Shown here piece after piece: positions 1 through 61,532 of a stretch of 61,532 nt of DNA. How positions within the stretch are numbered: the stretch's first letter is position 1; each line of letters opens with the position of its first letter. A program made the position numbers and the translations under genes. The notes beneath the pieces are model-generated. The model did not search any database. It was not told the origin of the DNA and saw only the letters and a program-made list of their open reading frames with translations. Origin of the DNA: Thermoleophilaceae bacterium (GTDB lineage: Bacteria > Actinomycetota > Thermoleophilia > Solirubrobacterales > Thermoleophilaceae); assembly GCA_025937135.1 (NCBI GenBank), contig JAICRZ010000001.1, positions 1 through 61,532 on the forward strand, given 5' to 3'.

Positions 1-894
1 ATAGCCCTCCAGCACCTTCGCCCCGAACGCCTCGTCGAAGCCGCGCAGCACCTCGACCGGCATCGCCGACCCGCCCGACACGCAGAGGTCGAGCGACGAC
101 AGGTCGTGCCGGTCGCGCTCGGGGTGGTTCAGCAGTGCGGTATACATCGTCGGCACGCCCGCGAACGTGGTCACGCGATCGCGCTCGATGATCTCGAGCG
201 CCTTGGCCGGCTCGAATCGCGGCAGCAGCGTGAGCAGGCCACGCGCCTTCACCGCCGTGTTCATCACCGAGTTCATGCCGAACACGTGGAAGAGCGGCAG
301 CGTGGCAAGCGCCACGGAGTCCGGCCCCGCGTCGACCAGGTCGCGCGCCACCTCGGCGCCCGCGGAGATGTTCGCGTGCGTGAGCGTCGCGCCCTTCGGC
401 GTGCCGGTGGTGCCCGACGTGTAGATGATCACCGCCGGGTCGTCGTCGCCGCGGTCGGTCACGTCGTCGACCGGGTCGGCGCCGCCGAGCAGCTGCTCGA
501 ACTCGCCGGGCGCGACGAGCACGCACTCGGCGCCCGCGTCCTCGCAGCCGCCGCGCGCAGCGTCCGCGAACTGGTGCCAGGCGAACAGGAGCTTCGAGCC
601 GGAGTCGGAGAGGTGGTACGCCACCTCGCGCTCCTTCAACAGCGGGTTCATCGGCACGACCACGGCGCCGATCCGCAGCGCCCCGTAGTAGACGATCGGG
701 AAGTACGGCACGTTCGGCAGCTGCATCCCGACGCGATCACCCGGCTCGACGCCCTTGGCGCGCAGAACGCCCGTCGCACGCGCCACCGCCTGGTCGAGCA
801 CGGCGTAGGTCAGGACCACATCGTCGAGCTTCACGGCCGGGCGGTCGGCCGCATCGGCCACGGCTGCGGACAGCTGCTCCGCGAAGTTGCTCAT
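1..894 (-). CDS. AMP-dependent acyl-CoA synthetase/ligase (FadD-like), 5' part only; gene continues past window start
   Basis: Open at the window edge, so absent from the ORF track. Reverse-strand translation from ATG (complement of 892-894) reads MSNFAEQLSAAVADAADRPAVKLDD... The AMP-binding P-loop IIYTSGTTGTPKG is encoded on the complement of ~391-429 in the same frame. Strong GC3 bias. Confidence 0.85.
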   Translation of the reverse strand, partial: MSNFAEQLSAAVADAADRPAVKLDDVVLTYAVLDQAVARATGVLRAKGVEPGDRVGMQLPNVPYFPIVYYGALRIGAVVVPMNPLLKEREVAYHLSDSGSKLLFAWHQFADAARGGCEDAGAECVLVAPGEFEQLLGGADPVDDVTDRGDDDPAVIIYTSGTTGTPKGATLTHANISAGAEVARDLVDAGPDSVALATLPLFHVFGMNSVMNTAVKARGLLTLLPRFEPAKALEIIERDRVTTFAGVPTMYTALLNHPERDRHDLSSLDLCVSGGSAMPVEVLRGFDEAFGAKVLEGY

Positions 895-961
895 CTCGCC
901 TCTCCTCCTCGTGTCTCTCCCCGATGTCCTACCCGGGCTCACGCGTATGACCTCCTCTCGT

Positions 962-990
962 TTGACCAGCCCGCGCGCAGGGCCTACCGT
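962..990 (+). promoter_or_regulatory. sigma-70-like promoter (TTGACC-17nt-TACCGT) 7 nt upstream of ATG 998; implies a leaderless transcript
   Basis: Read directly: TTGACC at 962-967 and TACCGT at 985-990. Confidence 0.4.
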
Positions 991-997
991 GCGGTCG

Positions 998-3040
998 ATG
1001 CGGGGGCGGATCAACCGGCGTGAGCTGCTGGTGGCGGGCGTGGGCGCGGGGGTGGCGATCGGGCTGCGCGGCACCGCGTTCGCGCAGTCGGCGCCGGACA
1101 GCCTCGACTTCACGGCGCTCGCCCCCGGCGCCGGCTGGCCGGGGTGGGCGTGTCCGGGCGTGGCGAACCTCGGCCGCGGCGGCGGGCTCGGGTTGCTGGA
1201 GGCGGGCTCGGACGTGTTCCCGTGCGACCCGCGGCCGGTGGCGTTCGCGCTGGACCGGCGCTTTCGCGACGGGACGATCGAGGCGAAGGTGCATTCGGCG
1301 GGAGCGGGAACGGGCGTGGTGCTGCGCCGCACCTCGCCGCGCGACTACTACGCCGCGATCCTCGATTCCGAGCAGTCGGCACTGATCCTGGTGCGCCGCT
1401 CGCCGGATGGCGTCGAGGAGCTGGCGCGCACGCCCGCAGCGGCGCTCGGCAGGCCCTTCAGCCTGTCGCTCACCGCGACCGGCGCCCGGCCGACAACGCT
1501 CGTCGCCTCGCTCGACCTGGGGATCGGCGTGCCACTGACCATGCAGGCGAGCGACGCCGCGCCCGCGCTGCAGCGCCCCGGTGACCCGGGCGTCCTGGCC
1601 ACGTCCCGCACGCTCTTCCCCAGCCAGGGCCCGCCCGCTCTCCCGGCGCTCGGCAACATCCACCTGCTGCCGTACGGAGTCCAGGAGGGCGAGGCCGTGA
1701 TCGCCTCGCCCGCTGGTCAGGAGCTGATCGCCACCATTCGCGAGCGATCGACAGGCGCCTTCGAGCGGATCGACGTGCGGCCCGCGAGTGCCACGCAGCG
1801 CACGCGCCCATCGGTCATCGCCGCCACCGCGGCGCCGCTCTCGCGAGGCAGAGTCGCCCTGCGTGTCGCCAGCGACGTGCCGGCCCGGGTCGACCTCGAG
1901 GTCTCCACCCGCGCCGACTTCCGCCACAGCCGGCGCGTCCGCGCCGGGCGCACCGACAACTTCGAGGCCGCGGTCGCGGACATCGCCGCGGCGCATCCGC
2001 ACCGGCGCGTCTACTGGCGCGCGCGCCTGCGCCGCGGTGGGCGCGAGACGATCGGCCCGGCACGGAGCTTCCACACGCTTCCGCCGGCTGGCAGCGCCGC
2101 AAGGGCGACGATCGCGGTGGGCGCGTGCGCCTCCCAGTTCGGCCCGATCTTCGACCACATCGCCGCACGCCGGCCCGACGCGTTCGTCTGGCAGGGCGAC
2201 CTGAACTACCCGGACACGATCGGCCCGCTCGCGCAGACGATCGACGGCTACGCGGGGATCTGGCGCGACTTCCTGGCCAATCCGCGCACCGCGCCGATCC
2301 TCGAGCGCTCACTGTTCGCGGCCCAGCGCGACGACCACGACTACGGCGTGCAGGACGCCAACTCGACGAACATCGTGCCGTGGGGAATCCGGCCGTGGGA
2401 CTCCCTGATGGACGACCGCATGTACTACCGCTTCTCGGCCGGCGTCGCGGACTTCTGGGTCCTGGACGAGCGCCGCCACAAGAGCGATCCGACGCTGCCG
2501 GACACGCCGGCGAAGACGCTGCTCGGCGCGCGCCAGCGCAACTGGCTGCTGCGCACGCTGGCGGCGTCGAGGGCGCCGTTCAAGGTCGTCTGCTCGCCGT
2601 GCACGCTGGCGCCGGTGGCCGCCAACGCGCGCGACGGCAGCTGGGCCGCGGGCTTCACCGCCGAGCGCGACCTCGTGCTCGCCCACATCCGCGATCGCGT
2701 GCGCGGCCAGACGCTGTTCGTGACCGGCGACACGCACTGGACGATGGTCTACGACCGCGACGGCCTGTTCGAGGCGCGTCCCTGCCCGCTCGGCATCCCC
2801 ACGCCGAACGACATCACGCTGACCGACCCGCAGGCGGCCGAGAACGCGCGCAGCGTCCCGGGTGTCGCCTACGCGGACGACGAGAAGGGCCACGTCGCAT
2901 TCATCGGCGTGGGCGGCCATCGCGGCGTGGCGCGGCTGGACCTGACGATGCTGCGGGAGGACGGCGCCACGCCGTACACGCGGCGCTTCGAGGAGCCGCT
3001 GAAGCGCACCGATGAGTTCCGGGCAGCCCGCCGGTCTTAA
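998..3040 (+). CDS. Tat-exported PhoD-like phosphatase/phosphodiesterase with an extra N-terminal domain
   Basis: Track ORF 887-3040. Start moved to ATG 998 (MRGRINRRELLVAGVGAGVAIGLRGTAFA, a twin-arginine signal), which lies 7 nt after a TTGACC-17nt-TACCGT promoter-like element. The C-terminal half has PhoD/metallophosphatase-like motifs (WQGDLNYPD, RDDHDYG, FVTGDTHW). Confidence 0.8.
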   Translation: MRGRINRRELLVAGVGAGVAIGLRGTAFAQSAPDSLDFTALAPGAGWPGWACPGVANLGRGGGLGLLEAGSDVFPCDPRPVAFALDRRFRDGTIEAKVHSAGAGTGVVLRRTSPRDYYAAILDSEQSALILVRRSPDGVEELARTPAAALGRPFSLSLTATGARPTTLVASLDLGIGVPLTMQASDAAPALQRPGDPGVLATSRTLFPSQGPPALPALGNIHLLPYGVQEGEAVIASPAGQELIATIRERSTGAFERIDVRPASATQRTRPSVIAATAAPLSRGRVALRVASDVPARVDLEVSTRADFRHSRRVRAGRTDNFEAAVADIAAAHPHRRVYWRARLRRGGRETIGPARSFHTLPPAGSAARATIAVGACASQFGPIFDHIAARRPDAFVWQGDLNYPDTIGPLAQTIDGYAGIWRDFLANPRTAPILERSLFAAQRDDHDYGVQDANSTNIVPWGIRPWDSLMDDRMYYRFSAGVADFWVLDERRHKSDPTLPDTPAKTLLGARQRNWLLRTLAASRAPFKVVCSPCTLAPVAANARDGSWAAGFTAERDLVLAHIRDRVRGQTLFVTGDTHWTMVYDRDGLFEARPCPLGIPTPNDITLTDPQAAENARSVPGVAYADDEKGHVAFIGVGGHRGVARLDLTMLREDGATPYTRRFEEPLKRTDEFRAARRS

Positions 3041-3045
3041 CCGGC

Positions 3046-3864
3046 ATGAACCACACCAATGGACGACCGGACGGGCCGCCCCCCGCCGTGGAGGCCCGCG
3101 ATCTGGTCAAGCACTACGGCGACGTGCAGGCCGTGCGCGGCGTCGACCTGAGCGTCGCACCCGGCGAGGTGTTCGGCTTCCTCGGGCCGAACGGCGCCGG
3201 CAAGTCGACAACCGTGCGCATGCTCACCACGCTGCTCACGATCACCTCGGGCCACGCGCACGTCTGCGGGGTGGACGTGACCAGCGATCCCGACGCCGCG
3301 CGGCGGCGCATCGGAGTGGCGCTCCAGGAGGCCGGGCTCGACCCGCGCCAGACCGGGCGCGAGCTGCTGATCCTTCAGGGCCGGCTCTTCGGGATGAGCA
3401 CGGCCGACGCCGGCGAGCGGGCGCGCCATCTGCTCGCGCTCGTGGAGCTCGAGGACGCCGCCGACCGCCGCATCAAGGGCTACTCGGGCGGCATGAAGCG
3501 CCGCCTGGACCTGGCGTCGGCGCTCGTTCACGAGCCGGAGGTCCTGTTCCTCGACGAGCCCACGACCGGCCTGGATCCCGCCAGCCGCCTGACGGTGTGG
3601 GAGGAGGTGCGGCGGATCAACGGGCGCGGCACCACCGTCTTCCTCACCACGCAGTACCTCGAGGAGGCCGACCAGCTCTGCGATCGCCTGGCGATCATCG
3701 ACGACGGTGTGATCGTGCGTCGCGGCACGCCCGCGGAGCTGAAGGCAGACCTGCGCGCACGCTGGAATCGCGACGGCGAGCCTACGCTCGACGACGTCTT
3801 CCTCGACGCGACCGGCCGCACGCGCGAGCGCGCCGCGGGCGAGGTCCAGGAGGTGTCGGCATGA
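3046..3864 (+). CDS. ABC transporter ATP-binding protein (DrrA/ABC-2 type)
   Basis: Walker A GPNGAGKST, ABC signature YSGGMKRRLD, Walker B LFLDEPTTGLD. Confidence 0.92.
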   Translation: MNHTNGRPDGPPPAVEARDLVKHYGDVQAVRGVDLSVAPGEVFGFLGPNGAGKSTTVRMLTTLLTITSGHAHVCGVDVTSDPDAARRRIGVALQEAGLDPRQTGRELLILQGRLFGMSTADAGERARHLLALVELEDAADRRIKGYSGGMKRRLDLASALVHEPEVLFLDEPTTGLDPASRLTVWEEVRRINGRGTTVFLTTQYLEEADQLCDRLAIIDDGVIVRRGTPAELKADLRARWNRDGEPTLDDVFLDATGRTRERAAGEVQEVSA

Positions 3865-4616
3865 GCGCCGCCGTCGCCCTGGGCCAGCGATCGCTGCGTG
3901 AGGCGGCGCGTTCGCCCGACGCGATCGTGCCCACGCTGTTCATCCCGATCTTCTTCCTGGTCGTGAACACCGGCCAGGCGGCGAAGATCTTCCCGTCGAC
4001 CTCGACGCCGTTCCTGCACGGTCAGGGCTACGGCGCGTTCCAGCTGCCCACGACGCTGCTGCTGGCCGCATCGTTCGGCGCGGCCGCGCTCTTCCTCGTC
4101 GAGGAGATCGAGGGCGGCTACTTCGACAAGCTGCGCGCCACCCCGATCCCACGCGTTGCGATCGTCTTCGGGCGGCTGATCGCGGAGGGCGCGAAGTGCG
4201 TGCTCATCTCCGCCGTGATTCTGCTGCTGGCGCTGCCGTTCGGCATCCGCATCGCGAGCGGTCCGCTCGGGTTCCTGCTGCTGATCGCGCTGACCGCCGG
4301 GTGGGGAGTCGTGTTCGCCGGCTTCATGCAGCTGATCGCGCTCAAGACGCGCAGCGCGGCGGCCACGCAGTCCGGCGGGCTCGTGTTCTTCCCGCTGCTG
4401 TTCCTGACGCCGAACTTCGTGCCGCGCGACATGCTCACGCGGCCGATGGAGGTCGCGGCCACGTTCAACCCGGTGACCTACCTGATGGAGGCGCTGCGGT
4501 CGCTGATCCTGCGCGACTTCGACTGGGCGCACATCTGGCCGGGGTTCGCCGTGGTGGTCGGCCTCGGCGCCGTGATGGTGTGGCTGAACGTGCGGATGAT
4601 CGCGCGCTACGACTGA
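3861..4616 (+). CDS. ABC-2 type transporter permease
   Basis: ATG 3861 overlaps the ATPase stop (ATGA). It lies in frame inside track ORF 3012-4616. About 6 hydrophobic segments (FIPIFFLVVNTGQ..., LLIALTAGWGVVFAGF...). Confidence 0.85.
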   Translation: MSAAVALGQRSLREAARSPDAIVPTLFIPIFFLVVNTGQAAKIFPSTSTPFLHGQGYGAFQLPTTLLLAASFGAAALFLVEEIEGGYFDKLRATPIPRVAIVFGRLIAEGAKCVLISAVILLLALPFGIRIASGPLGFLLLIALTAGWGVVFAGFMQLIALKTRSAAATQSGGLVFFPLLFLTPNFVPRDMLTRPMEVAATFNPVTYLMEALRSLILRDFDWAHIWPGFAVVVGLGAVMVWLNVRMIARYD

Positions 4617-4619
4617 CGC

Positions 4620-5381
4620 TCAGAGCGCCGCCAGCACCGCTTCCAGCTCCGCCACCACGTCGCCCGACAGCTTGACGTCGGCCGAGCGGTCGTACGGCGT
4701 CTCGCCCTGCGTGACGATCGCGAGCCGGCCGCCCGCGTCGAGCGCGACGCGCGGCAGCGACGCAACCGGGTAGACCTCGAGCGACGAGCCGATGGCAATC
4801 AGCAGGTCGGCGTTCGACGCACACGCGTAGGCGTCGTTGATCGCCTCGGCCGGGAGGATCTCGCCGAACAGCACCACGTTCGGCTTGAGCGGCGAGATGC
4901 AGGCCGCACACTCCGGCGCGCCCGGCTCCGCGGCGAGCATCTCCATGATGCGCTCGAGCCCCACGCGGCCGCCGCACTCGAGGCAGACGCATTCGTCGAT
5001 CGACCCGTGCACCTCGATCACGCGCTCCGAACCGGCGCGGCGGTGCAGCCGGTCGACGTTCTGCGTGATCACGGCATCCACCAGGCCACGGCGCTCCAGC
5101 TCGGCGACGGCATGGTGCGCGGCGTTCGGCTGCTTGTCGCCGAGTGCCGCGAAGCGCTGGCCGTAGAAGTGCCAGAAGCGGTCCGGGTCGTCGTGGAAGA
5201 CGTCGATGTGGGCGACCTCCATCGGGTCGACCTTCTCCCAGATCCCCGTGCCGGGCGAGCGGAAGTCGGGGATCCCGGACGGCACCGAGATCCCCGCGCC
5301 CGTCAGGACGACGGTGCTGTCCGCCTCGCGGATCATCTCCGCGAGGCGAACGGCTCTGCCCGCTTCGGTGCGGACCGCCAA
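4620..5381 (-). CDS. cobB: NAD-dependent protein deacylase, Sir2 family
   Basis: GAGISVPSGIPDFRS, QNVDRLH and a Zn-ribbon Cys pair CLECG...CAAC. The TTG start at 5381 abuts the TAG stop (5382-5384) of the upstream gene. An alternative ATG is at 5336. Confidence 0.9.
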   Translation of the reverse strand: MAVRTEAGRAVRLAEMIREADSTVVLTGAGISVPSGIPDFRSPGTGIWEKVDPMEVAHIDVFHDDPDRFWHFYGQRFAALGDKQPNAAHHAVAELERRGLVDAVITQNVDRLHRRAGSERVIEVHGSIDECVCLECGGRVGLERIMEMLAAEPGAPECAACISPLKPNVVLFGEILPAEAINDAYACASNADLLIAIGSSLEVYPVASLPRVALDAGGRLAIVTQGETPYDRSADVKLSGDVVAELEAVLAAL

Positions 5382-6482
5382 CTACTTGCCCTGGAACTTC
5401 GGCGAGCGCTTGCCCAGGAAGGCGCCGATCCCCTCCTTGGCGTCCTCGGTCTGGAAGACCTCGGCGAACGCGCCCTTCTCGGCCTCGATGCCGTCGGACA
5501 GCTCGCCCATCGCGCTGATCTGCTTGATCTTCTGCGCGGCGAGCGGGGCCTGCTGCGAGAGCTTGCGCCCCCACGACAGCGCCGTGTCGAACAGCTCGTG
5601 ATCCGGGACGACCTCGTTGACGAGCCCGAGCCGGAGCGCTTCGCCGGCGCCGATCGGGTTGCCCACCAGGTTCAGCTCGAGCGCCTTGCCCTCACCGATC
5701 AGGCGCGGCAGCCGCTGCGTGCCGCCGAAGCCCGGGATGATGCCCAGGTTGATCTCCGGCTGGCCGAACGTGGCCGACTCGGCGGCGATCCGGAAGTCGC
5801 ACGACATGGCGAGCTCGTTGCCGCCGCCGAACGCGATCGAGTTGACGGCCGCGATCGTCATGGTGGACGACTCCTCCATCCCCCGGAACAGCGCGTGGCC
5901 CGAGTCGGAGATCTCCTTGCCCTCGGCCGGATCGGCCTTCGTGAACGCCTTGATGTCGGCGCCCGCGCAGAACGTGAAGATGTTCGACGAGGCGAAGATC
6001 AGCACGCGCAGCTTGCCGTCGACCTGCTTCCACAGATCGGCCAGCTCGCGGATGACCTCCGGCGCCAGCGCGTTGGCCGGCGGGCGGTTGAACCAGCAGA
6101 TGCCGATGTCGCCGCGCGTCTCGAAGAGGATCGTCTCCTTCGAGCCGTCGGGGTCGGGCTGCGGGTAGGGGAAGAAGCCCTGGCCGGACTTCTTGCCGAG
6201 CCGCCCCTGCGCGACCAGGCGCTTGAGGATCTTGGGCGGCGCGTAGCCCGGCCCCCACTCCGTCTCGGCCCGCTCGAGCGCGGCGAGCACGTCGTCGAGG
6301 CCCTGCTCGTCGGCGCGGCTGAACGGGCCGGGCAGGATTCCGGCGCCGGCCATCATGCCGATCTCGATGTCCTTGAGCGAGGCGATCCCGTCCTCGAGGA
6401 CGAGGCACGACTCGACGAGGGTCTTTAGCGAGAGCCGCTCGACCAGCGTGCCCGTGGTGGTGTCGCTAGTTGCCGTGCTCAT
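5382..6482 (-). CDS. 3-hydroxyacyl-CoA dehydrogenase C-terminal-type domain fused to enoyl-CoA hydratase (crotonase)
   Basis: The N-terminal ~110 aa resemble a second HADH C-domain (...GRLGKKSGQGFFPY). The rest is a crotonase fold (FCAGADIKAF, AAVNSIAFGGGNELAMSCD, PEINLGIIPGFGGTQRL). Confidence 0.88.
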   Translation of the reverse strand: MSTATSDTTTGTLVERLSLKTLVESCLVLEDGIASLKDIEIGMMAGAGILPGPFSRADEQGLDDVLAALERAETEWGPGYAPPKILKRLVAQGRLGKKSGQGFFPYPQPDPDGSKETILFETRGDIGICWFNRPPANALAPEVIRELADLWKQVDGKLRVLIFASSNIFTFCAGADIKAFTKADPAEGKEISDSGHALFRGMEESSTMTIAAVNSIAFGGGNELAMSCDFRIAAESATFGQPEINLGIIPGFGGTQRLPRLIGEGKALELNLVGNPIGAGEALRLGLVNEVVPDHELFDTALSWGRKLSQQAPLAAQKIKQISAMGELSDGIEAEKGAFAEVFQTEDAKEGIGAFLGKRSPKFQGK

Positions 6483-7344
6483 AGAAGCCCTTTCCGGTCT
6501 TGGCGCCGAGGTTTCCGGCCTCGACGAGCTCCTTCATCTCGGGCATGACGTAGAAGCGCTCGGAGCCGAGCGAGTCATGCAGGTGCTCGGCCACGTGCAG
6601 CACCGTGTCGAGGCCGAGCATGTCGGTGAGGAAGAACGGCCCCATCGGGACGGCGCCGGACTCCTGGATCACCTTGTCCACTTCCTTGACGTCAAGCCCC
6701 TCCTCGTGGACCGCCTTCCAGATCTCGCTGGTGGCGGAGTTGAGGATGCGGTTGACGACGAATCCCGGCGCCTCGGCGCAGCGGATCGGCTGCTTGCGGA
6801 TCTGCTGGGCGAAGTTGTAGGCGTCCTGGACCGTCTCCTCGGACGTCTCGTCGCCCTCGATGACCTCGATCAGGCGCATCATCGAGGCGGGGTAGAAGAA
6901 GTGGAAGCCCACGACCTTCTCCGGCCGGCTGGTGGCCTCGCCCATCTCGGTGATCGAGAGCGCGCTCGTGTTCGAGGCGAGGATCGAGTGGCCGGGCGTG
7001 ACCTCGTCGAGCTCGGCGAACACGGCCTGCTTGATCTGCATCCGCTCGGGCACGGCCTCGATCACGAAGTCGACGTCGCCGAAGCCCTCGTACTCGGTGG
7101 TCCCGTGGATGCGGCCGAGGAGCGCGCCGGCCTGCTGGTCGGCCTGCTCCTGGGTGATCTTCTCCTTCTTGACCAGGCGGGCGAGCTGGCCCTGGGTGAC
7201 CTGCTTCGCCTTCTCGAGGCCCTGGTCGATGAACTTCTGGTCGACGTCCTTGAGCACGACGTCGACGTCGGCGGCCGCGAGCACCTGGGCGATCTCCCCG
7301 CCCATGGTCCCGGCGCCGACCACGGCGGCTTTGAATACGAACAT
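6466..7344 (-). CDS. 3-hydroxyacyl-CoA dehydrogenase (NAD-binding plus C-terminal domain)
   Basis: ATG 7344 is preceded by GGAGGA 9 nt upstream. Rossmann motif AVVGAGTMGGEIA, then GFVVNRIL, ending GKGFYEHGN. It lies in frame inside track ORF 6466-7782. The stop overlaps the next gene's start by 17 nt. Confidence 0.9.
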   Translation of the reverse strand: MFVFKAAVVGAGTMGGEIAQVLAAADVDVVLKDVDQKFIDQGLEKAKQVTQGQLARLVKKEKITQEQADQQAGALLGRIHGTTEYEGFGDVDFVIEAVPERMQIKQAVFAELDEVTPGHSILASNTSALSITEMGEATSRPEKVVGFHFFYPASMMRLIEVIEGDETSEETVQDAYNFAQQIRKQPIRCAEAPGFVVNRILNSATSEIWKAVHEEGLDVKEVDKVIQESGAVPMGPFFLTDMLGLDTVLHVAEHLHDSLGSERFYVMPEMKELVEAGNLGAKTGKGFYEHGN

Positions 7345-7382
7345 GCTGAGAGATTCCTCCGGAGGACTGGTGCGAAGCGACT

Positions 7383-7841
7383 CTATAGGGCCGCTTCCTG
7401 AGCCGCCTCGGTGGCGAAGCGGCTCAGCGTGCGGGCGAGCGCGCTGTTCTGGGCGCCGCGGATGAAGAGCACGTCGGTGATGCGGCTGAGCAGCCCCTTC
7501 TGCGTGAGCTTGTAGTCGAGCGTCAGGATCACGCCGCTCCCGGCGCCGTCCTCGCTCGGCGCGAACTCCACGGTCTGCGTGCCCTGGAGCCGCTCCTCGA
7601 AGACCTCCGTCTGGATCCGCTCGCCGGGCAGCGAGTGGCGCACCTTCTCGGTCACGCGGCCGCGGCCGGTCGGTACCGACTGCCAGACGAGCGTGGCTCC
7701 CGCGTCCGGCCAGTCGTCGTCGACGCGCTCGACGTGCCCGAAGCCGTCGACGAACGTGGGCCAGCGGCTGAGGTCGGCCCACAGCTCGAACGCCCGCTGC
7801 GGCGGCAGGTCGACGACGGTTGCCCTGTGTGCCCTAGCCAT
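7383..7841 (-). CDS. SRPBCC (polyketide cyclase/dehydrase-like) family protein
   Basis: 152 aa. The N-terminus DLPPQRAFELWADLSRWPTFVDGF is typical of SRPBCC ligand-binding proteins. The gene overlaps the PadR stop by 8 nt. Confidence 0.7.
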   Translation of the reverse strand: MARAHRATVVDLPPQRAFELWADLSRWPTFVDGFGHVERVDDDWPDAGATLVWQSVPTGRGRVTEKVRHSLPGERIQTEVFEERLQGTQTVEFAPSEDGAGSGVILTLDYKLTQKGLLSRITDVLFIRGAQNSALARTLSRFATEAAQEAAL

Positions 7842-8328
7842 AGACCTCGCGGACGATCTCCTCGACCGAGCGCAGCATGCTGTCGAGGAACGGCCGGGTG
7901 TCGTGAACCAGGCGCTCGTACTCCTGCTCGCCCTCGGCGGTGAGCGAGTAGTAGCGGCGGCTGCGGCGCTCCGGGTGCTCCCAGCTCCCCTCGATCAGCC
8001 CGCGCTCCTCGAGCTGGCGCAGCAGCGGGTACATCGTGTTCGGGTTCACGCTGAGCACGCCCTCGGTGACGCTGCTGATGCGGTCCATGAGCTGGTTGCC
8101 GTAGCTCGGCCCCTGCTTCATGAAGTGCAGGACGAGCAGCGGCAGCACCTCGCGCTTGCGCAGCTCGCCGGTGAGCGGGTCGCGCTCCGCGCGGCGGCGC
8201 TCGGCCGCCCCGGGTTCGGCGCCGCGGCTGCCGATCTGCCGCGCCGCCTCGCGCGCCTCGGCGATCTTGCTGGCCTGCTGCACCGCCTCGCGGGTGGCCT
8301 GCGTGCGCGACTTGCGGGGCTGTGCCAT
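7834..8328 (-). CDS. PadR family transcriptional regulator
   Basis: LPLLVLHFMKQGPSYGNQLMDRI...MYPLLRQLEERGLIEG...RRYYSLT. Carries a ~45-aa Arg/Glu/Ala-rich N-terminal extension. Confidence 0.88.
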   Translation of the reverse strand: MAQPRKSRTQATREAVQQASKIAEAREAARQIGSRGAEPGAAERRRAERDPLTGELRKREVLPLLVLHFMKQGPSYGNQLMDRISSVTEGVLSVNPNTMYPLLRQLEERGLIEGSWEHPERRSRRYYSLTAEGEQEYERLVHDTRPFLDSMLRSVEEIVREVYG

Positions 8329-8396
8329 TGGTGGGGATGGTCGCAGGATCGGCGTCGGGCGTCAGCGTTCGCGGCGCGATCTGCCAACGTTGGGGC

Positions 8397-8834
8397 ATGC
8401 TTACGCGACGCCGCCGGGTCCCCGAGCCCGCCCCGCCGGACCCGCTCGTCGTGAGCGGCCTGGCCGAGCTCGCGACGGGCGCGCTCAGCGGCTGGCTGTA
8501 CACGATCGTGATCACCGACCGCGAGCGCGCGCGGTCGCTGGGGATCAAGTCGGGCGCGCGCGTGCGGCAGCTGCATCTGGACCTGATCGCGCTCGGCGGC
8601 CTGACGGCGCTCGCCGAGACCGCCGTTCCAGGCCTCCCGCGCTGGGTGAAGTGGCCGCTCGGGATCGGCGCCTGGACCAACGCGATGTCGTTCCTGCCGC
8701 TGGCGATCGAGCCCGAGGTCCGGGAGCACCCGGTCTACCGCACCGCTGTCGGGACGTCGTTCGTCCTGACGAGCGTCGGCTTCACCGGGCTCGCCGTGAC
8801 CGCCGCGCGGCGCGCGCTGGGCGCGCGCCGCTGA
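8397..8834 (+). CDS. hypothetical integral membrane protein
   Basis: Track ORF 8322-8834. Start set to ATG 8397 (MLTRRRR...). About 4 hydrophobic segments. Divergent from the PadR gene. Confidence 0.6.
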   Translation: MLTRRRRVPEPAPPDPLVVSGLAELATGALSGWLYTIVITDRERARSLGIKSGARVRQLHLDLIALGGLTALAETAVPGLPRWVKWPLGIGAWTNAMSFLPLAIEPEVREHPVYRTAVGTSFVLTSVGFTGLAVTAARRALGARR

Positions 8835-8855
8835 CGGATCTCGGAACGGTCTTCG

Positions 8856-10031
8856 CTACGCGGCGGCCGGAGCCGGCTCGTCCACGCGGCGCGGCATGAG
8901 CACCTCGCGGGCGATCACGAGGCGCTGGATCTGCGACGTGCCCTCGTAGAGCTGCATGATCTTCGCGTCGCGCATCAGCTTCTCGACGGGGTACTCCTTG
9001 ATGAAGCCGTAGCCGCCGTAGACCTGCACGGCGTCGACGGTCACCTCCATCGCGGAGTCGGCCGCGAAGCGCTTGGCGTGCGAGGACGCGAGCGTGTTGC
9101 GCTTGCCCTGGTCGAGCAGCGACGCCGACTGCCAGGTCAGCAGGCGACCGGCCTCGACCTTGGTCGACATGTCGGCGATCATGAACTGGATCGCCTGGTG
9201 CATCGCGATCGGCACGCCGAACTGCACGCGCTCCTTGGAGTAGTCGCGGGCGAACTCGAACGCGGCGCGCGCGATGCCGACGGCCATGGCGGCCACGCCG
9301 GGACGCGTGCGGTCGAGGGTCATCATCGCGAGCTTGAAGCCGCGGTTCTCCTCGAACAGCAGGTTCTCGGCCGGCACCTCGACGTCGTTGAAGCTGATCG
9401 TCGCGGTGTTGGAGGCGCGCTGCCCGAGCTTGTCCTCCTTCTTGTCGACGGTCACGCCGTCCCACTCGCGCTCGACCACGAAGGCCGAGATGCCCTTGTG
9501 GCCGGCCTCCTTGTCGGTCTTCGCGTAGACCGTGTAGTAGTCGGCGTAGCTGCCGTTCGTGATGAAGCACTTCGAGCCGTTGAGGATGTACTTGTCACCC
9601 TGGCGGACGGCGGTGGTGCGCATGCCCGACACGTCGGAGCCGGCGTCCGGCTCGGTCAGGCAGAACGACGCGAGCTTGGGCTCCTCGGTCAGCATCCCGA
9701 GGTACTTCTGCTTGATCTCCTCGGAGCCACCGAGCACGATCGGCGCGGTGGCCAGGCCGTTGCACATGAGGCTCGTGCCGATGCCCGAACAGCCCCAGCC
9801 GATCTCCTCCTCGATCAGGCAGCCGGTGAGGAAGTCGAGGCCGGGGCCGCCGTACTCCTCGGGGATGTGGGTGTTCATGAGACCCACCTCCCACGCCTTC
9901 TGGATCACGTCGCCCGGCCAGGCGCAGTACTTGTCCAGCTCCCAGGCGACCGGGCGCATCTCCTTCTCGGCGAAGTTGTGCGCGAGCTCGCGCATGTCCG
10001 TCTGCTCGTCGGTAAGCGTGAAATCGACCAC
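8856..10031 (-). CDS. acyl-CoA dehydrogenase
   Basis: GTG start with AAGGAG 5 nt upstream. Motifs CLTEPDAGSD and YEGTSQIQRLVIAR, with the full three-domain length of 391 aa. Confidence 0.93.
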   Translation of the reverse strand: MVDFTLTDEQTDMRELAHNFAEKEMRPVAWELDKYCAWPGDVIQKAWEVGLMNTHIPEEYGGPGLDFLTGCLIEEEIGWGCSGIGTSLMCNGLATAPIVLGGSEEIKQKYLGMLTEEPKLASFCLTEPDAGSDVSGMRTTAVRQGDKYILNGSKCFITNGSYADYYTVYAKTDKEAGHKGISAFVVEREWDGVTVDKKEDKLGQRASNTATISFNDVEVPAENLLFEENRGFKLAMMTLDRTRPGVAAMAVGIARAAFEFARDYSKERVQFGVPIAMHQAIQFMIADMSTKVEAGRLLTWQSASLLDQGKRNTLASSHAKRFAADSAMEVTVDAVQVYGGYGFIKEYPVEKLMRDAKIMQLYEGTSQIQRLVIAREVLMPRRVDEPAPAAA

Positions 10032-10080
10032 GAATGCTCCTTGTTACGGAAATCGGCGGCGGGAGGCGCGGGGGGCCTGA

Positions 10081-10108
10081 TTGACCCGTCAGTCAACGCC
10101 TGGGTCAA
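10081..10108. promoter_or_regulatory. TTGAC/GTCAA repeat cluster upstream of the acyl-CoA dehydrogenase gene (candidate operator)
   Basis: ttgacccgtcagtcaa (TTGAC-6nt-GTCAA) at 10081-10096, plus a third GTCAA at 10104-10108. Located 50-77 nt upstream of GTG 10031 on the minus strand. Confidence 0.3.
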
Positions 10109-10123
10109 GGGTAGTCGAGAACA

Positions 10124-10231
10124 TCAAAAAACGACGCGGATGAACACATAGACGCCGATTCCGATCGCTATCGCCGAAAGGAGCACGAGGCCCAGCTGCT
10201 CGGGGTACATCAGCGGTTTCGACGGGGCCAT
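10124..10231 (-). CDS. possible 35-aa hydrophobic micro-protein
   Basis: Not in the track because it is too short. The complement of 10229-10231 is ATG. Translation is MAPSKPLMYPEQLGLVLLSAIAIGIGVYVFIRVVF followed by TGA. It has one TM segment and mostly G/C third positions. Confidence 0.3.
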   Translation of the reverse strand: MAPSKPLMYPEQLGLVLLSAIAIGIGVYVFIRVVF

Positions 10232-10256
10232 CGTCCGCCGCCGTAAGCGTCGCCAC

Positions 10257-10712
10257 ATGCGGCAGACTGTACGCGTGGCAGACGCCTTTCCGATCGTGAT
10301 CATCGGGGTGTCGATCGCGGCGATCGCGGTGGCCGTCGTGGTCTCGCTCGCCAGCGGCGGGCTCTACGACCGGATCGGGCGCGGCGGGACGTTCGGCCTC
10401 GACACCGAGGGCGGCAGCGGTCGCCGCGGCCCCGCCCCGGGCAGCGCCGCCGCCCGCGCCGAGGCGGACGCGGAGATCCGCCAGCTCGTGGAGGCGAAGT
10501 CGGCGCGGCGCGTGGCCCGCGGTGAGGCGCCGCTCGACGTCGATGCCGAGATCGCCGCCCTCACGCAGCCGGCCGCCCCGGCCGACGCGGATCTGCGCGA
10601 GGAGGTTCGCCAGCTCGTGGTCGCGCGGAACGAGCGCCGCATGGCCCGCGGCCAGGAGCCGCTCGACGTCGAGACCGAGGTCGACCGCCAGCTCCGTGAC
10701 CTCGGCGGCTGA
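10257..10712 (+). CDS. membrane-anchored hypothetical protein with two tandem ~35-aa repeats
   Basis: N-terminal TM segment (FPIVIIGVSIAAIAVAVVVSLA). The repeats are EIRQLVEAKSARRVARGEAPLDVDAEIAAL and EVRQLVVARNERRMARGQEPLDVETEVDRQL. Confidence 0.6.
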   Translation: MRQTVRVADAFPIVIIGVSIAAIAVAVVVSLASGGLYDRIGRGGTFGLDTEGGSGRRGPAPGSAAARAEADAEIRQLVEAKSARRVARGEAPLDVDAEIAALTQPAAPADADLREEVRQLVVARNERRMARGQEPLDVETEVDRQLRDLGG

Positions 10713-10723
10713 CGATTCCACGT

Positions 10724-10751
10724 TTGTTACCCCTCGGCTTTCGGCTATAGA
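10724..10751 (+). promoter_or_regulatory. sigma-70-like promoter (TTGTTA-16nt-TATAGA) 8 nt upstream of ATG 10760; leaderless
   Basis: Read directly from the sequence. Confidence 0.45.
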
Positions 10752-10759
10752 TACCGGCA

Positions 10760-11092
10760 ATGGCTAACGATCGGCAGTACGAACTCGAGGATCTGGTCAA
10801 CCGGCCCGGCACCTACTTCAACCCGCAGACCGAGGTGATGGTCGTGGTCGACGACTCCCCGTCGCTCGACACCGAGATCTTCAACCTCGAGGAGTTCGAG
10901 GGCGCGGACTGGATCCTGATCTCCGACGATCTGCCGGTCGACGAGGCGCAGCGCGACGAGATGATGGAGACCTTCCAGGCCCGTCACCACGGCGGCGACG
11001 GCCGCGCGGTCGGGGTCGACCCGGAGACGGACGAGCCGGTCGACGAGGAAGAGGAAGAGCCGCCTCCGCCGGTCATAGACGAGCCTTCCTAG
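10760..11092 (+). CDS. hypothetical acidic protein
   Basis: 110 aa with good GC3 and an acidic tail (DEPVDEEEEEPPPP). The ATG lies 8 nt after a TTGTTA-16nt-TATAGA promoter-like element. Confidence 0.6.
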   Translation: MANDRQYELEDLVNRPGTYFNPQTEVMVVVDDSPSLDTEIFNLEEFEGADWILISDDLPVDEAQRDEMMETFQARHHGGDGRAVGVDPETDEPVDEEEEEPPPPVIDEPS

Positions 11093-11118
11093 GCCGTCTG
11101 TAGGGTCCAGGGCGCTCC

Positions 11119-12204
11119 GTGCGGCCCGTCTACTACCTCTCCGCGTTCATCCCGATTGCGGTCGCGCTGGACATCGCGCACGCGTCCGCGCCGCTGATCT
11201 TCTTCGCGTCGGCGATCGGCGTGATCCCCACCGCCGCGCTGATGAGCGACGCCACCGAGCAGCTCGCCGCGCGCTCCGGGCCCGGCATCGGCGGGCTCCT
11301 GAACGTGACGTTCGGCAACGCCCCCGAGCTGATCATCGCGTTCTTCGCCCTGCTCGAAGGGCTCCAGGAGGTCGTGAAGGCGTCGCTCGTGGGCAGCGTG
11401 CTCGGCAACTCGCTGCTCGTGCTCGGCGCGTCGATGCTCGCCGGCGGCTGGAAGCGCGAGAAGCAGACCTTCAACCGCACCGCGGCGCACACGCAGGCCG
11501 GCATGCTGCTCCTGGCCGCAGGCGCGCTGATCATGCCCGCGATCTTCCAGCTCGTGCACGGCGGCGGGCTGCCGCGCGTGGGCGAGGAGCGCCACCACTT
11601 CTCCCCCGACATCAACCACCTGTCGCTCGGCGTCGCGATCGTGCTGATCATCAGCTACGTGGTGGGGCTCTGGTTCTCGCTGCGCACGCATCGCGACGTC
11701 TTCAACGTCGGTCACGACAGCGAGGCCGAGACGCCGACCGGCACGTGGACCACGCGCAAGTCGGTGCTCCTGCTGGCGATCGCCGGTGTGCTCGTGGGCG
11801 TGATGAGCGAGATCCTGGTCAGCTCGATCGAGGACGCGTCGAAGGACATCGGGCTGTCGCAGTTCTTCGTCGGGGTGTTCATCGTGGCGATCGTCGGCAA
11901 CGCGGCGGAGCACTACGTGGCCGTGGTGGTCGCCATGAAGAACAAGATGGACCTGGCCGTGAACATCGCGATCGGGTCGAGCGCGCAGATCGCGCTGTTC
12001 GTCGCGCCCGTGCTGGTGCTGCTGTCGTTCGGGTTCGGCAAGTTCCCGATGGCGCTCGTGTTCAACGGCTACGAGCTCGCCGGCCTCGTGACGGCGGTGC
12101 TGATCGCCAACTTCCTCGCGTCCGAGGGCGAGTCAACGTGGTTCGAGGGCGTGCAGCTCCTCGCGCTCTACGCCGTCCTCGGGCTCGTCTTCTTCTTTGC
12201 GTAG
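11119..12204 (+). CDS. Ca2+/H+ antiporter (CaCA/CAX family)
   Basis: Two alpha-repeat signatures, GNAPELIIA and GNAAEHYVAV. About 10-11 TM segments. GTG start. Confidence 0.88.
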   Translation: MRPVYYLSAFIPIAVALDIAHASAPLIFFASAIGVIPTAALMSDATEQLAARSGPGIGGLLNVTFGNAPELIIAFFALLEGLQEVVKASLVGSVLGNSLLVLGASMLAGGWKREKQTFNRTAAHTQAGMLLLAAGALIMPAIFQLVHGGGLPRVGEERHHFSPDINHLSLGVAIVLIISYVVGLWFSLRTHRDVFNVGHDSEAETPTGTWTTRKSVLLLAIAGVLVGVMSEILVSSIEDASKDIGLSQFFVGVFIVAIVGNAAEHYVAVVVAMKNKMDLAVNIAIGSSAQIALFVAPVLVLLSFGFGKFPMALVFNGYELAGLVTAVLIANFLASEGESTWFEGVQLLALYAVLGLVFFFA

Positions 12205-13026
12205 CGACAGCGCGAAGCCGATCGCGAACACGAGGGCGATGATGCCGAGGCTCACGAGCGGTCCGATCTTCACGATGTCCTCGATCAGCAGCTTCACGCC
12301 CACCACCGCGAGCACCGCGCCGATCGTCTGGTTGAGGTAGCGGAAGCGCCTGGCCAGGCCCTCGACGAGGACGAACAGCGCGCGCAGGCCGAGCAGCGCG
12401 AACACGTTGCCCATCCAGATGATGAACGGATCGCGGGTGATGCCGAACGCCGCCGGGATCGAGTCGATCGCGAAGGCGATGTCGGCGAGGACGATCGCGA
12501 CGAGGCATACGAGCACCGGCGTGCCGCGGCGGCCGAGGACCCTGCGCGCCGCGCGGACGGTCATGCTCTTCTCGGGCTCGCCCTCGGACTCGTCCTGGGT
12601 CCAGATCCGCCAGGCGAGCACGATGAGCGTCGCGCCCAGGACGTAGACCACCGCGTGGACGTTCTCGATCAGCTGCACACCGCCGAGGATCGCGAGGCCC
12701 CTGAGCACCAGCGCCGCGACGATCCCCCAGAACAGCAGCTTCGCCCGCCGCTCCTGCGGGATCGCGAAGAACGCGAACAGCATCAGGAAGACGAAGAGGT
12801 TGTCGAGGCTCAGCGAGCGCTCGACGAGGTAGACGGTCAGGTACTCGACGGCGTCGCCGCCGCCGCGCAGCGGCCAGATCACGAGCGCCGCGGCGAAGCT
12901 GAGCGCCAGCCAGCCGACCGACCAGATCGCGCCCTCGCGGAAGCTCGGCTCGCGGCCGCGTGCGAACAGCTTCAGGTCCACGACGAGCAGGGCGACGAGG
13001 ACGACGGATAGGACGAGCCAGGCCAT
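12133..13026 (-). CDS. TerC family integral membrane protein
   Basis: In frame inside track ORF 12133-13662. Start is ATG 13026 (MAWLVLSVVLVALLVVDLKLF...). TerC-like motifs VERSLSLDNLFVF and DSIPAAFGIT. Confidence 0.85.
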   Translation of the reverse strand: MAWLVLSVVLVALLVVDLKLFARGREPSFREGAIWSVGWLALSFAAALVIWPLRGGGDAVEYLTVYLVERSLSLDNLFVFLMLFAFFAIPQERRAKLLFWGIVAALVLRGLAILGGVQLIENVHAVVYVLGATLIVLAWRIWTQDESEGEPEKSMTVRAARRVLGRRGTPVLVCLVAIVLADIAFAIDSIPAAFGITRDPFIIWMGNVFALLGLRALFVLVEGLARRFRYLNQTIGAVLAVVGVKLLIEDIVKIGPLVSLGIIALVFAIGFALSLRKEEDEPEDGVEREELHALEPR

Positions 13027-13068
13027 CTGGGTCAGACGATGGTGGACGTCACCTCTAAGTATTTGCTT

Positions 13069-13578
13069 ATGACAGCCGCACAGGTAGCCTCGGCCGCCGT
13101 GGCAGACCCTGCACGCTGGTACGTACCCATCCGCGACCACGAGCGGTTGCTCGCGTGGCTCGTGGGCATCCAGGCGACAGGACCGCTGGGCCGGCTGATC
13201 CATGCGCTGCTCGCGCTGCGCGGCACCGACATCCACGAGGCCGTGCGGCCCGGTCGGGGGCTGCGACTGCCGCACGCGGGGATCGGCGTGGTGGTGCATC
13301 AGGACACGCGGATCGGCCGGAACGTGACGATCTACAGCAACGTCACGGTCGGTCGCGCCGATCCCTGGCGCGCCTACCCGCGCCCGTTCGGCGGGATCGA
13401 CATCTGCGACGAGGCGATCCTCTGCTCCGGGGCAGCCGTGCTCGGCCACGGCGCCGAGCCGCTGGTGGTGGCGGAGGGGACCGTGGTGGGCGCCAACTCG
13501 GTCCTGACCGAGTCGACCGGGCCCTGGGAGATCTGGGCCGGCGCGCCTGCCCGCAAGGTGGGCGAGCGCGAGAGGTAG
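13069..13578 (+). CDS. hexapeptide-repeat (left-handed beta-helix) acetyltransferase, serine-acetyltransferase-like
   Basis: Hexapeptide-type repeats (GIGVVVHQDTRIGRNVTIYSNVTVG, ICDEAILCSGAAVLG, VAEGTVVGANSVL). Start is uncertain: ATG 13069 is preferred over ATG 13039 because 13040-13068 is AT-richer and only 12 nt from the divergent TerC start. Confidence 0.75.
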   Translation: MTAAQVASAAVADPARWYVPIRDHERLLAWLVGIQATGPLGRLIHALLALRGTDIHEAVRPGRGLRLPHAGIGVVVHQDTRIGRNVTIYSNVTVGRADPWRAYPRPFGGIDICDEAILCSGAAVLGHGAEPLVVAEGTVVGANSVLTESTGPWEIWAGAPARKVGERER

Positions 13579-13619
13579 GCCCGCTCGCGCAAGTCGATTC
13601 CCGCGCGTGGCGAGCGGGC
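13579..13619 (+). terminator. GC-rich hairpin directly after the acetyltransferase stop
   Basis: GCCCGCTCGC (13579-13588) pairs with GCGAGCGGGC (13610-13619), leaving a 21-nt loop. No T-tract follows. Confidence 0.3.
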
Positions 13620-13655
13620 GGAAACGCTGGTACGTTCGGCCGGGGAGCGCCGACG

Positions 13656-15092
13656 ATGCCATCGCCCAGCGAGAACGACGCCACGACGCTGGTCAAGGTA
13701 CGCAACACGGCGATGCTCGCCGCCGTGTCCGCGCTCGAGACGACCGTGCCGCACTGGCCGCTGCCGGTGGTCGAGCGGATCGGTGCGCGCCGGATCGCGT
13801 CGATCATCCGCTGGGCATACGACACCGTGCCCTTCTACGGCAAGGCGATGCGCTCGGCGGGTCTCGTGCCCGGCGACTTCCGGCGCCCCGAGGACCTCGC
13901 CCGGCTGCCGCTCATCGACGGCGACCGCGTGCAGGACGACATCGAGAGCTTCCTCTCGACCGCGATCCCGCGCAGCGGGCGGAAGGGCTTCCACACGAGC
14001 GGCTCGACCAGCGGCATGCGCCGGCTCGTCTTCTGGGACGACCACGCGCTGCTGATGAAGGCGGCCCGCAGCCAGCGCGACCGGCTCGTGGTCAACCGCC
14101 TCGCGGCGGAGCGCACTCTCGCGTCGATGCTGCGGGAGTTCGCGGGCGAGGGAAACGCGTCCTGGCAGCGCGCGCTCGCGCGTGTGGCCGGGGACCGGGC
14201 CGACCACCAGCGCCTCTCGATCATCCCGGCCGACTACTCGAGCCGCACGCAGCGCACGTTCTGGAGCCAGTGGTCGTTCGTGCCCGCCCGCGCGGGCCAC
14301 TACAGCCTGCTCTCCCCCAGCGAGCCCTACCCCGCAGCCGCCGACAGGCTCGATGCCATGCGACCGCGCGTGGTGTTCTCGTACGGCTCCTACGCCGACG
14401 AGTTCCTCCGCTACATCGACACCAGCGGCCGCACGGTCGCGCTGCCGCGGCTGTGGGTCTACATGGGCGACAGCGTGGGCGTGCGCGGCCGTGAGCTAGC
14501 GCGCAGCCTCGGCTGCCACCTGTACTCGGTGTACACGTCGATGGAGGCGGGCGCGATCGGATTCCAGTGCGAGCGCTGCGAGGGCTTCCACCTCAACGTG
14601 GACATCTGTGCAGTGCGCGTGGCCGGCGACGACGGCGCAACGCTGCCGGCCGGCGAGACCGGCGACATCGTCGTGTCGAACCTGGAGAACCGCGGCATGG
14701 TGCTGCTGAACTACCGCCAGGGCGACCGCGGCGCGCTGGCCACCGCGCCCTGCCCCTGCGGGCGCCGGCTGCCGCTGCTCGAGCGTCTGGAGGGGCGGCG
14801 CTCCGACGTGGTCACGGCAGCCGACGGCCGACGGCTGTCCGCGCTCAACCTCGAGGGACTGTTCCGCCACGAGCTGAAGCACGTGACCCAGTGCCAGCTC
14901 CACCAGCCGCGGCCGGGCACGATCACGTGGCGGCTCGTGACCGCGGCCGGAGTCGACCGCGACACCCTGCGCGCCGCGGTGGTCGAGCGCGGCCGCAGCG
15001 TGCTGGGCGAGGACACGGAGGTGCGCGTGGAATTCACCGACCGGATCGAGAAGACCGCGCGCGGCAAGCTGCTGCGGGTGGCGCCGGCTTGA
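13656..15092 (+). CDS. CapK / coenzyme F390 synthetase-like adenylate-forming enzyme (PaaK superfamily)
   Basis: In frame inside track ORF 13155-15092. Start is ATG 13656 (MPSPSEND...). Contains VPFYGKAMRSAGLVPGDFRRPEDLARLPLIDGD and the TSGSTSG P-loop-like motif, with a C-terminal ...KTARGKLLRV. Confidence 0.78.
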   Translation: MPSPSENDATTLVKVRNTAMLAAVSALETTVPHWPLPVVERIGARRIASIIRWAYDTVPFYGKAMRSAGLVPGDFRRPEDLARLPLIDGDRVQDDIESFLSTAIPRSGRKGFHTSGSTSGMRRLVFWDDHALLMKAARSQRDRLVVNRLAAERTLASMLREFAGEGNASWQRALARVAGDRADHQRLSIIPADYSSRTQRTFWSQWSFVPARAGHYSLLSPSEPYPAAADRLDAMRPRVVFSYGSYADEFLRYIDTSGRTVALPRLWVYMGDSVGVRGRELARSLGCHLYSVYTSMEAGAIGFQCERCEGFHLNVDICAVRVAGDDGATLPAGETGDIVVSNLENRGMVLLNYRQGDRGALATAPCPCGRRLPLLERLEGRRSDVVTAADGRRLSALNLEGLFRHELKHVTQCQLHQPRPGTITWRLVTAAGVDRDTLRAAVVERGRSVLGEDTEVRVEFTDRIEKTARGKLLRVAPA

Positions 15093-16144
15093 CCCGCCGA
15101 GCGCTGATGGCGGCGGCCGGCCTGCTGCCGGCCGCGCTCGCAGGCACCTGGGCCGCGGCGCTCGCCTATGGACGACGCGCGCAGCGCCGTACGCCCGGCC
15201 CGGGAGACGGAACGCTTCTGGTGTTCGGCGCCGGGCTCATGCGATGGGGTCCACGCGCCGGCCGCCCCACGCCCCTGCTCCAGGCTCGCCTCGACCGGGC
15301 CGCCGCCCTGTTCAGGGCGGGGGCCGCCCGCAGCGTGTCGTGCTCGGGCGGCCCGGAGGAAGTGGAGGCGATGCGCGGCAGCCTGGAGGAGGCCGGCGTC
15401 CCGGCGGCGGCGATCGAGGTCGACCCACAGGGCCTGAACACGGAACTGACGCTGGCGAACGCCGCGGCCCGAGCCACACGGCTCATCGCCGTGACCTCGC
15501 GCAACCACGCCCTGCGCGTGCTGCTCGAGTCCAGGCGGCAGGGGCTCGACGTGACGGTGTGCGCGGCCGCCGCCACGCCTGCACGAGGTCCGCTGCGGTG
15601 GCGCGTTCGTGACGGCCTTCGCGAGCTGCTGGCCCTGTGGTGGTACGCGGCCCGGTCGGCGGCTGGTCAAAGCCTCTTCGATCGCGTCCCGTGGCCGTGG
15701 CTGCCGATCCTGTCCCGGCGCGACCGCATGCTCGCCCGCGTGCCGGGGCGCCCGGATCCGTTCATCACGATCGACCGCTTCTCGCGGACGCTCCGCGTGT
15801 ACAGCGGCGGCAGGGTGGCCCGCGCCTATCGCGTCGGCGTGGGCACCGTCGGCAGGCGCACGCCGAGGGGCGAGTTCCTGATCGAGAACAAGCTCGTGGA
15901 CCCGGTCTGGCACGTGCCCGACAGGCCGGGCTTCGGCGCCCTCGCGGGCACCGCCCTGCCGGCCGGCGATCCGCGCAACCGGATCCGCGCCCGCTGGCTG
16001 GGCGTGTACGGGCCGGTGGGAATCCACGGCACCTCCGACGCGCGGCCCACTCGCCCGTCCCATGGCTGCGTAAAGATGTCCGAGGCCGACGTGGTCGATC
16101 TCTACGAACGCGTGCCCGATGGGACACCGGTCGTCATCGGCTGA
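15089..16144 (+). CDS. DUF218 (YdcF/SanA-like) domain fused to L,D-transpeptidase (YkuD) catalytic domain
   Basis: In frame inside track ORF 14567-16144. TTG 15089 overlaps the upstream stop (TTGA); an alternative ATG is at 15107. N-terminal anchor RRALMAAAGLLPAALAG. DUF218-like region LLVFGAGL...SCSGG...NTELTLANAA...AVTSRNHALRV. YkuD active-site motif IHGTSDARPTRPSHGCVKM. Confidence 0.8.
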   Translation: MTRRALMAAAGLLPAALAGTWAAALAYGRRAQRRTPGPGDGTLLVFGAGLMRWGPRAGRPTPLLQARLDRAAALFRAGAARSVSCSGGPEEVEAMRGSLEEAGVPAAAIEVDPQGLNTELTLANAAARATRLIAVTSRNHALRVLLESRRQGLDVTVCAAAATPARGPLRWRVRDGLRELLALWWYAARSAAGQSLFDRVPWPWLPILSRRDRMLARVPGRPDPFITIDRFSRTLRVYSGGRVARAYRVGVGTVGRRTPRGEFLIENKLVDPVWHVPDRPGFGALAGTALPAGDPRNRIRARWLGVYGPVGIHGTSDARPTRPSHGCVKMSEADVVDLYERVPDGTPVVIG

Positions 16145-16925
16145 CACTCACGGGTCCGGCTACTGGGACGCGGTCGGCGTCAGCTGGACCGACGAGCCGA
16201 CCGACCCCCTCTGGCGCGCCCATACGGACGCTGTGTACGCCAGGTTGATGGAACGCCGGCTGCCGCGTCACTACAGGCGCGCACTCAAGACCGACCTGTT
16301 CGACGAGGCCGTGGCCGCGGGGTTCGGCGACTCGATCGCGCGGCGGTCGGATGCGCTCGTGGGCATCGACACCTCGGCTGCGGTGCTGGCCCGCGCCGCG
16401 GCGCGCAGCCCGGACCTCGAGACGGTGATGGCGGACGTGCGCGCGCTGCCATTCGGCGACAGGGAGTTCGACCTCGTGGTGTCGCCGTCCACGCTCGACC
16501 ACTTCGGCGCGCCCGGCGACCTGCGCCGGGCGCTGCTCGAGCTTGCGCGCGTGCTCGAGCCGGGCGGCACGCTCCTCCTGACCCTGGACAACCTCGCGAA
16601 CCCGCTCGTGGCCCTTCGCAACGCGCTGCCCTTCGAGCTGCTGAGGCGATCGCGCCTGGTGCCGTATTTCGTGGGCGCGAGCCTCGGTCCGCGCCGGCTC
16701 AGGCGGCTGCTGGACGAGTGCGGCTTCGAGGTGACCGCCGCGGAGGCGATCGTGCACGTGCCGCGCGTGCTCGCGGTGCTTGCGGCCCGGGTGGTCGAAC
16801 GACGGGGCGGGCCGCGCGCGCAGCGGCGTCTGGGTGCCGTGCTGATGCGCTTCGAGGCGCTGGAGCGCCTGCCCACCCGCTTCCTGAGCGGGCACATGGT
16901 GGTGGCGGTGGCGACCCGGCGCTGA
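16119..16925 (+). CDS. class I SAM-dependent methyltransferase
   Basis: LVGIDTSAAVLARA (motif I region), ALPFGDREFDLVVS, LEPGGTLLLT. Confidence 0.8.
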   Translation: MGHRSSSADTHGSGYWDAVGVSWTDEPTDPLWRAHTDAVYARLMERRLPRHYRRALKTDLFDEAVAAGFGDSIARRSDALVGIDTSAAVLARAAARSPDLETVMADVRALPFGDREFDLVVSPSTLDHFGAPGDLRRALLELARVLEPGGTLLLTLDNLANPLVALRNALPFELLRRSRLVPYFVGASLGPRRLRRLLDECGFEVTAAEAIVHVPRVLAVLAARVVERRGGPRAQRRLGAVLMRFEALERLPTRFLSGHMVVAVATRR

Positions 16926-16936
16926 AGCGCTGCGCG

Positions 16937-18343
16937 CTAGCGCGCCCGGAACTTCACCGACGGCGAGGCCGCCGCTCCACCGCACCCGGAGCGCACCCGG
17001 GCGACCGCCCGGTAGGTGCCCCGGCGCAGCCGCACCGTCCGCGAGAAGCGGCCGTTGGCGCGAGCCCGGATGTGCAGCCTGCGCGTGTGCGCCCAGCGGC
17101 CGCCGCGCTTTCGGTGGCGCAGCGCCACCGCCACCTGGCCGGCGCAGCCCGGCCGGATCGCACCCCAGACCTTGGCGCGCGCTGCGCGGCGCGCCCTGAC
17201 GTGGACCCTGACGCGGCGCTTCACGCCGGCCGGCACGGCCGTGCCTTCCGGGGCGGGGCGCGCCGGCGGCGCGGGGGCAGGAGCCGGCGGCGCGGTGTAC
17301 GGGCCGGTGTTCCAGGCCCGCAGCGTGTCCTCGGCCGGCTTGCCGCGCACGCTGAACTCGCCGTCGGAGGGGTCGTAGCCGCCGGCGGCGCTCCAGTCCC
17401 ACCAGTAGATCCCCCGGAACCACGGCACCCCCGACCACGCGCGGAACGCGGCCTCGTAGGCACGCTGCTGCGCGTCGGCGGACACCGCGCCGTTGGTCCA
17501 CCAGGGAGTCTGCGCCGTGCCGGTGCGGCTCTGGTAGCCGAGCTCGGTGAAGATCACGGGCTTGCCGGTGCGGGCGCTCAGCTTGCCGAGGTCGCTCACG
17601 TAGCCGCGCTGCCACCACGCCGCGGTGAGGTCGTCCACGCTGGGATCGGCGCCCGCGGCGGCCAGCGGCATGTAGGCGTCGACGCCGATGAAGTCGAGGG
17701 CGTCCCAGAAGCCGATGCGGAGGGCGCCGTCGAGCTGGTTGGCGGCGAACGTGAGCCGGCCGCTGAAACGGGCCCGGGCGACGTCGACGATCCGGCGCCA
17801 TTCGGCCGTGTCGGACGACATGCTGGTGAGCTCGGTGCCGACCACGAGCATCGTCGCGCCGCCGCGCGCCGCGAGGTCCGCGTAGTGGTCGATCATCGTC
17901 CGGTAGTCGGTGTACCAGGCGTCGCGGTCCGCGGGGGCGATGTCGCCGCGGAAGCTTCCGTCGAACACGTCGACGTGCGGCTTCACGACCACGTCCATGC
18001 CCAGGGCGCGAGCGGTCGCCATGGCTCGCAGGAGGCCGGCATCACTCGCCGTCTTGGTGGCGTTGGGCTGTACGGAGGAGTCGGTGGAGGTGTTCATCCA
18101 CCAGGTGGGCACGAGCTCGACCGAAGTGGTGCCGGTCGCGCGCAGCGCGGCGAGCGAGGCGTCGCTCGGCGCCTTCTCCCAGTCGTCGTGCCACCACGAG
18201 GCCACGTTCATCCCCCGCTGCCAGTCGGGGGGCAGACCTGCCGCGGAGGCGCCGGCGGCGGGTGCCGCGAGCGCGCAGGCGAAAACCGCCGCAAGGATCG
18301 CGACGAACTTCCGACCGGCCGCCTGGCGGAAGCGGGGAGCCAT
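16937..18343 (-). CDS. exported TIM-barrel glycoside-hydrolase-like protein (paralog 1) with Pro-rich linker and Arg-rich C-terminal domain
   Basis: Signal peptide KFVAILAAVFACALAAPAAGASA. Clan GH-A-like candidate catalytic Glu in VVGTELTSM and IFTELGYQS. Shares KPHVD, TFAAN and WDALD.IG.DAYMPL with ORFs 18467-19519 and 21002-22039. Confidence 0.75.
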   Translation of the reverse strand: MAPRFRQAAGRKFVAILAAVFACALAAPAAGASAAGLPPDWQRGMNVASWWHDDWEKAPSDASLAALRATGTTSVELVPTWWMNTSTDSSVQPNATKTASDAGLLRAMATARALGMDVVVKPHVDVFDGSFRGDIAPADRDAWYTDYRTMIDHYADLAARGGATMLVVGTELTSMSSDTAEWRRIVDVARARFSGRLTFAANQLDGALRIGFWDALDFIGVDAYMPLAAAGADPSVDDLTAAWWQRGYVSDLGKLSARTGKPVIFTELGYQSRTGTAQTPWWTNGAVSADAQQRAYEAAFRAWSGVPWFRGIYWWDWSAAGGYDPSDGEFSVRGKPAEDTLRAWNTGPYTAPPAPAPAPPARPAPEGTAVPAGVKRRVRVHVRARRAARAKVWGAIRPGCAGQVAVALRHRKRGGRWAHTRRLHIRARANGRFSRTVRLRRGTYRAVARVRSGCGGAAASPSVKFRAR

Positions 18344-18466
18344 CCCGCCGGTGTCGTCGCCGGCCGCGGAACGGGACAGCCGGGACCGGCGATCCTGGAC
18401 GCATTTGCGACAGATCCAGCCAAATGGAGGCTGGCGCGGCCGCCGTAACTGGGCTATAGGTAGGCA

Positions 18467-19519
18467 GTGGCCTCAGCGAAGCCAGCCGTGTTTGCAGCAC
18501 TGCTCGCATGCGTCTGCGGCGTGGCCGCGGGGCCCGCGCAGGCCAAGCCGCGGCCGGTGCCGTTCATGCGCGGAGTCACGCTGGGCACGTGGGGCTCCGC
18601 GGGATACGCCCCCGCCGCCACGCGCGCGCAACTGCGCCGGCTGCGGGCCCGCCACGTGGACACCGTGACGCTGCTGGTGTCATGGGGCCAGTCCGGCAAG
18701 ACATCCACCACGGTCGCGCCCAACTCCGGCACCGTCCCCACCCCCGCTCTCGCGACTGCGATTCGCTCTGCCCGCAAGCTCGGCATGAAGGTCGTGCTAC
18801 GCCCCTACGTCGATCCGCTCGACGGCACCTGGCGCGGGTTGATCGAGCCGCGCTCCGTGAACGCCTGGTTCCGGAGCTACGACCGCTTCATCCTCAGCTA
18901 CGCCTCGCTGGCGCGGCGCGAGCACGTGCGCGGCTTCGTCGTGGGCAGCGAGATGTCCTCGCTCGCGCGCTACTCCGCGCAGTGGCGTTCACTGGTGGGC
19001 AAGGTGCGCCACCGCTTCCGCGGCTTCGTCACCTACCAGGCCAACTGGTACCTCGAGCCGGTCGGGATCAACTGGTGGGACGCGGTCGACGCGATCGACG
19101 TGTCGGCCTGGTACGAGCTCACCGACAAACTCAACCCGACCGTATCCGAGCTCGTGCAGAGCTGGACCAGCACGAGCAACGGCCTGGGCGTGAACTGGTT
19201 CGCCCAGGTGCGCGGCCTCCAGCACACCTGGAACCGGCCGGTGATGTTCGGCGAGATCGGCTATCGAGCCTCGGCCGACACCGCGGCCCACCCGTGGGAG
19301 CTCGATAGCCCCTCCGGCGTGCCGGCCAGCGCCGCAGCTCAGCGGCGCGCGTACGAGGCTGCCTTCCGCGTCTGGTACGGCCAGCCGTGGTTCAAGGGCT
19401 TCGACTGGTGGTACGTACCGGCACCCGGCGCGCCGCCGCGCAGCTCGCCGAGCGGCGCACACCAACTGACAGCGGGACTGCTGCGTCTCATCAGCCGGCG
19501 CTACGGGGGGAAGAGATGA
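18467..19519 (+). CDS. exported TIM-barrel glycoside-hydrolase-like protein (paralog 2)
   Basis: GTG start 6 nt after TATAGG. Signal peptide AVFAALLACVCGVAAGPAQA. Motifs VVGSEMSSL, MFGEIGYRAS, WWDAVDAIDVSAWYEL. Confidence 0.75.
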   Translation: MASAKPAVFAALLACVCGVAAGPAQAKPRPVPFMRGVTLGTWGSAGYAPAATRAQLRRLRARHVDTVTLLVSWGQSGKTSTTVAPNSGTVPTPALATAIRSARKLGMKVVLRPYVDPLDGTWRGLIEPRSVNAWFRSYDRFILSYASLARREHVRGFVVGSEMSSLARYSAQWRSLVGKVRHRFRGFVTYQANWYLEPVGINWWDAVDAIDVSAWYELTDKLNPTVSELVQSWTSTSNGLGVNWFAQVRGLQHTWNRPVMFGEIGYRASADTAAHPWELDSPSGVPASAAAQRRAYEAAFRVWYGQPWFKGFDWWYVPAPGAPPRSSPSGAHQLTAGLLRLISRRYGGKR

Positions 19520-20997
19520 CGCTGGACATGGAGTTCCGGGCCGGCGAGGCCACGCCGGGCAATCCGGTCGAGACCGCAATCCTGGGCGGCGGTCCCGCAG
19601 GCCTCACCGCCGCTTACGTCCTGGCCCGCCGCGGCAGGCGCGGCGTGGTCTTCGAGGCCGGCAAGCAGGTGGGCGGCATCGCGCGCACCGAGCGCCGCAA
19701 CGGCTACCGCTTCGACCTGGGCGGGCATCGGTTCTTCACGAAGCTCGCCCCGGTGCAGCGGCTGTGGGAGGAGGTGCTGGGCGAGGAGCTGCTCAAGCGT
19801 CCGCGCCTGTCGCGCATCTTCTTCGACGGCAAGTACCTGAGCTACCCGCTCACGTCGAAGGACGTGGTGTCGCGCCTCGGGATCGTCGAGTCCACCCGCT
19901 GCGCTCTGTCCTACATGTGGGCCCTGCGCAAGCGCGGCGGCAACCCGGAGACGTTCGAGGAGTGGGTCACCTCGCGGTTCGGCGTTCGCCTGTACGAGAC
20001 GTTCTTCCGCACCTACACCGAGAAGGTCTGGGGCATCCCGGGCTCCGAGATCCGCGCGCAGTGGGCCGCCCAGCGGATCAAGGACTTCTCGCTGTTCATG
20101 GCCATGCTCTCGATCCTCAAGCTGCGCCGCCGCACGGTCACGACCCTGATCGAGGAGTTCCACTACCCGCGGCTCGGCCCGGGCCAGATGTGGGAGGCGT
20201 TCGAGGAGCGCGTCGAGGAGGCGCGCATCCCGGTGCTCAAGCGGCACCGCGCCGAGACCCTGCGCCACCGTGACGGCCGCATCACGAGCATCGTCGTGGA
20301 GAGCGACGGCGCCCGCACCGAGCACATCGTCGACGGCGTGCTGTCGAGCATCCCGCTGCGCGAGCTCGTGCTCTCGCTCGAGCCCGCGGCGCCGCCGCAC
20401 GTCACAGCTGCGGCGCGCAAGCTGCAGTACCGCTCGCTCTGCCTGGTAAGCCTGATGACCACCGAGGCGGAGCCCTTCCCCGACAACTGGATCTACCTGC
20501 ACGACCCGGGCGTGCGTGCCGGCCGTGTGCAGAACTTCGGCGCGTGGAGCGAGTCGATGGTCAAGCCCGGCACCACCTGCCTCGGGGTCGAGTACTTCTG
20601 CTTCGAGGGCGACGACATCTGGGAGATGCCGGAGGCGGAGGCCGTCGCGCTGGCACGCGACGAGCTGGCCCGGATCGGGCTCATCGACCCCAGCAAGGTG
20701 TTCGACGGCACCAAGACCTACGTTCCCAAGGCGTACCCGGTCTACGACTCTCCGTACGAGGACGCGGTCGCGGTGCTGCGCGAGTACCTGGCCGGCTTCA
20801 CGAACCTCCAGACGTTCGGCCGCAACGGCCTGCACCGCTACAACAACCAGGACCACTCGATGTGGACGGCCATCCTCGGGACGCTGAACCTGCTCGACGA
20901 CGCGGGCCACGACGTCTGGTCCGTGAACACCGAAGCCGAGTATCACGAGGAGGGCGAGGCCGTCGAGGAGCTCCTCGACCTCCAGCTCGTGAGTTGA
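19516..20997 (+). CDS. NAD(P)/FAD-dependent oxidoreductase (amine-oxidase / UDP-galactopyranose-mutase-like fold)
   Basis: ATG 19516 overlaps the upstream stop (ATGA). It lies in frame inside track ORF 19387-20997. Dinucleotide-binding motif AILGGGPAGLTAAYVLA...VFEAGKQVGG, followed by GGHRFFTK. Confidence 0.8.
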   Translation: MTLDMEFRAGEATPGNPVETAILGGGPAGLTAAYVLARRGRRGVVFEAGKQVGGIARTERRNGYRFDLGGHRFFTKLAPVQRLWEEVLGEELLKRPRLSRIFFDGKYLSYPLTSKDVVSRLGIVESTRCALSYMWALRKRGGNPETFEEWVTSRFGVRLYETFFRTYTEKVWGIPGSEIRAQWAAQRIKDFSLFMAMLSILKLRRRTVTTLIEEFHYPRLGPGQMWEAFEERVEEARIPVLKRHRAETLRHRDGRITSIVVESDGARTEHIVDGVLSSIPLRELVLSLEPAAPPHVTAAARKLQYRSLCLVSLMTTEAEPFPDNWIYLHDPGVRAGRVQNFGAWSESMVKPGTTCLGVEYFCFEGDDIWEMPEAEAVALARDELARIGLIDPSKVFDGTKTYVPKAYPVYDSPYEDAVAVLREYLAGFTNLQTFGRNGLHRYNNQDHSMWTAILGTLNLLDDAGHDVWSVNTEAEYHEEGEAVEELLDLQLVS

Positions 20998-21001
20998 TGC
21001 G

Positions 21002-22039
21002 CTACTGCGGCGGCGCTCCATTCCAGCGCCGCAGAACCCGCTCCGCCGCCCTGCCCCCCGGGTCGAACTCGTCTCCGGACGCGGGCTCGCGGGCGGGCCA
21101 GTCCCACCAGAGGATGCCGCGCACCCACGATTGCCGCGACCAGACGCGGAGGGCCGCCTCGTAGGCGCGGGCCTGGGCCGAGGCGCTGCGGCGCCCGCGT
21201 GGCTGCGCCGGATCGGCCGCGGCGCCTGTCCTGCTGCCGTAGCCGATCTCGGTGAACAGCACGGGCTTGCCGGCTGCCCGGCGGATCGCGTCGATGCTCG
21301 ACACGTAGGGCTGCCAGGCGCGGACGAGCTGCTCGACGGTCGGGTCGGCGGCGGCGGTGCGCAGCGGCATGTAGGCGTCGATCCCGATCGCGTCGAGCGC
21401 GTCCCAGAAGCGGACGGCGCGCGCTCCCTCGTCCCAGTTGGCCGCGAACGTGAGTGTGCCCCTGAAGCGGCTCCGCACCTGCGCGACCAGCGCGCGCCAG
21501 CGGTTCTCATACCGCGTCATGCTGCTCAGCTCGGTTGCCACCACGAACGTCGTCGCACCCCCGCGCTGGGCCAGCGAGGCGTAGTGGAGCACCATCCGCC
21601 CGTAGCTCGCGAACCACGCGGGCACCGAGGCCGGCGCTATCTCTCCGCGGAACACGCCGCTGTCCACATCCACATGGGGCTTGACGATCACCTCGAGACC
21701 GAGCGCGCGAGCGCGCCGCATGGCGACCAACAGGCTCGTGTCGGTGGCGGTTCGCGCCGCGTCGGGCTCCACGCTCGAGGAGCGGGAGTCGCGCATGTAC
21801 CAGTAGGGGTCGAGCGCCACCGCGCGGGTGCCGGTGGCGGCCAGGGCCCTCAGCGACCGCCCCGCCGCGGGGCGGGCGTAGCCGCCCGCGGTGAAGGACG
21901 TGAAGTTCATGCCGCGCACCCAACCGCTCGGCAGCAGCGCGCGCCGCGGCTCGGGCGCCGCCCGGCGGCCCCCGCCGCCGCACCCGGCCACCGCCGCCGC
22001 GACGATCGCCCAGACAGCCAGGGCGCGCATGGCGCTCAC
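21002..22039 (-). CDS. TIM-barrel glycoside-hydrolase-like lipoprotein (paralog 3)
   Basis: Lipobox AAVAGC. Motifs VVATELSSM, LFTEIGYGS, KPHVD, TFAANW, FWDALDAIGIDAYMPL. GTG 22039 or ATG 22030 as start. Confidence 0.75.
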   Translation of the reverse strand: MSAMRALAVWAIVAAAVAGCGGGGRRAAPEPRRALLPSGWVRGMNFTSFTAGGYARPAAGRSLRALAATGTRAVALDPYWYMRDSRSSSVEPDAARTATDTSLLVAMRRARALGLEVIVKPHVDVDSGVFRGEIAPASVPAWFASYGRMVLHYASLAQRGGATTFVVATELSSMTRYENRWRALVAQVRSRFRGTLTFAANWDEGARAVRFWDALDAIGIDAYMPLRTAAADPTVEQLVRAWQPYVSSIDAIRRAAGKPVLFTEIGYGSRTGAAADPAQPRGRRSASAQARAYEAALRVWSRQSWVRGILWWDWPAREPASGDEFDPGGRAAERVLRRWNGAPPQ

Positions 22040-22053
22040 GGGGTGGACGCTCC

Positions 22054-23811
22054 GTGACCGGGGGCGAGACCTGGACGGCCCCGTGGGGCGGTGCGGAGCG
22101 CACGCTCAGCCGCCGGCAGGTGGCGGCCGCCGCGCTCGTGGCGCTGGCCTGCGTGGCGGGCGTGGTGGCATGGGGAGCGGCGACCGTGCTCGCCGTCATC
22201 GTCGGCCTGGCGACGCTGCTGTTCGCGTCCACCACGTATCTGCGCCTGGCATACCTGTTCGCCGGCCGTCGCAGCAGCGGCGAAGGAGCGCTGCTCGCAG
22301 CCGCACCGCTCGGCGCGCCGCTGCCCCGCTACACCGTGATGGCGGCCCTCTACCACGAGGCCGCCGTGGTGCAGGGCCTCCTCGAGTCGCTCGCGCAGCT
22401 GGACTACCCCGCCGACCGGCTCGAGGTGCTGTTGCTGGTGGAGCACGACGACCCGGAGACCGAGGCGGCCTGCCGGGCCCACCTGCGCCCCGGCTGGTCG
22501 GTGGTGGTGGTGCCCCCCGGTGTCCCCCGCACGAAGCCACGCGCCCTCAACCACGGGCTCGGCCACACCACCGGGGAGTTCTTCACGATCTACGACGCGG
22601 AGGACCGGCCCGACGCCGATCAGCTCCTCAAGGCGGTGAGCGAGTTCCGCCGGCTCCCGCAGAGCGTCGCCGCACTCCAGGCGCGCCTCGACTTCTACAA
22701 CTCGCGCCAGAACGCGCTCACGCGCTGGTTCACATGCGACTACGCGACGCACTTCGGCCTGCTGCTGAGCGGGATCGCGCACCATCGCCACCCCCTGCCG
22801 CTCGGAGGCACCTCCACCCACTTCCGCACCGACGTGATCCGCCGCGTGGGCGGGTGGGACGCCTGGAACGTGACCGAGGACTGTGAGCTTGGGATGAGGC
22901 TCGCCGCCGCCGGCTTCGTCTCGCTCCGCCTGGCCTCGGTGACCATGGAGGAGGCCGTGCCGAGGCTCCGGCCCTGGGTGCGCCAGCGCTCGCGCTGGGT
23001 GAAGGGCTACGCCCAGACGGGGTTGCAGATCACGAGGGCGCCGGTACGTTCCGCGCGCGCGATGGGACTGCGCCCCTACCTGTCCGCACTCGGGATCGTG
23101 GCTGCCGCGCCGGTCGCGCTCGTGGCGCAGATCGTGTTCTGGGCAGTGCTCGCGGTCTACGTGGTGCTGCGCGTATCGGGCGCCGACGTCTCGCCGATCG
23201 AGCGCGTCTTCCCCGAGCCCCTGCTCACGCTCGGGATGGTGTCGCTGATCGTCGGGAACTTCGTGGTCCTCGCCGCTCACGTGGCTGAGATCTACCACCT
23301 CCGGCGGCACGACCTCGTGGCATACGCAGTCGCCATGCCCATCTACTGGACGCTCGCGTCGATCGCGGCCTGGCGCGGTGTGCTCCAGCTCCTCTGGAGC
23401 CCGCATTTCTGGGAGAAGACCGAGCACGGCATGGGCGGCGCCGCGGACGTGGGCCACCTGCCGGCGGCGGTCCTGTCGCCGTCGCGCACCGCGCCACCTC
23501 GCGACGGTGGGGCGGTCCTGGAGCTGCTCGTGCGACACGGGCGCACCTACCCCGAGCTGGCCGTGGTGCTGGGCCTGCCGGAGGCCGAGGTGCGGCGCCT
23601 CGCGCTCGAGGCTCTCGACAGGCTCCACGCATTCGGCGACAGCCGCGTCGAGCCGGAGTGGTACGCGCCCCTGGCCGACTACGTCCTCGGTCAGGACGCG
23701 GGCAGCGGCGAGCTGGCCGACCACCTCGAGCGCGCCCCGGACGCGCGCGCATGGGTGGCCTCCGTCAGGCGCGAGCTCGAGCGGAGCTACCGCGCCGGAG
23801 GCGGCGAATGA
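22054..23811 (+). CDS. processive family-2 glycosyltransferase (synthase type) with C-terminal sigma-70 region-4-like / anti-sigma-like module
   Basis: GTG start and two N-terminal TM segments. GT2 synthase motifs YDAEDRP, VTEDCELG and QRSRWVKG (QxxRW), followed by 3-4 TM segments. The C-terminal ~99 aa read LELLVRHGRTYPELAVVLGLPEAEVRRLALEALDRL...LADYVLGQ. Confidence 0.88.
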   Translation: MTGGETWTAPWGGAERTLSRRQVAAAALVALACVAGVVAWGAATVLAVIVGLATLLFASTTYLRLAYLFAGRRSSGEGALLAAAPLGAPLPRYTVMAALYHEAAVVQGLLESLAQLDYPADRLEVLLLVEHDDPETEAACRAHLRPGWSVVVVPPGVPRTKPRALNHGLGHTTGEFFTIYDAEDRPDADQLLKAVSEFRRLPQSVAALQARLDFYNSRQNALTRWFTCDYATHFGLLLSGIAHHRHPLPLGGTSTHFRTDVIRRVGGWDAWNVTEDCELGMRLAAAGFVSLRLASVTMEEAVPRLRPWVRQRSRWVKGYAQTGLQITRAPVRSARAMGLRPYLSALGIVAAAPVALVAQIVFWAVLAVYVVLRVSGADVSPIERVFPEPLLTLGMVSLIVGNFVVLAAHVAEIYHLRRHDLVAYAVAMPIYWTLASIAAWRGVLQLLWSPHFWEKTEHGMGGAADVGHLPAAVLSPSRTAPPRDGGAVLELLVRHGRTYPELAVVLGLPEAEVRRLALEALDRLHAFGDSRVEPEWYAPLADYVLGQDAGSGELADHLERAPDARAWVASVRRELERSYRAGGGE

Positions 23812-25724
23812 CCCCGGAGGCGGTGCGCGACCGGGGCCGGCTCGTGGTCGAGCTGGTGCGCTCGCACGGGCGTTCCTACTCGGAGGTCGCCCGTGTGACC
23901 GGGATGAGCGAGGATGCCGTGCGAGACATGGCGCGCCGGTCGCTCGAGTCCGCCGCGCCGAGCGGCCAGGCATGCCCGGACCCGGAGCTGCGCGGCGCGC
24001 TGGCCGACTACGTACTGGGCCAGAGCACCCCGGTCGAGGAGCAGAGCGCACGCGAGGCGCTGGCTCGGTCGGCCGACGCGCGCCAGTGGGTCGATTCCCT
24101 GCGCGCCCCCGCGCCAGAGGTGGAGGCACGGCAGCCGAGCCGGCGCCGCCGGCTCGCGACACGCATGCGAGCCGCGAGGGTCCACTGGCCACTCTGGGCG
24201 ATGCTCACCGTCGCGCTGGGTGCTCTCGTGGCGACCGCCGTCTTCGTGTCGGACCGCGGCCAGATCCTCGGCTTCGACGACTCGCCGCGGCACGTGATCA
24301 TCTCGCTGCGCACGCTCACCGAGGGCATCCGGCAGCTCGGCACCCACTGGACCCCGCTCTTCCACGTGGTCGAGCTTCCGTTCGTGTGGATCAATCCCCT
24401 CTACCGGACGGGATTGAGCGGCACCGTGGTCTCCGTGCTCGCGTCGCTCGTGACGCTCTTCTGCGTGTACCGCCTGGCCCTGCTGCTGGACGGGCGGCGC
24501 TGGATCGCGACGGCCGCCGCGCTGCTGCTGGTGGCAAGCCCCAACTTCCTGCTGGCCGGCGTGATCCCGATGCAGCCTTCGGTGATCATGGCGTCCACGA
24601 CGGCCGCGGTGTACCTGTTCACCCGCTGGGCCACCCAGGGCCGGCACACCCGGCAGCTCGTGGTGGCGGGCTTCGCCCTCAGCGTCGCCACCTTGTCGCA
24701 CTTCGACGCGTGGCCGCTGCTGCCGCTCGAGATCGGGGCCGCCGCCCTCGTGATCTACATGCACCGGCGCGATCGCACCCACGCGACCGCAACCGGGCTC
24801 GTCCTGCTCGTGTGCGGCGGCTACGGCGTGGCGGTCTTCATCGCGTTGAACGTGCTCGTCTTCGGGCTGCCCACCGCCTTCCTCCACGAGAACGACATCA
24901 AGCTCGGAGGCTCCTCGCCCGGCGGGACGGGGTTCACTCCGCCGCGCGGCGGCGACGGGGTGGCCGCGTACCCGCTCGCGAGCTGGCACGTGGCGGGACC
25001 GGTGCTGGCCGTCGCGGGCCTGATCGGCGTGCTCGTCTTCATCTGGCGCTCCCGACGCTCACCGGCGACGCTCACGGCACTGATCCTCTTCTACCCGCTC
25101 GTCTGGTACACGGCGCAGGCGCTCACGAAGGGCAGCTACATCGTCGCCGGGCACCGCCTCCAGGACTGGACGCACCTGCGCTACGCGATCCCGATCCTGC
25201 CCGCCCTCGCGGTGTTCGCGGCCGTGGGATCGCGCTGGCGAGTGGTGGCCACCGCGCTGGTGGTGGGCGTCGCGGCCGTCTCCACCGTCACCGTCCTCCA
25301 CGGCCAGGTGGCGGGATGGGTGGACATGACGGGCGAGTCGGGCAAGATCGACAGCGTCGGGATGCGCCCCGCGGCGGCCTGGCTCAGAGCGAACATAGGC
25401 GAGGGCCGAGGGCGTGCCTGGATCCCCAATTTCGACCCCGACAACGACCGCTTCGAGCTGCTCACCGGCGTTCCGCCGGACCAGTTCGTCGACACGAACG
25501 CCACCGAGACCTGGCGCCTGCTCAACCGCGAGCCGTGGCTCGTCGACAAGCTGGGCGTGCACTGGATCATCCGCGTCGGCCAGCTCAAGCAGCCGAACTT
25601 CCCGCTGGCGATCCTCGGGACCGGCGCGCGCCGCTGCTGGTACTCGCACCCGAACGCGCGCGCCTCGGTGCAGATCTACACGATCGACTACTCCTGCCCG
25701 CCCGTCCCGCCGCAGTACCGCTGA
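23808..25724 (+). CDS. GT-C fold membrane glycosyltransferase (PMT/ArnT-like) with N-terminal sigma-70 region-4-like / anti-sigma-like module
   Basis: ATG 23808 overlaps the GT2 stop (ATGA). It lies in frame inside track ORF 23658-25724. N-terminus VELVRSHGRSYSEVARVTGMSEDAVRDMARRSLESA...LADYVLGQ. This is followed by ~10 or more TM segments, with an FDD motif right after TM1 and a C-terminal soluble domain. Confidence 0.75.
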   Translation: MTPEAVRDRGRLVVELVRSHGRSYSEVARVTGMSEDAVRDMARRSLESAAPSGQACPDPELRGALADYVLGQSTPVEEQSAREALARSADARQWVDSLRAPAPEVEARQPSRRRRLATRMRAARVHWPLWAMLTVALGALVATAVFVSDRGQILGFDDSPRHVIISLRTLTEGIRQLGTHWTPLFHVVELPFVWINPLYRTGLSGTVVSVLASLVTLFCVYRLALLLDGRRWIATAAALLLVASPNFLLAGVIPMQPSVIMASTTAAVYLFTRWATQGRHTRQLVVAGFALSVATLSHFDAWPLLPLEIGAAALVIYMHRRDRTHATATGLVLLVCGGYGVAVFIALNVLVFGLPTAFLHENDIKLGGSSPGGTGFTPPRGGDGVAAYPLASWHVAGPVLAVAGLIGVLVFIWRSRRSPATLTALILFYPLVWYTAQALTKGSYIVAGHRLQDWTHLRYAIPILPALAVFAAVGSRWRVVATALVVGVAAVSTVTVLHGQVAGWVDMTGESGKIDSVGMRPAAAWLRANIGEGRGRAWIPNFDPDNDRFELLTGVPPDQFVDTNATETWRLLNREPWLVDKLGVHWIIRVGQLKQPNFPLAILGTGARRCWYSHPNARASVQIYTIDYSCPPVPPQYR

Positions 25725-25912
25725 TCGCTCAGGCGCGCGATGAGCGCATCGAGCCGGAGGGCCTCGTCCTGCTCGAGCTTGGCGAGGGCCCGCAGCGCAG
25801 CGGGGTCACAGCCCAGCACCTCGGCCAGGCCCTCCAGCGAGCCGTCGAGGCGCTCGACCAGCTCGATCTGCTGGCGCACCGACGCGAGCGATGTCTCGCC
25901 GCCGCCCATCAC
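25688..25912 (-). CDS. hypothetical 74-aa protein
   Basis: Near-uniform G/C third positions. Predicted helical (VRQQIELVERLDGSLEGLAEVLG...LDALIARL). The 3' end overlaps the convergent GT-C gene by 37 nt. Confidence 0.5.
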   Translation of the reverse strand: MMGGGETSLASVRQQIELVERLDGSLEGLAEVLGCDPAALRALAKLEQDEALRLDALIARLSDQRYCGGTGGQE

Positions 25913-25934
25913 TGCCGCGCGTACGTCCGGACTT

Positions 25935-25960
25935 CGCCCCCCGGCCGGCGCCGGGGGGCG
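25935..25960 (-). terminator. strong GC hairpin 14 nt downstream of the lipoprotein gene stop
   Basis: CGCCCCCCGG-ccggcg-CCGGGGGGCG forms a perfect 10-bp stem. No U-tract follows. Confidence 0.4.
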
Positions 25961-25973
25961 AATCCGTTACCGG

Positions 25974-27041
25974 CTACTTCAGGAGCGCGGCGCACTTCTG
26001 GATGGCCGCCGTGTCGCTCGGGTTGGCCTTCTCGATGCACTGCGAGTAGGCCTGGAACTGCTTCGAGCTCGGCGACTTGCCGCTGGAGCCGCTGGACCCG
26101 GAGCCGCCCGAGCCCGAGCCCGAGCCGGACCCGGAGCCCGAGGAGCCAGCTCCGCCCAGGCCGCCCAGCGCGCCCTGGAGCTGCGAGAGCGGCTTGGCGT
26201 TCGGCGGCGCGGTCACCGTCTGCTTCTGGCCGACCTTCGTCAGGTCGAGCGAGAAGGTGATGTTGCCGCCCGTCGCGCCCTGGAACTGCGACTTCATGTT
26301 GTCCGGGATCTGGAAGTCGATCGACACGTTGAGGCGACGGAGCGTGTCGTCGTCCTTGCCCACGTAGACGTCGAACTTCGGGTTCTTGACGATGTCCTTG
26401 ACCTGCGAGATCTGCTGCGGCGTGAGCGTCTTGGTGGTGCCTGCCGCTGCGCCGGCCTGATCGATCGTCTTGTTCAGGTCGTTCAGCATCTTCTCGACGT
26501 CGAGACCGGCCTGGACGTGCGTGGTGTTCACGCCGTCGACGTTCTCGTCGCCCTTGTCCTGAGCGTCCGTGATCCAGTTGACGGGGTCGATGCCGAAGTC
26601 CTTCAGCGACTTGCCCTGCGTCTGCGAGCCGAGGCGCTGGTTGAACTGAGCCACCTGCGCCTTGCCGACCTCGTAGTTCGAGCCCTGGAAGCCCACGAAC
26701 ACGTTGTCGCCGGTCGAGGTCAGCGTGCCGGAGAACGACTGGCCGCCGCCGGACACGTTGGTCTGCCAGTTGAAGCTCGGGATCTTCGTCTTCCCGTTCG
26801 ACTGGTACGGGCCGGTGAGCTTGAGCTGAACCGGCTGCGAGAGCTGGGCGACGCCGTCGACCTTCGCCGTGAACTGAAGATTCACGACCGCGCTCTGGAT
26901 CGAGTGGCTGAATGCCTTCTTGACGGTGTCCTTCGCGTCCGAGCTGCTGCCACCGCCGCCGCAACCGGCGAGCAGGGCCAGGAGCCCGAGCACAGCGAGG
27001 AGGGTGACCGCGCGTGGCGGTGTTATGCGGGGGAATCTCAA
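25974..27041 (-). CDS. lipoprotein of unknown function with C-terminal Gly/Ser tract
   Basis: Track ORF 25974-27113. TTG 27041 is preferred (MRFPRITPPRAVTLLAVLGLLALLAGC lipobox) because ATG 27113 leaves only 17 nt to the divergent gene. Contains the GSGSGSGSGSGGSGSSGSSG tract and a C-terminal Cys pair. Confidence 0.7.
   Translation of the reverse strand: MRFPRITPPRAVTLLAVLGLLALLAGCGGGGSSSDAKDTVKKAFSHSIQSAVVNLQFTAKVDGVAQLSQPVQLKLTGPYQSNGKTKIPSFNWQTNVSGGGQSFSGTLTSTGDNVFVGFQGSNYEVGKAQVAQFNQRLGSQTQGKSLKDFGIDPVNWITDAQDKGDENVDGVNTTHVQAGLDVEKMLNDLNKTIDQAGAAAGTTKTLTPQQISQVKDIVKNPKFDVYVGKDDDTLRRLNVSIDFQIPDNMKSQFQGATGGNITFSLDLTKVGQKQTVTAPPNAKPLSQLQGALGGLGGAGSSGSGSGSGSGSGGSGSSGSSGKSPSSKQFQAYSQCIEKANPSDTAAIQKCAALLK
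26082..26156 (-). repeat. coding low-complexity (GAGCCN)n tract encoding a Gly/Ser linker
   Basis: gagccgctggacccggagccgcccgagcccgagcccgagccggacccggagcccgaggagcc. The minus-strand frame gives GSSGSGSGSGSGSGGSGSSGSSG. Confidence 0.8.
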
Positions 27042-27130
27042 GCGAACTTCTCCAAGTCGTGTGTCTGGGGTTCCGTCCGAGCGTACACAGACTTCCTGAG
27101 GCCGCAACCCCATAAGCTGGGAGCGACCAC

Positions 27131-28342
27131 ATGGCGCCTCGCACCATCCTCTACACGGGAAAGGGGGGTGTCGGGAAGACGAGCGTCGCCGCCGCCACAG
27201 CGCGCCGATGCGCCGCGGCCGGCCTGCGCACCGTCGTTCTCTCGACCGACCCGGCCCACAGCCTGTCCGACTCGCTCGAGGCCGAGCTGGGCACGACTCC
27301 GACGCGGGCGGCGGACAACCTCTGGGGCCAGGAGGTGCAGGCCCAGGAGGAGATGGAGCGCCACTGGGAGGCCGTCCAGGACTGGATGGGCGACATGCTC
27401 GCCGAGCGCGGTGTCGACCGCATCACGGCCGAGGAGCTGACCGTCCCGCCCGGCATGGACGAGCTGTTCTCGCTGCTCCAGATCAAGGCCCACCACGAGT
27501 CGGGTGAGTTCGACGCGATCGTCGTCGACTGCGCGCCCACGGGCGAGACGCTGCGGCTGCTGTCGTTCCCGGACGTCGCCGGCTGGTGGATCGAGAAGGT
27601 GTTCCCGATCGAGCGCAAGATGATGGCCGCCGCGCGCCCGTTCGCGCGCGCGATGCTCGACATCTCGCTGCCGCCCGAGAAGGTCTTCGACGACGTGCAG
27701 AAGCTCGTGCGCAACCTCGTCGCGATGAACGGCATCCTGCGCGACCGCCGCAGCACGTCGATCCGGCTCGTGATGAACCCCGACCGGATGGTCATCAAGG
27801 AGTCGATGCGCACCTTCACCTACCTGAACCTCTACGGCTACCTCACCGACGCCGTGGTGGTGAACCGCGTGTTCCCGGCCGACGTGGACGGCGGCTACTT
27901 CGAGGGCTGGCGCGCGGTGCAGCAGGAGCAGATGGAGCTCGTGCGGTCGGCGTTCGCGCCGGTGCCGATCCTGGTGGCGCCCTACTTCGCGGAGGAGGTG
28001 ATCGGCGAGCGCATGCTCGAGCGCCTGGCCGGCGAGCTGTTCGGCGACGGCGACGCCGGCGCGCTGCTGCACGACGACCTCGCGCAGGAGCTCGTGACCG
28101 ACAACGGCACCGCCGTGCTGCGGCTGCCTATCCCGTTCGTGGAAAAGGCCGACATCGGGTTGAAGAAGATCGGCCTGGAGGTCGTGGTCCGGGTCGGTGG
28201 CCAGAAGCGGACTATCATCCTGCCCCCGTCGCTGGCGGCCTACAGGCCGCGCTCGGCGCAATTCGAGGACGGCGCGCTGAGCGTGCGGTTCGAGCGGACT
28301 GACGATGGATCAACAGGAGACGAAGCCGCCACCTCGAGCTGA
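27131..28342 (+). CDS. ArsA/Get3-family ATPase with HSP20-like C-terminal domain
   Basis: Deviant Walker A GKGGVGKTS and signature STDPAHSLSD. The C-terminal beta-rich tail is VLRLPIPFVEKADIGLKKIGLEVVVRVGGQKRTIILP. Confidence 0.88.
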   Translation: MAPRTILYTGKGGVGKTSVAAATARRCAAAGLRTVVLSTDPAHSLSDSLEAELGTTPTRAADNLWGQEVQAQEEMERHWEAVQDWMGDMLAERGVDRITAEELTVPPGMDELFSLLQIKAHHESGEFDAIVVDCAPTGETLRLLSFPDVAGWWIEKVFPIERKMMAAARPFARAMLDISLPPEKVFDDVQKLVRNLVAMNGILRDRRSTSIRLVMNPDRMVIKESMRTFTYLNLYGYLTDAVVVNRVFPADVDGGYFEGWRAVQQEQMELVRSAFAPVPILVAPYFAEEVIGERMLERLAGELFGDGDAGALLHDDLAQELVTDNGTAVLRLPIPFVEKADIGLKKIGLEVVVRVGGQKRTIILPPSLAAYRPRSAQFEDGALSVRFERTDDGSTGDEAATSS

Positions 28343-28586
28343 TCCCCCGGACTGGGACTGGGCCGAGCAGTACACGGCCCCGCACCGCCCGAGCGGGCCC
28401 GACCTGTCGGCGCTGATCGCCCTGCTCGACTCGCTGCGGCGCCTGATCCCGCCGGAGCTCCAGGAGCAGTTCAACGCGCTTCAGCGCGAGCTGCTGCTCA
28501 CCGTCCGCGGACTGATCGACTGGCAGCTCGAGCGGCTCGAGGCCGGCAAGCCGGAAGCGCAGGTCGAGGAGATCCCGATCGACTAG
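28305..28586 (+). CDS. hypothetical 93-aa protein
   Basis: Overlaps the ArsA-like gene by 38 nt. High GC3 after the overlap. Helical C-terminal half (LIALLDSLRRLIPPELQEQFNALQRELLLTVRGLIDWQLERL). Confidence 0.55.
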   Translation: MDQQETKPPPRADPPDWDWAEQYTAPHRPSGPDLSALIALLDSLRRLIPPELQEQFNALQRELLLTVRGLIDWQLERLEAGKPEAQVEEIPID

Positions 28587-28798
28587 CGGCGGATGTCGAT
28601 CGCCCGGATCGAGTGCTCGTCGGGCAGCTTGGCGAGCACCTCGCGGACGATGTGCTGGACGTCGCGCTCGTCGTGCCCGAGGTCGTCGAGCAGCGAGTGC
28701 AGCGCCGTGTGGACGATCTTGAGCTGGCCCGGCGTGAGGTCGAGCCGGAAGGCCACCTCGTCGGGTCCGATCAGGTGCAGTTCCTCTTCGTCGGCCAT
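28583..28798 (-). CDS. hypothetical 71-aa acidic protein
   Basis: Track ORF 28583-28828. The ATG at 28798 (MADEEELHLIG...) is preferred. High GC3. The stop overlaps the stop of the convergent gene 28305-28586 by 4 nt. Confidence 0.55.
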   Translation of the reverse strand: MADEEELHLIGPDEVAFRLDLTPGQLKIVHTALHSLLDDLGHDERDVQHIVREVLAKLPDEHSIRAIDIRR

Positions 28799-28846
28799 GG
28801 CGCGAGCATAGTCGGCGCCGCCGACCACAGGGGTAGCCTTTTAGCG

Positions 28847-29320
28847 ATGGAGCAGCGTGTCCCCAAGATCTGGGTGCTCACCGGATCACTCGACAACTTC
28901 CGCGCGACGGCGGAGCAGGACTTCCGCGTGATCGGGATGAAGGAGCGCCGGCGGCGCCTCGCGGAGCAGGTCGAGGAGGGTGACGTGATCGTCTTCTACG
29001 TGACGGGCGTCCAGGCGTTCGCCGGCACGGTGCGCGTCACGGGCCCGATGTACGAGGACCGCTCGAAGATCTGGCCGGGCAAGCCGCGCGCGCCGGACCC
29101 CTACCCATGGCGCTTCGAGACCCAGCCCGTGATCATCCTGGCCGAGGAGGAGTTCGTCCCCGCGGAGGAGCTCGCGCAGCAGCTCGAGCATGTGCGCAAG
29201 TGGCCGGCCGAGCACTGGCATCTCGCCTTCCAGGGCCAGCTGCGGACGATCTCCAACGAGGATGCCGCGGTGATCGGGCGCGCTCTGCGGGATGCCGCGC
29301 ACTACAGCGACGCGGCGTGA
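28847..29320 (+). CDS. EVE domain (PUA-like, UPF0310-type) protein
   Basis: In frame inside track ORF 28613-29320. ATG 28847 (MEQRVPKIWVLTGSLDNFR...). Contains GDVIVFYVTG...AGTVRVTG...DPYPWRF...WHLAFQGQLRTIS, which matches the archaeal/bacterial UPF0310 EVE-like pattern from memory. Confidence 0.7.
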   Translation: MEQRVPKIWVLTGSLDNFRATAEQDFRVIGMKERRRRLAEQVEEGDVIVFYVTGVQAFAGTVRVTGPMYEDRSKIWPGKPRAPDPYPWRFETQPVIILAEEEFVPAEELAQQLEHVRKWPAEHWHLAFQGQLRTISNEDAAVIGRALRDAAHYSDAA

Positions 29321-29526
29321 GCACGGAGCGCGTGAGGACGCTGCTCCTGCGCGGCGACAACGTGTTGAAGAGCGCCCAACCCCATAGCTTCGGCCGCGCT
29401 CTCGCGACGTTCGAGGAGGCGCGCGAGGCGGCCGCCGACCCGTCGGTGGACCCGCGCGTGCGCGAACTCGTGGAGCGCCGGATCGAGGCGCTGCACGAGC
29501 TCATGGAGGGCGCTGGTGAACCATGA
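29317..29526 (+). CDS. hypothetical 69-aa helical protein
   Basis: GTG 29317 overlaps the EVE stop (GTGA). It lies in frame inside track ORF 29107-29526. High GC3. Confidence 0.5.
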   Translation: MSTERVRTLLLRGDNVLKSAQPHSFGRALATFEEAREAAADPSVDPRVRELVERRIEALHELMEGAGEP

Positions 29527-29893
29527 GCGCCACTACAGCGTGGAGCAGGCGAACGCGGCGCTCGACTTCGTCGGGCAGCGGATCGAACGGCTGCGCGCCG
29601 CGCGCGTCCAGCTCAGCGACGAGGAGGCGCGCGCCGCTCTGACCGACGCCGGGCCGACCAACGGCGGCGGCAGTCCGGGCCGCGTCGTGTCGGAGGCCTT
29701 CCTCGAGCTCCAGCGCTCGCTCGCCGACCTTCAGGCGATGGAGATCGTCCTGCGCGATCTCGATCGCGGGCTCGTCGACTTCCCGGCGCTGCGCGAGGGC
29801 GAGGAGGTCTACCTCTGCTGGGAGGAGGGCGAGGACGAGATCGCCTTCTGGCACGACACCGAATCGGGTTATGGCGGACGCGAGCCGCTCTGA
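29516..29893 (+). CDS. DUF2203 family protein
   Basis: GTG start overlapping the previous stop by 11 nt. ...RDLDRGLVDFPALREGEEVYLCWEEGEDEIAFWHD... matches the DUF2203 signature as I remember it. Confidence 0.7.
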   Translation: MNHERHYSVEQANAALDFVGQRIERLRAARVQLSDEEARAALTDAGPTNGGGSPGRVVSEAFLELQRSLADLQAMEIVLRDLDRGLVDFPALREGEEVYLCWEEGEDEIAFWHDTESGYGGREPL

Positions 29894-30473
29894 GCTGCCG
29901 CGGCGCGTCGCGCTCGGGGTGGCCGGCACGTGGCGACGGCTGAACTTCGAGCAGCGCGTGGCGGGCGTCGGCGCGCTGCTGCTCGTGGTGAGCACGTTCG
30001 GCCCGTTCTCGTTCGTCGAGGCGGCGATCGTGCTGATCGGGCTGTCGGTGCTCTACCTGCTGCGCAAGCGCGCCGAGGACCGCGAGTTCCACGTGCCGTT
30101 CGGCGACGGCGCGGTGATCGCGGCGGCCGGCGCGTGGTCGGGCCTGTTGATCCTCATCCGCCTCTTCGACCGGCCGCTCGGCCAGGGGCTGCTCGCGCTC
30201 GTGTGCGCCGCGCTGCTGATCGTCGCGGGGCTCTCGGAGCGGCGCAAGCGGCCCCCCGACGATCTGGCCGCGGGCGACGCCGCCACGCGCCAGCGCGGAT
30301 CCGGCGACGTCCCGGCCCGGCGGCGGCGCCCGCGCGCGCCGGCGCCCGTGCGCGAGCAGCTGTTCGACCCCGAGAGCGGCGCGATCGACGAGCTGCGCTC
30401 GGTGCACGACGAGCCGACCGAGCCGCTCGCTCCGCCCGAGTACGAGCCGCCGACCCGGCGACCGCCCTCCTAG
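29871..30473 (+). CDS. hypothetical membrane protein
   Basis: Overlaps the DUF2203 gene by 23 nt. About 4 TM segments and a Pro/Arg-rich C-terminal tail. Confidence 0.6.
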   Translation: MADASRSELPRRVALGVAGTWRRLNFEQRVAGVGALLLVVSTFGPFSFVEAAIVLIGLSVLYLLRKRAEDREFHVPFGDGAVIAAAGAWSGLLILIRLFDRPLGQGLLALVCAALLIVAGLSERRKRPPDDLAAGDAATRQRGSGDVPARRRRPRAPAPVREQLFDPESGAIDELRSVHDEPTEPLAPPEYEPPTRRPPS

Positions 30474-31075
30474 GCCGGAAGCCGCATCATCCCGGCGCCC
30501 GGCAGCGCGTAGTAGACGGCGAGCGCGCCGATGATCACGAGGCAGACCGGCGCGCTGAAGAGCGCGACCACCAGCGCGACGACGTACAGCGGTGCTCCGA
30601 TCGTGAAACGGAACGTGCGCCGGCGGATCTCGTCGTCCGTCAGGTCCGCGCCGAGCAGCCGGCGGTCGCGCGACGCGTACGTCCAGAGCGCGCCGAAGCT
30701 CACTCCCATCAGCGTCATCGTGGCCGCGTAGACCACCGCCGCGACGCGCTCGCCCTCGCCGCCCTCGCGCATGTACGTGGCCATCAGGCTCGTGGCCCAC
30801 GGGATCAGCACGATCCACAAGAGCAGGAACAGGTTGTGCGCCATCAGCCGCCGGTCGACGCGCGCGAGGTGCTCGAAGACCGCGTGGTGGTTCATCCAGA
30901 TCACGCCGATCACCGCGAAGCTCACGACGTACGACGCGTACGACGGCCACTGCTCGCCCAGCGCATGCGCGAGCTTGCCGCCGGCCACCTCCGGCACCTT
31001 GATCTCGAGCACCAGCAGCGTGATCGCAACTGCGAACACGCCGTCGCTGAACGCCTCGAGCCGGCTCTTGTTCAT
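30470..31075 (-). CDS. TMEM175-like (DUF1211) putative K+ channel
   Basis: In frame inside track ORF 30470-31345. ATG 31075 overlaps the MATE stop (ATGA). MNKSRLEAFSDGVFAVAITLLVLEI matches the RxxxFSDGVFAIAITLL signature. Confidence 0.8.
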   Translation of the reverse strand: MNKSRLEAFSDGVFAVAITLLVLEIKVPEVAGGKLAHALGEQWPSYASYVVSFAVIGVIWMNHHAVFEHLARVDRRLMAHNLFLLLWIVLIPWATSLMATYMREGGEGERVAAVVYAATMTLMGVSFGALWTYASRDRRLLGADLTDDEIRRRTFRFTIGAPLYVVALVVALFSAPVCLVIIGALAVYYALPGAGMMRLPA

Positions 31076-32379
31076 GCGGGCGCTCCCACGATCGCCCAGC
31101 GGCGGCCGAGGAAGCGCGCGCCGGTCGTGACCACGCGCGCCGCGATCAGCGCGAGGATGCCCCACCAGACGCCGGTGATCCCCCAGCCGAAGTGCAGCGA
31201 CGCCAGCGCGATCGGCACGTACACGCCGACGGCGGAGCCGAGCATCGACCACATGAGGAAGCGCGTGTCGCCGGCGCCGATCAGGATCCCGTCGAGGGCG
31301 AACGCGATTCCGGCGAGCGGCTGCATGAGTGCGAACAATGGCCACACCGCGTGCGCGCGGTCAAGCACGGCCGGGTCGTCGCTGAACGCGTGCGGCAGCA
31401 CCCCGATCAGCGCGAGCATGAGCGCGCCGACGAGGGCGCCCACGGCCGTCGCCCAGCCGATCACGCGCAGGGACGCGTCGTAAGCGGCCTCGGCGTCGCC
31501 GCCACCGAGCGTGCGCGCCACCAGCACCTGCGCGGCGATCGCAACGGCGTCGAGCACGAGCGCCAGGAAGGTCCATAGCTGGAACGCGATCTGGTGCGCG
31601 GCGAGCGAGGCGGTGCCGATCCGCGCCAGCACCGCACTCGCCACGAGGAACGACGCGTAGAGCGCGGCCGTGCGCACGAAGATCTCGCCGCCGATCCGCA
31701 GCAGCGGCCGCATCAGCTCCGGACGCGGGCGCCGGGTCCACGCCGGCGCGCGCAGCAGCACGACCGCGAACGCCGCGCCCATGCCCGCCTGCGCGATTGC
31801 CGTCCCCCACGCCGACCCCGCGATTCCCCAGCCGAAGCCGTAGACGAACAGCAGCTCGAGCGCGACGTTCACCAGGTTCGCGATCACCACGATCCGCAGC
31901 GGCGTGCGCAGGTCGGACATGCCGCGCAGCCAGCCCTGCCCCGCGAGCGCGATCAGCGCGAACGGGAGGCCGATCGCGGCGATCCGCATGTAGACGACCG
32001 CGAGGTGCGCGGTGTGCCCCTGCCCGCCCATCAGCGCGACCGCCGGTTGCGCGAGCGCCACCGCGATCACCAGCAGCGCCACGCCGATCCCACTCGCCAG
32101 CCACAGCGCCTGCGCGCCGAGCGTGCCCGCGGTGGTCCCGTCGCCGGCGCCGTGGAGGCGCGCGACCTGGGCGGTCGTGCCGTAGGTCAGGAAGTTGAAC
32201 AGCGTGAACGCGCCGGTGAGCAGCGTGGCCGCGAGCGCGAGCGCCGCCAGCGGCGAGGTGCCGAGGTGGCCGACGATGGCGGTGTCCACGAGGATGTAGA
32301 GCGGCTCGGCCGCCAGCGCGCCGAGCGCGGGCAGCGCGAGCCGCAGGATCTCGCGGTCGTGCGTGGAGCGGCGGCTCAG
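31072..32379 (-). CDS. MATE family efflux transporter (DinF-like); start codon uncertain
   Basis: In frame inside track ORF 31072-33186. REILRLALPALGALAAEPLYILVDTAIVGHLG is a typical MATE N-terminus, and there are 12 TM-like segments. There is no ATG, GTG or TTG in frame for more than 90 codons upstream of it. A CTG at 32379 overlaps the citrate synthase stop (CTGA). The first canonical start downstream is GTG 32289, which would remove most of TM1. Confidence 0.75.
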   Translation of the reverse strand: MSRRSTHDREILRLALPALGALAAEPLYILVDTAIVGHLGTSPLAALALAATLLTGAFTLFNFLTYGTTAQVARLHGAGDGTTAGTLGAQALWLASGIGVALLVIAVALAQPAVALMGGQGHTAHLAVVYMRIAAIGLPFALIALAGQGWLRGMSDLRTPLRIVVIANLVNVALELLFVYGFGWGIAGSAWGTAIAQAGMGAAFAVVLLRAPAWTRRPRPELMRPLLRIGGEIFVRTAALYASFLVASAVLARIGTASLAAHQIAFQLWTFLALVLDAVAIAAQVLVARTLGGGDAEAAYDASLRVIGWATAVGALVGALMLALIGVLPHAFSDDPAVLDRAHAVWPLFALMQPLAGIAFALDGILIGAGDTRFLMWSMLGSAVGVYVPIALASLHFGWGITGVWWGILALIAARVVTTGARFLGRRWAIVGAPA

Positions 32380-33458
32380 AGCTCGTCGGGCGAGCGCGGC
32401 CCCGGGCCCACGTACGCCGCCGTCGGCCGGATCAGGCGCCCCTCGCGCTTCTGCTCGAGGATGTGCGCCGACCAGCCGGCCACGCGCGCGCAGGCGAACA
32501 TCGGCGTGAACAGGTCGGCCGGCACGCCGGCGTAGTCGAGCACCACCGCCGACCAGAACTCCACGTTGGTGGCGAGCACGCGGTCCGGCCGGCGCGCCTT
32601 CAGCTCCGCGAGCGCCGCCTGCTCCAGCGCCTCGGCCACCTCCACGCGCGGCGCGCCGATCTCGTGCGCGGTGCGCCGCAGCACGCGGGCACGCGGGTCC
32701 TCGGCGCGGTAGACGCGGTGCCCGAAGCCCATCAGGCGATCGCCGCGGTCGAGGATCTTCTTCACGTACGCCTCGGCGTCGCCCTCGCGCGCGACGTCGT
32801 CGAGCATCGTCAGCACGCGCGACGGCGCGCCGCCGTGCAGCGGCCCGGACAGCGCGCCAACGGCGGCCGACAGCGCGGCCGCGACGTCGGCGCCGGTCGA
32901 CGCCACGACGCGCGCGGTGAAGGTCGACGCGTTCATGCCGTGCTCGGCCGCGGAGATCCAGTAGGCGTCGATCGCCTTGACGTGGTCGGGATCGGCCTCG
33001 CCGCGCCAGCGCACCAGGAAGCGCCCGGGGATGGTGGTGGCCTGGTCGATGTCGGCCTCCGGCACGGGCGGCTTGCCCTGCCCGCGCGCCGACTGCGCGA
33101 CGAACGACAGCGCCATGACCGATGAGCGTGCGAGGTTGTCGCGCGCCTGCTCGTCGGTGATGTCGAGCAGCTGGCCGAAGCCCCACGACGGCGCGAGCTG
33201 AGCGAGCGCACTCTGAACGTCCACGCGCGTGTCACCCGTGCGCATCGGCAGCGGGTACGGCGTGGCGGGCGGCATGCCCGGCTCGAACGTCCCGTCCACC
33301 AGCAGCCCCCATACCTTCTCGAACGGGACCTTGCCGACGAGGTCGTCGATGTCCACGCCGCGGTATCGGAGCGACCCGCCCGCCTTGTCGGGCTCGGCGA
33401 TCTCCGTCGCGAACGCGACCACGCCCTCGAGTCCCGACTGCACCTCGGCTGTCGCCAT
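32376..33458 (-). CDS. citrate synthase (short, ~360-aa type)
   Basis: LEGVVAFATEI, LRYRGVDI, GPLHGGAP, GFGHRVYRAEDPRA. Confidence 0.92.
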   Translation of the reverse strand: MATAEVQSGLEGVVAFATEIAEPDKAGGSLRYRGVDIDDLVGKVPFEKVWGLLVDGTFEPGMPPATPYPLPMRTGDTRVDVQSALAQLAPSWGFGQLLDITDEQARDNLARSSVMALSFVAQSARGQGKPPVPEADIDQATTIPGRFLVRWRGEADPDHVKAIDAYWISAAEHGMNASTFTARVVASTGADVAAALSAAVGALSGPLHGGAPSRVLTMLDDVAREGDAEAYVKKILDRGDRLMGFGHRVYRAEDPRARVLRRTAHEIGAPRVEVAEALEQAALAELKARRPDRVLATNVEFWSAVVLDYAGVPADLFTPMFACARVAGWSAHILEQKREGRLIRPTAAYVGPGPRSPDEL

Positions 33459-33476
33459 TGCGGCTCTCCTCTTCTC

Positions 33477-33492
33477 CCAGAAAGTTTTCTGG
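33477..33492. promoter_or_regulatory. inverted repeat CCAGAAA-GT-TTTCTGG between the cupredoxin stop and the citrate synthase start
   Basis: 7-bp arms in an AT-richer spacer, 19-34 nt upstream of citrate synthase ATG 33458. Confidence 0.35.
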
Positions 33493-33504
33493 ATCGAGAG
33501 GTTA

Positions 33505-33864
33505 TTAGCGGCGCACTACAAGCTTCGCGTGCATCCCCAGCTTGCGGTGGTTCGCGCGCGTGCAGAGCAGGTAGTAGGTGCCCGGCCGGCGCAGGTTGGC
33601 GCGCACCGACGCACGGTTGCCCGGCTCCACGTCGGGCCCCTTCACGAGGAAGTGCTTCGGCCCCTTGATCACCAGGTTGTGCGTGTCCTGGCCGAAGTTC
33701 GTGACGTTGAACTTGACGGGGCCGCGCCTGACCGAGTCGGCGTAGGTGGAGATGCGGAACTCGCGCTCGGCGATCCCGAGCGTGACCGGGCCGCGAGCGG
33801 TGGCGGCCGCCGGTCCGAGGACGGCCAGAGCAACGAGCGTGGCCGCGGCGATGCGCCGCCTCAT
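33505..33864 (-). CDS. exported cupredoxin-like protein
   Basis: In frame inside track ORF 33505-35367. ATG 33864 overlaps the DUF1501 stop (ATGA). Signal peptide MRRRIAAATLVALAVLGPAAATA. Candidate type-1 Cu ligands are H in QDTHNL and C-x4-H-x4-M in LLCTRANHRKLGMH. Confidence 0.65.
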   Translation of the reverse strand: MRRRIAAATLVALAVLGPAAATARGPVTLGIAEREFRISTYADSVRRGPVKFNVTNFGQDTHNLVIKGPKHFLVKGPDVEPGNRASVRANLRRPGTYYLLCTRANHRKLGMHAKLVVRR

Positions 33865-35225
33865 GCCGCCACCTGGAGCCGGCCGAAGGAGCCGGCGTTG
33901 GGGATCACGGCGGCGGCGTCGGTGCCCATCCACTGCTCGAGCACCGAGCTGTAGACGCGGCGGAAGTCGAGCGTCACGGCGAGGTTGTCCTCGCGGTCGA
34001 GCTTCGAGAGGTCGGGGTAGTCGCTGAGGATCCCGGCCTTCGCCCGCCTGCCCATCACGAACGCGAAGCCGCCGGCGCCGTGGTCGGTCCCGGCCGACTC
34101 GTTCTGCTTCGGGCGGCGGCCGAACTCGGACCAGACGAGCGTGAGCACGCGGTCGCCGAGCCCGCGCGCCTCGACGTCCGCCTGGAACGCGGCCAGACCC
34201 TCGCTCACCTTCTCGAGCGAAGTGCCGAGGTCCTCGTTCTGCTTGTCGTGGGTGTCGAAGTCGAAGTCCGCCTCGACGGCCGCGACGCGGATGCCCAGCG
34301 GCTGGGCGAGCAGGCCGGCGAGGTTGCGCAGGTTGTCGGCGAAGTCGTTGTCCTGCGGGTAGGCGATCGTTCCCGCCAGCGGATCGACCCCGGTGTCGTC
34401 GTCCTTCTGGTACGGCTCGAGCGTGTCGGCCACCTTCTTCGCGAGCCGCGAGCTCTGCGTGGCGGCCGCCGCGCCGGGACCGGCTGTCGCGCGCGCGGAG
34501 ACCTCCTCCCACGCGCCCATCGCGTAGTCGAAGGCCTTGCCCCACACGCCGGGGATCCAGAACTGCGCGTCGCCCGGCGACGACACCGCGGCGACCGGCG
34601 CCGCGGCCGAGCGCAGCGTCGGCGAGAGAGCGCCGGTCATCGACACGCCCTGGAGCGGGTTGTTCGGGTCCCCGCTGCGGTCGAGCAGGCGACCGAGCCA
34701 GCCGGTCGCGCTCGCGGGGGTGATCAGCCCGGTCTCCCAGAAATGGCGCGAGTGGAAGTGCGACATGTCCGGGTTGGCGTAGTCGATGCCCGGCATGAAG
34801 CCGACCTTGCCCGCGTCGAAGAGGCCCTTGACGCCGCCGTTCAGCCCCGAGGCCAGCGCCGGGTTCACGCCGAGCCCGGTCGAGCCGAGGGCGAGCGCGC
34901 CCTTCTGCTTCGTGTCCGGCCGCAGATCGGCGTAGCGGCCGAAGCGGTCCAGGGGCACGAGCGTGTCGAGCAGGTCGCAGCCGCCCGGCAGGAAGACGCT
35001 CACGAGGATCGGGGCGTCGGGGGCGGCGGCGTGCGCGGCCTCGGCGGCGTCGAAGATGTTGGCGATGTTCATCGCGCGCGCGGCGTAGACGGTCAGCCCG
35101 GCGGCGATGCCGCGGCCCACGAGCTGGCGGCGGGTGAGCGTGGAGTCGCCGAGGAACGAGCGCCGGGTGGCCTCGCTGGTCGCGTGGAAGTCGTCGCAGG
35201 CGCGGTGTGCGTTGGGTCGGGGCAT
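33861..35225 (-). CDS. DUF1501 family protein (Tat signal; sulfatase/phosphatase-like superfamily)
   Basis: In frame inside track ORF 33861-36437. ATG 35225 shares 1 nt with the DUF1800 stop (TGATG). Tat signal TRRSFLGDSTLTRRQLVGRGIAAGLTVYAARA. Motifs GGCDLLDT, MSHFHSRHFWETG, FGRRPKQNESAGTDHG. Confidence 0.82.
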   Translation of the reverse strand: MPRPNAHRACDDFHATSEATRRSFLGDSTLTRRQLVGRGIAAGLTVYAARAMNIANIFDAAEAAHAAAPDAPILVSVFLPGGCDLLDTLVPLDRFGRYADLRPDTKQKGALALGSTGLGVNPALASGLNGGVKGLFDAGKVGFMPGIDYANPDMSHFHSRHFWETGLITPASATGWLGRLLDRSGDPNNPLQGVSMTGALSPTLRSAAAPVAAVSSPGDAQFWIPGVWGKAFDYAMGAWEEVSARATAGPGAAAATQSSRLAKKVADTLEPYQKDDDTGVDPLAGTIAYPQDNDFADNLRNLAGLLAQPLGIRVAAVEADFDFDTHDKQNEDLGTSLEKVSEGLAAFQADVEARGLGDRVLTLVWSEFGRRPKQNESAGTDHGAGGFAFVMGRRAKAGILSDYPDLSKLDREDNLAVTLDFRRVYSSVLEQWMGTDAAAVIPNAGSFGRLQVAA

Positions 35226-36547
35226 CAGTGGAGGTGAGCGTCGGGGCCGGAGAGGAGGAGATGGCGGAGGACGCGCTCGCGCTGGTCGGAGCGCTGCTGC
35301 CAGCCCCAGGTCTGCCGGGGGTTGAAGTCGGCGAAGAAACCCGAGCTGAGCCGGTCGAGCGCGGCATCGGTCTCGGGGCTCGTCCACGGCTGGCCGGTGG
35401 CGGCGCGCGAGCGCGCGATCGCCTCGCCCGCCGGCCCGTTGACGGGCGCGGCGCCGTCGGCCACGGCGAGCGGGCCGTCGTCGCTCATCAGGTAGGTGAT
35501 GGCCGTGAAGCGCGCGTGGACCGTGTTGGTGGACAGCCATGCGGGGCCCCAGTCCCAGCCCGCCACCGACGGCGGCGCGAACGGGTACTGGCCCATCTCC
35601 TGGAGCAGCCACGACCAGCTGTCGCGCTGGATGCCGCCGCCCACGGCGCGGAGGGCGCCGGCCAGGAAGACGACCGGGCACTTGACCATGTCCGGACGGT
35701 CGAGGTCGGCGTACAGCGCCGGATGGCGCAGGATCTTCTCCACCACCGGCTTGATCTTGTGGCCGGAGCGGCGATAGGTGTTCACGAGCGACCTGCGCGT
35801 GGCGGCGTCGAGCGGCGTCGTGACGAAGTAGCCCCAGAGCTTCTCGGTGATGAACGGGGCGTGGTGCTTGTGCTTCGTCACCAGGCGGACCACGTCGCGC
35901 CAGTCGAAGCGGCCGTGCTTGTGGAAGATGCGCTTGACGCCGCGGTCGTGCCAGCTGCGGTCGTAGAAGATCCCGCGGAAGCCGGAGTCGGTCCAGCGCG
36001 CACGCCAGCCGGTCAGCGCGCGCGCGATCTCGCGGATGTCGCGCTCGGTGTAGCCCTTGCCCAGCGTGAACAGCTCCATCAGCTCGCGCGCGTAGTTCTC
36101 GTTGGGCGCCCACTTGCTCGAATCCGCGAGCGAGAGGAAGAGCTGCATGGCGGGGTCGGTCGTGACCTTCGACAGGAGCGTGTCGAAGTCGCCGAGGCAG
36201 CAGCGCCGCAGCATCCGGTTCTGGCGCAGCATCCACGGCGTCTCCTGGTCGCGCGTGGCGAAGTGGTTGTGCCAGAAGAGCGTCATCTTCTCCTCGAGCG
36301 GGCGCTGCGTGCGGACCATGCGGTCGAGCCACCAGAGCACGTCGTGGCCCCACTCGTTGACCGGGTCGAGCGGCTTGCCGTCCACGCTGGGGGCGGGGCC
36401 CACGAGCTGCGTGCCGCCGCCGCGGTTGACGAGCCACTTGACGGTCGCGTCCTGCCCGAGCGCGGCGAACTTCTGCGCCTCCTGCGGGGTGGCGCCGAAG
36501 CCCGCGCGCCAGAAGAGGCGGCGGACGTGCTGCTCGGACCAGGGCAT
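35225..36547 (-). CDS. DUF1800 family protein
   Basis: Track ORF 35225-36619. ATG 36547 (MPWSEQHVRRLFWRAGFGATPQE...) is preferred because the longer form would overlap the divergent esterase gene. Contains WHNHFAT and YARELMELFTLG. Confidence 0.8.
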   Translation of the reverse strand: MPWSEQHVRRLFWRAGFGATPQEAQKFAALGQDATVKWLVNRGGGTQLVGPAPSVDGKPLDPVNEWGHDVLWWLDRMVRTQRPLEEKMTLFWHNHFATRDQETPWMLRQNRMLRRCCLGDFDTLLSKVTTDPAMQLFLSLADSSKWAPNENYARELMELFTLGKGYTERDIREIARALTGWRARWTDSGFRGIFYDRSWHDRGVKRIFHKHGRFDWRDVVRLVTKHKHHAPFITEKLWGYFVTTPLDAATRRSLVNTYRRSGHKIKPVVEKILRHPALYADLDRPDMVKCPVVFLAGALRAVGGGIQRDSWSWLLQEMGQYPFAPPSVAGWDWGPAWLSTNTVHARFTAITYLMSDDGPLAVADGAAPVNGPAGEAIARSRAATGQPWTSPETDAALDRLSSGFFADFNPRQTWGWQQRSDQRERVLRHLLLSGPDAHLH

Positions 36548-36600
36548 GAGGTTATGGATCGGCGCTGCCCCAGTCGGGCTTGAGCCACCACAATGGGGAT

Positions 36601-37392
36601 ATGAGGGCGATCTGGACACTCGCGCTGGTCCTCGCCGCCGCAGCGGCGCCCGCGCACGCCGCGACGAACGTCTCGTTCGCCGTGAAGAGCCATTACGCCG
36701 GCCGCACGCTGCACGAGAGGGCGGTCGTGCCCGGGCCGGGACAGCGGCCGTTGCTGCTGTGGCTGCACGGCCGTGGCGGGCACCCCGGCGACGTCTTCTG
36801 GCCGCAGTTCTACGCCGAGCTCCACCGCCTGGGCCCGCGCGCGCCCGTGGTGCTGGAGGTCGACGGCGGCAACCACGGCTACTACCACGACCGCCGCTCC
36901 GCGCGCTGGGGCTCGTACGTGATGCGCGAGGTGCTGCCGGCGGCGGTCCGGCGGCTGCCCGTGGACCCGCGTCGCGTGGCGATCGCCGGCGTCTCGCTGG
37001 GCGGCTTCGGCGCGCTCGATCTGGCGCGGCTGCACCCCGGCCGCTTCTGCGCGGCCGGCGGGCACTCGCCGGCGATCTGGACGCGGGCGGGCTCCACGGC
37101 TCCGGGTGCCTTCGATTCGGCGGCCGACTTCGCGCGGCACGATGTGTACCGCTACGCCCGCGGGCACGCGCACCCGTACGGCCGCATGCCGCTGTGGATC
37201 GACCGCGGCTCGCGCGATCCGTTCGCCCCGGGCGATTCGGCGCTCGTGTCGGCGCTCCGCGCGCACGGCGCGAACGTCACGAGCCACGTCTGGCCCGGCG
37301 CGCACAACGGCGCCTACTGGCGCGCCCACATCGCGCGCTACCTGCGCTGGTACGCGGAGCGGCTGGCAGCGAGCACTTGCGGTTCCGGATAG
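36601..37392 (+). CDS. secreted alpha/beta-fold esterase (putative esterase family)
   Basis: Track ORF 36580-37392 starts at TTG. ATG 36601 gives the signal peptide MRAIWTLALVLAAAAAPAHA. Contains LWLHGRGG and the nucleophile elbow GVSLGG. Confidence 0.78.
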   Translation: MRAIWTLALVLAAAAAPAHAATNVSFAVKSHYAGRTLHERAVVPGPGQRPLLLWLHGRGGHPGDVFWPQFYAELHRLGPRAPVVLEVDGGNHGYYHDRRSARWGSYVMREVLPAAVRRLPVDPRRVAIAGVSLGGFGALDLARLHPGRFCAAGGHSPAIWTRAGSTAPGAFDSAADFARHDVYRYARGHAHPYGRMPLWIDRGSRDPFAPGDSALVSALRAHGANVTSHVWPGAHNGAYWRAHIARYLRWYAERLAASTCGSG

Positions 37393-37401
37393 TTTGCGGC
37401 C

Positions 37402-38244
37402 GTGAACAACCAACTGCGCCGCCGGTCGGTCGGAGCTCCCGCTGCGAGGTCGATGCTGCTGACCATCCTCGGCGAATACGTCCTGGGCTCGAATCCCGGC
37501 GTATGGCAGGAGACGCTCGTGGACGCTCTGGGCGCGCTCGACTACCAGCCGCAGGCCGCCCGGCAGGCACTCACGCGGAGCGTGGCCGCGGGCTGGTTGC
37601 AGAAGGAGCGCCACGGCCGGCGCGCGCGGGTCTCCCTCAGCGCGGAGACCGAGGAGATGCTGCGCACCGGCAGCGAGCGGATCTACGGCTTCGGCAAGGC
37701 GCCGGAGTGGGACGGCGGCTGGCTGCTCGTCCTGCTGCGTGTGCCGGAGGAGCGCCGCGACGTGCGCCACCAGCTGCGCACGCGGCTCGCGTGGGCGGGC
37801 TTCGGATCGCTCGGAGGCGGGCTCTGGATCACGCCGCACGTCGACAGGGAGTCGGAGCTCACCGATCTCTCCGTGGACGGGACGGCCGCCGAGATGCTCT
37901 CGTTCCGGGCCGGCCTCGGCGAGGTGGGTGAGCCCGAGCGCGTGATCACGGCGGCGTGGGACCTGGACGCCGTGGCCGACGCCTATTCGTCATTCATCTC
38001 GCGCTTCGCCCGGCTGCGCCCGAAGAGCCTCGAGGCGGTCTTCCGGGCGCAGACACTGCTGGTGCACGAGTGGCGCAAGTTCCCCTTTCTGGATCCCGAC
38101 CTCCCGGAGCTGATGCTGCCCAAGGGCTGGGCCCGCACGCGCGCCTACGCGCTGTTCATGGACCGGCACGCGCAATGGCAGGACGGGGCGCAGGAGTACT
38201 TCCGCTCGCTCGAAGAGCGAACCCCGTTGAGCACCCGCGCCTGA
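37402..38244 (+). CDS. paaX: PaaX family transcriptional regulator
   Basis: GTG start. The N-terminal winged helix MLLTILGEYVLGSNPGVWQETLVDALGALDYQPQAARQALTRSVAAGWL and C-terminal LVHEWRKFPFLDPDLP are typical of PaaX. Confidence 0.8.
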   Translation: MNNQLRRRSVGAPAARSMLLTILGEYVLGSNPGVWQETLVDALGALDYQPQAARQALTRSVAAGWLQKERHGRRARVSLSAETEEMLRTGSERIYGFGKAPEWDGGWLLVLLRVPEERRDVRHQLRTRLAWAGFGSLGGGLWITPHVDRESELTDLSVDGTAAEMLSFRAGLGEVGEPERVITAAWDLDAVADAYSSFISRFARLRPKSLEAVFRAQTLLVHEWRKFPFLDPDLPELMLPKGWARTRAYALFMDRHAQWQDGAQEYFRSLEERTPLSTRA

Positions 38245-38258
38245 CCCCGCCGGCGGGG
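38245..38258 (+). terminator. short GC palindrome CCCCGCCGGCGGGG immediately after the paaX-like stop
   Basis: Perfect 14-nt palindrome starting 1 nt after TGA 38242-38244. Confidence 0.3.
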
Positions 38259-38259
38259 C

Positions 38260-38287
38260 TTGACTGGCGCAGCTGGGACGGTAGACT
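38260..38287 (+). promoter_or_regulatory. sigma-70-like promoter (TTGACT-16nt-TAGACT) 10 nt upstream of GTG 38298
   Basis: Read directly from the sequence. Confidence 0.5.
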
Positions 38288-38297
38288 CACGCCCGTC

Positions 38298-39815
38298 GTG
38301 GAATTGTCGTACGACGTCGCGCTGGACGAGCTCCGCGAAGTGGTCGGAGCCGAGGCTGTCGTGGACGAGCGCGACGCTCTCCTGCCCTACGCGGTGAGCC
38401 TCGATCCCGCCGGCGACGTGTTCCCGGCCGCCGTCGTGCGCCCGGCGCACACGCAGGAGGTGCAGCGCGTCGTCGAGCTCGCGAACCGCCACAGGCTGGC
38501 GCTCCATCCGATCAGCCGCGGGATGCAGCACGGGCTGGGCATGGCCACGGCGGTCGAGCCCGGCAGCATCACGCTCGACCTGTCGCGCATGGACTCGATC
38601 CTCGAGTACGACGAGGAGCTCGGCTACGTGGTGCTCGAGCCGGGGGTCACGTTCACCCAGCTCCACCAGTTCCTCGAGGAGCGCGGCGGCCGCTACTGGT
38701 GCAGCCCGACGTCGGGACCCGTCGATGCGAGCGTGATCGGCAACGCCCTCGACAAGGGGGCGGGATACACGCCGGTCGGCAACCACTTCGGCAACCTCAT
38801 CGGGCTCGAGGTGGTCATCGGGGACGGCCGCGTGCTCGTGACCGGCGACGGCGCGCTCGTCGGCGCGAAGACGCTCTACACGCACAAGGGCGGCTGCGGC
38901 CCGATGCTCGACGCGCTGCTCGCTCAGTCGAACTACGGCATCGTGACCAAGGCGGGCGTGTGGCTGATGCCGGCGCCCCCCGGCGCGCGCGGGTTCCTCT
39001 TCTCCTTCCCCGAGTACGACGACCTCGGCCGGGCGGTCGACGTGTCCAACCGCCTCAAGCTGACCGGCGCGATCCCGAGCACCGTGAGCATCGCCAACGA
39101 CGCCTTCTGCGTGGCGGTCGAGACCACCACGCCGCGGCCGGTGGGCACGCCGGGCGACCCGCCCATTGCCGACCACGAGCTCCCGGAGCTCCGCGAGGCG
39201 CATGGTGTGGGAGCGTGGAACGTGGTCGGCTGCGTCTACGGGCCGCCGGCGGACCTCGAGGTCCGCGTGGAACGGCTCGAGGAGGCGTTCGCCGCGACCG
39301 GGCCGGTCAGGTACACGCGCGAGGAGGAGGCTCAGGGGCGCAAGGCGTTCGGCTACCGCTTCGACATCGCCAAGGGAGTGCCCAACGAGACGGAGCTCGA
39401 CGTGTACAACCTGCACGCCGACGGCGCGTCCCTGTACTTCCTGCCGAGCGTGCCCTTCCGGGGGCGCGACGCGCTCGAGGCGATGCGGCTCTCGCGGCAG
39501 ATCTGCACGGCGCACGGCTTCGCCTACACGAACCAGTTCCTCTGCTCGCCGCGCAGCATGCGCAACACTCAGCCGATCATCTTCGACAGCGGGTCCGCGG
39601 GTGCCGCGGGCCGGGTCATGGCGTGCTTCGGCGAGATGGTCGACCGCTTCGCCGACGCCGGCTACCTCGTGTCGCGGCCGCCGACGCACTTCCAGGACCA
39701 CGTGATGGGCAAGCTCGGCCTCCATGCGGAGCTGGCGAGCGGGGTCAAGCGCGTGTTCGACCCCAACGGCGTGCTCGATCCCGGCCGCTACGGACTGCGA
39801 ACGGAGACCGCATGA
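38298..39815 (+). CDS. FAD-linked oxidase, VAO/PCMH family (vanillyl-alcohol oxidase / p-cresol methylhydroxylase-like)
   Basis: In frame inside track ORF 37956-39815. GTG 38298 lies 10 nt after a TTGACT-16nt-TAGACT promoter-like element. FAD-binding PCMH region PAAVVRPAHTQEVQRVVELANRHRLALHPISRG...LDLSRMDSILEYDEELGYVVLEPGVT. Confidence 0.8.
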   Translation: MELSYDVALDELREVVGAEAVVDERDALLPYAVSLDPAGDVFPAAVVRPAHTQEVQRVVELANRHRLALHPISRGMQHGLGMATAVEPGSITLDLSRMDSILEYDEELGYVVLEPGVTFTQLHQFLEERGGRYWCSPTSGPVDASVIGNALDKGAGYTPVGNHFGNLIGLEVVIGDGRVLVTGDGALVGAKTLYTHKGGCGPMLDALLAQSNYGIVTKAGVWLMPAPPGARGFLFSFPEYDDLGRAVDVSNRLKLTGAIPSTVSIANDAFCVAVETTTPRPVGTPGDPPIADHELPELREAHGVGAWNVVGCVYGPPADLEVRVERLEEAFAATGPVRYTREEEAQGRKAFGYRFDIAKGVPNETELDVYNLHADGASLYFLPSVPFRGRDALEAMRLSRQICTAHGFAYTNQFLCSPRSMRNTQPIIFDSGSAGAAGRVMACFGEMVDRFADAGYLVSRPPTHFQDHVMGKLGLHAELASGVKRVFDPNGVLDPGRYGLRTETA

Positions 39816-40678
39816 GCGACGGCTACCTGTGGGGCCAGATGACCTGGCCGGAGATCCGCGCCGCGGCCGAGCAGGGGCGCGTGGCGCTTCTGCCGGTGGG
39901 CGTGGTGGAACAGCACGGCTACCACCTGCCCACGCGCGTGGACACCTTCCTCGCCGAGAGCATCTGCATGCGCGCGGCGGCGGAGATGCCCGATCGCGCG
40001 ATCGTCGTGCCGCCCGTGGTGCACGGCTTCGTCCCCCACCACATGGACTTCCCCGGCACGATCACCGTGCGCGGCCCGGTCTTCATCGATTACGTGGTGG
40101 ACGTCTGCAAGTCGATCGTCTCCCACGGCTTCGACCGGATCCTGATCCTGAACGGTCACGGCGGCAACACGTCCGTGCTCGACATCGCGGCGAAGGTCGT
40201 GACGCTCGACACCGGAGCGTTCTGCGCGTTCCTCTCACACTGGGAGCTGGAACCGGTGAAGCGCGTCGTGGCCGAGCTGCGTGAGTCGCCGCCGGCCGGG
40301 GGGATGCTTCACGCCGACGAGTACGAGACCTCGGTGTACCTGGCCTTCGACCCCGACGGCGTCCAGATGGACAAGGCCGTCAAGGAGTACGAGGTGCCGG
40401 AGTCGCGCTACTTCTGGATGGACATGTTCGGCGGCGGCGACCGGATCACCGCGGCGCGCTTCATCCAGCCGTGGTCGAGCTTCACGGAGTCCGGCGTGGC
40501 CGGCGATCCGACGGTCGCGACGCGGGAGAAGGGCGAGCGGTTCGTCGCCGCTGCCGTGGAGGGACTGGTCGAGCTGGTGGACGAGATGCGCGAGCGGCCG
40601 ATTCGCAAGGCCGTGGACAGACACGGTCGTCAGGACAGCCGCATCGTGGGCGACGACTCGCGAGTAGGACCCTGGTAA
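39812..40678 (+). CDS. creatininase-family amidohydrolase
   Basis: ATG overlaps the upstream stop (ATGA). It lies in frame inside track ORF 38699-40678. Metal-ligand motifs VVEQHGYHLP, LNGHGGN, HADEYETS. Confidence 0.85.
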   Translation: MSDGYLWGQMTWPEIRAAAEQGRVALLPVGVVEQHGYHLPTRVDTFLAESICMRAAAEMPDRAIVVPPVVHGFVPHHMDFPGTITVRGPVFIDYVVDVCKSIVSHGFDRILILNGHGGNTSVLDIAAKVVTLDTGAFCAFLSHWELEPVKRVVAELRESPPAGGMLHADEYETSVYLAFDPDGVQMDKAVKEYEVPESRYFWMDMFGGGDRITAARFIQPWSSFTESGVAGDPTVATREKGERFVAAAVEGLVELVDEMRERPIRKAVDRHGRQDSRIVGDDSRVGPW

Positions 40679-40694
40679 CCCGGAAGGGGATGAG

Positions 40695-42005
40695 ATGGAT
40701 CTGAAGCGGCACCCGATCGGACGCGCGGCTGTTCCCGAGGGCGCGTGCACCCACCGATGGGAGGCGGACGTCGTCATCGTGGGCGGCGCGGTGGCGGGCG
40801 CGTCGATGTCGCACGCGCTGGCCGAGTACGGAATCAGCAGCGTGCTGCTGGAGCGCGGCGACGACTTCCCGGAGATCAACCGCGGGGACGCGATCCAGCC
40901 GCTCACGTGGAGCTTCTTCGAGCGCTGGGGCGTGCTGCCCTACATGGAGTCCTTCGGCGCCTACAAGCTGCACGAGTGGGACTTCATCAACCCGCGGGTC
41001 GGCTATCTGGGCACCTGGAGCTTCACCGACCTCCCGTTCAAGTTCAACCACTCGGTGATCCTTCGCCACCGCAACATCCATCGCGCCCTCTACGCCGCGA
41101 TGGAGCCGCGGCGCGACCTGATCGACCCACACCGCGGCGCGATGGTGACCGGTGCCGTCGTCGACGGGGCAACCGACCGGGTGGTCGGGGCGGTGGGCAC
41201 GATCGGGGGCGAGACCTTCGAGGCGCTGGGGAAGGTCGTTGTGGCGGCCGACGGCCCACACTCGAAGCTGCGCGAGTTCGTGGGGATCGGCGTCGAGCAG
41301 CGCTACACCTACGACGAGGGCTACCTGATGCTCACCATCCCGAAGCCGGACGTCCCGGAGCTCGACGGGCGCGGCATCCGGTACGTCGGCCGGCACGGGC
41401 TCATCGTCCTGATCCCGCTCGACGGTGGCGAGGACATGCGCATCCCCCTTCAGATCCCGAAGGGCAGCGTGGGCGAATGGCGCGCCATGAGCGGCGGCGA
41501 GCTGCGTCACCAGCTGCTGGTCCGCGCGCCGATCCTCGAGCACGCCGACACCGGCGCGGCGCTCGGCAAGCTGAGCCACTTCTACAACGTCGCCTGGCAG
41601 CACTCCGATGCCTATGTGCGCAACAACGTGTGCCTGATCGGCGAGGCGGCGCACACCATCCATCCCACCACCGCACAGGGCATGAACATGGCGGTGCTGG
41701 ACGCCGAGGTGCTGGCCGCGGTGATCAAGCGCTGCTTCGACGTCGACGGCGTCTCGGACGAGAGCCTGCGGCGCTACGAGCAGGGCCGCCGCGACACCAA
41801 TGCCACCGTGATGGAGACCAGCCACAGCCAGGGCCTCCACCACACGGGCTCCGGCCTGTGGCACGACATCTGGGGCGTGCGGGTCTACCGCTGGCTGGAG
41901 GATGAGGAGACCAAGCGCGAGCTGTCGATGCGGATCGCGGGCCTGCGCAATCCCACGTCGAAGGACATGAACATCCTGGACTACGACCTCGAGGCGGTGC
42001 GCTGA
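40695..42005 (+). CDS. FAD-dependent monooxygenase (aromatic-ring hydroxylase / UbiH-like)
   Basis: DVVIVGGAVAGASMSHALA (GxGxxG) and GEAAHTIHPTTAQGMNMAVLDA. Confidence 0.85.
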   Translation: MDLKRHPIGRAAVPEGACTHRWEADVVIVGGAVAGASMSHALAEYGISSVLLERGDDFPEINRGDAIQPLTWSFFERWGVLPYMESFGAYKLHEWDFINPRVGYLGTWSFTDLPFKFNHSVILRHRNIHRALYAAMEPRRDLIDPHRGAMVTGAVVDGATDRVVGAVGTIGGETFEALGKVVVAADGPHSKLREFVGIGVEQRYTYDEGYLMLTIPKPDVPELDGRGIRYVGRHGLIVLIPLDGGEDMRIPLQIPKGSVGEWRAMSGGELRHQLLVRAPILEHADTGAALGKLSHFYNVAWQHSDAYVRNNVCLIGEAAHTIHPTTAQGMNMAVLDAEVLAAVIKRCFDVDGVSDESLRRYEQGRRDTNATVMETSHSQGLHHTGSGLWHDIWGVRVYRWLEDEETKRELSMRIAGLRNPTSKDMNILDYDLEAVR

Positions 42006-42006
42006 C

Positions 42007-42807
42007 ATGGCGGTCATCAACGACGACATGCGTTCGATCGTCGCGTCGTGCGGCCTGGGCTACGCCGCGACGGTGACGCCCGAGGGGGCACCGAACCTCT
42101 CTCCGAAGGGCTCGCTGGCGGTGTGGGACGACGACCATCTCTACTTCGCCGACATCGCGTCGCCGCAGACGATCGAGAACCTCCGGCACAACCCGGGGAT
42201 CGAGGTGAACGCCGTGGACATCGTGAAGCGCCGCGGCTACCGCTTCCGCGGGACCGGCGAGGTCGTGAGCGACGGCCCGGTGTTCGACAAGGCAGCCCAG
42301 GTCCTGCACGAGACGCACGGCCCGCAGTACCCGTGCAACCACGCGGTGCTCATCCACGTCGAGGAGGTGCGGCCGCTGCTCTCGCCGGCGTACATGTTCA
42401 ACGAGACGCCCGTCGCCGAGGACGACCTCGCCGCCGTCTGGCGCGGCAAGCTCGGCCTGGCCGGGGACGGTGGGCTCGCGCGGCGTGCGGCTGCCTACGA
42501 GAAGGTCCTGAGCGCGATCCTGAACTTCCGCTCGGTGGAGGAGGTGCGCGACGTCTTCTCCCGCGAGGTGACGCAGGAGGCCGCGGAAGGCTTCGCCGAC
42601 GCGCTCAACCAGGTGCGCGATCGCGGGCAGCCCGACGAGTACGCGATGGCCGACGCGATCGAGCACGTGATCATCCTGCGGTCGGCCGAGAACGACGTGA
42701 CGCCGGAGCAGCTCGAGCGCCTGTTCAACGATCCCGACCACCACGAGATGCCGTCGGAGGAGATCACCTCGCGCGTGGTCGCAGTGTGGGAGCGCACGGC
42801 CGGTTGA
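42007..42807 (+). CDS. pyridoxamine-5'-phosphate-oxidase-like FMN-binding split-barrel protein with unknown C-terminal domain
   Basis: Starts 1 nt after the previous stop. The N-terminal ~130 aa are PNPOx-like (GYAATVTPEGAPNLSPKGSL...HLYFADIASPQTIENLRHNPGIEVNAVD). The remaining ~130 aa match no family I recognise. Confidence 0.7.
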   Translation: MAVINDDMRSIVASCGLGYAATVTPEGAPNLSPKGSLAVWDDDHLYFADIASPQTIENLRHNPGIEVNAVDIVKRRGYRFRGTGEVVSDGPVFDKAAQVLHETHGPQYPCNHAVLIHVEEVRPLLSPAYMFNETPVAEDDLAAVWRGKLGLAGDGGLARRAAAYEKVLSAILNFRSVEEVRDVFSREVTQEAAEGFADALNQVRDRGQPDEYAMADAIEHVIILRSAENDVTPEQLERLFNDPDHHEMPSEEITSRVVAVWERTAG

Positions 42808-42811
42808 CGGC

Positions 42812-44455
42812 TCAGAGCGCGCCCGCGGCCACGCGGCCGTCGACGTAGGCCGCCACCACGCGGGCCCGATCGAGCGCGGCCGGCGACTCCGTGGGGTCGC
42901 AGCTCAGCACGACGAGGTCGGCGCGCAGGCCGGGCGCGATTCGGCCGCAGTCGTCCTCCAGACCGCACGCCGCCGCGGCCTCGGCGGTGTACATCCGCAG
43001 CGCGTCGGCGGGCGAGACGGCCTCCTGCGGCTCGACCTCGCCGCCGGCGTGGGTCCGGCGGTCGACGGCACTGCGCATCACCGCCAGGGGATCGAGCGCT
43101 CCGCCGCACGGGTTGTCCGAGCTGGCGGCCACGCGCACGCCCGCGTCGATCATGCTGCGAACAGGGAAGAGCTGGAGCGTGCCGTCGTGGCGGCCGCGCC
43201 AGTCGTCGAACAGCTCACCGAACGCCGCGCCGAGCCCCGGCTGCGACACCAGGGAGACACCGAGTTCGGCCATCCGCTGGGCCTGCGAGCTGTGCGCGAT
43301 GAACGCGTGCTCGACCCGCAGCCGCAGGTCCCTGTCCCCGTGCAACCGCCGGACCGCCGCGAACGCCCCGAGTGCGTGGTCGACGGCACGGTTGCCGCCG
43401 CAGTGGATGACCACGTCGAGGTCGGCCTCCGCTGCCGCCAGCACGAGCGCCTCGACCTCCTCCGCCGAGTAGTTCGTGTGGCCGGCGTGCTCGATGCACC
43501 CCGGTCCGCAGGGCCGGTCCACGGCCGGGCTCGGATAGGCCGGGTCCATGAAGATCTTGACCGCGCCACCACGCAGGCGCGGTCCCTCCGCCCGATGGAT
43601 CTCCGCCGCCGATTGCGCGTCGATTCGAGGTGGCGCGAAGAACGTGCGTCCGCCGTGGATGCGGACCACCGTGAGCGGGAGGGCGTCCGCTCGCGCGGCG
43701 TCGGCATACAGCTGCGCACCGTCCGGCGTCACGAGCGCGTCGCCCACCGCGGTGATGCCGAGCGCGAGGTGCCGCTGCCCGGCCGCCGTCAGCAGCTCGA
43801 TCCCGTTGTCCGGCGCCCGGCGCAGCAGCTCGCGCACCGACTCGCTCTGGGGCAGGTCCGAGGCCGCCTCGAGCAACGTGCCGGTGGGCTCGCCGCGGCG
43901 GTCGCGCTCGATCGCCCCCCGCGGCGGGTCGTGCGTGTCCCGCGTGATGCCGGCGATGGCGAGCGCAGCGCTGTTCGCGTAGCCCGCGTGGTAGCTCGCG
44001 TCGACGACGAAGACCGGGTTCTCGGGACAGGCCTCGTCGAGCTCCTGGCGGGTCGGGTTCCGCTGCTCGCGCACCTGGGACTCGTGGAAGCCCCAGCCGC
44101 GGATCCAGGCCGCGGGCGGCGCCGCCGCAGCGGCGGACCGCAGCAGGTCGAGCACCTCTGCCAGCGACTCGAGCGGCGGCGTGCGGCAGTCGACCATCCG
44201 TGGCTCGAGCGCCGCGAACGAGAAGTGGTTGTGCGGGTCGACGAAGCCGGGCGCGAGCGCGCGCCCGTCGAGCTCGACGACGATCGCGCGCTCCGCGAGC
44301 GAGGCGAGCGCAGGTCCCGCCATCCCGACCTCCGCGATCCGCCCGTCGCGCACCAGCACGTGGTCGGCGACCGGTGTGCGCGGGTCCATCGTCAGGATCG
44401 GACCGCCGCGGAAGAGGAGGTCCTGATTAAGAAGACAGTTCGACAACTGCCGCAA
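42812..44455 (-). CDS. metal-dependent amidohydrolase (Amidohydro_3-like)
   Basis: LFRGGPILTMDP..., the HxH motif FVDPHNHF, and later VIHCGGNRAVD and ASSDNP. Confidence 0.82.
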   Translation of the reverse strand: MRQLSNCLLNQDLLFRGGPILTMDPRTPVADHVLVRDGRIAEVGMAGPALASLAERAIVVELDGRALAPGFVDPHNHFSFAALEPRMVDCRTPPLESLAEVLDLLRSAAAAAPPAAWIRGWGFHESQVREQRNPTRQELDEACPENPVFVVDASYHAGYANSAALAIAGITRDTHDPPRGAIERDRRGEPTGTLLEAASDLPQSESVRELLRRAPDNGIELLTAAGQRHLALGITAVGDALVTPDGAQLYADAARADALPLTVVRIHGGRTFFAPPRIDAQSAAEIHRAEGPRLRGGAVKIFMDPAYPSPAVDRPCGPGCIEHAGHTNYSAEEVEALVLAAAEADLDVVIHCGGNRAVDHALGAFAAVRRLHGDRDLRLRVEHAFIAHSSQAQRMAELGVSLVSQPGLGAAFGELFDDWRGRHDGTLQLFPVRSMIDAGVRVAASSDNPCGGALDPLAVMRSAVDRRTHAGGEVEPQEAVSPADALRMYTAEAAAACGLEDDCGRIAPGLRADLVVLSCDPTESPAALDRARVVAAYVDGRVAAGAL

Positions 44456-44502
44456 AGCTAACGTCTCACCTAGATCTGTTCAAGGCGCTCGGCGGCAGGC
44501 GC

Positions 44503-44532
44503 TTGACGTGGGCACACATGTGACGTTAGAGT
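44503..44532 (+). promoter_or_regulatory. sigma-70-like promoter (TTGACG-17nt-TTAGAG/TAGAGT) for the BMP-ABC importer operon
   Basis: Lies in the only long intergenic region (164 nt, visibly AT-richer). The spacer contains CACATGTG. Confidence 0.5.
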
Positions 44533-44548
44533 CGACGCCGATTCGGAA

Positions 44549-44564
44549 GCTGTCATATGACAGC
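44549..44564. promoter_or_regulatory. perfect 16-bp palindrome GCTGTCATATGACAGC (candidate operator)
   Basis: Located ~17 nt downstream of the putative -10 box and 56 nt upstream of ATG 44620. Confidence 0.5.
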
Positions 44565-44619
44565 GCTCGGCTGCGGGTCGGGGACGCGCAGCATTCAGGC
44601 AGTGAAAGAGGAGAACGTG

Positions 44620-45636
44620 ATGCGGATCGGTCGACGCGGGACGCTCGCCCTCAGCGTGGGCTTGAGCGCAATGGCGCTCACTGCCTGTGGCTCGAGCGGG
44701 AAGTCCGACTCGGGGAACAAGAGCGCCGGCTCGGGGGCCTCCGGCAAGAAGCTGGCCTGGATCTCCGAGAACACGAAGAACGACAAGTCGTTCGGCCAGG
44801 CGAGCTTCACCGGCGCGCAGAAGGCGGCGAATCAGTTCAACCTGAGCTTCACCGCGGTCGACGGCCTGATGAACAAGCCGCAGCAGGCGGAGAATGCGAT
44901 CCTGAATGCCGCGCGCGACGCGGACCTGATCGTGGACGGCGCCACCACCACCTACAACGTGCTTCCGCGCATCGCCCAGCAGCACCCCGACGTCCAGTTC
45001 GGCGTCGACTCGATCCCCATCAAGGGGACGCGCGACAACCTCCACTATGCGGTTCAGGACTGGTATTCGCTCGGCTACCAGAGCGGCGTCGCGGCCGCCA
45101 GCGCCTCCAAGAGCGGCGTGATCGGCTTCATCGGGGGCGGCGAGATACCGCCGACGATCGCGGGCCGCAAGGGCTTCGAGGCCGGTGCCAAGTCGGTGAA
45201 CCCGAAGATCAAGGTCGTCAGCACCATCACGGGCGACTTCAACGACGCCTCCAAGGGCAGCAACGCCGCCCAGGCGCAGATCGCGCAGAAGGCCGACGTG
45301 CTCTTCTCGTTCCTCGACGCGGGCCACGAGGGCGTCGTCAAGGCGGCGAAGTCCGCCGGCAACGTCAAGGTGATGGGCGTTGTGGTGCCGAAGTGCAGCA
45401 TCTCGAGCGGCGTGGACATCGGCGACGCGATCGCCAGCGAGGACACCCTCGTGTTCCGCCTGGTCCAGACGATGGCCAGCGGTCATCCGAAGAACCTGAT
45501 CTTCGGCATCCAGGATCCGAAGGTGGCCGGCTTCAAGTACTGCCCCGGGCACGCCAACCCGAGTGTCCAGCAGAAGCTCGACCAGGTCCGGGAGAAGTTC
45601 ACATCAGGGCAGCTGAAGTCGCCGGCCGGCGGCTGA
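44620..45636 (+). CDS. BMP (PnrA/Med-like) family ABC transporter substrate-binding lipoprotein
   Basis: Track ORF 44557-45636. ATG 44620 is preceded by AAAGAGGAG. Lipobox LSAMALTACGSSG, followed by a BMP-like body (GFIGGGEIPPTIAGRKGFEAGAK, ITGDFND). Confidence 0.82.
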   Translation: MRIGRRGTLALSVGLSAMALTACGSSGKSDSGNKSAGSGASGKKLAWISENTKNDKSFGQASFTGAQKAANQFNLSFTAVDGLMNKPQQAENAILNAARDADLIVDGATTTYNVLPRIAQQHPDVQFGVDSIPIKGTRDNLHYAVQDWYSLGYQSGVAAASASKSGVIGFIGGGEIPPTIAGRKGFEAGAKSVNPKIKVVSTITGDFNDASKGSNAAQAQIAQKADVLFSFLDAGHEGVVKAAKSAGNVKVMGVVVPKCSISSGVDIGDAIASEDTLVFRLVQTMASGHPKNLIFGIQDPKVAGFKYCPGHANPSVQQKLDQVREKFTSGQLKSPAGG

Positions 45637-45643
45637 GCCGCGC

Positions 45644-47224
45644 GTGAGTCAAGGGGTGGGCGACGGCGAACACGTGAGCAGCACGCTCGCGAGCGAGCCG
45701 GCGTCCCCCCCATGCGCGCTGCGGCTGACCGACATCACCAAGCGGTTCGGCGACCTGGTTGCGAACCGCGAGATCTCGCTGGCCGTGCAGCCGGGCGAGA
45801 TCCACGCTCTGCTCGGTGAGAACGGCGCCGGCAAGACGACCCTGATGAATGTCGTGTTCGGCCTGCTGGAGCCGGACGGCGGCGTCGTCGAGGTGGCGGG
45901 GAAGCGAGTGGAGATCCGCAACCCGCGTGATGCTCGCGCCCATGGCATCGGGATGGTGCACCAGCACTTCAAGCTCGTCCCGGACATGACGGTCGCCGAG
46001 AACCTCGCGCTCTCGGCCGGCAACAGCGGGCTCGGCACTCTGCGGCTGAGCGACGTCCGGACGCGAGCGAGCGCGATCGCCGGGCGCTTCGGCCTCGGCG
46101 TCGACCCGGACGCGGTGATCGAGAACCTCTCCGTCGGCCAGCACCAGCGCGTCGAGATCCTCAAGCTCCTCTACGGCGGGGCCAACCTGCTCATCCTCGA
46201 CGAGCCGACCGCAGCGCTGACGCCCGGCGAGTGGGCGAGCCTCTCCGAGGTGCTGCGCGCGCTCGTGGCCGAGGGCAAGGCCGTCGTCTTCATCAGCCAC
46301 AAGCTCGAGGAGGTCATCGGCATCGCCTCCCGCTGCACGGTCCTGCGCGACGGCCAGGTCGTGGGCACGCGCGAGATCGCGGCCACCACGAAGGAGGAGC
46401 TCGCGCTGATGATGGTCGGGCGCGAGGTGGCCCTGCGCGTCGTGCGCGACCGCTGCGAACCGGGACCGGCGGTGCTCGAGGTCGCGGGCCTCACGGTCGA
46501 GCGCGACGGGCGCGATGTCGTGTGCGACGTGTCGCTCGAGGTGCGCGAGCAGGAGGTGCTCGGCATCGCCGGCGTGGACGGCAACGGCCAGTCCGAGCTC
46601 GTCGAGGCGCTCATCGGAGTCCGCGACCGGACCGCCGGCACCGTCACGCTCGACGGCGTGGCGACGGACGCGATGGCCGATCACCCCGACGTGGGCGTCG
46701 TGCCGGAGGACCGCCACCTGCGCGCGGTCGCCGCCGAGCTCAGCGTGGCCGACAACCTCATGCTCAAGGACTTCCACCGCGCGCCGTTCGCGCGCCGCGG
46801 CCTGCGCGACCACCGCGCGGTCCGCAAGCACTGCGAGGAGCTCATCACGCGCTTCGACATCCGGACGCCCGGCCTCGACCTCCCGCTCCGCCAGCTCTCC
46901 GGCGGCAACCAGCAGAAGGTCGTGCTCGCGCGCGAGCTCGCGCGCGAGCCGCGCCTGCTGATCGCGGCGCAGCCCACGCGCGGTCTCGACGTGGGCGCGA
47001 TGGAGTTCGTCTACACGCAGCTCGCTCGGTTCAAGCGCCGCGGCGGCGCGACGCTGCTGATCTCGACCGAGCTCGAGGAGGTGCTGTCGCTGTCCGACCG
47101 GATCGCGGTCATGGTCGGTGGCCGCCTCGTGGGCGTGCTCGACGCCGACGATGCGGACCTCAACGTGATCGGCATGCTCATGGGCGGTGAGGGCGCCCGG
47201 CCCCCGGAGGCCGCGACGGCATGA
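45644..47224 (+). CDS. ABC transporter ATP-binding protein, duplicated ATPase (sugar/nucleoside type)
   Basis: Domain 1: GENGAGKTT, LSVGQHQRVEI, ILDEPTA. Domain 2: GVDGNGQSEL, LSGGNQQKVVL. GTG start; an internal GTG at 45674 is also possible. Confidence 0.9.
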   Translation: MSQGVGDGEHVSSTLASEPASPPCALRLTDITKRFGDLVANREISLAVQPGEIHALLGENGAGKTTLMNVVFGLLEPDGGVVEVAGKRVEIRNPRDARAHGIGMVHQHFKLVPDMTVAENLALSAGNSGLGTLRLSDVRTRASAIAGRFGLGVDPDAVIENLSVGQHQRVEILKLLYGGANLLILDEPTAALTPGEWASLSEVLRALVAEGKAVVFISHKLEEVIGIASRCTVLRDGQVVGTREIAATTKEELALMMVGREVALRVVRDRCEPGPAVLEVAGLTVERDGRDVVCDVSLEVREQEVLGIAGVDGNGQSELVEALIGVRDRTAGTVTLDGVATDAMADHPDVGVVPEDRHLRAVAAELSVADNLMLKDFHRAPFARRGLRDHRAVRKHCEELITRFDIRTPGLDLPLRQLSGGNQQKVVLARELAREPRLLIAAQPTRGLDVGAMEFVYTQLARFKRRGGATLLISTELEEVLSLSDRIAVMVGGRLVGVLDADDADLNVIGMLMGGEGARPPEAATA

Positions 47225-48348
47225 GCGACGTGTCGGTCCCGGCACCGGTGCGGCCGGCGATGAGGCGGCGCCCGCGGGTCGCGCTCCGGCCGCTCCTCAT
47301 CCCGCTCGGAGTGACGGCCAGCGCGCTGTTCGTCTCGCTGCTGATCATCGCCGCCACCGGCTATTCGATGAGCGCGACCGCATCGGCGTTCGTCGACGGC
47401 GCCTTCGGCGACAGCCAGGCCATGGCGGCGACGGCGAAGACGATGATCCCCTACACGCTGATCGCGCTCGCGTGGATCGTCGCCAGCTCGGGGCGGCAGC
47501 TCAACCTCGGACTGGAGGGGCAGATACTCGTCGGCGGCCTCGGCGCGGCGCTCGTCGGCATGTCGTTCCCGAGCCTTCCCGGCGGCCTGCATCTGGCGCT
47601 CGCGGTAGTCGCGGGGGCGGTCGCCGGTGCGCTCTACGCCGGCCTCCCCGCCCTGCTCTACCTGCGCCGCGACGTGAGCGTGCTCCTGTCGAGCTTCCTG
47701 CTCAACTTCGTCGCGCTCCTGCTGGTCGCATGGCTCATCCGCGGGCCGCTCCAGGACAAGACGGCCCCGTCGCTGCTCCAGAGCAAGCCGGTGGTGGTCG
47801 ATGCCATGTGGCCGATACTCGGGAGCTCGGGACTGACCTGGGACGTCGCCCTCATCCCCGTCGGGATCGTCGTGCTGATCTTCATCCAGCGCTGGACGTC
47901 GATCGGCTTCCGCCTGCGGCTCATCGAGGGCAACGAGGACGCTGCGCGCTTCAGCGGAATCGCGACCCGGAAGATCGGGATGTGCGCCCTGCTGGCCTCC
48001 GGTGCGATCGCCGGCGTGGTGGGCAGCTCGCTGATCCTCCACTCCCTGGCAGGGACCGTGTCCGACGGTTTCTCGTCCCAATACGGCTACCTCGGGATCG
48101 CCGTGGCGCTGCTCGCCAGGAACTCGCCCCTCGGCTGCCTCTTCGCCGGTCTGCTGTTCGCCGCGCTGGAGCAGGGTGGCAGCCTCGTCGAGACGCGCAT
48201 CGGCGTCCCGTCCACCATCACGACGGTCACGCAGGGACTGGTGATCGTCCTGGTCGCCGGCTCGACGTGGCTGCTCCTGCGCCAGAGCGGCCACCTGCGG
48301 CTCGGCCGCCGCCTGCGCCCTGAGGGGAGGGTCGATGGGCCCATTTGA
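47221..48348 (+). CDS. ABC transporter permease
   Basis: ATGA overlap with the ATPase gene. Polytopic membrane protein. Confidence 0.85.
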   Translation: MSDVSVPAPVRPAMRRRPRVALRPLLIPLGVTASALFVSLLIIAATGYSMSATASAFVDGAFGDSQAMAATAKTMIPYTLIALAWIVASSGRQLNLGLEGQILVGGLGAALVGMSFPSLPGGLHLALAVVAGAVAGALYAGLPALLYLRRDVSVLLSSFLLNFVALLLVAWLIRGPLQDKTAPSLLQSKPVVVDAMWPILGSSGLTWDVALIPVGIVVLIFIQRWTSIGFRLRLIEGNEDAARFSGIATRKIGMCALLASGAIAGVVGSSLILHSLAGTVSDGFSSQYGYLGIAVALLARNSPLGCLFAGLLFAALEQGGSLVETRIGVPSTITTVTQGLVIVLVAGSTWLLLRQSGHLRLGRRLRPEGRVDGPI

Positions 48349-49408
48349 CGGACCCTGGTTCATCGCCGCGATCGGCCTGACGGTTCCCCTGCTGTGGGCG
48401 GCGCTGGGCGAGCTCGTCTCCGAGCGCGCCGGCGTGCTCAACATCGGGCTCGAGGGGATGATCCTGGGCGGCGCGTTCAGCTCGTTCGCCGTGACGTCGG
48501 CAACGGGCAGCCCCTGGCTGGGCATCCTCTCCGGTATCGCGGTCGGCCTCCTCCTGGCCGCGATCATGGCCTTCTTCTGCATCAACCTGGACGCCGACCA
48601 GATCGTCGTGGGCCTCGGGCTCTTCATCCTCGCCGGCGGCGCGACGGCCTTCGCCAACGAGCGTCTCTTCTCCGGGACCACGAGCGTCACCACCGACACG
48701 CTGAACCCGATCGCGATCCCCCTGCTCGTGCACATACCCGTGATCGGGAAGGCGTTCTTCGACCAGACCATCCTCGGGTACGGCGCGTTCGTGGCGGTGC
48801 CGCTGGTCTACCTGCTGCTGTGGCGGACCAACTGGGGGCTCGCCGTGCGCGCGATGGGCGAGGCGCCCGAGGCCAGCGAGGCCGGCGGAATCTCCGTGCA
48901 GCGCGTCCGCTGGGCCGCGACGCTCTGCGCCGGCGTCGGCGGCGGCCTCAGTGGCGCCGTGCTCACGACGGGGTCGATCGGGGTCTTCGGCGACAACATG
49001 AGCGCCGGGCGCGGCTTCATCGCGCTGGCCGCCGTGGTGTTCGGCCGCTGGCGGCCCGTCGGGGTGCTGCTCGCCTGCCTCGTGTTCGGCGCGGCGGACG
49101 CGCTACAGCTCCGCCTACAGGCGATCGGCGGCGTCCCGCAGGCGGTCTGGATCGTGGCGGCGCTGATCGTGGCCTTCACGCTGGCCATGCGCATCCGTTC
49201 GCAGCGGCGCCCGGCGCCGCGCGGGATCGCGATCGGCGTGGTCATCGTGACCGGCGCGATCGTCCTCGCGGTCCTCAGCCCCGCCTGGCACATCCCGGCG
49301 CAGCTGTGGCTGACGCTTCCGTATGTCCTTACGCTGCTCGTCCTGGCCGGTTCGGTCGGGCGCACGCGCATGCCCACGGTGCTGGGCCTCCCCTACCGGC
49401 GTGCCTGA
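48335..49408 (+). CDS. ABC transporter permease
   Basis: 14-nt overlap with the previous permease gene. Polytopic membrane protein. Confidence 0.85.
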   Translation: MGPFDGPWFIAAIGLTVPLLWAALGELVSERAGVLNIGLEGMILGGAFSSFAVTSATGSPWLGILSGIAVGLLLAAIMAFFCINLDADQIVVGLGLFILAGGATAFANERLFSGTTSVTTDTLNPIAIPLLVHIPVIGKAFFDQTILGYGAFVAVPLVYLLLWRTNWGLAVRAMGEAPEASEAGGISVQRVRWAATLCAGVGGGLSGAVLTTGSIGVFGDNMSAGRGFIALAAVVFGRWRPVGVLLACLVFGAADALQLRLQAIGGVPQAVWIVAALIVAFTLAMRIRSQRRPAPRGIAIGVVIVTGAIVLAVLSPAWHIPAQLWLTLPYVLTLLVLAGSVGRTRMPTVLGLPYRRA

Positions 49409-51299
49409 GTCGTTCGTTCACCCGCTCGACCCGCTCACCGCGGACGAGATCGCCGCCGCGCGCGACATCGTGCGCCGCGATCTGGACCTTCCGTCCACGA
49501 CCCGGTTCGTGACCGTGCGCCTTCAGGAGCCGCCCAAGGACGTTGTCCGCGGGTTCTCCTCCGGCGACCCGATCGAGCGGCAGGCGTTCGTCGCCGTCAT
49601 GGACCGCGCCGCGAAGACGTTGCACGACGGCGTCGTGTCCATCTCCGGCGACGCGATCGTGGCCTGGCACGAGCGGCCCGAGCTCCAGGCGCCGCTGATC
49701 ATGGACGACATCCTGGTCGCGCAGCGCGTGGTCCGCGAGGACTCGGGCTGGCAGGCCGCCGTTCGCCGCCGCGGCATCGACGACCTCGACCTGGTGCACG
49801 TCGACCCGTGGATGGTGGGCAACTTCGGCGACGCCGAGGAGCAGGGCCGGCGCGTGGTGGCGTCGCTGAGCTACCTGCGTGAGAACCCCGCCGACAATCC
49901 CTACGCGCGCCCGATCGAGGGGGTCGTCGCGTACGTCGACCTGGGCGAGGAGCGCGTCATGCGCCTGGTCGACACCGAGCCGGTGCCGATCCCCCAGGAC
50001 CCCGGCCGCTACGACGCCGAGTGGGTCGGCGCGCCGCGCGAGGACCTGCGGCCGATCGAGGTCGTCCAGCCGGACGGGCCGAGCTTCGAGGTGCGCGGGA
50101 ACGAGATCCGCTGGCAGCGCTGGCGCTTCCGCTTCTCCTTCAACGGCCGCGAGGGACTGGTGCTGCACACGCTCGGCTACGAGGACGGCGGGCAGGTGCG
50201 CCCGATCCTCTACCGCGCATCGCTGTCGGAGATGATCGTGCCCTACGGCGACATCAGCCCGTCGCACTTCTTCCAGCACGCGTTCGACCTCGGGGACTTC
50301 GGCGTCGGACGCGGCGTCAACTCGCTCAGGCTCGGCTGCGACTGCCTCGGCGAGATCCGCTACTTCGACGCGGTCATGAACGACGACGACGGCAACCCCA
50401 TGACCGTCGAGAACGCGATCTGCCTGCACGAGGAGGACGCGAGCATCCTCTGGAAGCACTGGGAGTTCCCGGACGGCGGCACCGAGTCGCGCCGCTCACG
50501 CCGTCTCGTCATCTCGTCGATCTGCACGAACCTCAACTACGAGTACGGCTACTACTGGTACCTCTACCTCGACGGCACGATCGAGTACGAGGTCAAGCTG
50601 ACCGGGATCCTCCAGACGGCGGCGGCGGCGCCCGGCTCCGACCTCCCCCACGCCACCTGGGTCGCGCCCGGGCTGTCGGCGCCCCACCACCAGCACCTGT
50701 TCAACGTCCGCCTCGACACGGAGGTCGACGGCCCGGAGAACACCGTGAGCGAGGTGGATCTCGTGGCGGCGCCGCCCGGCCCGGATAACCCGTACGGCAG
50801 CGCGATGACCACGCGCGTCACACCGCTTCGCCGAGAGAGCGAGGCGCGGCGCCGGACCGACCCGAGCGCGGCGCGCACATGGGTGATCTCCAGCGAGTCG
50901 GAGAACCGGCTCGGACAGCCGACGGCGTATCGGCTGGTGCCGTCGTACACCCCGGTGCTCCTGGCGGCGCCGGACTCGGCGGTCGGCAGGCGCGGGACCT
51001 TCGCCCAGTACAACCTCTGGACCACCGCCTTCTCCGAGGACGAGCGTCACGCCGGCGGCGAGTACCCCAACCAGCATCCCGGCGGCGCCGGGCTGCCCGA
51101 GTGGACCGCGGCCGACCGACCGATCGAGTCAGCCGACGTCGTGGTCTGGCACACCTTCGGCGTGAGCCACGTGGCGCGGCCCGAGGACTGGCCGGTGATG
51201 CCGGTCGAGCACGTCGGCTTCATGCTCAAGCCGTGGGGCTTCTTCGAGCGCAACCCCGCGCTGGACGTGCCCGCCACCGAGGCGCGCCACTGCCACTGA
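49401..51299 (+). CDS. copper-containing primary amine oxidase (topaquinone enzyme)
   Basis: In frame inside track ORF 49323-51299. GTG 49401 overlaps the permease stop by 8 nt. TPQ consensus N-Y-E-Y (precursor Tyr codon 50538-50540). Cu ligands are HHQHLF and WHTFGVSHVARPEDWPVMP. No signal peptide. Confidence 0.9.
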   Translation: MPESFVHPLDPLTADEIAAARDIVRRDLDLPSTTRFVTVRLQEPPKDVVRGFSSGDPIERQAFVAVMDRAAKTLHDGVVSISGDAIVAWHERPELQAPLIMDDILVAQRVVREDSGWQAAVRRRGIDDLDLVHVDPWMVGNFGDAEEQGRRVVASLSYLRENPADNPYARPIEGVVAYVDLGEERVMRLVDTEPVPIPQDPGRYDAEWVGAPREDLRPIEVVQPDGPSFEVRGNEIRWQRWRFRFSFNGREGLVLHTLGYEDGGQVRPILYRASLSEMIVPYGDISPSHFFQHAFDLGDFGVGRGVNSLRLGCDCLGEIRYFDAVMNDDDGNPMTVENAICLHEEDASILWKHWEFPDGGTESRRSRRLVISSICTNLNYEYGYYWYLYLDGTIEYEVKLTGILQTAAAAPGSDLPHATWVAPGLSAPHHQHLFNVRLDTEVDGPENTVSEVDLVAAPPGPDNPYGSAMTTRVTPLRRESEARRRTDPSAARTWVISSESENRLGQPTAYRLVPSYTPVLLAAPDSAVGRRGTFAQYNLWTTAFSEDERHAGGEYPNQHPGGAGLPEWTAADRPIESADVVVWHTFGVSHVARPEDWPVMPVEHVGFMLKPWGFFERNPALDVPATEARHCH

Positions 51300-51311
51300 C
51301 GCGGTGAGCGT

Positions 51312-51464
51312 CTACTCCGTGTCGAAGTCGCTGCGGACGGCCTCGAAGTAGCTGTTGCACGCATCGCAGTGCCACTGGGCGGTGATGAGCTGCCCGCCGA
51401 CGGCCGACAGCAGCCGGATCCGCTCGCGCTCCCGGCAGTAGGGACACGCCGGCCGCTCGGTCAT
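51312..51464 (-). CDS. paaD: PaaD C-terminal zinc-ribbon half, encoded as a separate 50-aa protein
   Basis: ATG 51464 overlaps the paaC stop (ATGA). MTERPACPYCRERERIRLLSAVGGQLITAQWHCDACNSYFEAV resembles the CPRC...CDSC tail of E. coli PaaD. Confidence 0.6.
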   Translation of the reverse strand: MTERPACPYCRERERIRLLSAVGGQLITAQWHCDACNSYFEAVRSDFDTE

Positions 51465-52129
51465 GCCGCCCAGTCCTCGGCCAGCGGCGTGCCCGCCAGC
51501 GCCGCGGAGACGCTCGCGCGGGTGCCGGCGATCAGGTCGTCGGCGCTGCCCGCCACGACTCCCGCCGCGGCCAGATCCGCGTACTCCGCGGCATCCGGGA
51601 CCCAGCGCTCGGCGAGCGTCCAGCAGGTGGCGAGGGCGTCGCGGAAGGCCGGACGCTGCGCGTCGTCGCGCGCCAGCCGCCGCGCCCAGGCGGCCGCGTG
51701 GGCGCGGTGCGAACGCTCCTCCTGGCGGATCTTGCGCGCGCGCTGGGCAAGCGGAACGAACGAGCTGTCCACCGCCGCCTCGACGAAGCGGGCCAGCAGG
51801 CCGTCGATGACGAGGTTGGCCGCGATGAACGTGTCCCAGTCCGGCAGCGGGCCGTCGAGCAGCGGCATGGTGCTGTGCACGTCCATGTGGTCGTGGTCGT
51901 CGTCGTCGGCGCCGAGCTGCTTGAGCAGCGGGAAGGTCGAGCGCGCGTGGCCGAGCTCGTCCTGAGCCATGGCCGCGGCCGCCACCGCCGACTCGAGCGT
52001 GGGTGCGCTCACCGCCCACTCGCCATAGCGGCGGCCCATGACCGCCTTGTCGCAGGCCAGCGCGCTGATCAGCTTCGCGAGGGCTTCGCGGTTCGCATCG
52101 GAGATGGAGACGTCGGGAGCGAGCGTCAT
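51461..52129 (-). CDS. paaC: 1,2-phenylacetyl-CoA epoxidase subunit C
   Basis: In frame inside track ORF 51461-52300. ATG 52129 overlaps the paaB stop (ATGA). Ferritin-like protein: ALACDKAVMGRRYGEWAVSAPTLESAVAAAAMAQDELGHAR, IRQEERSHRAHA. Confidence 0.8.
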   Translation of the reverse strand: MTLAPDVSISDANREALAKLISALACDKAVMGRRYGEWAVSAPTLESAVAAAAMAQDELGHARSTFPLLKQLGADDDDHDHMDVHSTMPLLDGPLPDWDTFIAANLVIDGLLARFVEAAVDSSFVPLAQRARKIRQEERSHRAHAAAWARRLARDDAQRPAFRDALATCWTLAERWVPDAAEYADLAAAGVVAGSADDLIAGTRASVSAALAGTPLAEDWAA

Positions 52130-52317
52130 GCGGCGATCGCTTCCCGCACCTGGTCGCGGGGCACGATGACCATGTGGATCCAGGGCCACTCGTCGTAGAT
52201 CGCCCGTGCGGCGATCAGCGCCAGGTCCTCGTCGTCCTCGCGCACCGCGCCGAGGTGATGCAGCGGCTCGTCGTACTGGAGCCGCGCGAACACCTCCCAC
52301 GTGCGGATCGCGCTCAT
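52126..52317 (-). CDS. paaB: 1,2-phenylacetyl-CoA epoxidase subunit B (short, 63 aa)
   Basis: WEVFARLQYDEPLHHLGAVREDDEDLALIAARAIYDE...WIHMVIV parallels E. coli PaaB YEVFVR...HRHVGSLHAAD...ALENARDAYTRR...IWVV. ATGA overlaps on both sides. Confidence 0.75.
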   Translation of the reverse strand: MSAIRTWEVFARLQYDEPLHHLGAVREDDEDLALIAARAIYDEWPWIHMVIVPRDQVREAIAA

Positions 52318-52640
52318 ACGGCGATCCCCAGCTCGCGCATCGCCTCCCGCGCGTCCGCGCGCAGGCGGTCCTTCGTCCAGACCGGGTCCCAGACCACCTC
52401 TATCGCCACCTCCTCCACGCCGTCCACGGTGAGGCAGGCGGCGCGGATGTCGTCCTCGATGAACTCCATGGCCGGGCAGCCCATGGCGGTGAAGGTGATC
52501 TGGAGGTCGGCGCGCCGCGCGGGCTCGTCGTAGTCGACCGAGACGATCAGGCCCATGCCGATCACCGAGATCGGGATCTCGGGGTCCTCGACGTGGCGCA
52601 GCGCCGCCCAGATCCCGGCCTTGACCCGATCCGGCGTCAT
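52314..52640 (-). CDS. paaD: PaaD N-terminal DUF59-type half, encoded as a separate 108-aa protein
   Basis: In frame inside track ORF 52314-53678. ATG 52640 overlaps the paaA stop (ATGA). IWAALRHVEDPEIPISVIGMGLIV...FTAMGCPAMEFI...VVWDPVWTKDRL matches the DUF59/PaaD N-terminal half. Confidence 0.75.
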   Translation of the reverse strand: MTPDRVKAGIWAALRHVEDPEIPISVIGMGLIVSVDYDEPARRADLQITFTAMGCPAMEFIEDDIRAACLTVDGVEEVAIEVVWDPVWTKDRLRADAREAMRELGIAV

Positions 52641-53605
52641 GCGACCGCCGCGGCGTGCATCGCGCGATAGCCCTGTTGCAACGTGGCCACGTACTCGCGG
52701 TTCATCTCGCCGCGCGCCCGCCAGCGCTCGAGCACGTCGTCCCAGCTCACCGCGCCGGCGGCCAGGTCCCACTCGCGCTTCTCGGGGTCGAAACGGGCCG
52801 GGAACGGGCAGTCGATGACCCAGCTCTCGCTCTCCTCGTCGCGGTGGGCCGGGACGTCGATGCCGATCTCCTCCATGAACGGGACGACGTAGCCCATCCA
52901 GTCCTGGCGGAGCTCGTCGTTGGTCTTGCCCTTGAAGCCGTACTCGAGCTGGATCGTGTGCCGCTTCTGCGCGTCCGGCAGCCCGAACCACTCGAGCGTG
53001 AGGATGAACATCCAGTCCACCGCCGCCTGCACCTCGGCCTTGCCGCCGGGGTCGGCGCAGAGCTTCTTGAGCCAGGTGCGGCCGTGGCGGAGATGGAAGG
53101 TCTCCTCCTTGTCCACCTTCTTGAGCGCGCGCTTCCACGGCCCGAAGGTGCTGGACGCGTGCACGTCCGACAGCAGCACGTAGCCGGCCTGGTCGTAGAG
53201 CGCGTTCGCGCAAACCAGCTCCACCCACGAGTTGAGCGGGACGTCGAACGCGTAGGGGTACTTGAACTCGGCGGCCGGGCGCTCGTACATGAGCCACTCC
53301 ATGTCCACGCCACAGTCGTGGAGCAGGCGGTAGGCGATGTGCGCGTGGGCCAGCTCGTCCTGGACGATCGACATGGCGGAGCCGAAGTTGTTGAGCGCGG
53401 GCGCGTGCCGTGCGGCGCGGAGGTACGAGGGCGCGCTCACGAGCTCGGTGTCGGCGGAGACGGTGAGGATCCGGCGGATGCCCTTCAGGTACTCCGGCGA
53501 CATGTGCTGGAGGCCCTCCACGAGCTTCGCCTTCGACAGGTGCTCGCGCACCTCGTCCTCGGTGCGCTGCGCCAGCTCTTCGACCGGGAAATCCCTCGGG
53601 CTCAT
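52637..53605 (-). CDS. paaA: 1,2-phenylacetyl-CoA epoxidase catalytic subunit A
   Basis: Di-iron motifs VQDELAHAHI and KEETFHLRHG. 322 aa. Confidence 0.9.
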   Translation of the reverse strand: MSPRDFPVEELAQRTEDEVREHLSKAKLVEGLQHMSPEYLKGIRRILTVSADTELVSAPSYLRAARHAPALNNFGSAMSIVQDELAHAHIAYRLLHDCGVDMEWLMYERPAAEFKYPYAFDVPLNSWVELVCANALYDQAGYVLLSDVHASSTFGPWKRALKKVDKEETFHLRHGRTWLKKLCADPGGKAEVQAAVDWMFILTLEWFGLPDAQKRHTIQLEYGFKGKTNDELRQDWMGYVVPFMEEIGIDVPAHRDEESESWVIDCPFPARFDPEKREWDLAAGAVSWDDVLERWRARGEMNREYVATLQQGYRAMHAAAVA

Positions 53606-53619
53606 CGGGTCGCCCTTCG

Positions 53620-53644
53620 TTGACGTACGACACTTGACTTACGA
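53620..53644. promoter_or_regulatory. two direct repeats TTGACGTACGA / TTGACTTACGA in the paaA / paaG-like divergent region
   Basis: Repeats at 53620-53630 and 53634-53644 match at 10 of 11 positions with a 14-nt period. A TATAGT box follows at 53654-53659. Confidence 0.35.
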
Positions 53645-53650
53645 GCGTGA

Positions 53651-54448
53651 ATGTATAGTCTCTCGCCCGTGGGGTCAAGCACGCTGCGCCAGGAGGTCTC
53701 GGACGGGGTCGCGACGTTCACGCTCTGCCGGCCCGACCAGCGCAACGCGATCGACTCCGAGCTCCGCGACGCGCTGGCAGGGGGCCTGGACCACGCGGCC
53801 ACCTCGGCCGATGTCCGGGCGGTCGTCATCACCGGTGCCGGCGGCACCTTCTGCGCGGGCGGCGACCTGGCGCGCTTCGACGAGCTCCACGACAGCCGCG
53901 CCTATCGCTGGGTCTCGCACCGCCTCTCGGCGCTGATCGAGTCCGTGGAGCGGCTCGAGAAGCCCACGATCGCGCTCGTCGACGGCGTGGCCACCGGCGC
54001 CGGCCTGGCGCTGGCGCTGGCCTGCGACTGGCGGATCGGGACCACTCGAACGCGCCTGCTCTACCGCGAGGGCCGGCTCGGCCTCGTGGCCACCCACGGC
54101 GGCTGCGCCCGGCTCGTCAAGCTGCTCGGCCTCGCGCGGGCGCGCGAGATCATGCTCGGCGGCGACGACCTCGACGCCGCCGCCGCGCTCTCCGCCGGCC
54201 TCCTCACCGAGCTGGCCGACGGCGACGGCCTGACAGCCGCGCACGCGCGGGCGCACACGATGCTGGGCCGCGCGCCGCTGTCCTACGGCGCGGCCAAGCG
54301 CCTGTTGCTGATCGCCGCCGACAGCGACACCCGCACCGCCATGGCCGCGGAGAGCCTGGCCCAGACCGCTCTGCTGGCCAGCGCCGACCACCACGAGGGC
54401 CTCGCCGCCGCACGCGAGCGGCGCGAGCCGGCGTTCACGGGCCGCTGA
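53651..54448 (+). CDS. enoyl-CoA hydratase/isomerase family protein (PaaG/PaaF-like)
   Basis: DGVATFTLCRPDQRNA, FCAGGDL, VDGVATGAGLALALACD. The start is uncertain. ATG 53651 lies just upstream of a TATAGT box (53654-53659), so GTG 53669 may be the true, near-leaderless start. Confidence 0.82.
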   Translation: MYSLSPVGSSTLRQEVSDGVATFTLCRPDQRNAIDSELRDALAGGLDHAATSADVRAVVITGAGGTFCAGGDLARFDELHDSRAYRWVSHRLSALIESVERLEKPTIALVDGVATGAGLALALACDWRIGTTRTRLLYREGRLGLVATHGGCARLVKLLGLARAREIMLGGDDLDAAAALSAGLLTELADGDGLTAAHARAHTMLGRAPLSYGAAKRLLLIAADSDTRTAMAAESLAQTALLASADHHEGLAAARERREPAFTGR

Positions 54449-54996
54449 TGGCGGTGCTGGTGGACCTCGATGGCCGGCGGCCGACGATCGGTGAGCGCGT
54501 GTTCCTCGCCCCCACCGCGGTTCTGATCGGCGACGTCCGCGTCGGCGACGACTCCAGCGTCTGGTTCGGCGCGGTGCTGCGCGGCGACTTCTCGCACATC
54601 GCCGTGGGCGAGCGCACCTCGATCCAGGACAACGCCGTCATCCACTGCGCGGAGGACCTGCCCACGGTCGTGGGCGATGGCGTCACGGTGGGCCACGGCG
54701 CGATACTCGAGGGATGCGTGATCTCCGACGGCGCGCTGATCGGCATGGGCGCCATCGTCTGCCAGCGTGCCCGGGTGCGTGCCGGCGCGCTCGTGGCGGC
54801 CGGCGCGGTCGTGAACGAGCGCGCCGAGGTCGAGGAGGAGATGCTCGTGGCCGGAGTTCCGGCCCGCCCCAGGAAGCCGCTCGACGGCAGCGCCCGCCGC
54901 TGGACCGACACGGCCGCCACGACGTACGCGCAGCTCAAGGACCGCTATCTGCAGACCGCAGCCCCGATTGAGGAGATCCCCCAATGCCCGAGATGA
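54448..54996 (+). CDS. paaY: gamma-carbonic-anhydrase-like hexapeptide protein (PaaY-type)
   Basis: FLAPTAVLIGDVRVGDDSSVWFGAVLRGD...IQDNAVIHC...VGHGAILEGCVI. The start shares 1 nt with the previous stop (TGATG). Confidence 0.8.
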   Translation: MAVLVDLDGRRPTIGERVFLAPTAVLIGDVRVGDDSSVWFGAVLRGDFSHIAVGERTSIQDNAVIHCAEDLPTVVGDGVTVGHGAILEGCVISDGALIGMGAIVCQRARVRAGALVAAGAVVNERAEVEEEMLVAGVPARPRKPLDGSARRWTDTAATTYAQLKDRYLQTAAPIEEIPQCPR

Positions 54997-56432
54997 TCAT
55001 CGGCGGCGAGGCGCGCGCGTCCGTCGCGAGTGGCGACATCGAGGTCGTCAACCCGGCGACCGAGGAGGTCGTGGACACGGTGCCTGCGGCGACGCCCGAG
55101 GATGTCGACGCCGCCGTCGACGCGGCGGCACGCGCGTTCCCCGCGTGGTCCGCGACGGACACCGAGAAGCGCGCGGCGATCGTGGCCGCCGCGGCCGACC
55201 TGATCGCCGACCGGGCCAAGGACCTCGCCCCGCTGCTCACCGCCGAGCAGGGCAAGCCGGTCGCGGAGGCGATCGGCGAGATCAACCACCTCGTGCACGG
55301 GCTGCACTACTACGCCGAGGCGGCGACGAAGGTCCAGGGGACCTACCAGGATCTGCCGTCGACCTTCGGCCCGTCGTACGGCATGGTCATCCGCCGCCCG
55401 CTGGGCGTGTGCGCCGCGATCACGCCGTACAACTTCCCGCTGACGCTGCTCGGCACGAAGATCGGCCCCGCGCTCGTCACCGGCAACACCGTCGTGGCCA
55501 AGCCGGCGGCGACCACGCCGCTCGCCACTCTGCGCGTGGCCCAGCTGTTCGTGGAGGCGGGGCTGCCCGCCGGCGTGCTCAACGTGGTCACCGGCCGCGG
55601 CTCGGACATCGGCGACGCCCTGGTCACGCACCGCGACGTCCGCCGCGTGGCGTTCACCGGCTCCACGCCCGTCGGCAAGCACATCATGTCGCTGGCCGGG
55701 CCCGACCTGAAGCGGATAACGCTCGAGCTGGGCGGCTCCGACCCCGTGATCGTGTGCGAGGACGCCGACGTGGACGCCGCCGTCAAGGCCGTGATCATCG
55801 GCCGCTACTGGAACGCCGGCCAGGCCTGCCTCGGCTGCAAGCGGGTCTTCGTCCACGACGACGTCTACGACGCATTCGTCTCGGCGCTGGTGGACCGCGT
55901 GGGCCGCTACGAGCCGGGGGACGGCACCGTCAAGGCGGAGAAGCCGAAGCTCCGGATGGGGCCGATCCACACCAAGGCAGGCCGCGACGAGCTGCTCGAG
56001 CAGCTCGAGGACGGCGCGTCGAAGGGCGGCGAGGTCCTGATCGGCGGCGGCAGCGGCGGCCACGACCAGGGCTGGTTCCTCGAACCCGCCGTGGTGGCCG
56101 ATCCGGCCGCGGACTCGCGCCTCGTGACCGAGGAGGTCTTCGGGCCCGTGCTGCCCGTCTTCCGCTACACCGACTTCGACGACGCGATCACGCGCGCGAA
56201 CGCCACCAGCTACGGGCTCGGGTCGTCACTCTGGACCCACGACGTGCGCAAGATCCACCGCGCCGCGCGCGACATCGAGTCGGGCATGACGTGGGTGAAT
56301 CAGATCCACTACGGCTACGACGAGCTGCCGTTCGGTGGCGTCAAGGACTCGGGCTTCGGCAAGGAGCACGGCCTCGAGGCGCTCGACCACTACGTCGAGC
56401 TGAAGTCGGTGGTCGTCGGAGGGCTCGCCTGA
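54984..56432 (+). CDS. NAD(P)+-dependent aldehyde dehydrogenase
   Basis: TLELGGSDP (catalytic Glu) and NAGQACLGCKR (catalytic Cys). Overlaps the paaY end by 13 nt. Confidence 0.9.
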   Translation: MPEMIIGGEARASVASGDIEVVNPATEEVVDTVPAATPEDVDAAVDAAARAFPAWSATDTEKRAAIVAAAADLIADRAKDLAPLLTAEQGKPVAEAIGEINHLVHGLHYYAEAATKVQGTYQDLPSTFGPSYGMVIRRPLGVCAAITPYNFPLTLLGTKIGPALVTGNTVVAKPAATTPLATLRVAQLFVEAGLPAGVLNVVTGRGSDIGDALVTHRDVRRVAFTGSTPVGKHIMSLAGPDLKRITLELGGSDPVIVCEDADVDAAVKAVIIGRYWNAGQACLGCKRVFVHDDVYDAFVSALVDRVGRYEPGDGTVKAEKPKLRMGPIHTKAGRDELLEQLEDGASKGGEVLIGGGSGGHDQGWFLEPAVVADPAADSRLVTEEVFGPVLPVFRYTDFDDAITRANATSYGLGSSLWTHDVRKIHRAARDIESGMTWVNQIHYGYDELPFGGVKDSGFGKEHGLEALDHYVELKSVVVGGLA

Positions 56433-57202
56433 TGGCCGTCTCGTTCGAGGCCCGGGACGGCGTCGGCGTGATCACGCTCGACCACCCGCCGGCGAACTCC
56501 TACGACCTCGCGTTCATGCGCGAGTTCGGGTCGTCCGTGGACGAGGCGATCGACGCCGGGGTCGGCGCCGTGATCGTGCGCAGCGCCAATCCGAAGTTCT
56601 TCTCCGGCGGCGCCGACATCAAGCGCTTCCTTGAGGGCGACACCGCGAGCAACATGGAGATGATCCGGACGAGCCACGCGGCCTTCGACCGGATCGCCGC
56701 CGCGCCGGCGGTGTTCATCGCGCACGTCGCCGGCCACGCGATGGGCGGCGGCCTCGAGATCGCGCTCGGATGTGACATCCGCTACGCCAGCCAGGGCGGC
56801 TACCGGCTCGGCACCCCGGAGGTCACGCTCGGGCTGCTGCCCGGAAACGGGGGCACGCAGCGCATCGCGCGGCTGCTCGGCCCCGGCCGCGGCCTCGAGT
56901 TCCTGCTCACCGGGCGGGCGATCGGCGTCGACGAGGCGCTCCAGCTCGGAATCGTGAGCGCGGCCTTCCCCGCGGACGAGGCCGAGGCGGAGGTGCTCAA
57001 GATCGCGCAGCGCTTCGCATCCGGACCGCGGCTGGCGCAGGCGCACATCAAGCGGGCCGTGCACGAGGGCCTCCAGCTCCCCCTCGCGGACGGGCTCGGG
57101 CTCGAGCGCGACCTCATCGAGGAGCTCTTTGACACCGCCGACGCCCGCGAGGGCCTGACCGCGTTCGCCGAGAAGCGCACCCCGACCTTCCAGGGATCAT
57201 GA
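56432..57202 (+). CDS. enoyl-CoA hydratase/isomerase family protein
   Basis: In frame inside track ORF 54968-57202. ATG 56432 shares 1 nt with the previous stop. FFSGGADIKRF, GHAMGGGLEIALGCD, PEVTLGLLPGNGGTQR. Confidence 0.88.
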   Translation: MAVSFEARDGVGVITLDHPPANSYDLAFMREFGSSVDEAIDAGVGAVIVRSANPKFFSGGADIKRFLEGDTASNMEMIRTSHAAFDRIAAAPAVFIAHVAGHAMGGGLEIALGCDIRYASQGGYRLGTPEVTLGLLPGNGGTQRIARLLGPGRGLEFLLTGRAIGVDEALQLGIVSAAFPADEAEAEVLKIAQRFASGPRLAQAHIKRAVHEGLQLPLADGLGLERDLIEELFDTADAREGLTAFAEKRTPTFQGS

Positions 57203-58659
57203 CCAGCGAGACGATCACCACCCACCCCGGCTCCTTCATCGACGGCGCCCCCCACGAGAACCGCGGCGCGCCGATCGCGCTCGTCAACCCGGCGACCGGA
57301 CAGGTCTTCGCCGAGGTGCCCGGCGCGACAGCGGCCGACGTCGACACCGCCGTGTCCTGCGCGCAGCGTGCGTTCGCGGACTGGTCCGCGCTCGGCACGG
57401 CGCAGCGCGGCGAGATCCTCGGCCGCGCCGTGGCCCACGCGGAGGAGCACGTCGACGAGCTTGTCCGGCTGCTCGTGCGCGAGCAGGGCAAGACGATCCG
57501 CGACGCGCGCATCGAGATCCCCAAGGCGCTCGACACGCTCACGCACTACGTGGGGCTCTCGAAGGCGCTGCGCGGCGCGCATACGCCGATGCTCGCCCCG
57601 GGCGTCGACGGGTACGTCCTGCGGCGGCCGCTGGGAGTCGTCGGAGCGATCGTCCCGTGGAACTTCCCGACCACGCTGCTGGCCAACAAGCTCGCGCCGG
57701 CGCTCGTGGCCGGGAACGCCGTCGTGGCCAAGCCCGCCGGCACCACGCCGCTCACCACGCTCAGGCTCGCGGAGCTGCTCGGCGAGGGCGGGCTGCCCGC
57801 CGGGCTCTTCAACGTGGTCAGCGGCCCCGGCGCCAGCGTCGGCGAGGCGATGGTCACGCACCCGGGCATCCGCAAGATCGCCTTCACCGGGTCGACTCCG
57901 GTCGGCGAGCACATCGCCGCCCTGGCCGCGAAGGGCACCAAGCGGGTGACGCTCGAACTGGGCGGCTCGGACCCGATGATCATCTGCGACGACGCCGACG
58001 TGACCGCCGCCGCCAGCGCCGCGGCGATGGGCCGCTACTACAACTGCGGGCAGGCCTGCCTCGCGATCAAGCGCGTCTACGTCTTCGACTCCGTCGCCGA
58101 CGAGGTCATCGAGGCGATCACGGGCAAGGCGAAGCGGCTCAAGGTCGGACCCGGCGACGCGGAAGGCGTCCAGCTCGGCCCGCTCCACACGGCGCGGCAG
58201 CGCGACGAGGTCGCGGACCAGGTCGAGCGCACGCTCGCCCTCGGAGGCGAGCTCACGGCGGGCGGCTCGGCGCCGGACGACCCCGAGCTGGCGGACGGCT
58301 TCTTCTACCTCCCCACCGTCGTCGTCGACCCGCCGGCGGGCTGCCCGATGGAGACCGAGGAGGTGTTCGGGCCCGCGCTGCCGATCTGGCGCGTGCGCGA
58401 TTTCGACGAGGCGATCGAACGGGCGAACGCGTCGCCATTCGGCCTCGGCTCGTCGGTGTGGACCCGCTCGCTCGCGCGCGCCCGCCAGGCCGCGGAGCGG
58501 ATCGAGGCCGGCTACACGTGGATCAACTCGCGCACCAAGGTGTACGACGAGCTGCCGTTCGGCGGCTGGAAGTCGTCCGGCTACGGCAAGGAGCACGGCG
58601 AGGAGGCGTTCGACTACTACACCGAGTCGAAGTCGGTCGTCGTCGCCGGCAGGGAATGA
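57199..58659 (+). CDS. NAD(P)+-dependent aldehyde dehydrogenase (second copy)
   Basis: ATGA overlap. TLELGGSDP and NCGQACLAIKR. Confidence 0.9.
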   Translation: MTSETITTHPGSFIDGAPHENRGAPIALVNPATGQVFAEVPGATAADVDTAVSCAQRAFADWSALGTAQRGEILGRAVAHAEEHVDELVRLLVREQGKTIRDARIEIPKALDTLTHYVGLSKALRGAHTPMLAPGVDGYVLRRPLGVVGAIVPWNFPTTLLANKLAPALVAGNAVVAKPAGTTPLTTLRLAELLGEGGLPAGLFNVVSGPGASVGEAMVTHPGIRKIAFTGSTPVGEHIAALAAKGTKRVTLELGGSDPMIICDDADVTAAASAAAMGRYYNCGQACLAIKRVYVFDSVADEVIEAITGKAKRLKVGPGDAEGVQLGPLHTARQRDEVADQVERTLALGGELTAGGSAPDDPELADGFFYLPTVVVDPPAGCPMETEEVFGPALPIWRVRDFDEAIERANASPFGLGSSVWTRSLARARQAAERIEAGYTWINSRTKVYDELPFGGWKSSGYGKEHGEEAFDYYTESKSVVVAGRE

Positions 58660-60038
58660 GCCGAGCGGCGATCGTCGGAGCCGGGCCCGCCGGGTTCTAC
58701 GCCGCGGAGCAGCTGCTGGCAGCGGGCGACGCGGTCGACCTGTACGACGCGCTGCCCACCCCGTTCGGGCTCGTGCGCGCGGGCGTCGCGCCCGACCACC
58801 CGAAGATCAAGTCGGTCACCCGCATCTACGAGAAGACGGCGGCGCGTGACGACTTCCGCTTCTTCGGCAACGTCGAGGTTGGCGCCGACGTCTCGCGCGA
58901 GGAGCTCCTGGCCCGCTACGACGCGATCGTCTACGCGGTCGGCACGGCGCTCGACAACCGGATGGGCGTGCCCGGCGAGGACCGCCCCGGCAGCGTGCCG
59001 GCCACCGAGTTCGTGGCCTGGTACAACGGCCACCCCGGCTTCGCGGACCGGCAGTTCGACCTGAGCGCCGACCGCGCCGTGGTGGTGGGCAACGGCAACG
59101 TCGCGATCGACGTCGCGCGCATGCTGGTCCTCGGCGACGACGAGCTGGCGCCGACCGACACGGCGGACCACGCGCTCGACTCCTTCGCGGGGTCCGGGGT
59201 GCGCGAGGTCGTGATCCTCGGGCGCCGCGGGCCGGCGCAGGCCTCCTTCACGAATCCCGAGCTGCGTGAGCTGGGCGAGTTGCAGCGGGCCGACGTGGCC
59301 GTCGACCCCGCCGCGCTCGACGCCGTGACCGGCACCGAGGACCTGACCCCCACCGCGCAGCGCAACGTGGAGATCCTCCGCGAGTACGCGCAGCGCGAGC
59401 CCAGCGGCAAGAGCCATCGGATCGTCCTGCTCTTCCTGCGCTCGCCGCTGGAAGTGGCCGGCGACGGCGAGAACGGCGCCGTCGCGGGCCTGCGCGTGAG
59501 CGTCAACGAGCTCGACGCCGGCGGCAGGCCGGTGCCGACCGAGCGCGAGGAGCTGATCCCGTGCGGCCTCGTGGTCCGCGCGATCGGCTACCGCGGGCGC
59601 CCCATCGCGGGCGTGCCGTTCGACGCGACGCGAGGACTGATCCCCAACGACGGCGGGCGCGTGACCGGGCCGGACGGCGAGCCGCTCCCGGGCGAGTACG
59701 CGGTCGGCTGGGTCAAGCGCGGCCCATCCGGCGTGATCGGCACGAACAAGAAGGACGCGGCGGAGACCACGGCCAGGCTCGTGGAGGATCGCGACGCGGG
59801 CCGCCTGAACCGGCCGTCGGAGGAATCGTCGCCCGACGCGATCGAGGCCTGGCTGCGCGAACGCGTGCCGGGCGTCGTGTCGTGGGGGGGCTGGCAGCGA
59901 ATCGATGCGTACGAGGCAGCGGCCGGAAAGACGGCCGGGCGCACCCGCAGGAAGGTCGTCCGGATACCTGAGATGCTGACCCTTGCGGAGGCGGAAGGAG
60001 AGAGCGAATGGCCCCCGATCGCTACAACGCGAGCCTGA
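58656..60038 (+). CDS. fprA: FprA / adrenodoxin-reductase-type NADPH:ferredoxin oxidoreductase
   Basis: In frame inside track ORF 57657-60038. ATGA overlap. IVGAGPAGFYAA, GLVRAGVAPDHPKIK, VVVGNGNVAIDVARML, GWVKRGPSGVIGTNK. Confidence 0.85.
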   Translation: MSRAAIVGAGPAGFYAAEQLLAAGDAVDLYDALPTPFGLVRAGVAPDHPKIKSVTRIYEKTAARDDFRFFGNVEVGADVSREELLARYDAIVYAVGTALDNRMGVPGEDRPGSVPATEFVAWYNGHPGFADRQFDLSADRAVVVGNGNVAIDVARMLVLGDDELAPTDTADHALDSFAGSGVREVVILGRRGPAQASFTNPELRELGELQRADVAVDPAALDAVTGTEDLTPTAQRNVEILREYAQREPSGKSHRIVLLFLRSPLEVAGDGENGAVAGLRVSVNELDAGGRPVPTEREELIPCGLVVRAIGYRGRPIAGVPFDATRGLIPNDGGRVTGPDGEPLPGEYAVGWVKRGPSGVIGTNKKDAAETTARLVEDRDAGRLNRPSEESSPDAIEAWLRERVPGVVSWGGWQRIDAYEAAAGKTAGRTRRKVVRIPEMLTLAEAEGESEWPPIATTRA

Positions 60039-61486
60039 TCCTCGACGCCCAGCTCGAGGCTGGGCGCGCCGGGAAGACCGCCGTGCTGACGCCGGAGGAG
60101 GAGCTCACCTACGCGGAGCTCGCCGCCCTCACCGCACGGACCGGCCACCTCCTACGGGAGCTCGGCGTGGGCCGCGAGCAGCGCATCCTCATGGTGCTCG
60201 ACGACCGGCCCGCGTTCGTGGCCACGTTCCTCGGCGCGATCCGGATCGGCGCCGTCCCGGTGACCGTCAATCCGCTCGACCGCGTCGACAACTTCGCGCA
60301 CTACCTCAGCGACAGCGAGGCGGTGCTCGTGCTCGCCGAACCGGCGCTGCGCGAGACGTTCGAGGGCCTGGGCGCGTCACGCGTCGTGGACGCCGACGAG
60401 GTCGTCCGCCTGGGCACGGACCTGGCGGCGGAGCTCCCGCCGGTCGACACGCATCGCGACGATCCGGCGTTCTGGCTCTACAGCTCCGGCTCGACCGGCC
60501 TGCCGAAGGGTGTCGTACACCTCCAGCACGACATGCAGGTCACCTACGAGACCTACGCGCGCTCGATCCTCGAGATCAGCGAGCAGGACGTCTGCTACTC
60601 CACGACCAAGCTGTTCCACGCGTACGGCCTCGGGAACGCGCTCACGTTCCCGCTCAGCGCCGGCGCCACGAGCGTCCTGGTGCCGTCGCGCAGCACGCCG
60701 CCGGGCGCCCTCGCCAACGTGGAGCGCTTCCGCCCCACGCTCTTCTTCAGCGTGCCCGCGCTCTACCGCGCGATGCTCGCCGAGCCGGCGGCGGACCTCT
60801 CGTCCGTGCGGCTGTGCGTGTCCGCGGCGGAGGCGCTCCCCAGCTCCACCTCCGAGCGCTGGACCGAGCGCTACGGCGTGGAGATCGCCGACGGCATCGG
60901 GTCGACCGAGATGCTCCACATCTACTGCTCGAACCGGCCCGGCCAGATCCGCGCGGGCACGAGCGGCACGCCGGTCCCCGGCTACGAGCTGCAGATCGAC
61001 GAGACCACCGGCGAGCTGCTCGTGAAGGGCGACAGCTGCGCGATCGGCTACTGGCGCCAGCACGAGAAGACGAAGCGCTGCATGCGCGGCGACTGGTTCG
61101 CCACCGGCGATCGCTACCACGTCACCGAGGACGACCACTACGTCTACGAGGGACGGATCGACGACATGTTCAAGGTCGGTGGCCTCTGGGTGAGCCCGGC
61201 CGACATGGAGGACTGCCTGATGCGCCACCCCGGGGTCTCGGAGGCGGCGGTGGTGGGAGTGCACATCGACGACGTGAGCCGCGTGGCCGCCTACATCATC
61301 CCGTCAGCCGACACGCCGCCCTCGGACCAGCTCGCCGACGCGCTGCGGCTGTGGTGCAAGGAGCATCTGCGCCGCTACGAGTACCCGCACATCGTCGAGT
61401 TCGTGAAGGACTTCCCGCGCACGCTCACGGGCAAGGTCCAGCGCTTCAAGCTGCGCGAGCAGGCGCAGAGCCGGCCAGTCGCCTGA
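60008..61486 (+). CDS. benzoate-CoA-ligase-type aromatic acid:CoA ligase (AMP-binding)
   Basis: WLYSSGSTGLPKGVVH, TGDRY, YEGRIDDMFKVGGLWVSP, PRTLTGKVQRFKLR. Overlaps the fprA end by 31 nt. Confidence 0.85.
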   Translation: MAPDRYNASLILDAQLEAGRAGKTAVLTPEEELTYAELAALTARTGHLLRELGVGREQRILMVLDDRPAFVATFLGAIRIGAVPVTVNPLDRVDNFAHYLSDSEAVLVLAEPALRETFEGLGASRVVDADEVVRLGTDLAAELPPVDTHRDDPAFWLYSSGSTGLPKGVVHLQHDMQVTYETYARSILEISEQDVCYSTTKLFHAYGLGNALTFPLSAGATSVLVPSRSTPPGALANVERFRPTLFFSVPALYRAMLAEPAADLSSVRLCVSAAEALPSSTSERWTERYGVEIADGIGSTEMLHIYCSNRPGQIRAGTSGTPVPGYELQIDETTGELLVKGDSCAIGYWRQHEKTKRCMRGDWFATGDRYHVTEDDHYVYEGRIDDMFKVGGLWVSPADMEDCLMRHPGVSEAAVVGVHIDDVSRVAAYIIPSADTPPSDQLADALRLWCKEHLRRYEYPHIVEFVKDFPRTLTGKVQRFKLREQAQSRPVA

Positions 61487-61532
61487 CCGCGTCGACCACC
61501 GCATCCGGGTGATCGACGTGCGGCCAGTGGCC
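61446..61532 (-). CDS. possible 3' end of an alpha/beta hydrolase gene entering from beyond the window end
   Basis: Only 28 codons are visible. Reverse translation is GHWPHVDHPDAVVDAVRRLAGSAPARAA followed by a stop. GHWPH..P is the typical catalytic-His region. It overlaps the convergent ligase gene by 41 nt. Confidence 0.3.
   Translation of the reverse strand, partial: GHWPHVDHPDAVVDAVRRLAGSAPARAA

Follow-up and report, generated by a model that had tools for sequence, protein, structure and literature searches.

In cellulose synthesis, the phosphoethanolamine transferase BcsG modifies the chain beside the synthase using a lipid-borne donor; we know of no fusion of BcsG with BcsA. Extracytoplasmic glycosylation is carried out by three-component systems, among them ArnC/ArnT and CsbB/YfhO. 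The general scheme for such systems, i.e., GtrA/GtrB/GtrC, is set out in the accessible part of PMC13390465. Synthase-dependent polymer systems can have a cognate hydrolase, as with BcsA/BcsZ for cellulose and the clostridial CcsA/CcsZ, which has a GH5 enzyme (PMC7710045, in the portion available). The same portion describes a locus of Clostridioides difficile 630 comprising a BcsA-like GT2, a GH113 hydrolase, WecB and a CE4 enzyme, a prediction only, and reads this set as specifying a polymer of the (N-acetyl)mannosamine or mannose type (PMC7710045).

We analyzed a stretch of 61,532 nucleotides from an uncultured Thermoleophilaceae bacterium (referred to as the window), in which an earlier note had described a synthase-type glycan locus with three paralogous hydrolase-like genes. 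That observation was confirmed. Positions 16937-25724 are filled by six genes, listed in Table 1, whose coordinates agree with the open reading frames (ORFs) of the window. The block is as compact as had been claimed, with ATGA overlaps at 19516-19519 (paralog 2/flavoenzyme) and 23808-23811 (GT2/GT-C), and the divergent genes for paralog 3 and the GT2 have starts about 14 bp apart. All six ORFs are coding, as shown by their third-position GC content of 0.90-0.96 in a window of 72% GC.

Table 1. Positions of the six genes, and of one protein module, within the window
Feature	Position	Strand	Evidence
GH113 paralog 1, 468 aa	16937..18343	-	Pfam PF22612 E 9.6e-51; AaManA E 2.5e-34
GH113 paralog 2, 350 aa, putatively exported	18467..19519	+	Pfam E 4.4e-51; AaManA E 8e-32
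Flavoenzyme, NCBIfam NF005548 (PRK07208 type), UGM-like candidate	19516..20997	+	NF005548 E 9.1e-185
GH113 paralog 3, 345 aa, probable lipoprotein	21002..22039	-	Pfam E 2.5e-55; AaManA E 1.5e-33
Membrane GT2, processive-synthase type, 585 aa	22054..23811	+	Pfam Glyco_trans_2_3 and Glyco_tranf_2_3; AF2 model
GT2 C-terminal cytoplasmic module, sigma-70-region-4-like HTH and anti-sigma-like helix	23461..23808	+	Identity to GT-C N-terminus
GT-C glycosyltransferase, ArnT-like, 638 aa	23808..25724	+	PMT_2 33.7 bits; AF2 model

Our preferred interpretation, to which we assign a probability of roughly 55%, is that the products of this locus form an outward-facing machine for glycan assembly, in which a BcsA/HAS-like processive GT2 core works with an ArnT-like GT-C. 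Between them, the synthase-like enzyme, the GT-C and the three exported enzymes of the mannanase family probably make a surface sugar polymer and trim it. The GT2 would polymerize a β-linked chain from a nucleotide sugar and thread it through the membrane (its processivity and donor both being predicted). The GT-C would act on the chain where it comes out on the outer side, using a polyprenyl-phosphate sugar (donor and acceptor likewise predicted), either adding branches or extending or attaching the chain. The exported GH113 enzymes, with their catalytic glutamates intact, would cut or transglycosylate the product, perhaps dividing the labor between one lipid-anchored form, one free form and one with a strongly basic tail. 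In this genus, the co-transcribed UGM-like flavoenzyme may supply a furanose sugar donor. Because GH113 enzymes cleave β-mannosides, the backbone would most likely be of the β-mannoside type (Man or ManNAc), the identity of the sugar being a prediction.

The GT2 contains the motifs DAED (residues 181-184), TED (274-276), QRSRW (311-315) and WxKTxHG (453-459), so that the QxxRW motif reported earlier is present, and its DxD, TED and QRxRW motifs were invariant across 82 aligned sequences. When its AF2 model (pLDDT 92.9) was submitted to Foldseek, the top 27 matches were BcsA, HAS, PcManGT and Chs1, with CesA also among the top matches; TM-scores (TMq) were about 0.6 to BcsA and CvHAS, and 0.5 to XlHAS1, PcManGT and Chs1. 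These motifs and this synthase-like fold bear out its description as a synthase-type enzyme. Its only solved relatives by sequence were structures of PcManGT, titled mannosyltransferase (3e-11), a relationship that offers a hint of mannose. Several results count against our preferred interpretation, some of them given below for GH113, the flavoenzyme and the GtrA/DPMS-type enzymes. As for the GT2, of its 80 nearest relatives in species genomes just one had a GH113 nearby, one a GT-C and one the flavoenzyme, and no nucleotide-sugar genes (ManC, WecB) were found in the window ORFs scanned; a WecB gene sits on another contig of the assembly.

The last gene had been identified as a GT-C, and this is correct: the PMT_2 profile matched above its cut-off (33.7 bits versus 26.1), and the AF2 model (pLDDT 91.4) had ArnT (5f15/5ezm) as its top fold, followed by AglB/STT3, ALG12, DPY19 and AftB. 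Asp158, in the first outer (extracytoplasmic) loop, was invariant in 8/8 close and 52/52 wider relatives, and the nearby His162 was invariant in the same 8 close relatives and nearly so in the 52 wider ones. Judged from model and sequence, the enzyme presumably uses a lipid-linked (polyprenyl-phosphate) sugar, for which the GtrA_DPMS_TM + GT2 fusions of its relatives and the DPMS-like genes near them (both below) give indirect support.

The neighborhood survey that the earlier note had suggested showed that the GT2 and GT-C recur together, mostly in that order and often fused. In another genome of the same genus (G001), they form a single ORF of 1045 aa. This GT2 was also present in 30 of 80 fetched metagenomic loci holding GT-C relatives, the order being GT2 then GT-C in 28 of these 30 and the frame continuous in 18. 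We also scanned the best 150 of 1,443 representative GT-C relatives (E≤1e-30) for long proteins, finding 44 of at least 700 aa. Within this set, a synthase-type GT2 lay N-terminal to the GT-C in 14/44, a Glycos_transf_2-type GT2 was fused to it in 6/44, GtrA_DPMS_TM plus a GT2 in 5/44, and a GH5 domain in 4/44; two proteins among the same best 150 combined a Glycos_transf_2-type GT2, a synthase GT2 and a GT-C. On the GT2 tree, the GT-C-linked GT2s clustered (14 rows, 2 changes), a value as low being obtained in 0 of 500 shuffles. The conserved core is the GT2 + GT-C pair, often as one protein. What is new here is that the two are a single fused protein in the same-genus genome and in many other uncultured bacteria, that GH113 enzymes lie beside or fused to the pair, having been recruited independently, and that relatives of the GT-C are fused to GT2s of the lipid-sugar-synthase type or to GH5.

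An alternative that we regard as rather unlikely is extracytoplasmic glycosylation of the Gtr/Arn type, lacking a polymer synthase. The GT2 would then make and flip either a short lipid-linked glycan or a polyprenyl-phosphate sugar, for transfer by the GT-C to a protein, lipid or wall polymer, and the GH113 enzymes would edit the glycan or be unrelated to it. Fusions of a donor-making to a donor-using enzyme are indeed common in this GT-C family (11 of the 44 long proteins from the best 150 of 1,443 relatives have a DPMS-type or Glycos_transf_2-type GT2), the nearest fold of the GT-C is that of a single-sugar transferase, and the closest solved relative of the GT2 by sequence bears the title of a mannosyltransferase, not of a polymer synthase. 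However, the GT2 has the full set of processive motifs, with BcsA, HAS and Chs as its best folds, and hydrolase partners of the endo type from clan GH-A (here GH113 and GH5) typically go with polymer synthases. Moreover, both types of GT2 precede the GT-C in the two proteins mentioned above, and in several loci the fusion has a DPMS-like gene of its own beside it (over all 80 metagenomic loci with GT-C relatives, such a gene was detected at E≤1e-20 in 12, 2 of which had supplied the query), which argues for two different GT2 jobs.

All three hydrolase-like proteins belong to GH113. With PF22612, whose cut-off is 27 bits, they scored 173.3, 174.4 and 188.3 (E about 1e-51 to 1e-55; clan GH-A), and each aligned with the solved GH113 mannanase AaManA (4cd6/3civ; E about 1e-32 to 1e-34). 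Glu 151 and 231 of AaManA (4cd6 chain numbering) were matched by Glu in all three, corresponding to E171 and E267 of paralog 1, so that the clan GH-A fold with an acid/base and a nucleophile Glu had been correctly anticipated. Both catalytic Glu were kept in 13/13 aligned GH113s, fused ones included, and most residues invariant in the family were retained in all three paralogs. The proteins are paralogs, as proposed: paralog 3 is 52% and paralog 2 37% identical to paralog 1, with paralog 3 sister to paralog 1 in the GH113 tree (support 82/90) and paralog 2, the most divergent copy, on a long unresolved branch. The motifs said to be shared by the trio fared unevenly. All three contain F[TG]E[LI]GY; paralogs 1 and 3 alone match KPHVD and TFAAN exactly, paralog 2 having RPYVD and TYQAN in their place; [VA][GT][ST]E[LM][ST]S[ML] has a one-residue misfit in paralog 3 (VATE), and WDA[LV]D.I[GD][VI][DS]AY ends in W rather than Y in paralog 2. 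The export signals attributed to them are putative, being read from sequence as one N-terminal hydrophobic segment per paralog and a VAGC lipobox in paralog 3. In paralog 1, the N-terminal export signal is followed by the GH113 domain (53-320), a Pro/Ala linker and a 123-aa tail that is extremely basic (31 K+R, 1 D+E).

These three are the only GH113 genes above the Pfam cut-off in the 2.97-Mb assembly, and GH113 occurred in 24/301 genomes sampled from the class, mostly as a single copy. In the 80 metagenomic loci holding GT-C relatives, a GH113 adjoined the GT2 + GT-C pair in seven, lay directly upstream of the GT2::GT-C fusion in four, and was fused to the pair once; the fusion order GT2-GT-C-GH113 was seen in L104 and P0017. 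These cassette GH113s form a clade apart from the copies in the window (support 100/100), which fall with the stand-alone GH113 genes of the class and are not orthologs of the cassette genes; therefore GH113 was recruited at least twice, independently. No GH113 was found in the same-genus genome (a 72% complete MAG) despite its GT2::GT-C fusion; the trio is therefore an addition specific to this lineage, and only its position links it to the pair here. Overall, GH113 accompanies the GT2 + GT-C core repeatedly but not obligatorily.

This distribution bears on a second alternative, i.e., that the trio are ordinary secreted β-mannanases for feeding on plant mannan, lying by chance beside an unrelated glycosyltransferase operon. 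The titles of the solved GH113 relatives, all β-1,4-mannanases, agree with this, as do the placement of the window copies among stand-alone genes and the related genome with the glycosyltransferase genes and no GH113. We nevertheless judge it improbable. Profile scans of the window ORFs found neither a sugar transporter nor a regulator beside the GH113 genes, and in the 14 relatives' loci scanned (15 were fetched, one having no ORFs) no sugar-uptake genes were found near class-type GH113 genes, to a distance of about 4 kb. Four of these 14 loci contained glycan-synthesis genes instead; one of the four, from a class relative (L211), had GH113, WecB, DUF2334 and a synthase GT2, the same set as predicted in C. 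difficile. In addition, GH113 is adjacent or fused to GT2::GT-C in independent lineages, and in the window one copy lies between the flavoenzyme gene and the GT2, and another is ATGA-coupled to the flavoenzyme, whose ortholog belongs to the conserved set in the same-genus locus. The option in the earlier note that the paralogs lack catalytic activity and serve in carbohydrate binding or as carriers is very improbable: triplication with different anchoring (lipoprotein, free and basic-tailed forms) and the divergence of paralog 2 would suit it, but it is disfavored because both Glu are invariant in all 13 aligned GH113s, and the retained family residues and high Pfam scores also speak against it.

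The gene coupled to paralog 2, described previously as an FAD oxidoreductase, does encode a flavoenzyme, although it is better read as a candidate UGM-like sugar mutase, i.e., a nucleotide-sugar pyranose/furanose mutase. It matched NF005548, a family titled "hypothetical protein" in NCBIfam, above the cut-off, and its best solved relatives were the eukaryotic-type UDP-galactopyranose mutases of Aspergillus fumigatus and Trypanosoma cruzi (1.3e-18), with significant alignment limited to the N-terminal 215 residues. The active site of AfUGM includes His-63, Arg-182, Arg-327, Tyr-453 and Asn-457, of which Arg-327 is essential (PMC3322874, in the part available). The flavoenzyme is identical at four of these five, Arg-327 falling in an unaligned stretch and the C-terminal alignment alone not being significant. 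No match to the Pfam GLF domain was found in the flavoenzyme, or anywhere in genomes G000 and G001. An ortholog (77%) is present in the GT2::GT-C locus of the same-genus genome. That locus also holds a small GT2, which was not assignable to the DPMS type.

Residues 1-118 of the GT-C are a second copy of the C-terminal module of the GT2 (identity 39-43%), and the N-termini of single-pass proteins of the RskA_C type from related genomes show 36-43% identity to the module. The Pfam Sigma70_r4 profile scored below its cut-off on the module, and no RskA_C domain was found in the GT2 or GT-C, which would not be classed as RskA-type anti-sigma factors. As a broader and only tentative proposal, the window might represent one split form of a widespread, undescribed four-part machine, consisting of a processive GT2, a joined ArnT-like GT-C, a lipid-sugar synthase feeding this GT-C, and a hydrolase of clan GH-A (GH113 or GH5). 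Such a machine would glycosylate the chain on the outside of the membrane while it is being extruded, giving a branched or hybrid polymer; in this lineage, the fusion would have been split and each half would have gained the same sigma-region-4/anti-sigma-like module. If so, the machine would be a pathway type between "synthase-dependent" and "GT-C/lipid-donor" routes, and the duplicated module could link a sigma factor to the making of the polymer.

The earlier view that no named exopolysaccharide system fits this locus was sustained. When the six genes and the regions flanking them were scanned against Pfam and NCBIfam, no PilZ (on the synthase or elsewhere), BcsB, GH8 (BcsZ), PgaB-like, Pel or alginate parts were detected, and literature searches found no published description of this gene set. 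The GT2 scored well below the cut-offs of the CelA model (42 bits versus 699) and, as regards PNAG synthesis by Pga/Ica, the PgaC_IcaA model (44.3 versus 422), with no deacetylase in the window ORFs scanned. The window resembles the Bcs and Ccs systems in having a GT2 with the D, DxD, TED and QxxRW residues and a BcsA-like modeled fold, alongside a putatively exported hydrolase of the clan GH-A type. It differs from them in having no BcsC or the other Bcs parts named above, in the partner of the GT2, a GT-C that is often joined to it covalently, and in the hydrolase, a triplicated GH113. With the C. difficile 630 locus, as far as it is described in the available portion of PMC7710045, it shares the pairing of a synthase-type GT2 with GH113; in contrast, it contains no WecB or deacetylase, their place being taken by a GT-C and a UGM-like enzyme.

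Compared with the solved GH113 β-mannanases (4cd6, 3civ, 5ylh and 7dv7), the window copies are alike in sequence (E 1e-23 to 1e-34) and in the aligned Glu pair, but are set among glycosyltransferase genes and carry putative export signals or a lipobox. The flavoenzyme is likest to the eukaryotic-type UGMs, in four aligned active-site residues (as listed in the available part of PMC3322874), and unlike them in its missing GLF match and the restricted extent of its alignment. As in the Gtr/Arn systems, the ArnT-like GT-C presumably draws on a sugar carried by polyprenyl phosphate on the outer side of the membrane, and relatives of this GT-C are fused to GtrA/DPMS-type GT2s; however, Pfam scans of the window gave no match to a GtrB/DPMS-type GT2 or to GtrA_DPMS_TM, i.e., a GtrA-type flippase, and the GT2 coupled to the GT-C is of the polymer-synthase type. 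Structures of the Escherichia coli BcsA-BcsG complex were, by their PDB titles, among the Foldseek matches of the GT2 model. Although BcsG is not a GT-C, the arrangement is similar, in that a membrane enzyme beside a synthase would modify the emerging chain with a lipid-borne donor.

Six ORFs with third-position GC of 0.90-0.96 were found at 16937-25724 of the window, which has a GC content of 72% and many long ORFs overlapping on both strands. They agreed with the genes that the earlier note had proposed, and both of the ATGA overlaps that it had described were present in the sequence. The three hydrolase-like proteins were indeed paralogous, with 52% identity between paralogs 1 and 3, and 37% between paralogs 1 and 2. 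Most of the motifs said to be common to them were exact in paralogs 1 and 3, with three deviating in paralog 2, but the motif containing the nucleophile Glu was common to all three. The export signals claimed also appear to be present, i.e., a single hydrophobic segment at the start of each paralog and a VAGC lipobox in paralog 3. Paralog 3 and the GT2 are divergent, with only ~14 bp between their start codons (22039-22054), so that either each promoter would fall within the coding sequence of the other gene or the true starts are further in. The genome itself (G000) is a 2.97-Mb MAG in 273 contigs.

Features of the locus and its flanks
Feature	Position	Strand	Length or remark
DVU_1553-like AMP-dependent CoA ligase, DUF218-YkuD L,D-transpeptidase fusion, DVU_1556-like methyltransferase	13155-16925	+	upstream flank
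Methyltransferase of that run	16119-16925	+	rejected as locus member
GH113 paralog 1	16937-18343	-	468 aa
C-terminal part of paralog 1	16937-17305	-	123 aa
GH113 paralog 2	18467-19519	+	350 aa
Flavoenzyme	19516-20997	+	493 aa
GH113 paralog 3	21002-22039	-	345 aa
GT2	22054-23811	+	585 aa
Module in GT2	23461-23808	+	residues ~480-582
GT-C	23808-25724	+	638 aa
Module in GT-C	23808-24182	+	residues 1-118
SCO4651-like lipoprotein, ArsA-type ATPase			downstream flank

The GT2 matched the Pfam families Glyco_trans_2_3 and Glyco_tranf_2_3, and its motifs DAED, TED and QRxRW, together with a C-terminal WxKTxHG, were invariant in an alignment of 82 sequences. The folds nearest to its AlphaFold2 model (pLDDT 92.9) were E. 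coli and Rhodobacter BcsA, the Chlorella-virus and Xenopus hyaluronan synthases, PcManGT and yeast Chs1. PcManGT, a mannosyltransferase according to its PDB title, was the sole solved relative by sequence. The GT-C passed the PMT_2 cut-off, and its model (pLDDT 91.4) was closest to ArnT, followed by oligosaccharyltransferases, ALG12, DPY19 and AftB. Asp158 in its first outer loop was invariant in 52 relatives, and the neighboring His162 nearly so.

The core of the locus is the GT2 and the GT-C, which are often one protein. In a genome of the same genus (G001), the flavoenzyme (77% identity) is followed by a small GT2 on the opposite strand and then by a single ORF of 1045 aa, in which a GT2 (62%) is joined to a GT-C (55%) by a linker rich in Ala and Pro; this set is preceded by Wzx-like, phosphodiesterase and GT4 genes. 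A 315-aa plus-strand ORF between that flavoenzyme and the fusion was discarded as being in the wrong frame, the real gene being the minus-strand small GT2. Close relatives of the GT-C were rare, with eight among 5.8 billion proteins in a word-indexed search, two of which were fusions. In 300 other genomes of the class nothing matched the GT-C body, and six matched only the N-terminal module of the GT-C. A family profile searched against 1.84 billion representatives recovered a wider family of 9,489 members at E≤1e-3, 3,400 at E≤1e-10 and 1,443 at E≤1e-30. We fetched 80 metagenomic loci, each holding a GT-C relative at 22-40% identity. The GT2 family was present within the fetched flanks of 30, with the order GT2 then GT-C in 28 of these and one stop-free frame covering both in 18; a GT2 was upstream of the GT-C in 25 of the 51 loci having at least 1.8 kb of upstream sequence.

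Among the best 150 of the 1,443 GT-C representatives, 44 proteins were at least 700 aa long. Eleven were fusions of a synthase-type GT2 to the GT-C; one was GT2::GT-C::GH113; two (P0012 and P0072; 1471 and 1511 aa) had two GT2s, one of the Glycos_transf_2 type and one of the synthase type, in the same chain as the GT-C; five had GtrA_DPMS_TM and a GT2, one GtrA and six Glycos_transf_2 ahead of the GT-C; four (P0051, P0057, P0080 and P0111) were GT-C::GH5; and 14 had no added Pfam domain. In a GT2 tree (82 rows, quick mode), the proteins of the window and of G001 formed a pair with 100% support, within the group that also contains the other GT-C-linked GT2s. The GT-C-linked label needed two changes on this tree, and none of 500 shuffles scored as low. 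In the neighborhoods of the 80 GT2 relatives that were closest in species genomes, a GH113 occurred only once, a GT-C only once and the flavoenzyme only once, which counts against the hydrolase link. A close GT2 relative in a Thermoleophilia MAG (L005:7203-9314) has an N-terminal MshEN domain, a c-di-GMP-binding type, and adjoins an MshE/T2SSE ATPase (5336-7870), which suggests a putative c-di-GMP-controlled synthase. Another GT2 relative, in Streptomyces rubellomurinus (L021:548-2563), is adjoined by a GH5 gene, a partner of the clan GH-A type.

At the split between the two genes there is a duplicated module of ~110 aa, a sigma-70-region-4-like HTH with an anti-sigma-like helix. The copies at the end of the GT2 and the start of the GT-C were 39-43% identical. 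Each also resembled, at 36-43% identity, the N-terminal region of a single-pass protein that is conserved in related genomes and carries Sigma70_r4 (8e-8) and RskA_C (1e-9). The module was absent from the fused GT2::GT-C proteins of G001 and of a metagenome. Three strong copies exist in the window's genome, two at this locus and one on contig C90, and 34 Sigma70_r2 genes, a high count for 2.97 Mb, none of them on the window's contig. The two modules at the split may pair with each other, and might in that way hold the split halves together, or they may bind a sigma factor; a complex prediction for their pairing gave 0.02, where the mark is 0.32. On contig C81 of the same genome (~9358-10668, minus strand), a 583-aa frame has a weak module match (E = 4e-4) upstream of a GT2 domain (E = 2.9e-10), and may be a second HTH-glycosyltransferase fusion.

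Our preferred model, to which we give a probability of roughly 0.55, is that the GT2 synthase would extrude a β-linked chain, that the GT-C would act on the emerging chain outside the membrane using a lipid-borne sugar, that the GH113 enzymes would cut or rearrange the chain, and that, in this genus, the mutase-like flavoenzyme would provide a furanose. We infer the backbone sugar only from the known specificity of GH113, the solved mannosyltransferase relative of the GT2, and sister gene sets containing WecB. The main rival, which we regard as unlikely, is a single-sugar system of the Gtr/Arn type, in which the GT2 would make the donor for the GT-C. Of the 80 loci, 12 contained a DPMS-like gene (GtrA_DPMS_TM plus Glycos_transf_2) at E≤1e-20, the query having come from two of these 12. 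At E≤1e-8 the number rose to 18, although the weaker matches could represent different GT2s. The NCBIfam models nearest to the DPMS-like genes, below the cut-offs, were ArnC, AglJ and PpgS. These neighbors, and the GT-C fusions of the 44-protein scan, fit a separate lipid-sugar synthase that would feed the GT-C, with the QxxRW GT2 having another job. There was no DPMS-like gene in the window. For the small GT2 of G001, which could not be assigned to the DPMS type, the window's genome encodes a 75% ortholog on a different contig, beside an arginyl-tRNA synthetase.

All three paralogs matched Pfam GH113 (PF22612; E = 9.6e-51, 4.4e-51 and 2.5e-55 for paralogs 1, 2 and 3). Genes of this family lay within the flanks of seven of the 80 metagenomic GT-C loci, immediately preceding the fused gene in L108, L110, L128 and L134, and downstream of a GT-C in L124. 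Among the seven, L104 has a natural GT2-GT-C-GH113 triple fusion in a single 1524-aa ORF (L104:8234-12808), and another such fusion is the 1377-aa protein P0017. Six of the cassette copies formed their own clade (100/100) in a 30-row GH113 tree, and the seventh (L124) fell outside it on a long, unresolved branch. The three copies of the window grouped with GH113 genes of the class that stand alone; paralogs 1 and 3 were sisters (82/90), and the branch of paralog 2 was long and unresolved. GH113 was thus recruited to the GT pair on two or more occasions, and this recurrence speaks for a functional connection. At the locus itself, there is translational coupling between paralog 2 and the flavoenzyme, and paralog 3 takes the position of the small GT2 of G001. 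An alternative is that these are feeding mannanases adjacent by chance. GH113 occurred in 24 of 301 sampled genomes of the class, mostly as a single copy, and was not found in four sampled genomes of the window's own family or in the relatives G001, G002 and G006; its absence from G001 (72% complete) counts against the link. Fifteen GH113 loci of the class were fetched, 14 of which gave ORFs under the filter, and no sugar-uptake system was detected in these 14 (70 of 100 called ORFs scanned). Feeding by chance neighbors fits the data less well, and we consider it improbable. In three class GH113 loci, a PMT_2 GT-C, an epimerase, a GH113 and a GT4 occurred together. Queries with WecB, DUF2334 and the epimerase gave no tblastn match in the 80 metagenomic loci, which therefore give no clue to the nucleotide sugar.

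The solved structures nearest to paralogs 1, 2 and 3 were the GH113 β-1,4-mannanases 4cd6/3civ (AaManA; E = 2.5e-34, 8e-32 and 1.5e-33), followed by 7dv7 and 5ylh. The earlier note had called for an alignment of the catalytic Glu pair: in all three paralogs both residues (171 and 267 in paralog 1 numbering) aligned with Glu 151 and 231 of 4cd6, the acid/base and the nucleophile of AaManA, and both were invariant across 13 GH113 sequences, distant relatives included. That the paralogs are non-catalytic fits the data less well and is very improbable. The C-terminal part of paralog 1 is a Pro/Ala linker and then an extremely basic tail (31 K+R, 1 D+E); it had no family match, and a protein atlas search scored at chance level (0.81-0.82). 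An anionic polymer of the wall is a possible ligand of the tail.

The flavoenzyme belongs to NCBIfam NF005548 (PRK07208 type), a family named just "hypothetical protein" and for which a literature search found no paper. Its best solved relatives were eukaryotic-type UDP-galactopyranose mutases (1.3e-18 over residues 14-229). It was identical to the Aspergillus fumigatus enzyme at the aligned His-63, Arg-182, Tyr-453 and Asn-457, whose roles are described in PMC3322874. Because the essential Arg-327 falls in the unaligned part and Pfam GLF did not match, we kept as a hypothesis, at slightly less than even odds, that it is a sugar pyranose/furanose mutase. A Sumerlaeota GT2 relative (L045:6852-10643) is fused to a long DUF5060-bearing tail, again a partner of the clan GH-A type, and is followed after ~0.3 kb by a PRK07208-like flavoenzyme gene on the opposite strand.

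The flanks hold unrelated genes, the upstream run being convergent on paralog 1. The methyltransferase of that run was weighed as a member of the locus because a methyltransferase precedes the GT-C and GH113 in L124; it was rejected, since NCBIfam ties the DVU_1556-like gene to the DVU_1553-like ligase upstream. In another locus, L218, a DUF218 gene adjoins a GH113 too. No nucleotide-sugar genes were found in the window; elsewhere in the genome, one WecB gene was located on a separate contig.

In textbook accounts of bacterial polysaccharides, processive synthases, which draw on nucleotide sugars and work by themselves in the membrane, are separate from GT-C enzymes, which use lipid-linked donors at the outer face. 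Here they are coupled, in many uncultured bacteria within one polypeptide, to which the trimming hydrolase is sometimes fused too. If the mechanism is true, this would be a new way of making branched surface polymers, and would assign GH113 enzymes in vivo to the biogenesis of polymers instead of to feeding. The natural GT2-GT-C-GH113 fusion is a compact construct, suited to biochemistry and cryo-EM. As far as our searches reach, no member of the wider GT-C family (1,443 representative clusters at E≤1e-30) has been studied. No description of the GT2/GT-C pairing was found in the literature searched, which takes in few subscription journals; an Actinoplanes paper (PMC13390465) concerns other clusters. 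On GH113 with a glycosyltransferase operon or exopolysaccharide synthase, a remark on C. difficile was all that was found. Scott et al. predicted a four-part set of C. difficile 630 to be a ManNAc-rich polymer system (PMC7710045). The same set occurs in a genome of the window's class (L211; G280 contig C62, 6033-12130), where a GH113, a WecB-type 2-epimerase, a DUF2334 protein and a synthase-type GT2 lie together.

What the first reader, a model, noticed from the sequence alone, without database searches (positions are those of the whole stretch)
23512..24140. Paralogous sigma-70 region-4-like HTH plus anti-sigma-like module on both sides of the junction between two coupled glycosyltransferases
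The last ~99 aa of the GT2 synthase and the first ~110 aa of the next gene, a GT-C membrane glycosyltransferase, are clearly the same module. The GT2 copy reads AVLELLVRHGRTYPELAVVLGLPEAEVRRLALEALDRL...PLADYVLGQDAGSGELADHLERAPDARAWVASVRREL. The GT-C copy reads LVVELVRSHGRSYSEVARVTGMSEDAVRDMARRSLESA...ALADYVLGQSTPVEEQSAREALARSADARQWVDSLR. They share HGR[ST]Y.E[LV]A, LADYVLGQ and DAR.WV.S[VL]R. The first half reads like the helix-turn-helix of sigma-70 region 4.2 (the L..RY..G.SY.EIA..LG.....V..R..RA...L pattern). The second half resembles the N-terminal sigma-binding helices of ZAS-type anti-sigma factors (L..Y.DGEL...H-x3-C-x2-C). However, the Zn-ligand positions are occupied by Ala/Ser: H-x3-A-x2-A in the GT2 copy and A-x3-S-x2-A in the GT-C copy. 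The two genes overlap by ATGA (23808-23811). I do not know of a described case where a sigma/anti-sigma-derived module is attached to both enzymes of a polysaccharide synthase pair. It could be a membrane-tethered transcriptional switch, a sequestered sigma fragment, or a repurposed docking interface between the two enzymes.
Basis: partly seen in the sequence, partly recalled or inferred. Interest (0 to 1): 0.75.

Follow-up and report, generated by a model that had tools for sequence, protein, structure and literature searches.

The report
Sigma/anti-sigma-derived domain flanking a split glycosyltransferase
Two adjacent membrane sugar-polymer enzymes, which are a single fused protein in related bacteria, each carry a copy of a small folded domain descended from a sigma-factor DNA-binding region joined to an anti-sigma region. 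This domain is common in one group of actinobacteria, and here it seems to be reused as a cytoplasmic protein-interaction or control handle rather than for transcription.

Summary
The last ~100 aa of the GT2 synthase and the first ~100 aa of the GT-C enzyme are paralogues (42% identity, E=6e-17), and the genes overlap by ATGA.

Both copies belong to a large family from Thermoleophilia: 710 clusters at 50% identity. The typical member is [module]–1 TM–RskA_C, an anti-sigma-K-like membrane protein with no sigma gene beside it in the two loci examined.

- **First half.** It is a genuine Sigma70_r4 relative. 134 of 149 family members hit the Pfam model, and a family HMM built without the window copies hits them at 87–90 bits.
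- **Second half.** It matches helices 1–3 of zinc-less class-I anti-sigma domains in exact register. Support is moderate: hhalign P=0.003, and 0 of 300 shuffles reach the real score.
- **Fold.** AlphaFold gives one compact six-helix domain (pLDDT 87.5, pTM 0.76).

New context: orthologous synthases are single-chain GT2–GT-C fusions with an Ala/Pro linker. One split orthologue carries a c-di-GMP-type MshEN domain at the same site. The module also occurs singly on CapC and on another membrane protein whose module-less relatives lie in polysaccharide clusters.

Most likely it is a domesticated protein-interaction or regulatory module at a gene-fission point. The mechanism is inferred. A one-chain co-fold of the two copies gave pTM 0.54, with no confident interface.

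The parts
22054..23811 (+). GT2 cellulose-synthase-like processive glycosyltransferase (585 aa). It has 2 N-terminal and about 4 C-terminal TM segments and a cytoplasmic C-terminal tail.
   Evidence: Pfam Glyco_trans_2_3 at 93 bits and Glyco_tranf_2_3 at 77 bits. PDB sequence hits to 6yv7 and BcsA 4hg6. Hydropathy segments at 20-66, 339-382, 387-416 and 421-439.
23503..23799 (+). C-terminal copy of the module on GT2 (residues 484-582)
   Evidence: HMM built only from canonical family members: 90.0 bits over HMM positions 9-109. Six helices in the AlphaFold model.
23506..23625 (+). Sigma-70 region-4-like helix-turn-helix half of the GT2 copy
   Evidence: Pfam Sigma70_r4 at 19.4 bits and r4_2 at 18.0 bits, both sub-threshold. 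Helices 485-495, 499-506 and 510-524. Family-level Sigma70_r4 membership.
23653..23793 (+). Zinc-less anti-sigma-domain-like three-helix half of the GT2 copy (LADYVLGQ...HLERAPDARAW)
   Evidence: hhalign of the family's second half against solved anti-sigma domains: P=0.003, 0/300 shuffles. Helices 534-544, 552-560 and 562-580.
23808..23811 (+). ATGA stop/start overlap that couples the two genes
   Evidence: Sequence GAATGACC at 23806-23813.
23808..25724 (+). GT-C type polytopic membrane glycosyltransferase (638 aa)
   Evidence: Pfam PMT_2 at 33.7 bits, above the 26.1 cut-off. Conserved G-x-x-D-x-x-x-H loop after TM1 in the alignment with orthologues.
23808..24110 (+). N-terminal copy of the module on GT-C (residues 1-101). 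Its Met aligns with the start Met of canonical family proteins.
   Evidence: HMM built only from canonical family members: 87.2 bits. AlphaFold pLDDT 87.5, pTM 0.76. Alignment A2.
23814..23954 (+). Sigma-70 region-4-like half of the GT-C copy
   Evidence: Pfam Sigma70_r4_2 at 22.2 bits and r4 at 21.9 bits, both sub-threshold. Helices 3-20, 24-31 and 35-49. Partial Foldseek match to SigC region 4 (2o8x: prob 0.91, 41 columns, rmsd 0.6, not significant overall).
23991..24104 (+). Zinc-less anti-sigma-domain-like half of the GT-C copy (LADYVLGQ...ALARSADARQW)
   Evidence: Helices 62-70, 75-87 and 89-99. hhalign register and shuffle control.
24132..24257 (+). Arg-rich stretch (RRRRLATRMRAAR) followed by the first TM helix of GT-C. 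Together they place the module in the cytoplasm.
   Evidence: Sequence and hydropathy. W127 and L140 in the TM1 region are invariant among orthologues.

Best explanation
What it is. Each copy is a ~100-aa cytoplasmic six-helix domain. A sigma-70 region-4 helix-turn-helix is fused in one chain to helices 1-3 of a zinc-less class-I anti-sigma domain. These are the helices that grip region 4 in real sigma/anti-sigma complexes. The domain is native to a large Thermoleophilia family whose usual form is module, one TM helix, then an RskA_C ectodomain. That form lacks sigma region 2, and in the two canonical loci examined it has no sigma gene next to it.

How it got here. In this lineage the domain was inserted into, and duplicated within, the cytoplasmic linker of a GT2-GT-C polysaccharide synthase that is normally single-chain. 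A stop/start (ATGA) between the two copies split the enzyme into two translationally coupled genes.

How it most likely works (inferred, not shown). The domain no longer acts in transcription. It acts as a protein-protein interaction handle. The two paralogous copies associate with each other and/or with the same module-binding partner, for example the genome's own module-RskA_C sensor protein. This would keep the polymerising GT2 and the extracytoplasmic GT-C together and under common control. The site is the same cytoplasmic position where related synthases carry either a covalent linker or an allosteric MshEN/PilZ-type domain.
For: - **Paralogy.** E=6e-17 between the two copies. They are sister branches in a neighbour-joining tree.
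- **Family membership.** 87-90 bits against an HMM built without the window copies.
- **Family size and architecture.** 710 clusters at 50% identity reach E<=1e-3. Sigma70_r4 hits 134/149 members and RskA_C 51/149. Most full-length members have one TM helix after the module.
- **Anti-sigma half.** hhalign P=0.003, 0/300 shuffles.
- **Fold.** A single compact fold, pLDDT 87.5 and pTM 0.76. Both copies show the same six helices.
- **Fused orthologues.** P0002, P0003, P0007, P0008 and locus L005 have an Ala/Pro-rich linker exactly where the modules sit.
- **Split orthologue.** L006 has an MshEN domain on the GT2 tail at the same site. MshEN and PilZ tails are the known allosteric inputs of such synthases (PMC8669469, PMC5013675).
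- **Cytoplasmic location.** This follows from the fused topology, the Arg-rich stretch before TM1 and the four hydrophobic segments after the GT2 domain.
- **No local sigma.** No sigma gene lies in the roughly 20 kb of flanking sequence covered by the annotated sister locus, or next to canonical family genes.
- **Charge.** The region-4 half is not basic (family median net charge -2).
- **Other acquisitions.** The module occurs on other envelope-polymer membrane proteins: CapC (P0088), and P0056, whose module-less relatives sit in polysaccharide clusters.
Against: - No interaction has been shown. Folding the two copies as one chain gave good domains (pLDDT 81) but pTM of only 0.54, so there is no confident inter-module interface. 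The alignment covered only one half, so this is a weak test.
- The split orthologue L006 manages without any paired domain, so a tether is not obligatory.
- On CapC, no second copy was found on the short (2 kb) contig. For P0056 no contig DNA could be read, so a second copy there was not tested. A cis-encoded pair is therefore not shown to be the general rule.
- The window arrangement is known only from two near-identical MAGs. The two copies sit on long branches, which is also compatible with relaxed constraint.
- The anti-sigma homology of the second half rests on a shallow profile of four solved structures.
Confidence: 0.45

Rival explanations
1. Allosteric or regulatory input domain. The module on the GT2 tail plays the role that PilZ plays in BcsA or MshEN plays in NfrB and the L006 orthologue. 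It would bind a small ligand or a soluble regulator and gate the synthase. The GT-C copy would be a duplicate sensing the same input. No module-module contact is needed.
For: - It sits at the same cytoplasmic post-TM position as MshEN in the split orthologue L006.
- C-terminal c-di-GMP domains of GT2 synthases are well documented (PMC8669469, PMC5013675, PMC5567048).
- No second copy was found with the CapC example, and module-less relatives of P0056 are the rule.
- The co-fold shows no confident interface.
- The canonical context is a signalling (anti-sigma-like) protein.
Against: - No ligand-binding motif or partner has been identified.
- Conserved residues are mostly core hydrophobics plus a D/R/W set.
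- It does not explain why both halves of the split enzyme keep a copy.
Confidence: 0.25
2. Neutral relic of the fission event. The 5' end of a canonical module gene recombined into the linker and was tandemly duplicated, splitting the gene. The modules would persist only as folded spacers with no specific function.
For: - The arrangement is found only in two near-identical MAGs among about 15 billion proteins.
- Fused and module-less orthologues work without it.
- The two copies have long branches.
- The Met of the GT-C copy aligns with the canonical start Met, as expected for a grafted 5' gene end.
Against: - Both copies retain every family-invariant position.
- Both score 87-90 bits against the canonical HMM over its full length.
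- Both are predicted to be well folded.
- At 42% identity the duplication is old, so both copies have been maintained for a long time.
Confidence: 0.17
3. Genuine sigma/anti-sigma function. The modules would sequester an ECF sigma factor or RNA polymerase at the synthase. Alternatively they would be released by proteolysis to act as a region-4-type transcription factor. Either way this is a membrane-tethered transcriptional switch linking polymer synthesis to gene expression.
For: - Homology to Sigma70_r4 and to class-I anti-sigma domains.
- Canonical relatives have the classic anti-sigma layout with RskA_C.
- Sigma factors fused to ZAS-TM extensions exist in Actinobacteria (ECF48/52/53, IutY; PMC8999054).
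Against: - There is no region 2 anywhere in the family.
- No sigma gene lies beside canonical genes or within the annotated flanks of this locus.
- The anti-sigma helix 4 that binds region 2 was not identified.
- The region-4 half is neutral to acidic.
- The predicted intramolecular packing (pTM 0.76) would occupy the anti-sigma surface.
- Proteolytic release from a polytopic enzyme is implausible.
Confidence: 0.08
4. Artefact. The two genes would really be one, with a sequencing frameshift at the junction or a chimeric assembly.
For: A one-base shift at 23808-23811 would read through to give GT2-module-module-GT-C. Fused orthologues exist.
Against: An identical junction is present in an independently assembled sister MAG that differs by 39 positions over 21.9 kb. 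Both are short-read assemblies. The Met of the GT-C copy aligns with the canonical start. Another orthologue, L006, is also split with a 4-nt overlap.
Confidence: 0.03

Closest known systems
RskA, the anti-sigma-K factor of Mycobacterium tuberculosis (class-I anti-sigma domain, zinc-independent; PDB 4NQW), and RskA_C proteins in general
   Same: Canonical relatives of the module share the layout of a cytoplasmic N-terminal helical domain, one TM helix and an RskA_C ectodomain. The second half of the module aligns in register with class-I anti-sigma helices 1-3 and lacks the zinc ligands, as does RskA (PMC7406223).
   Different: A sigma region-4 domain is fused in front of the anti-sigma-like helices. 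No cognate sigma gene is adjacent. In the window the module sits on glycosyltransferases, with no RskA_C domain.
RslA (PDB 3HUG chain B) and other ZAS anti-sigma domains (RsiW 5WUQ, ChrR 2Q1Z, DdvA 8RLZ)
   Same: The motif and its spacing are shared: AAYVLGAL-x9-HL-x2-C-x2-CR in RslA against LADYVLGQ-x9-HL-x2-S-x2-AR in the family.
   Different: The Cys ligands are replaced by Ser/Ala. In the GT-C copy the His is also replaced. The Pfam zf-HC2 model does not detect it.
ECF sigma factors fused to their anti-sigma (ECF48/52/53 such as SCO4117; IutY)
   Same: The order region 4, then ZAS-like segment, then TM helix, then extracytoplasmic domain, all in one polypeptide (PMC8999054, PMC5826349). 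This is a plausible evolutionary source.
   Different: Those proteins keep region 2 and are true sigma factors. This family has none, and the canonical proteins start directly at region 4.
PhyR sigma-like domain (sigma-factor mimicry in the general stress response)
   Same: A sigma-derived domain is used as a protein-binding decoy rather than for transcription. It pairs with an anti-sigma element (own knowledge; also mentioned in PMC7826278).
   Different: PhyR mimics regions 2 and 4 and binds NepR in trans under phosphorylation control. Here region 4 and the anti-sigma-like helices are in cis. Foldseek similarity to PhyR is not significant.
C-terminal regulatory domains of cellulose-synthase-like GT2 enzymes (PilZ of BcsA, MshEN of NfrB, C-terminus of BgsA)
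   Same: The same cytoplasmic position after the last TM helix of the GT2. The orthologue in L006 carries MshEN there (PMC8669469, PMC5013675, PMC5567048).
   Different: The fold is unrelated. No nucleotide-binding motif is present. A second copy sits on the partner enzyme.
Docking domains of split multienzymes (e.g. PKS/NRPS C- and N-terminal docking pairs)
   Same: A C-terminal element on the upstream protein is matched by an N-terminal element on the downstream protein. The site is covalently continuous in relatives.
   Different: Here the two elements are paralogues of a ~100-aa folded signalling domain. Their interaction has not been demonstrated.

Membership tests
Sigma-70 region 4 (Pfam PF04545 / PF08281) | Profile score above the curated gathering threshold | tested here: inconclusive
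   The window copies score 16-22 bits, below the cut-offs of 24.1 and 25.7. Relatives in the same module family pass: P0012 at 40.2 bits and P0014 at 37.8 bits. 134 of 149 hit at E<=0.01. The window copies match the canonical family HMM at 87-90 bits. Homology is therefore supported transitively, not directly.
Sigma-70 region 4 (Pfam PF04545 / PF08281) | Helix-turn-helix three/four-helix fold of region 4 | tested here: inconclusive
   AlphaFold gives three helices (3-20, 24-31, 35-49). Foldseek finds only partial, non-significant matches to region-4 structures: SigC 2o8x (prob 0.91, 41 columns), SigE 2h27 and SigR 5fgm, all with E>1. PDB sequence hits are weak but almost all to sigma region 4.
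Sigma factor (functional sigma-70/ECF protein) | Presence of region 2 (core binding and -10 recognition) in the same protein | tested here: not met
   No Sigma70_r2 hit in the window proteins or in any of the 149 relatives. Canonical proteins start at region 4, with a divergently oriented gene upstream.
Sigma factor (functional sigma-70/ECF protein) | Binding to -35 DNA and the RNAP beta-flap | not testable with these tools
   Only an indirect hint is available: the region-4 half is neutral to acidic (family median net charge -2; window copies 0 and +1).
Class-I anti-sigma domain (ASDI / ZAS; Pfam zf-HC2 PF13490) | Profile match to zf-HC2 | tested here: not met
   None of the 149 full-length relatives hits at E<=0.01. 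Of ten isolated second halves, one gives a marginal hit (E=0.16, 12.5 bits).
Class-I anti-sigma domain (ASDI / ZAS; Pfam zf-HC2 PF13490) | Sequence-profile similarity to solved anti-sigma domains over helices 1-3 | tested here: met
   hhalign of the family's second half (A5) against RslA/RsiW/DdvA/ChrR fragments (A6): score 18.0, P=0.0031, about 40 ungapped columns. 300 column-shuffled controls give mean 7.5, maximum 12.5, and none reaches 18.
Class-I anti-sigma domain (ASDI / ZAS; Pfam zf-HC2 PF13490) | H-x3-C-x2-C zinc motif | tested here: not met
   The motif reads H-x3-A-x2-A in the GT2 copy, A-x3-S-x2-A in the GT-C copy and H-x3-S-x2-A in the canonical consensus. This does not exclude membership: about 44% of ASDIs, RskA and RseA included, lack the motif (PMC7406223).
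Class-I anti-sigma domain (ASDI / ZAS; Pfam zf-HC2 PF13490) | Cognate ECF sigma gene in the neighbourhood, and a fourth helix that binds region 2 | tested here: not met
   No sigma gene lies in the annotated flanks of the locus or next to canonical genes in L002 and L003. Only three helices follow the region-4 half in the models.
RskA-like anti-sigma-K factors | RskA_C (PF10099) extracytoplasmic domain after one TM helix | tested here: not met
   It is absent from both window proteins. It is present in 51 of 149 relatives, many of the rest being fragments. The window proteins share only the cytoplasmic module with this family.
Docking-domain pair of a split enzyme | Elements at the C-terminus of the upstream protein and the N-terminus of the downstream protein, at a site that is covalently continuous in orthologues | tested here: met
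   Alignment A4 shows that P0002, P0003, P0007 and P0008 have a linker of roughly 20-110 aa, Ala/Pro-rich in the longer cases, between HxWEKTxHG and the first GT-C TM helix, where the window has the two modules. L005 is fused in one frame.
Docking-domain pair of a split enzyme | Direct, specific interaction between the two elements | tested here: inconclusive
   A single-chain AlphaFold co-fold gave pLDDT 81 and pTM 0.54, with no confident packing.
Docking-domain pair of a split enzyme | Recurrence of the paired arrangement in other module-bearing loci | tested here: not met
   The CapC+module locus L004 has one copy. The 80 loci of P0056 relatives have none. The split orthologue L006 has no pair.
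GT2 processive synthase / GT-C transferase (host enzymes) | Curated profile hits for the catalytic domains | tested here: met
   Glyco_trans_2_3 at 93.3 bits and Glyco_tranf_2_3 at 77.5 bits for the GT2. PMT_2 at 33.7 bits, above the 26.1 cut-off, for the GT-C. The QRSRW motif is visible in the sequence.

The most novel reading that the evidence does not exclude
The module is a self-contained sigma-4/anti-sigma 'handshake'. It can open and swap partners: region 4 of one copy would bind the anti-sigma helices of another. This would give Thermoleophilia a reversible coupling device that joins GT2 to GT-C and ties several envelope-polymer machines (GT2/GT-C synthase, CapC, the P0056-type protein) to the extracytoplasmic RskA_C sensor protein carrying the same module. 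It would be a post-translational control network built from recycled transcription-factor parts.
Probability: 0.12. Interest if true: 0.8.

Novelty: new variant of a known kind. Interest (0 to 1): 0.58.

Why it matters
Sigma region 4 and class-I anti-sigma domains are known almost only as partners in transcription control. Here they occur fused in one ~100-aa domain without region 2. The domain is conserved in hundreds of Thermoleophilia protein clusters and has been grafted onto enzymes that build envelope polymers.

If the module mediates protein-protein contacts, it would be a clear case of a transcription-factor complex domesticated as a structural or regulatory adaptor. It would also give a natural experiment on how a fused two-domain synthase survives gene fission.

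It also flags an unnamed, abundant family (region 4 - anti-sigma-like - TM - RskA_C). Automated annotation currently labels it a 'sigma factor-like HTH DNA-binding protein', which is probably misleading. The family likely exists in cultured relatives, so its function may be testable.

Tried and rejected
1. A word-indexed homologue search with the GT-C module alone found nothing. The exhaustive HMMER search was needed.
2. An exact look-up of the window GT-C protein failed because the sister MAG differs by two residues. P0001 was used instead.
3. Pfam zf-HC2/RskA-type profiles on the second half gave essentially no signal. A PDB sequence search with the second-half profile returned only noise.
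4. Foldseek of the module model against the PDB gave no hit with E<1. Small helical domains and two-chain sigma/anti-sigma complexes are poorly suited to this test.
The substitute, with a one-sided alignment, gave an inconclusive pTM of 0.54.
6. I looked for a second module next to CapC+module (L004), and for modules among 80 loci of P0056 relatives. None was found. P0056's own contig DNA was not retrievable.
7. I looked for extra copies in the window and for a nearby sigma gene. None was found.
8. Apparent second module stretches in P0025, P0076, P0081, P0084 and P0089 are noise (i-E>2). The N-terminal extensions of P0042 and P0150 look like mis-called starts.
9. An assembly artefact was considered and rejected.

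Full report
**Observation.** The window encodes a 585-aa GT2 (22054-23811, +) and a 638-aa GT-C-type membrane protein (23808-25724, +). Their reading frames overlap by ATGA. Pfam assigns the first to the cellulose-synthase-like Glyco_trans_2_3/Glyco_tranf_2_3 families. It assigns the second to PMT_2, above the gathering threshold. BLASTP of the GT2 tail against the GT-C head gives 42% identity over 90 residues, E=6e-17. An independently assembled sister MAG (NCBI GCA_025928315.1, contig JAICJS010000004.1) is 99.8% identical over 21.9 kb and has an identical junction. The repeat is therefore real and is not an assembly artefact. A six-frame scan finds no further copy in the window.

**What the module is.** The module alone found nothing in the word-indexed search. 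An exhaustive HMMER search of 1.84 billion cluster representatives, using a profile of the two copies, found 710 proteins at E<=1e-3 and 154 at E<=1e-10. Nearly all are 200-400-aa proteins with the module at the extreme N-terminus (MATFDQLSAEQRAIIELVL...). It is followed by a charged stretch, one TM helix and an ectodomain. Where sources name an organism, the names are Thermoleophilaceae or Solirubrobacterales MAGs. NCBI calls the protein 'sigma factor-like helix-turn-helix DNA-binding protein'.

A Pfam census of the 149 best hits gives:
- Sigma70_r4 in 134 proteins;
- Sigma70_r4_2 in 123 proteins;
- RskA_C in 51 proteins, many of the remainder being fragments or frameshifted long-read gene calls;
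- zf-HC2 in none.

Canonical members pass the curated Sigma70_r4 thresholds, for example at 40.2 and 37.8 bits. The window copies alone are sub-threshold at 16-22 bits. An HMM built only from canonical members nevertheless hits the GT2 copy at 90.0 bits and the GT-C copy at 87.2 bits over the full module length. The first half is therefore a diverged but genuine region-4 relative.

**The second half.** Pfam and PDB sequence searches with the second half alone are essentially silent. I retrieved four solved class-I anti-sigma domains from the PDB: RslA 3HUG_B, RsiW 5WUQ_C, DdvA 8RLZ_A and ChrR 2Q1Z_B. I aligned them (A6) and compared them profile-to-profile with the family's second half (A5). 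The score is 18.0 and P=0.0031. In 300 column-shuffled controls the mean is 7.5 and the maximum 12.5, and none reaches 18. The template profile is shallow, so I rate this as moderate support. The usual C-terminal partner of the module is the anti-sigma-K ectodomain RskA_C, which adds context. Missing zinc ligands do not argue against membership. About 44% of class-I anti-sigma domains lack the motif, RskA included. Helices 1-3 form the bundle whose helix 1 contacts region 4, and a separate helix 4 contacts region 2 (PMC7406223).

**Structure.** AlphaFold2 on the GT-C copy with a 25-sequence family alignment gives pLDDT 87.5 and pTM 0.76. The model has six helices, three for the region-4 half and three for the anti-sigma-like half, joined by a confidently placed loop. 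This suggests one compact domain in which the two halves pack on each other. Foldseek against the PDB has no hit with E<1. The partial matches are mostly HTH DNA-binding domains, among them region-4 and LuxR-type ones. PDB sequence hits with the family profile are weak but almost all are to sigma region 4.

**No sigma context.** Canonical genes lie between a 4HBT thioesterase and an FAD-oxidase gene, with NAD synthase nearby, and have no sigma gene beside them (L002, L003). The proteins begin at region 4 and have no region 2. No sigma gene is called in the annotated sister locus, which covers about 8 kb upstream of the GT2 and 10 kb downstream of the GT-C. The region-4 half is neutral to acidic: the family median net charge is -2, and the window copies are 0 and +1. 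That is not what I would expect of a DNA-binding region 4, but this is an inference. Actinobacterial ECF48/52/53 proteins and IutY are sigma factors fused to a ZAS-like segment and TM helices (PMC8999054, PMC5826349). Loss of region 2 from such a fusion is a plausible origin for the family, though this is also inference.

**The host enzymes and the junction.** A search with the whole GT-C protein returned only ten relatives. Four (P0002, P0003, P0007, P0008; about 1000-1045 aa) are single-chain GT2-GT-C fusions. P0005 is a fusion with a different GT2. In the alignment, the conserved GT2 ends at HxWEKTxHG and the conserved GT-C begins at its first TM helix (W127). Between them the fusions have a short or long linker, Ala/Pro-rich in P0002 and P0003. 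That is exactly where the window has module, stop/start, module. The window enzyme is therefore a fission product with one module copy on each side of the break.

A scan of one genome per species found only three orthologous loci:
- **L005** is fused in one frame.
- **L007** is frameshift-ridden.
- **L006** is also split with a 4-nt overlap but has no module. Its GT2 has a long acidic/Pro-rich tail ending in an MshEN domain (37.5 bits, above the 23.1 cut-off).

MshEN and PilZ-type tails are the established c-di-GMP inputs of cellulose-synthase-like GT2 enzymes (PMC5013675, PMC8669469, PMC5567048). The junction is thus a cytoplasmic site where this synthase family accumulates accessory domains. 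A cytoplasmic location for both modules follows from three things: the fused topology, the Arg-rich stretch before GT-C TM1, and four hydrophobic segments after the GT2 catalytic domain. This too is an inference.

**Other hosts of the module.**
- P0088 is a CapC (poly-gamma-glutamate synthesis) membrane protein with the module at its C-terminus. Its 2-kb contig holds one copy.
- P0056 is the module followed by a 10-TM protein. Its contig DNA could not be read. Eighty metagenomic relatives of that membrane domain all lack the module. In L041 the relative sits after a 905-aa double GT2 and a Wzx-like gene.
- P0138 is the module plus TPR repeats.

The module has therefore been captured several times, mostly by envelope-polymer membrane proteins. 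In the CapC case no second copy was found. In a neighbour-joining tree the two window copies are sisters on long branches. They are 39-45% identical to each other and 35-43% to canonical members. This fits one acquisition followed by an old duplication.

**Mechanism.** Three points are shown. The module is a folded domain derived from region 4 plus an anti-sigma-like segment. It belongs to a large family. It marks the fission point of a synthase that is usually fused. Function is inferred.

I favour (0.45) a domesticated protein-interaction handle. The copies would associate with each other and/or with a common module-binding partner such as the canonical RskA_C protein. That would hold the two enzymes together and place them under common control. 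The direct test I could run was weak. A one-chain co-fold with one-sided alignment coverage gave two well-folded six-helix domains (pLDDT 81) but pTM 0.54, so there is no confident interface.

The rivals are:
- a PilZ/MshEN-like allosteric input (0.25);
- a neutral relic of the insertion that split the gene (0.17);
- a true sigma-sequestering or transcriptional switch (0.08);
- an artefact (0.03).

**Comparison with known systems and novelty.** The closest described systems are:
- RskA/RslA-type class-I anti-sigma factors;
- sigma/anti-sigma fusion proteins (ECF48/52/53, IutY);
- the sigma-mimic domain of PhyR;
- the C-terminal regulatory domains of GT2 synthases.

None combines region 4 without region 2, fused in cis to anti-sigma helices. 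I found no paper describing such a module on glycosyltransferases. I rate it a new variant of known kinds rather than categorically new. Interest is moderate to high for sigma-factor and exopolysaccharide specialists. It is tempered because the glycosyltransferase arrangement is known from only two near-identical MAGs and the mechanism is untested.

Noticed in passing
window 16937-22039: Directly upstream of the GT2 lie three GH113-like TIM-barrel genes (16937-18343 -, 18467-19519 +, 21002-22039 -) and a PRK07208-type flavin amine-oxidase-like gene (about 19515-20997 +). Together with the GT2/GT-C pair this looks like an exopolysaccharide (possibly beta-mannan-type) locus.
   Followed up: partly
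L006 3089-7455 (Thermoleophilaceae MAG DATMJO010000027.1): The orthologous synthase is also split with a 4-nt overlap. Its 902-aa GT2 ends in an MshEN (c-di-GMP-receptor-type) domain after a long acidic/Pro-rich tail. This suggests c-di-GMP control of this synthase family in some lineages.
   Followed up: partly
L005 4462-7455; proteins P0002, P0003, P0007, P0008: These are single-chain GT2-GT-C fusion synthases of about 1000 aa. P0002 and P0003 have an Ala/Pro-rich linker. I could not find this rare architecture described, and only about 10 relatives exist in 5.8 billion protein clusters.
   Followed up: partly
L004 208-1350 (protein P0088): A CapC (poly-gamma-glutamate synthesis) membrane protein with the same region-4/anti-sigma-like module at its C-terminus. 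The short contig holds a single copy.
   Followed up: partly
protein P0056; loci L008-L087; L041 1569-7833: P0056 is the module followed by a 10-TM protein with no Pfam match. Its module-less relatives are abundant in soil metagenomes. In L041 the relative follows a 905-aa double-GT2 gene and a Wzx-like gene, so this is an uncharacterised membrane component of polysaccharide clusters.
   Followed up: partly
L002 6001-6982; L003 6001-7054: The canonical module-TM-RskA_C gene has conserved neighbours: NAD synthase, a 4HBT thioesterase and an FAD-linked oxidase. No sigma gene is adjacent. In these long-read assemblies the gene is broken into two or three calls by frameshifts, which explains many of the 'short' family members in databases.
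   Followed up: partly
window 25974-27113 (-) and 27131-28342 (+): Downstream of the GT-C lie a 379-aa ORF with a lipoprotein-like N-terminus and a (GS)n tract, and an ArsA-type ATPase with an HSP20-like domain. No link to the module is evident.
   Followed up: no
protein P0138: The module is fused to a large TPR-repeat protein (654 aa, no TM helix). This soluble architecture may point to a protein-scaffold role for the module.
   Followed up: no
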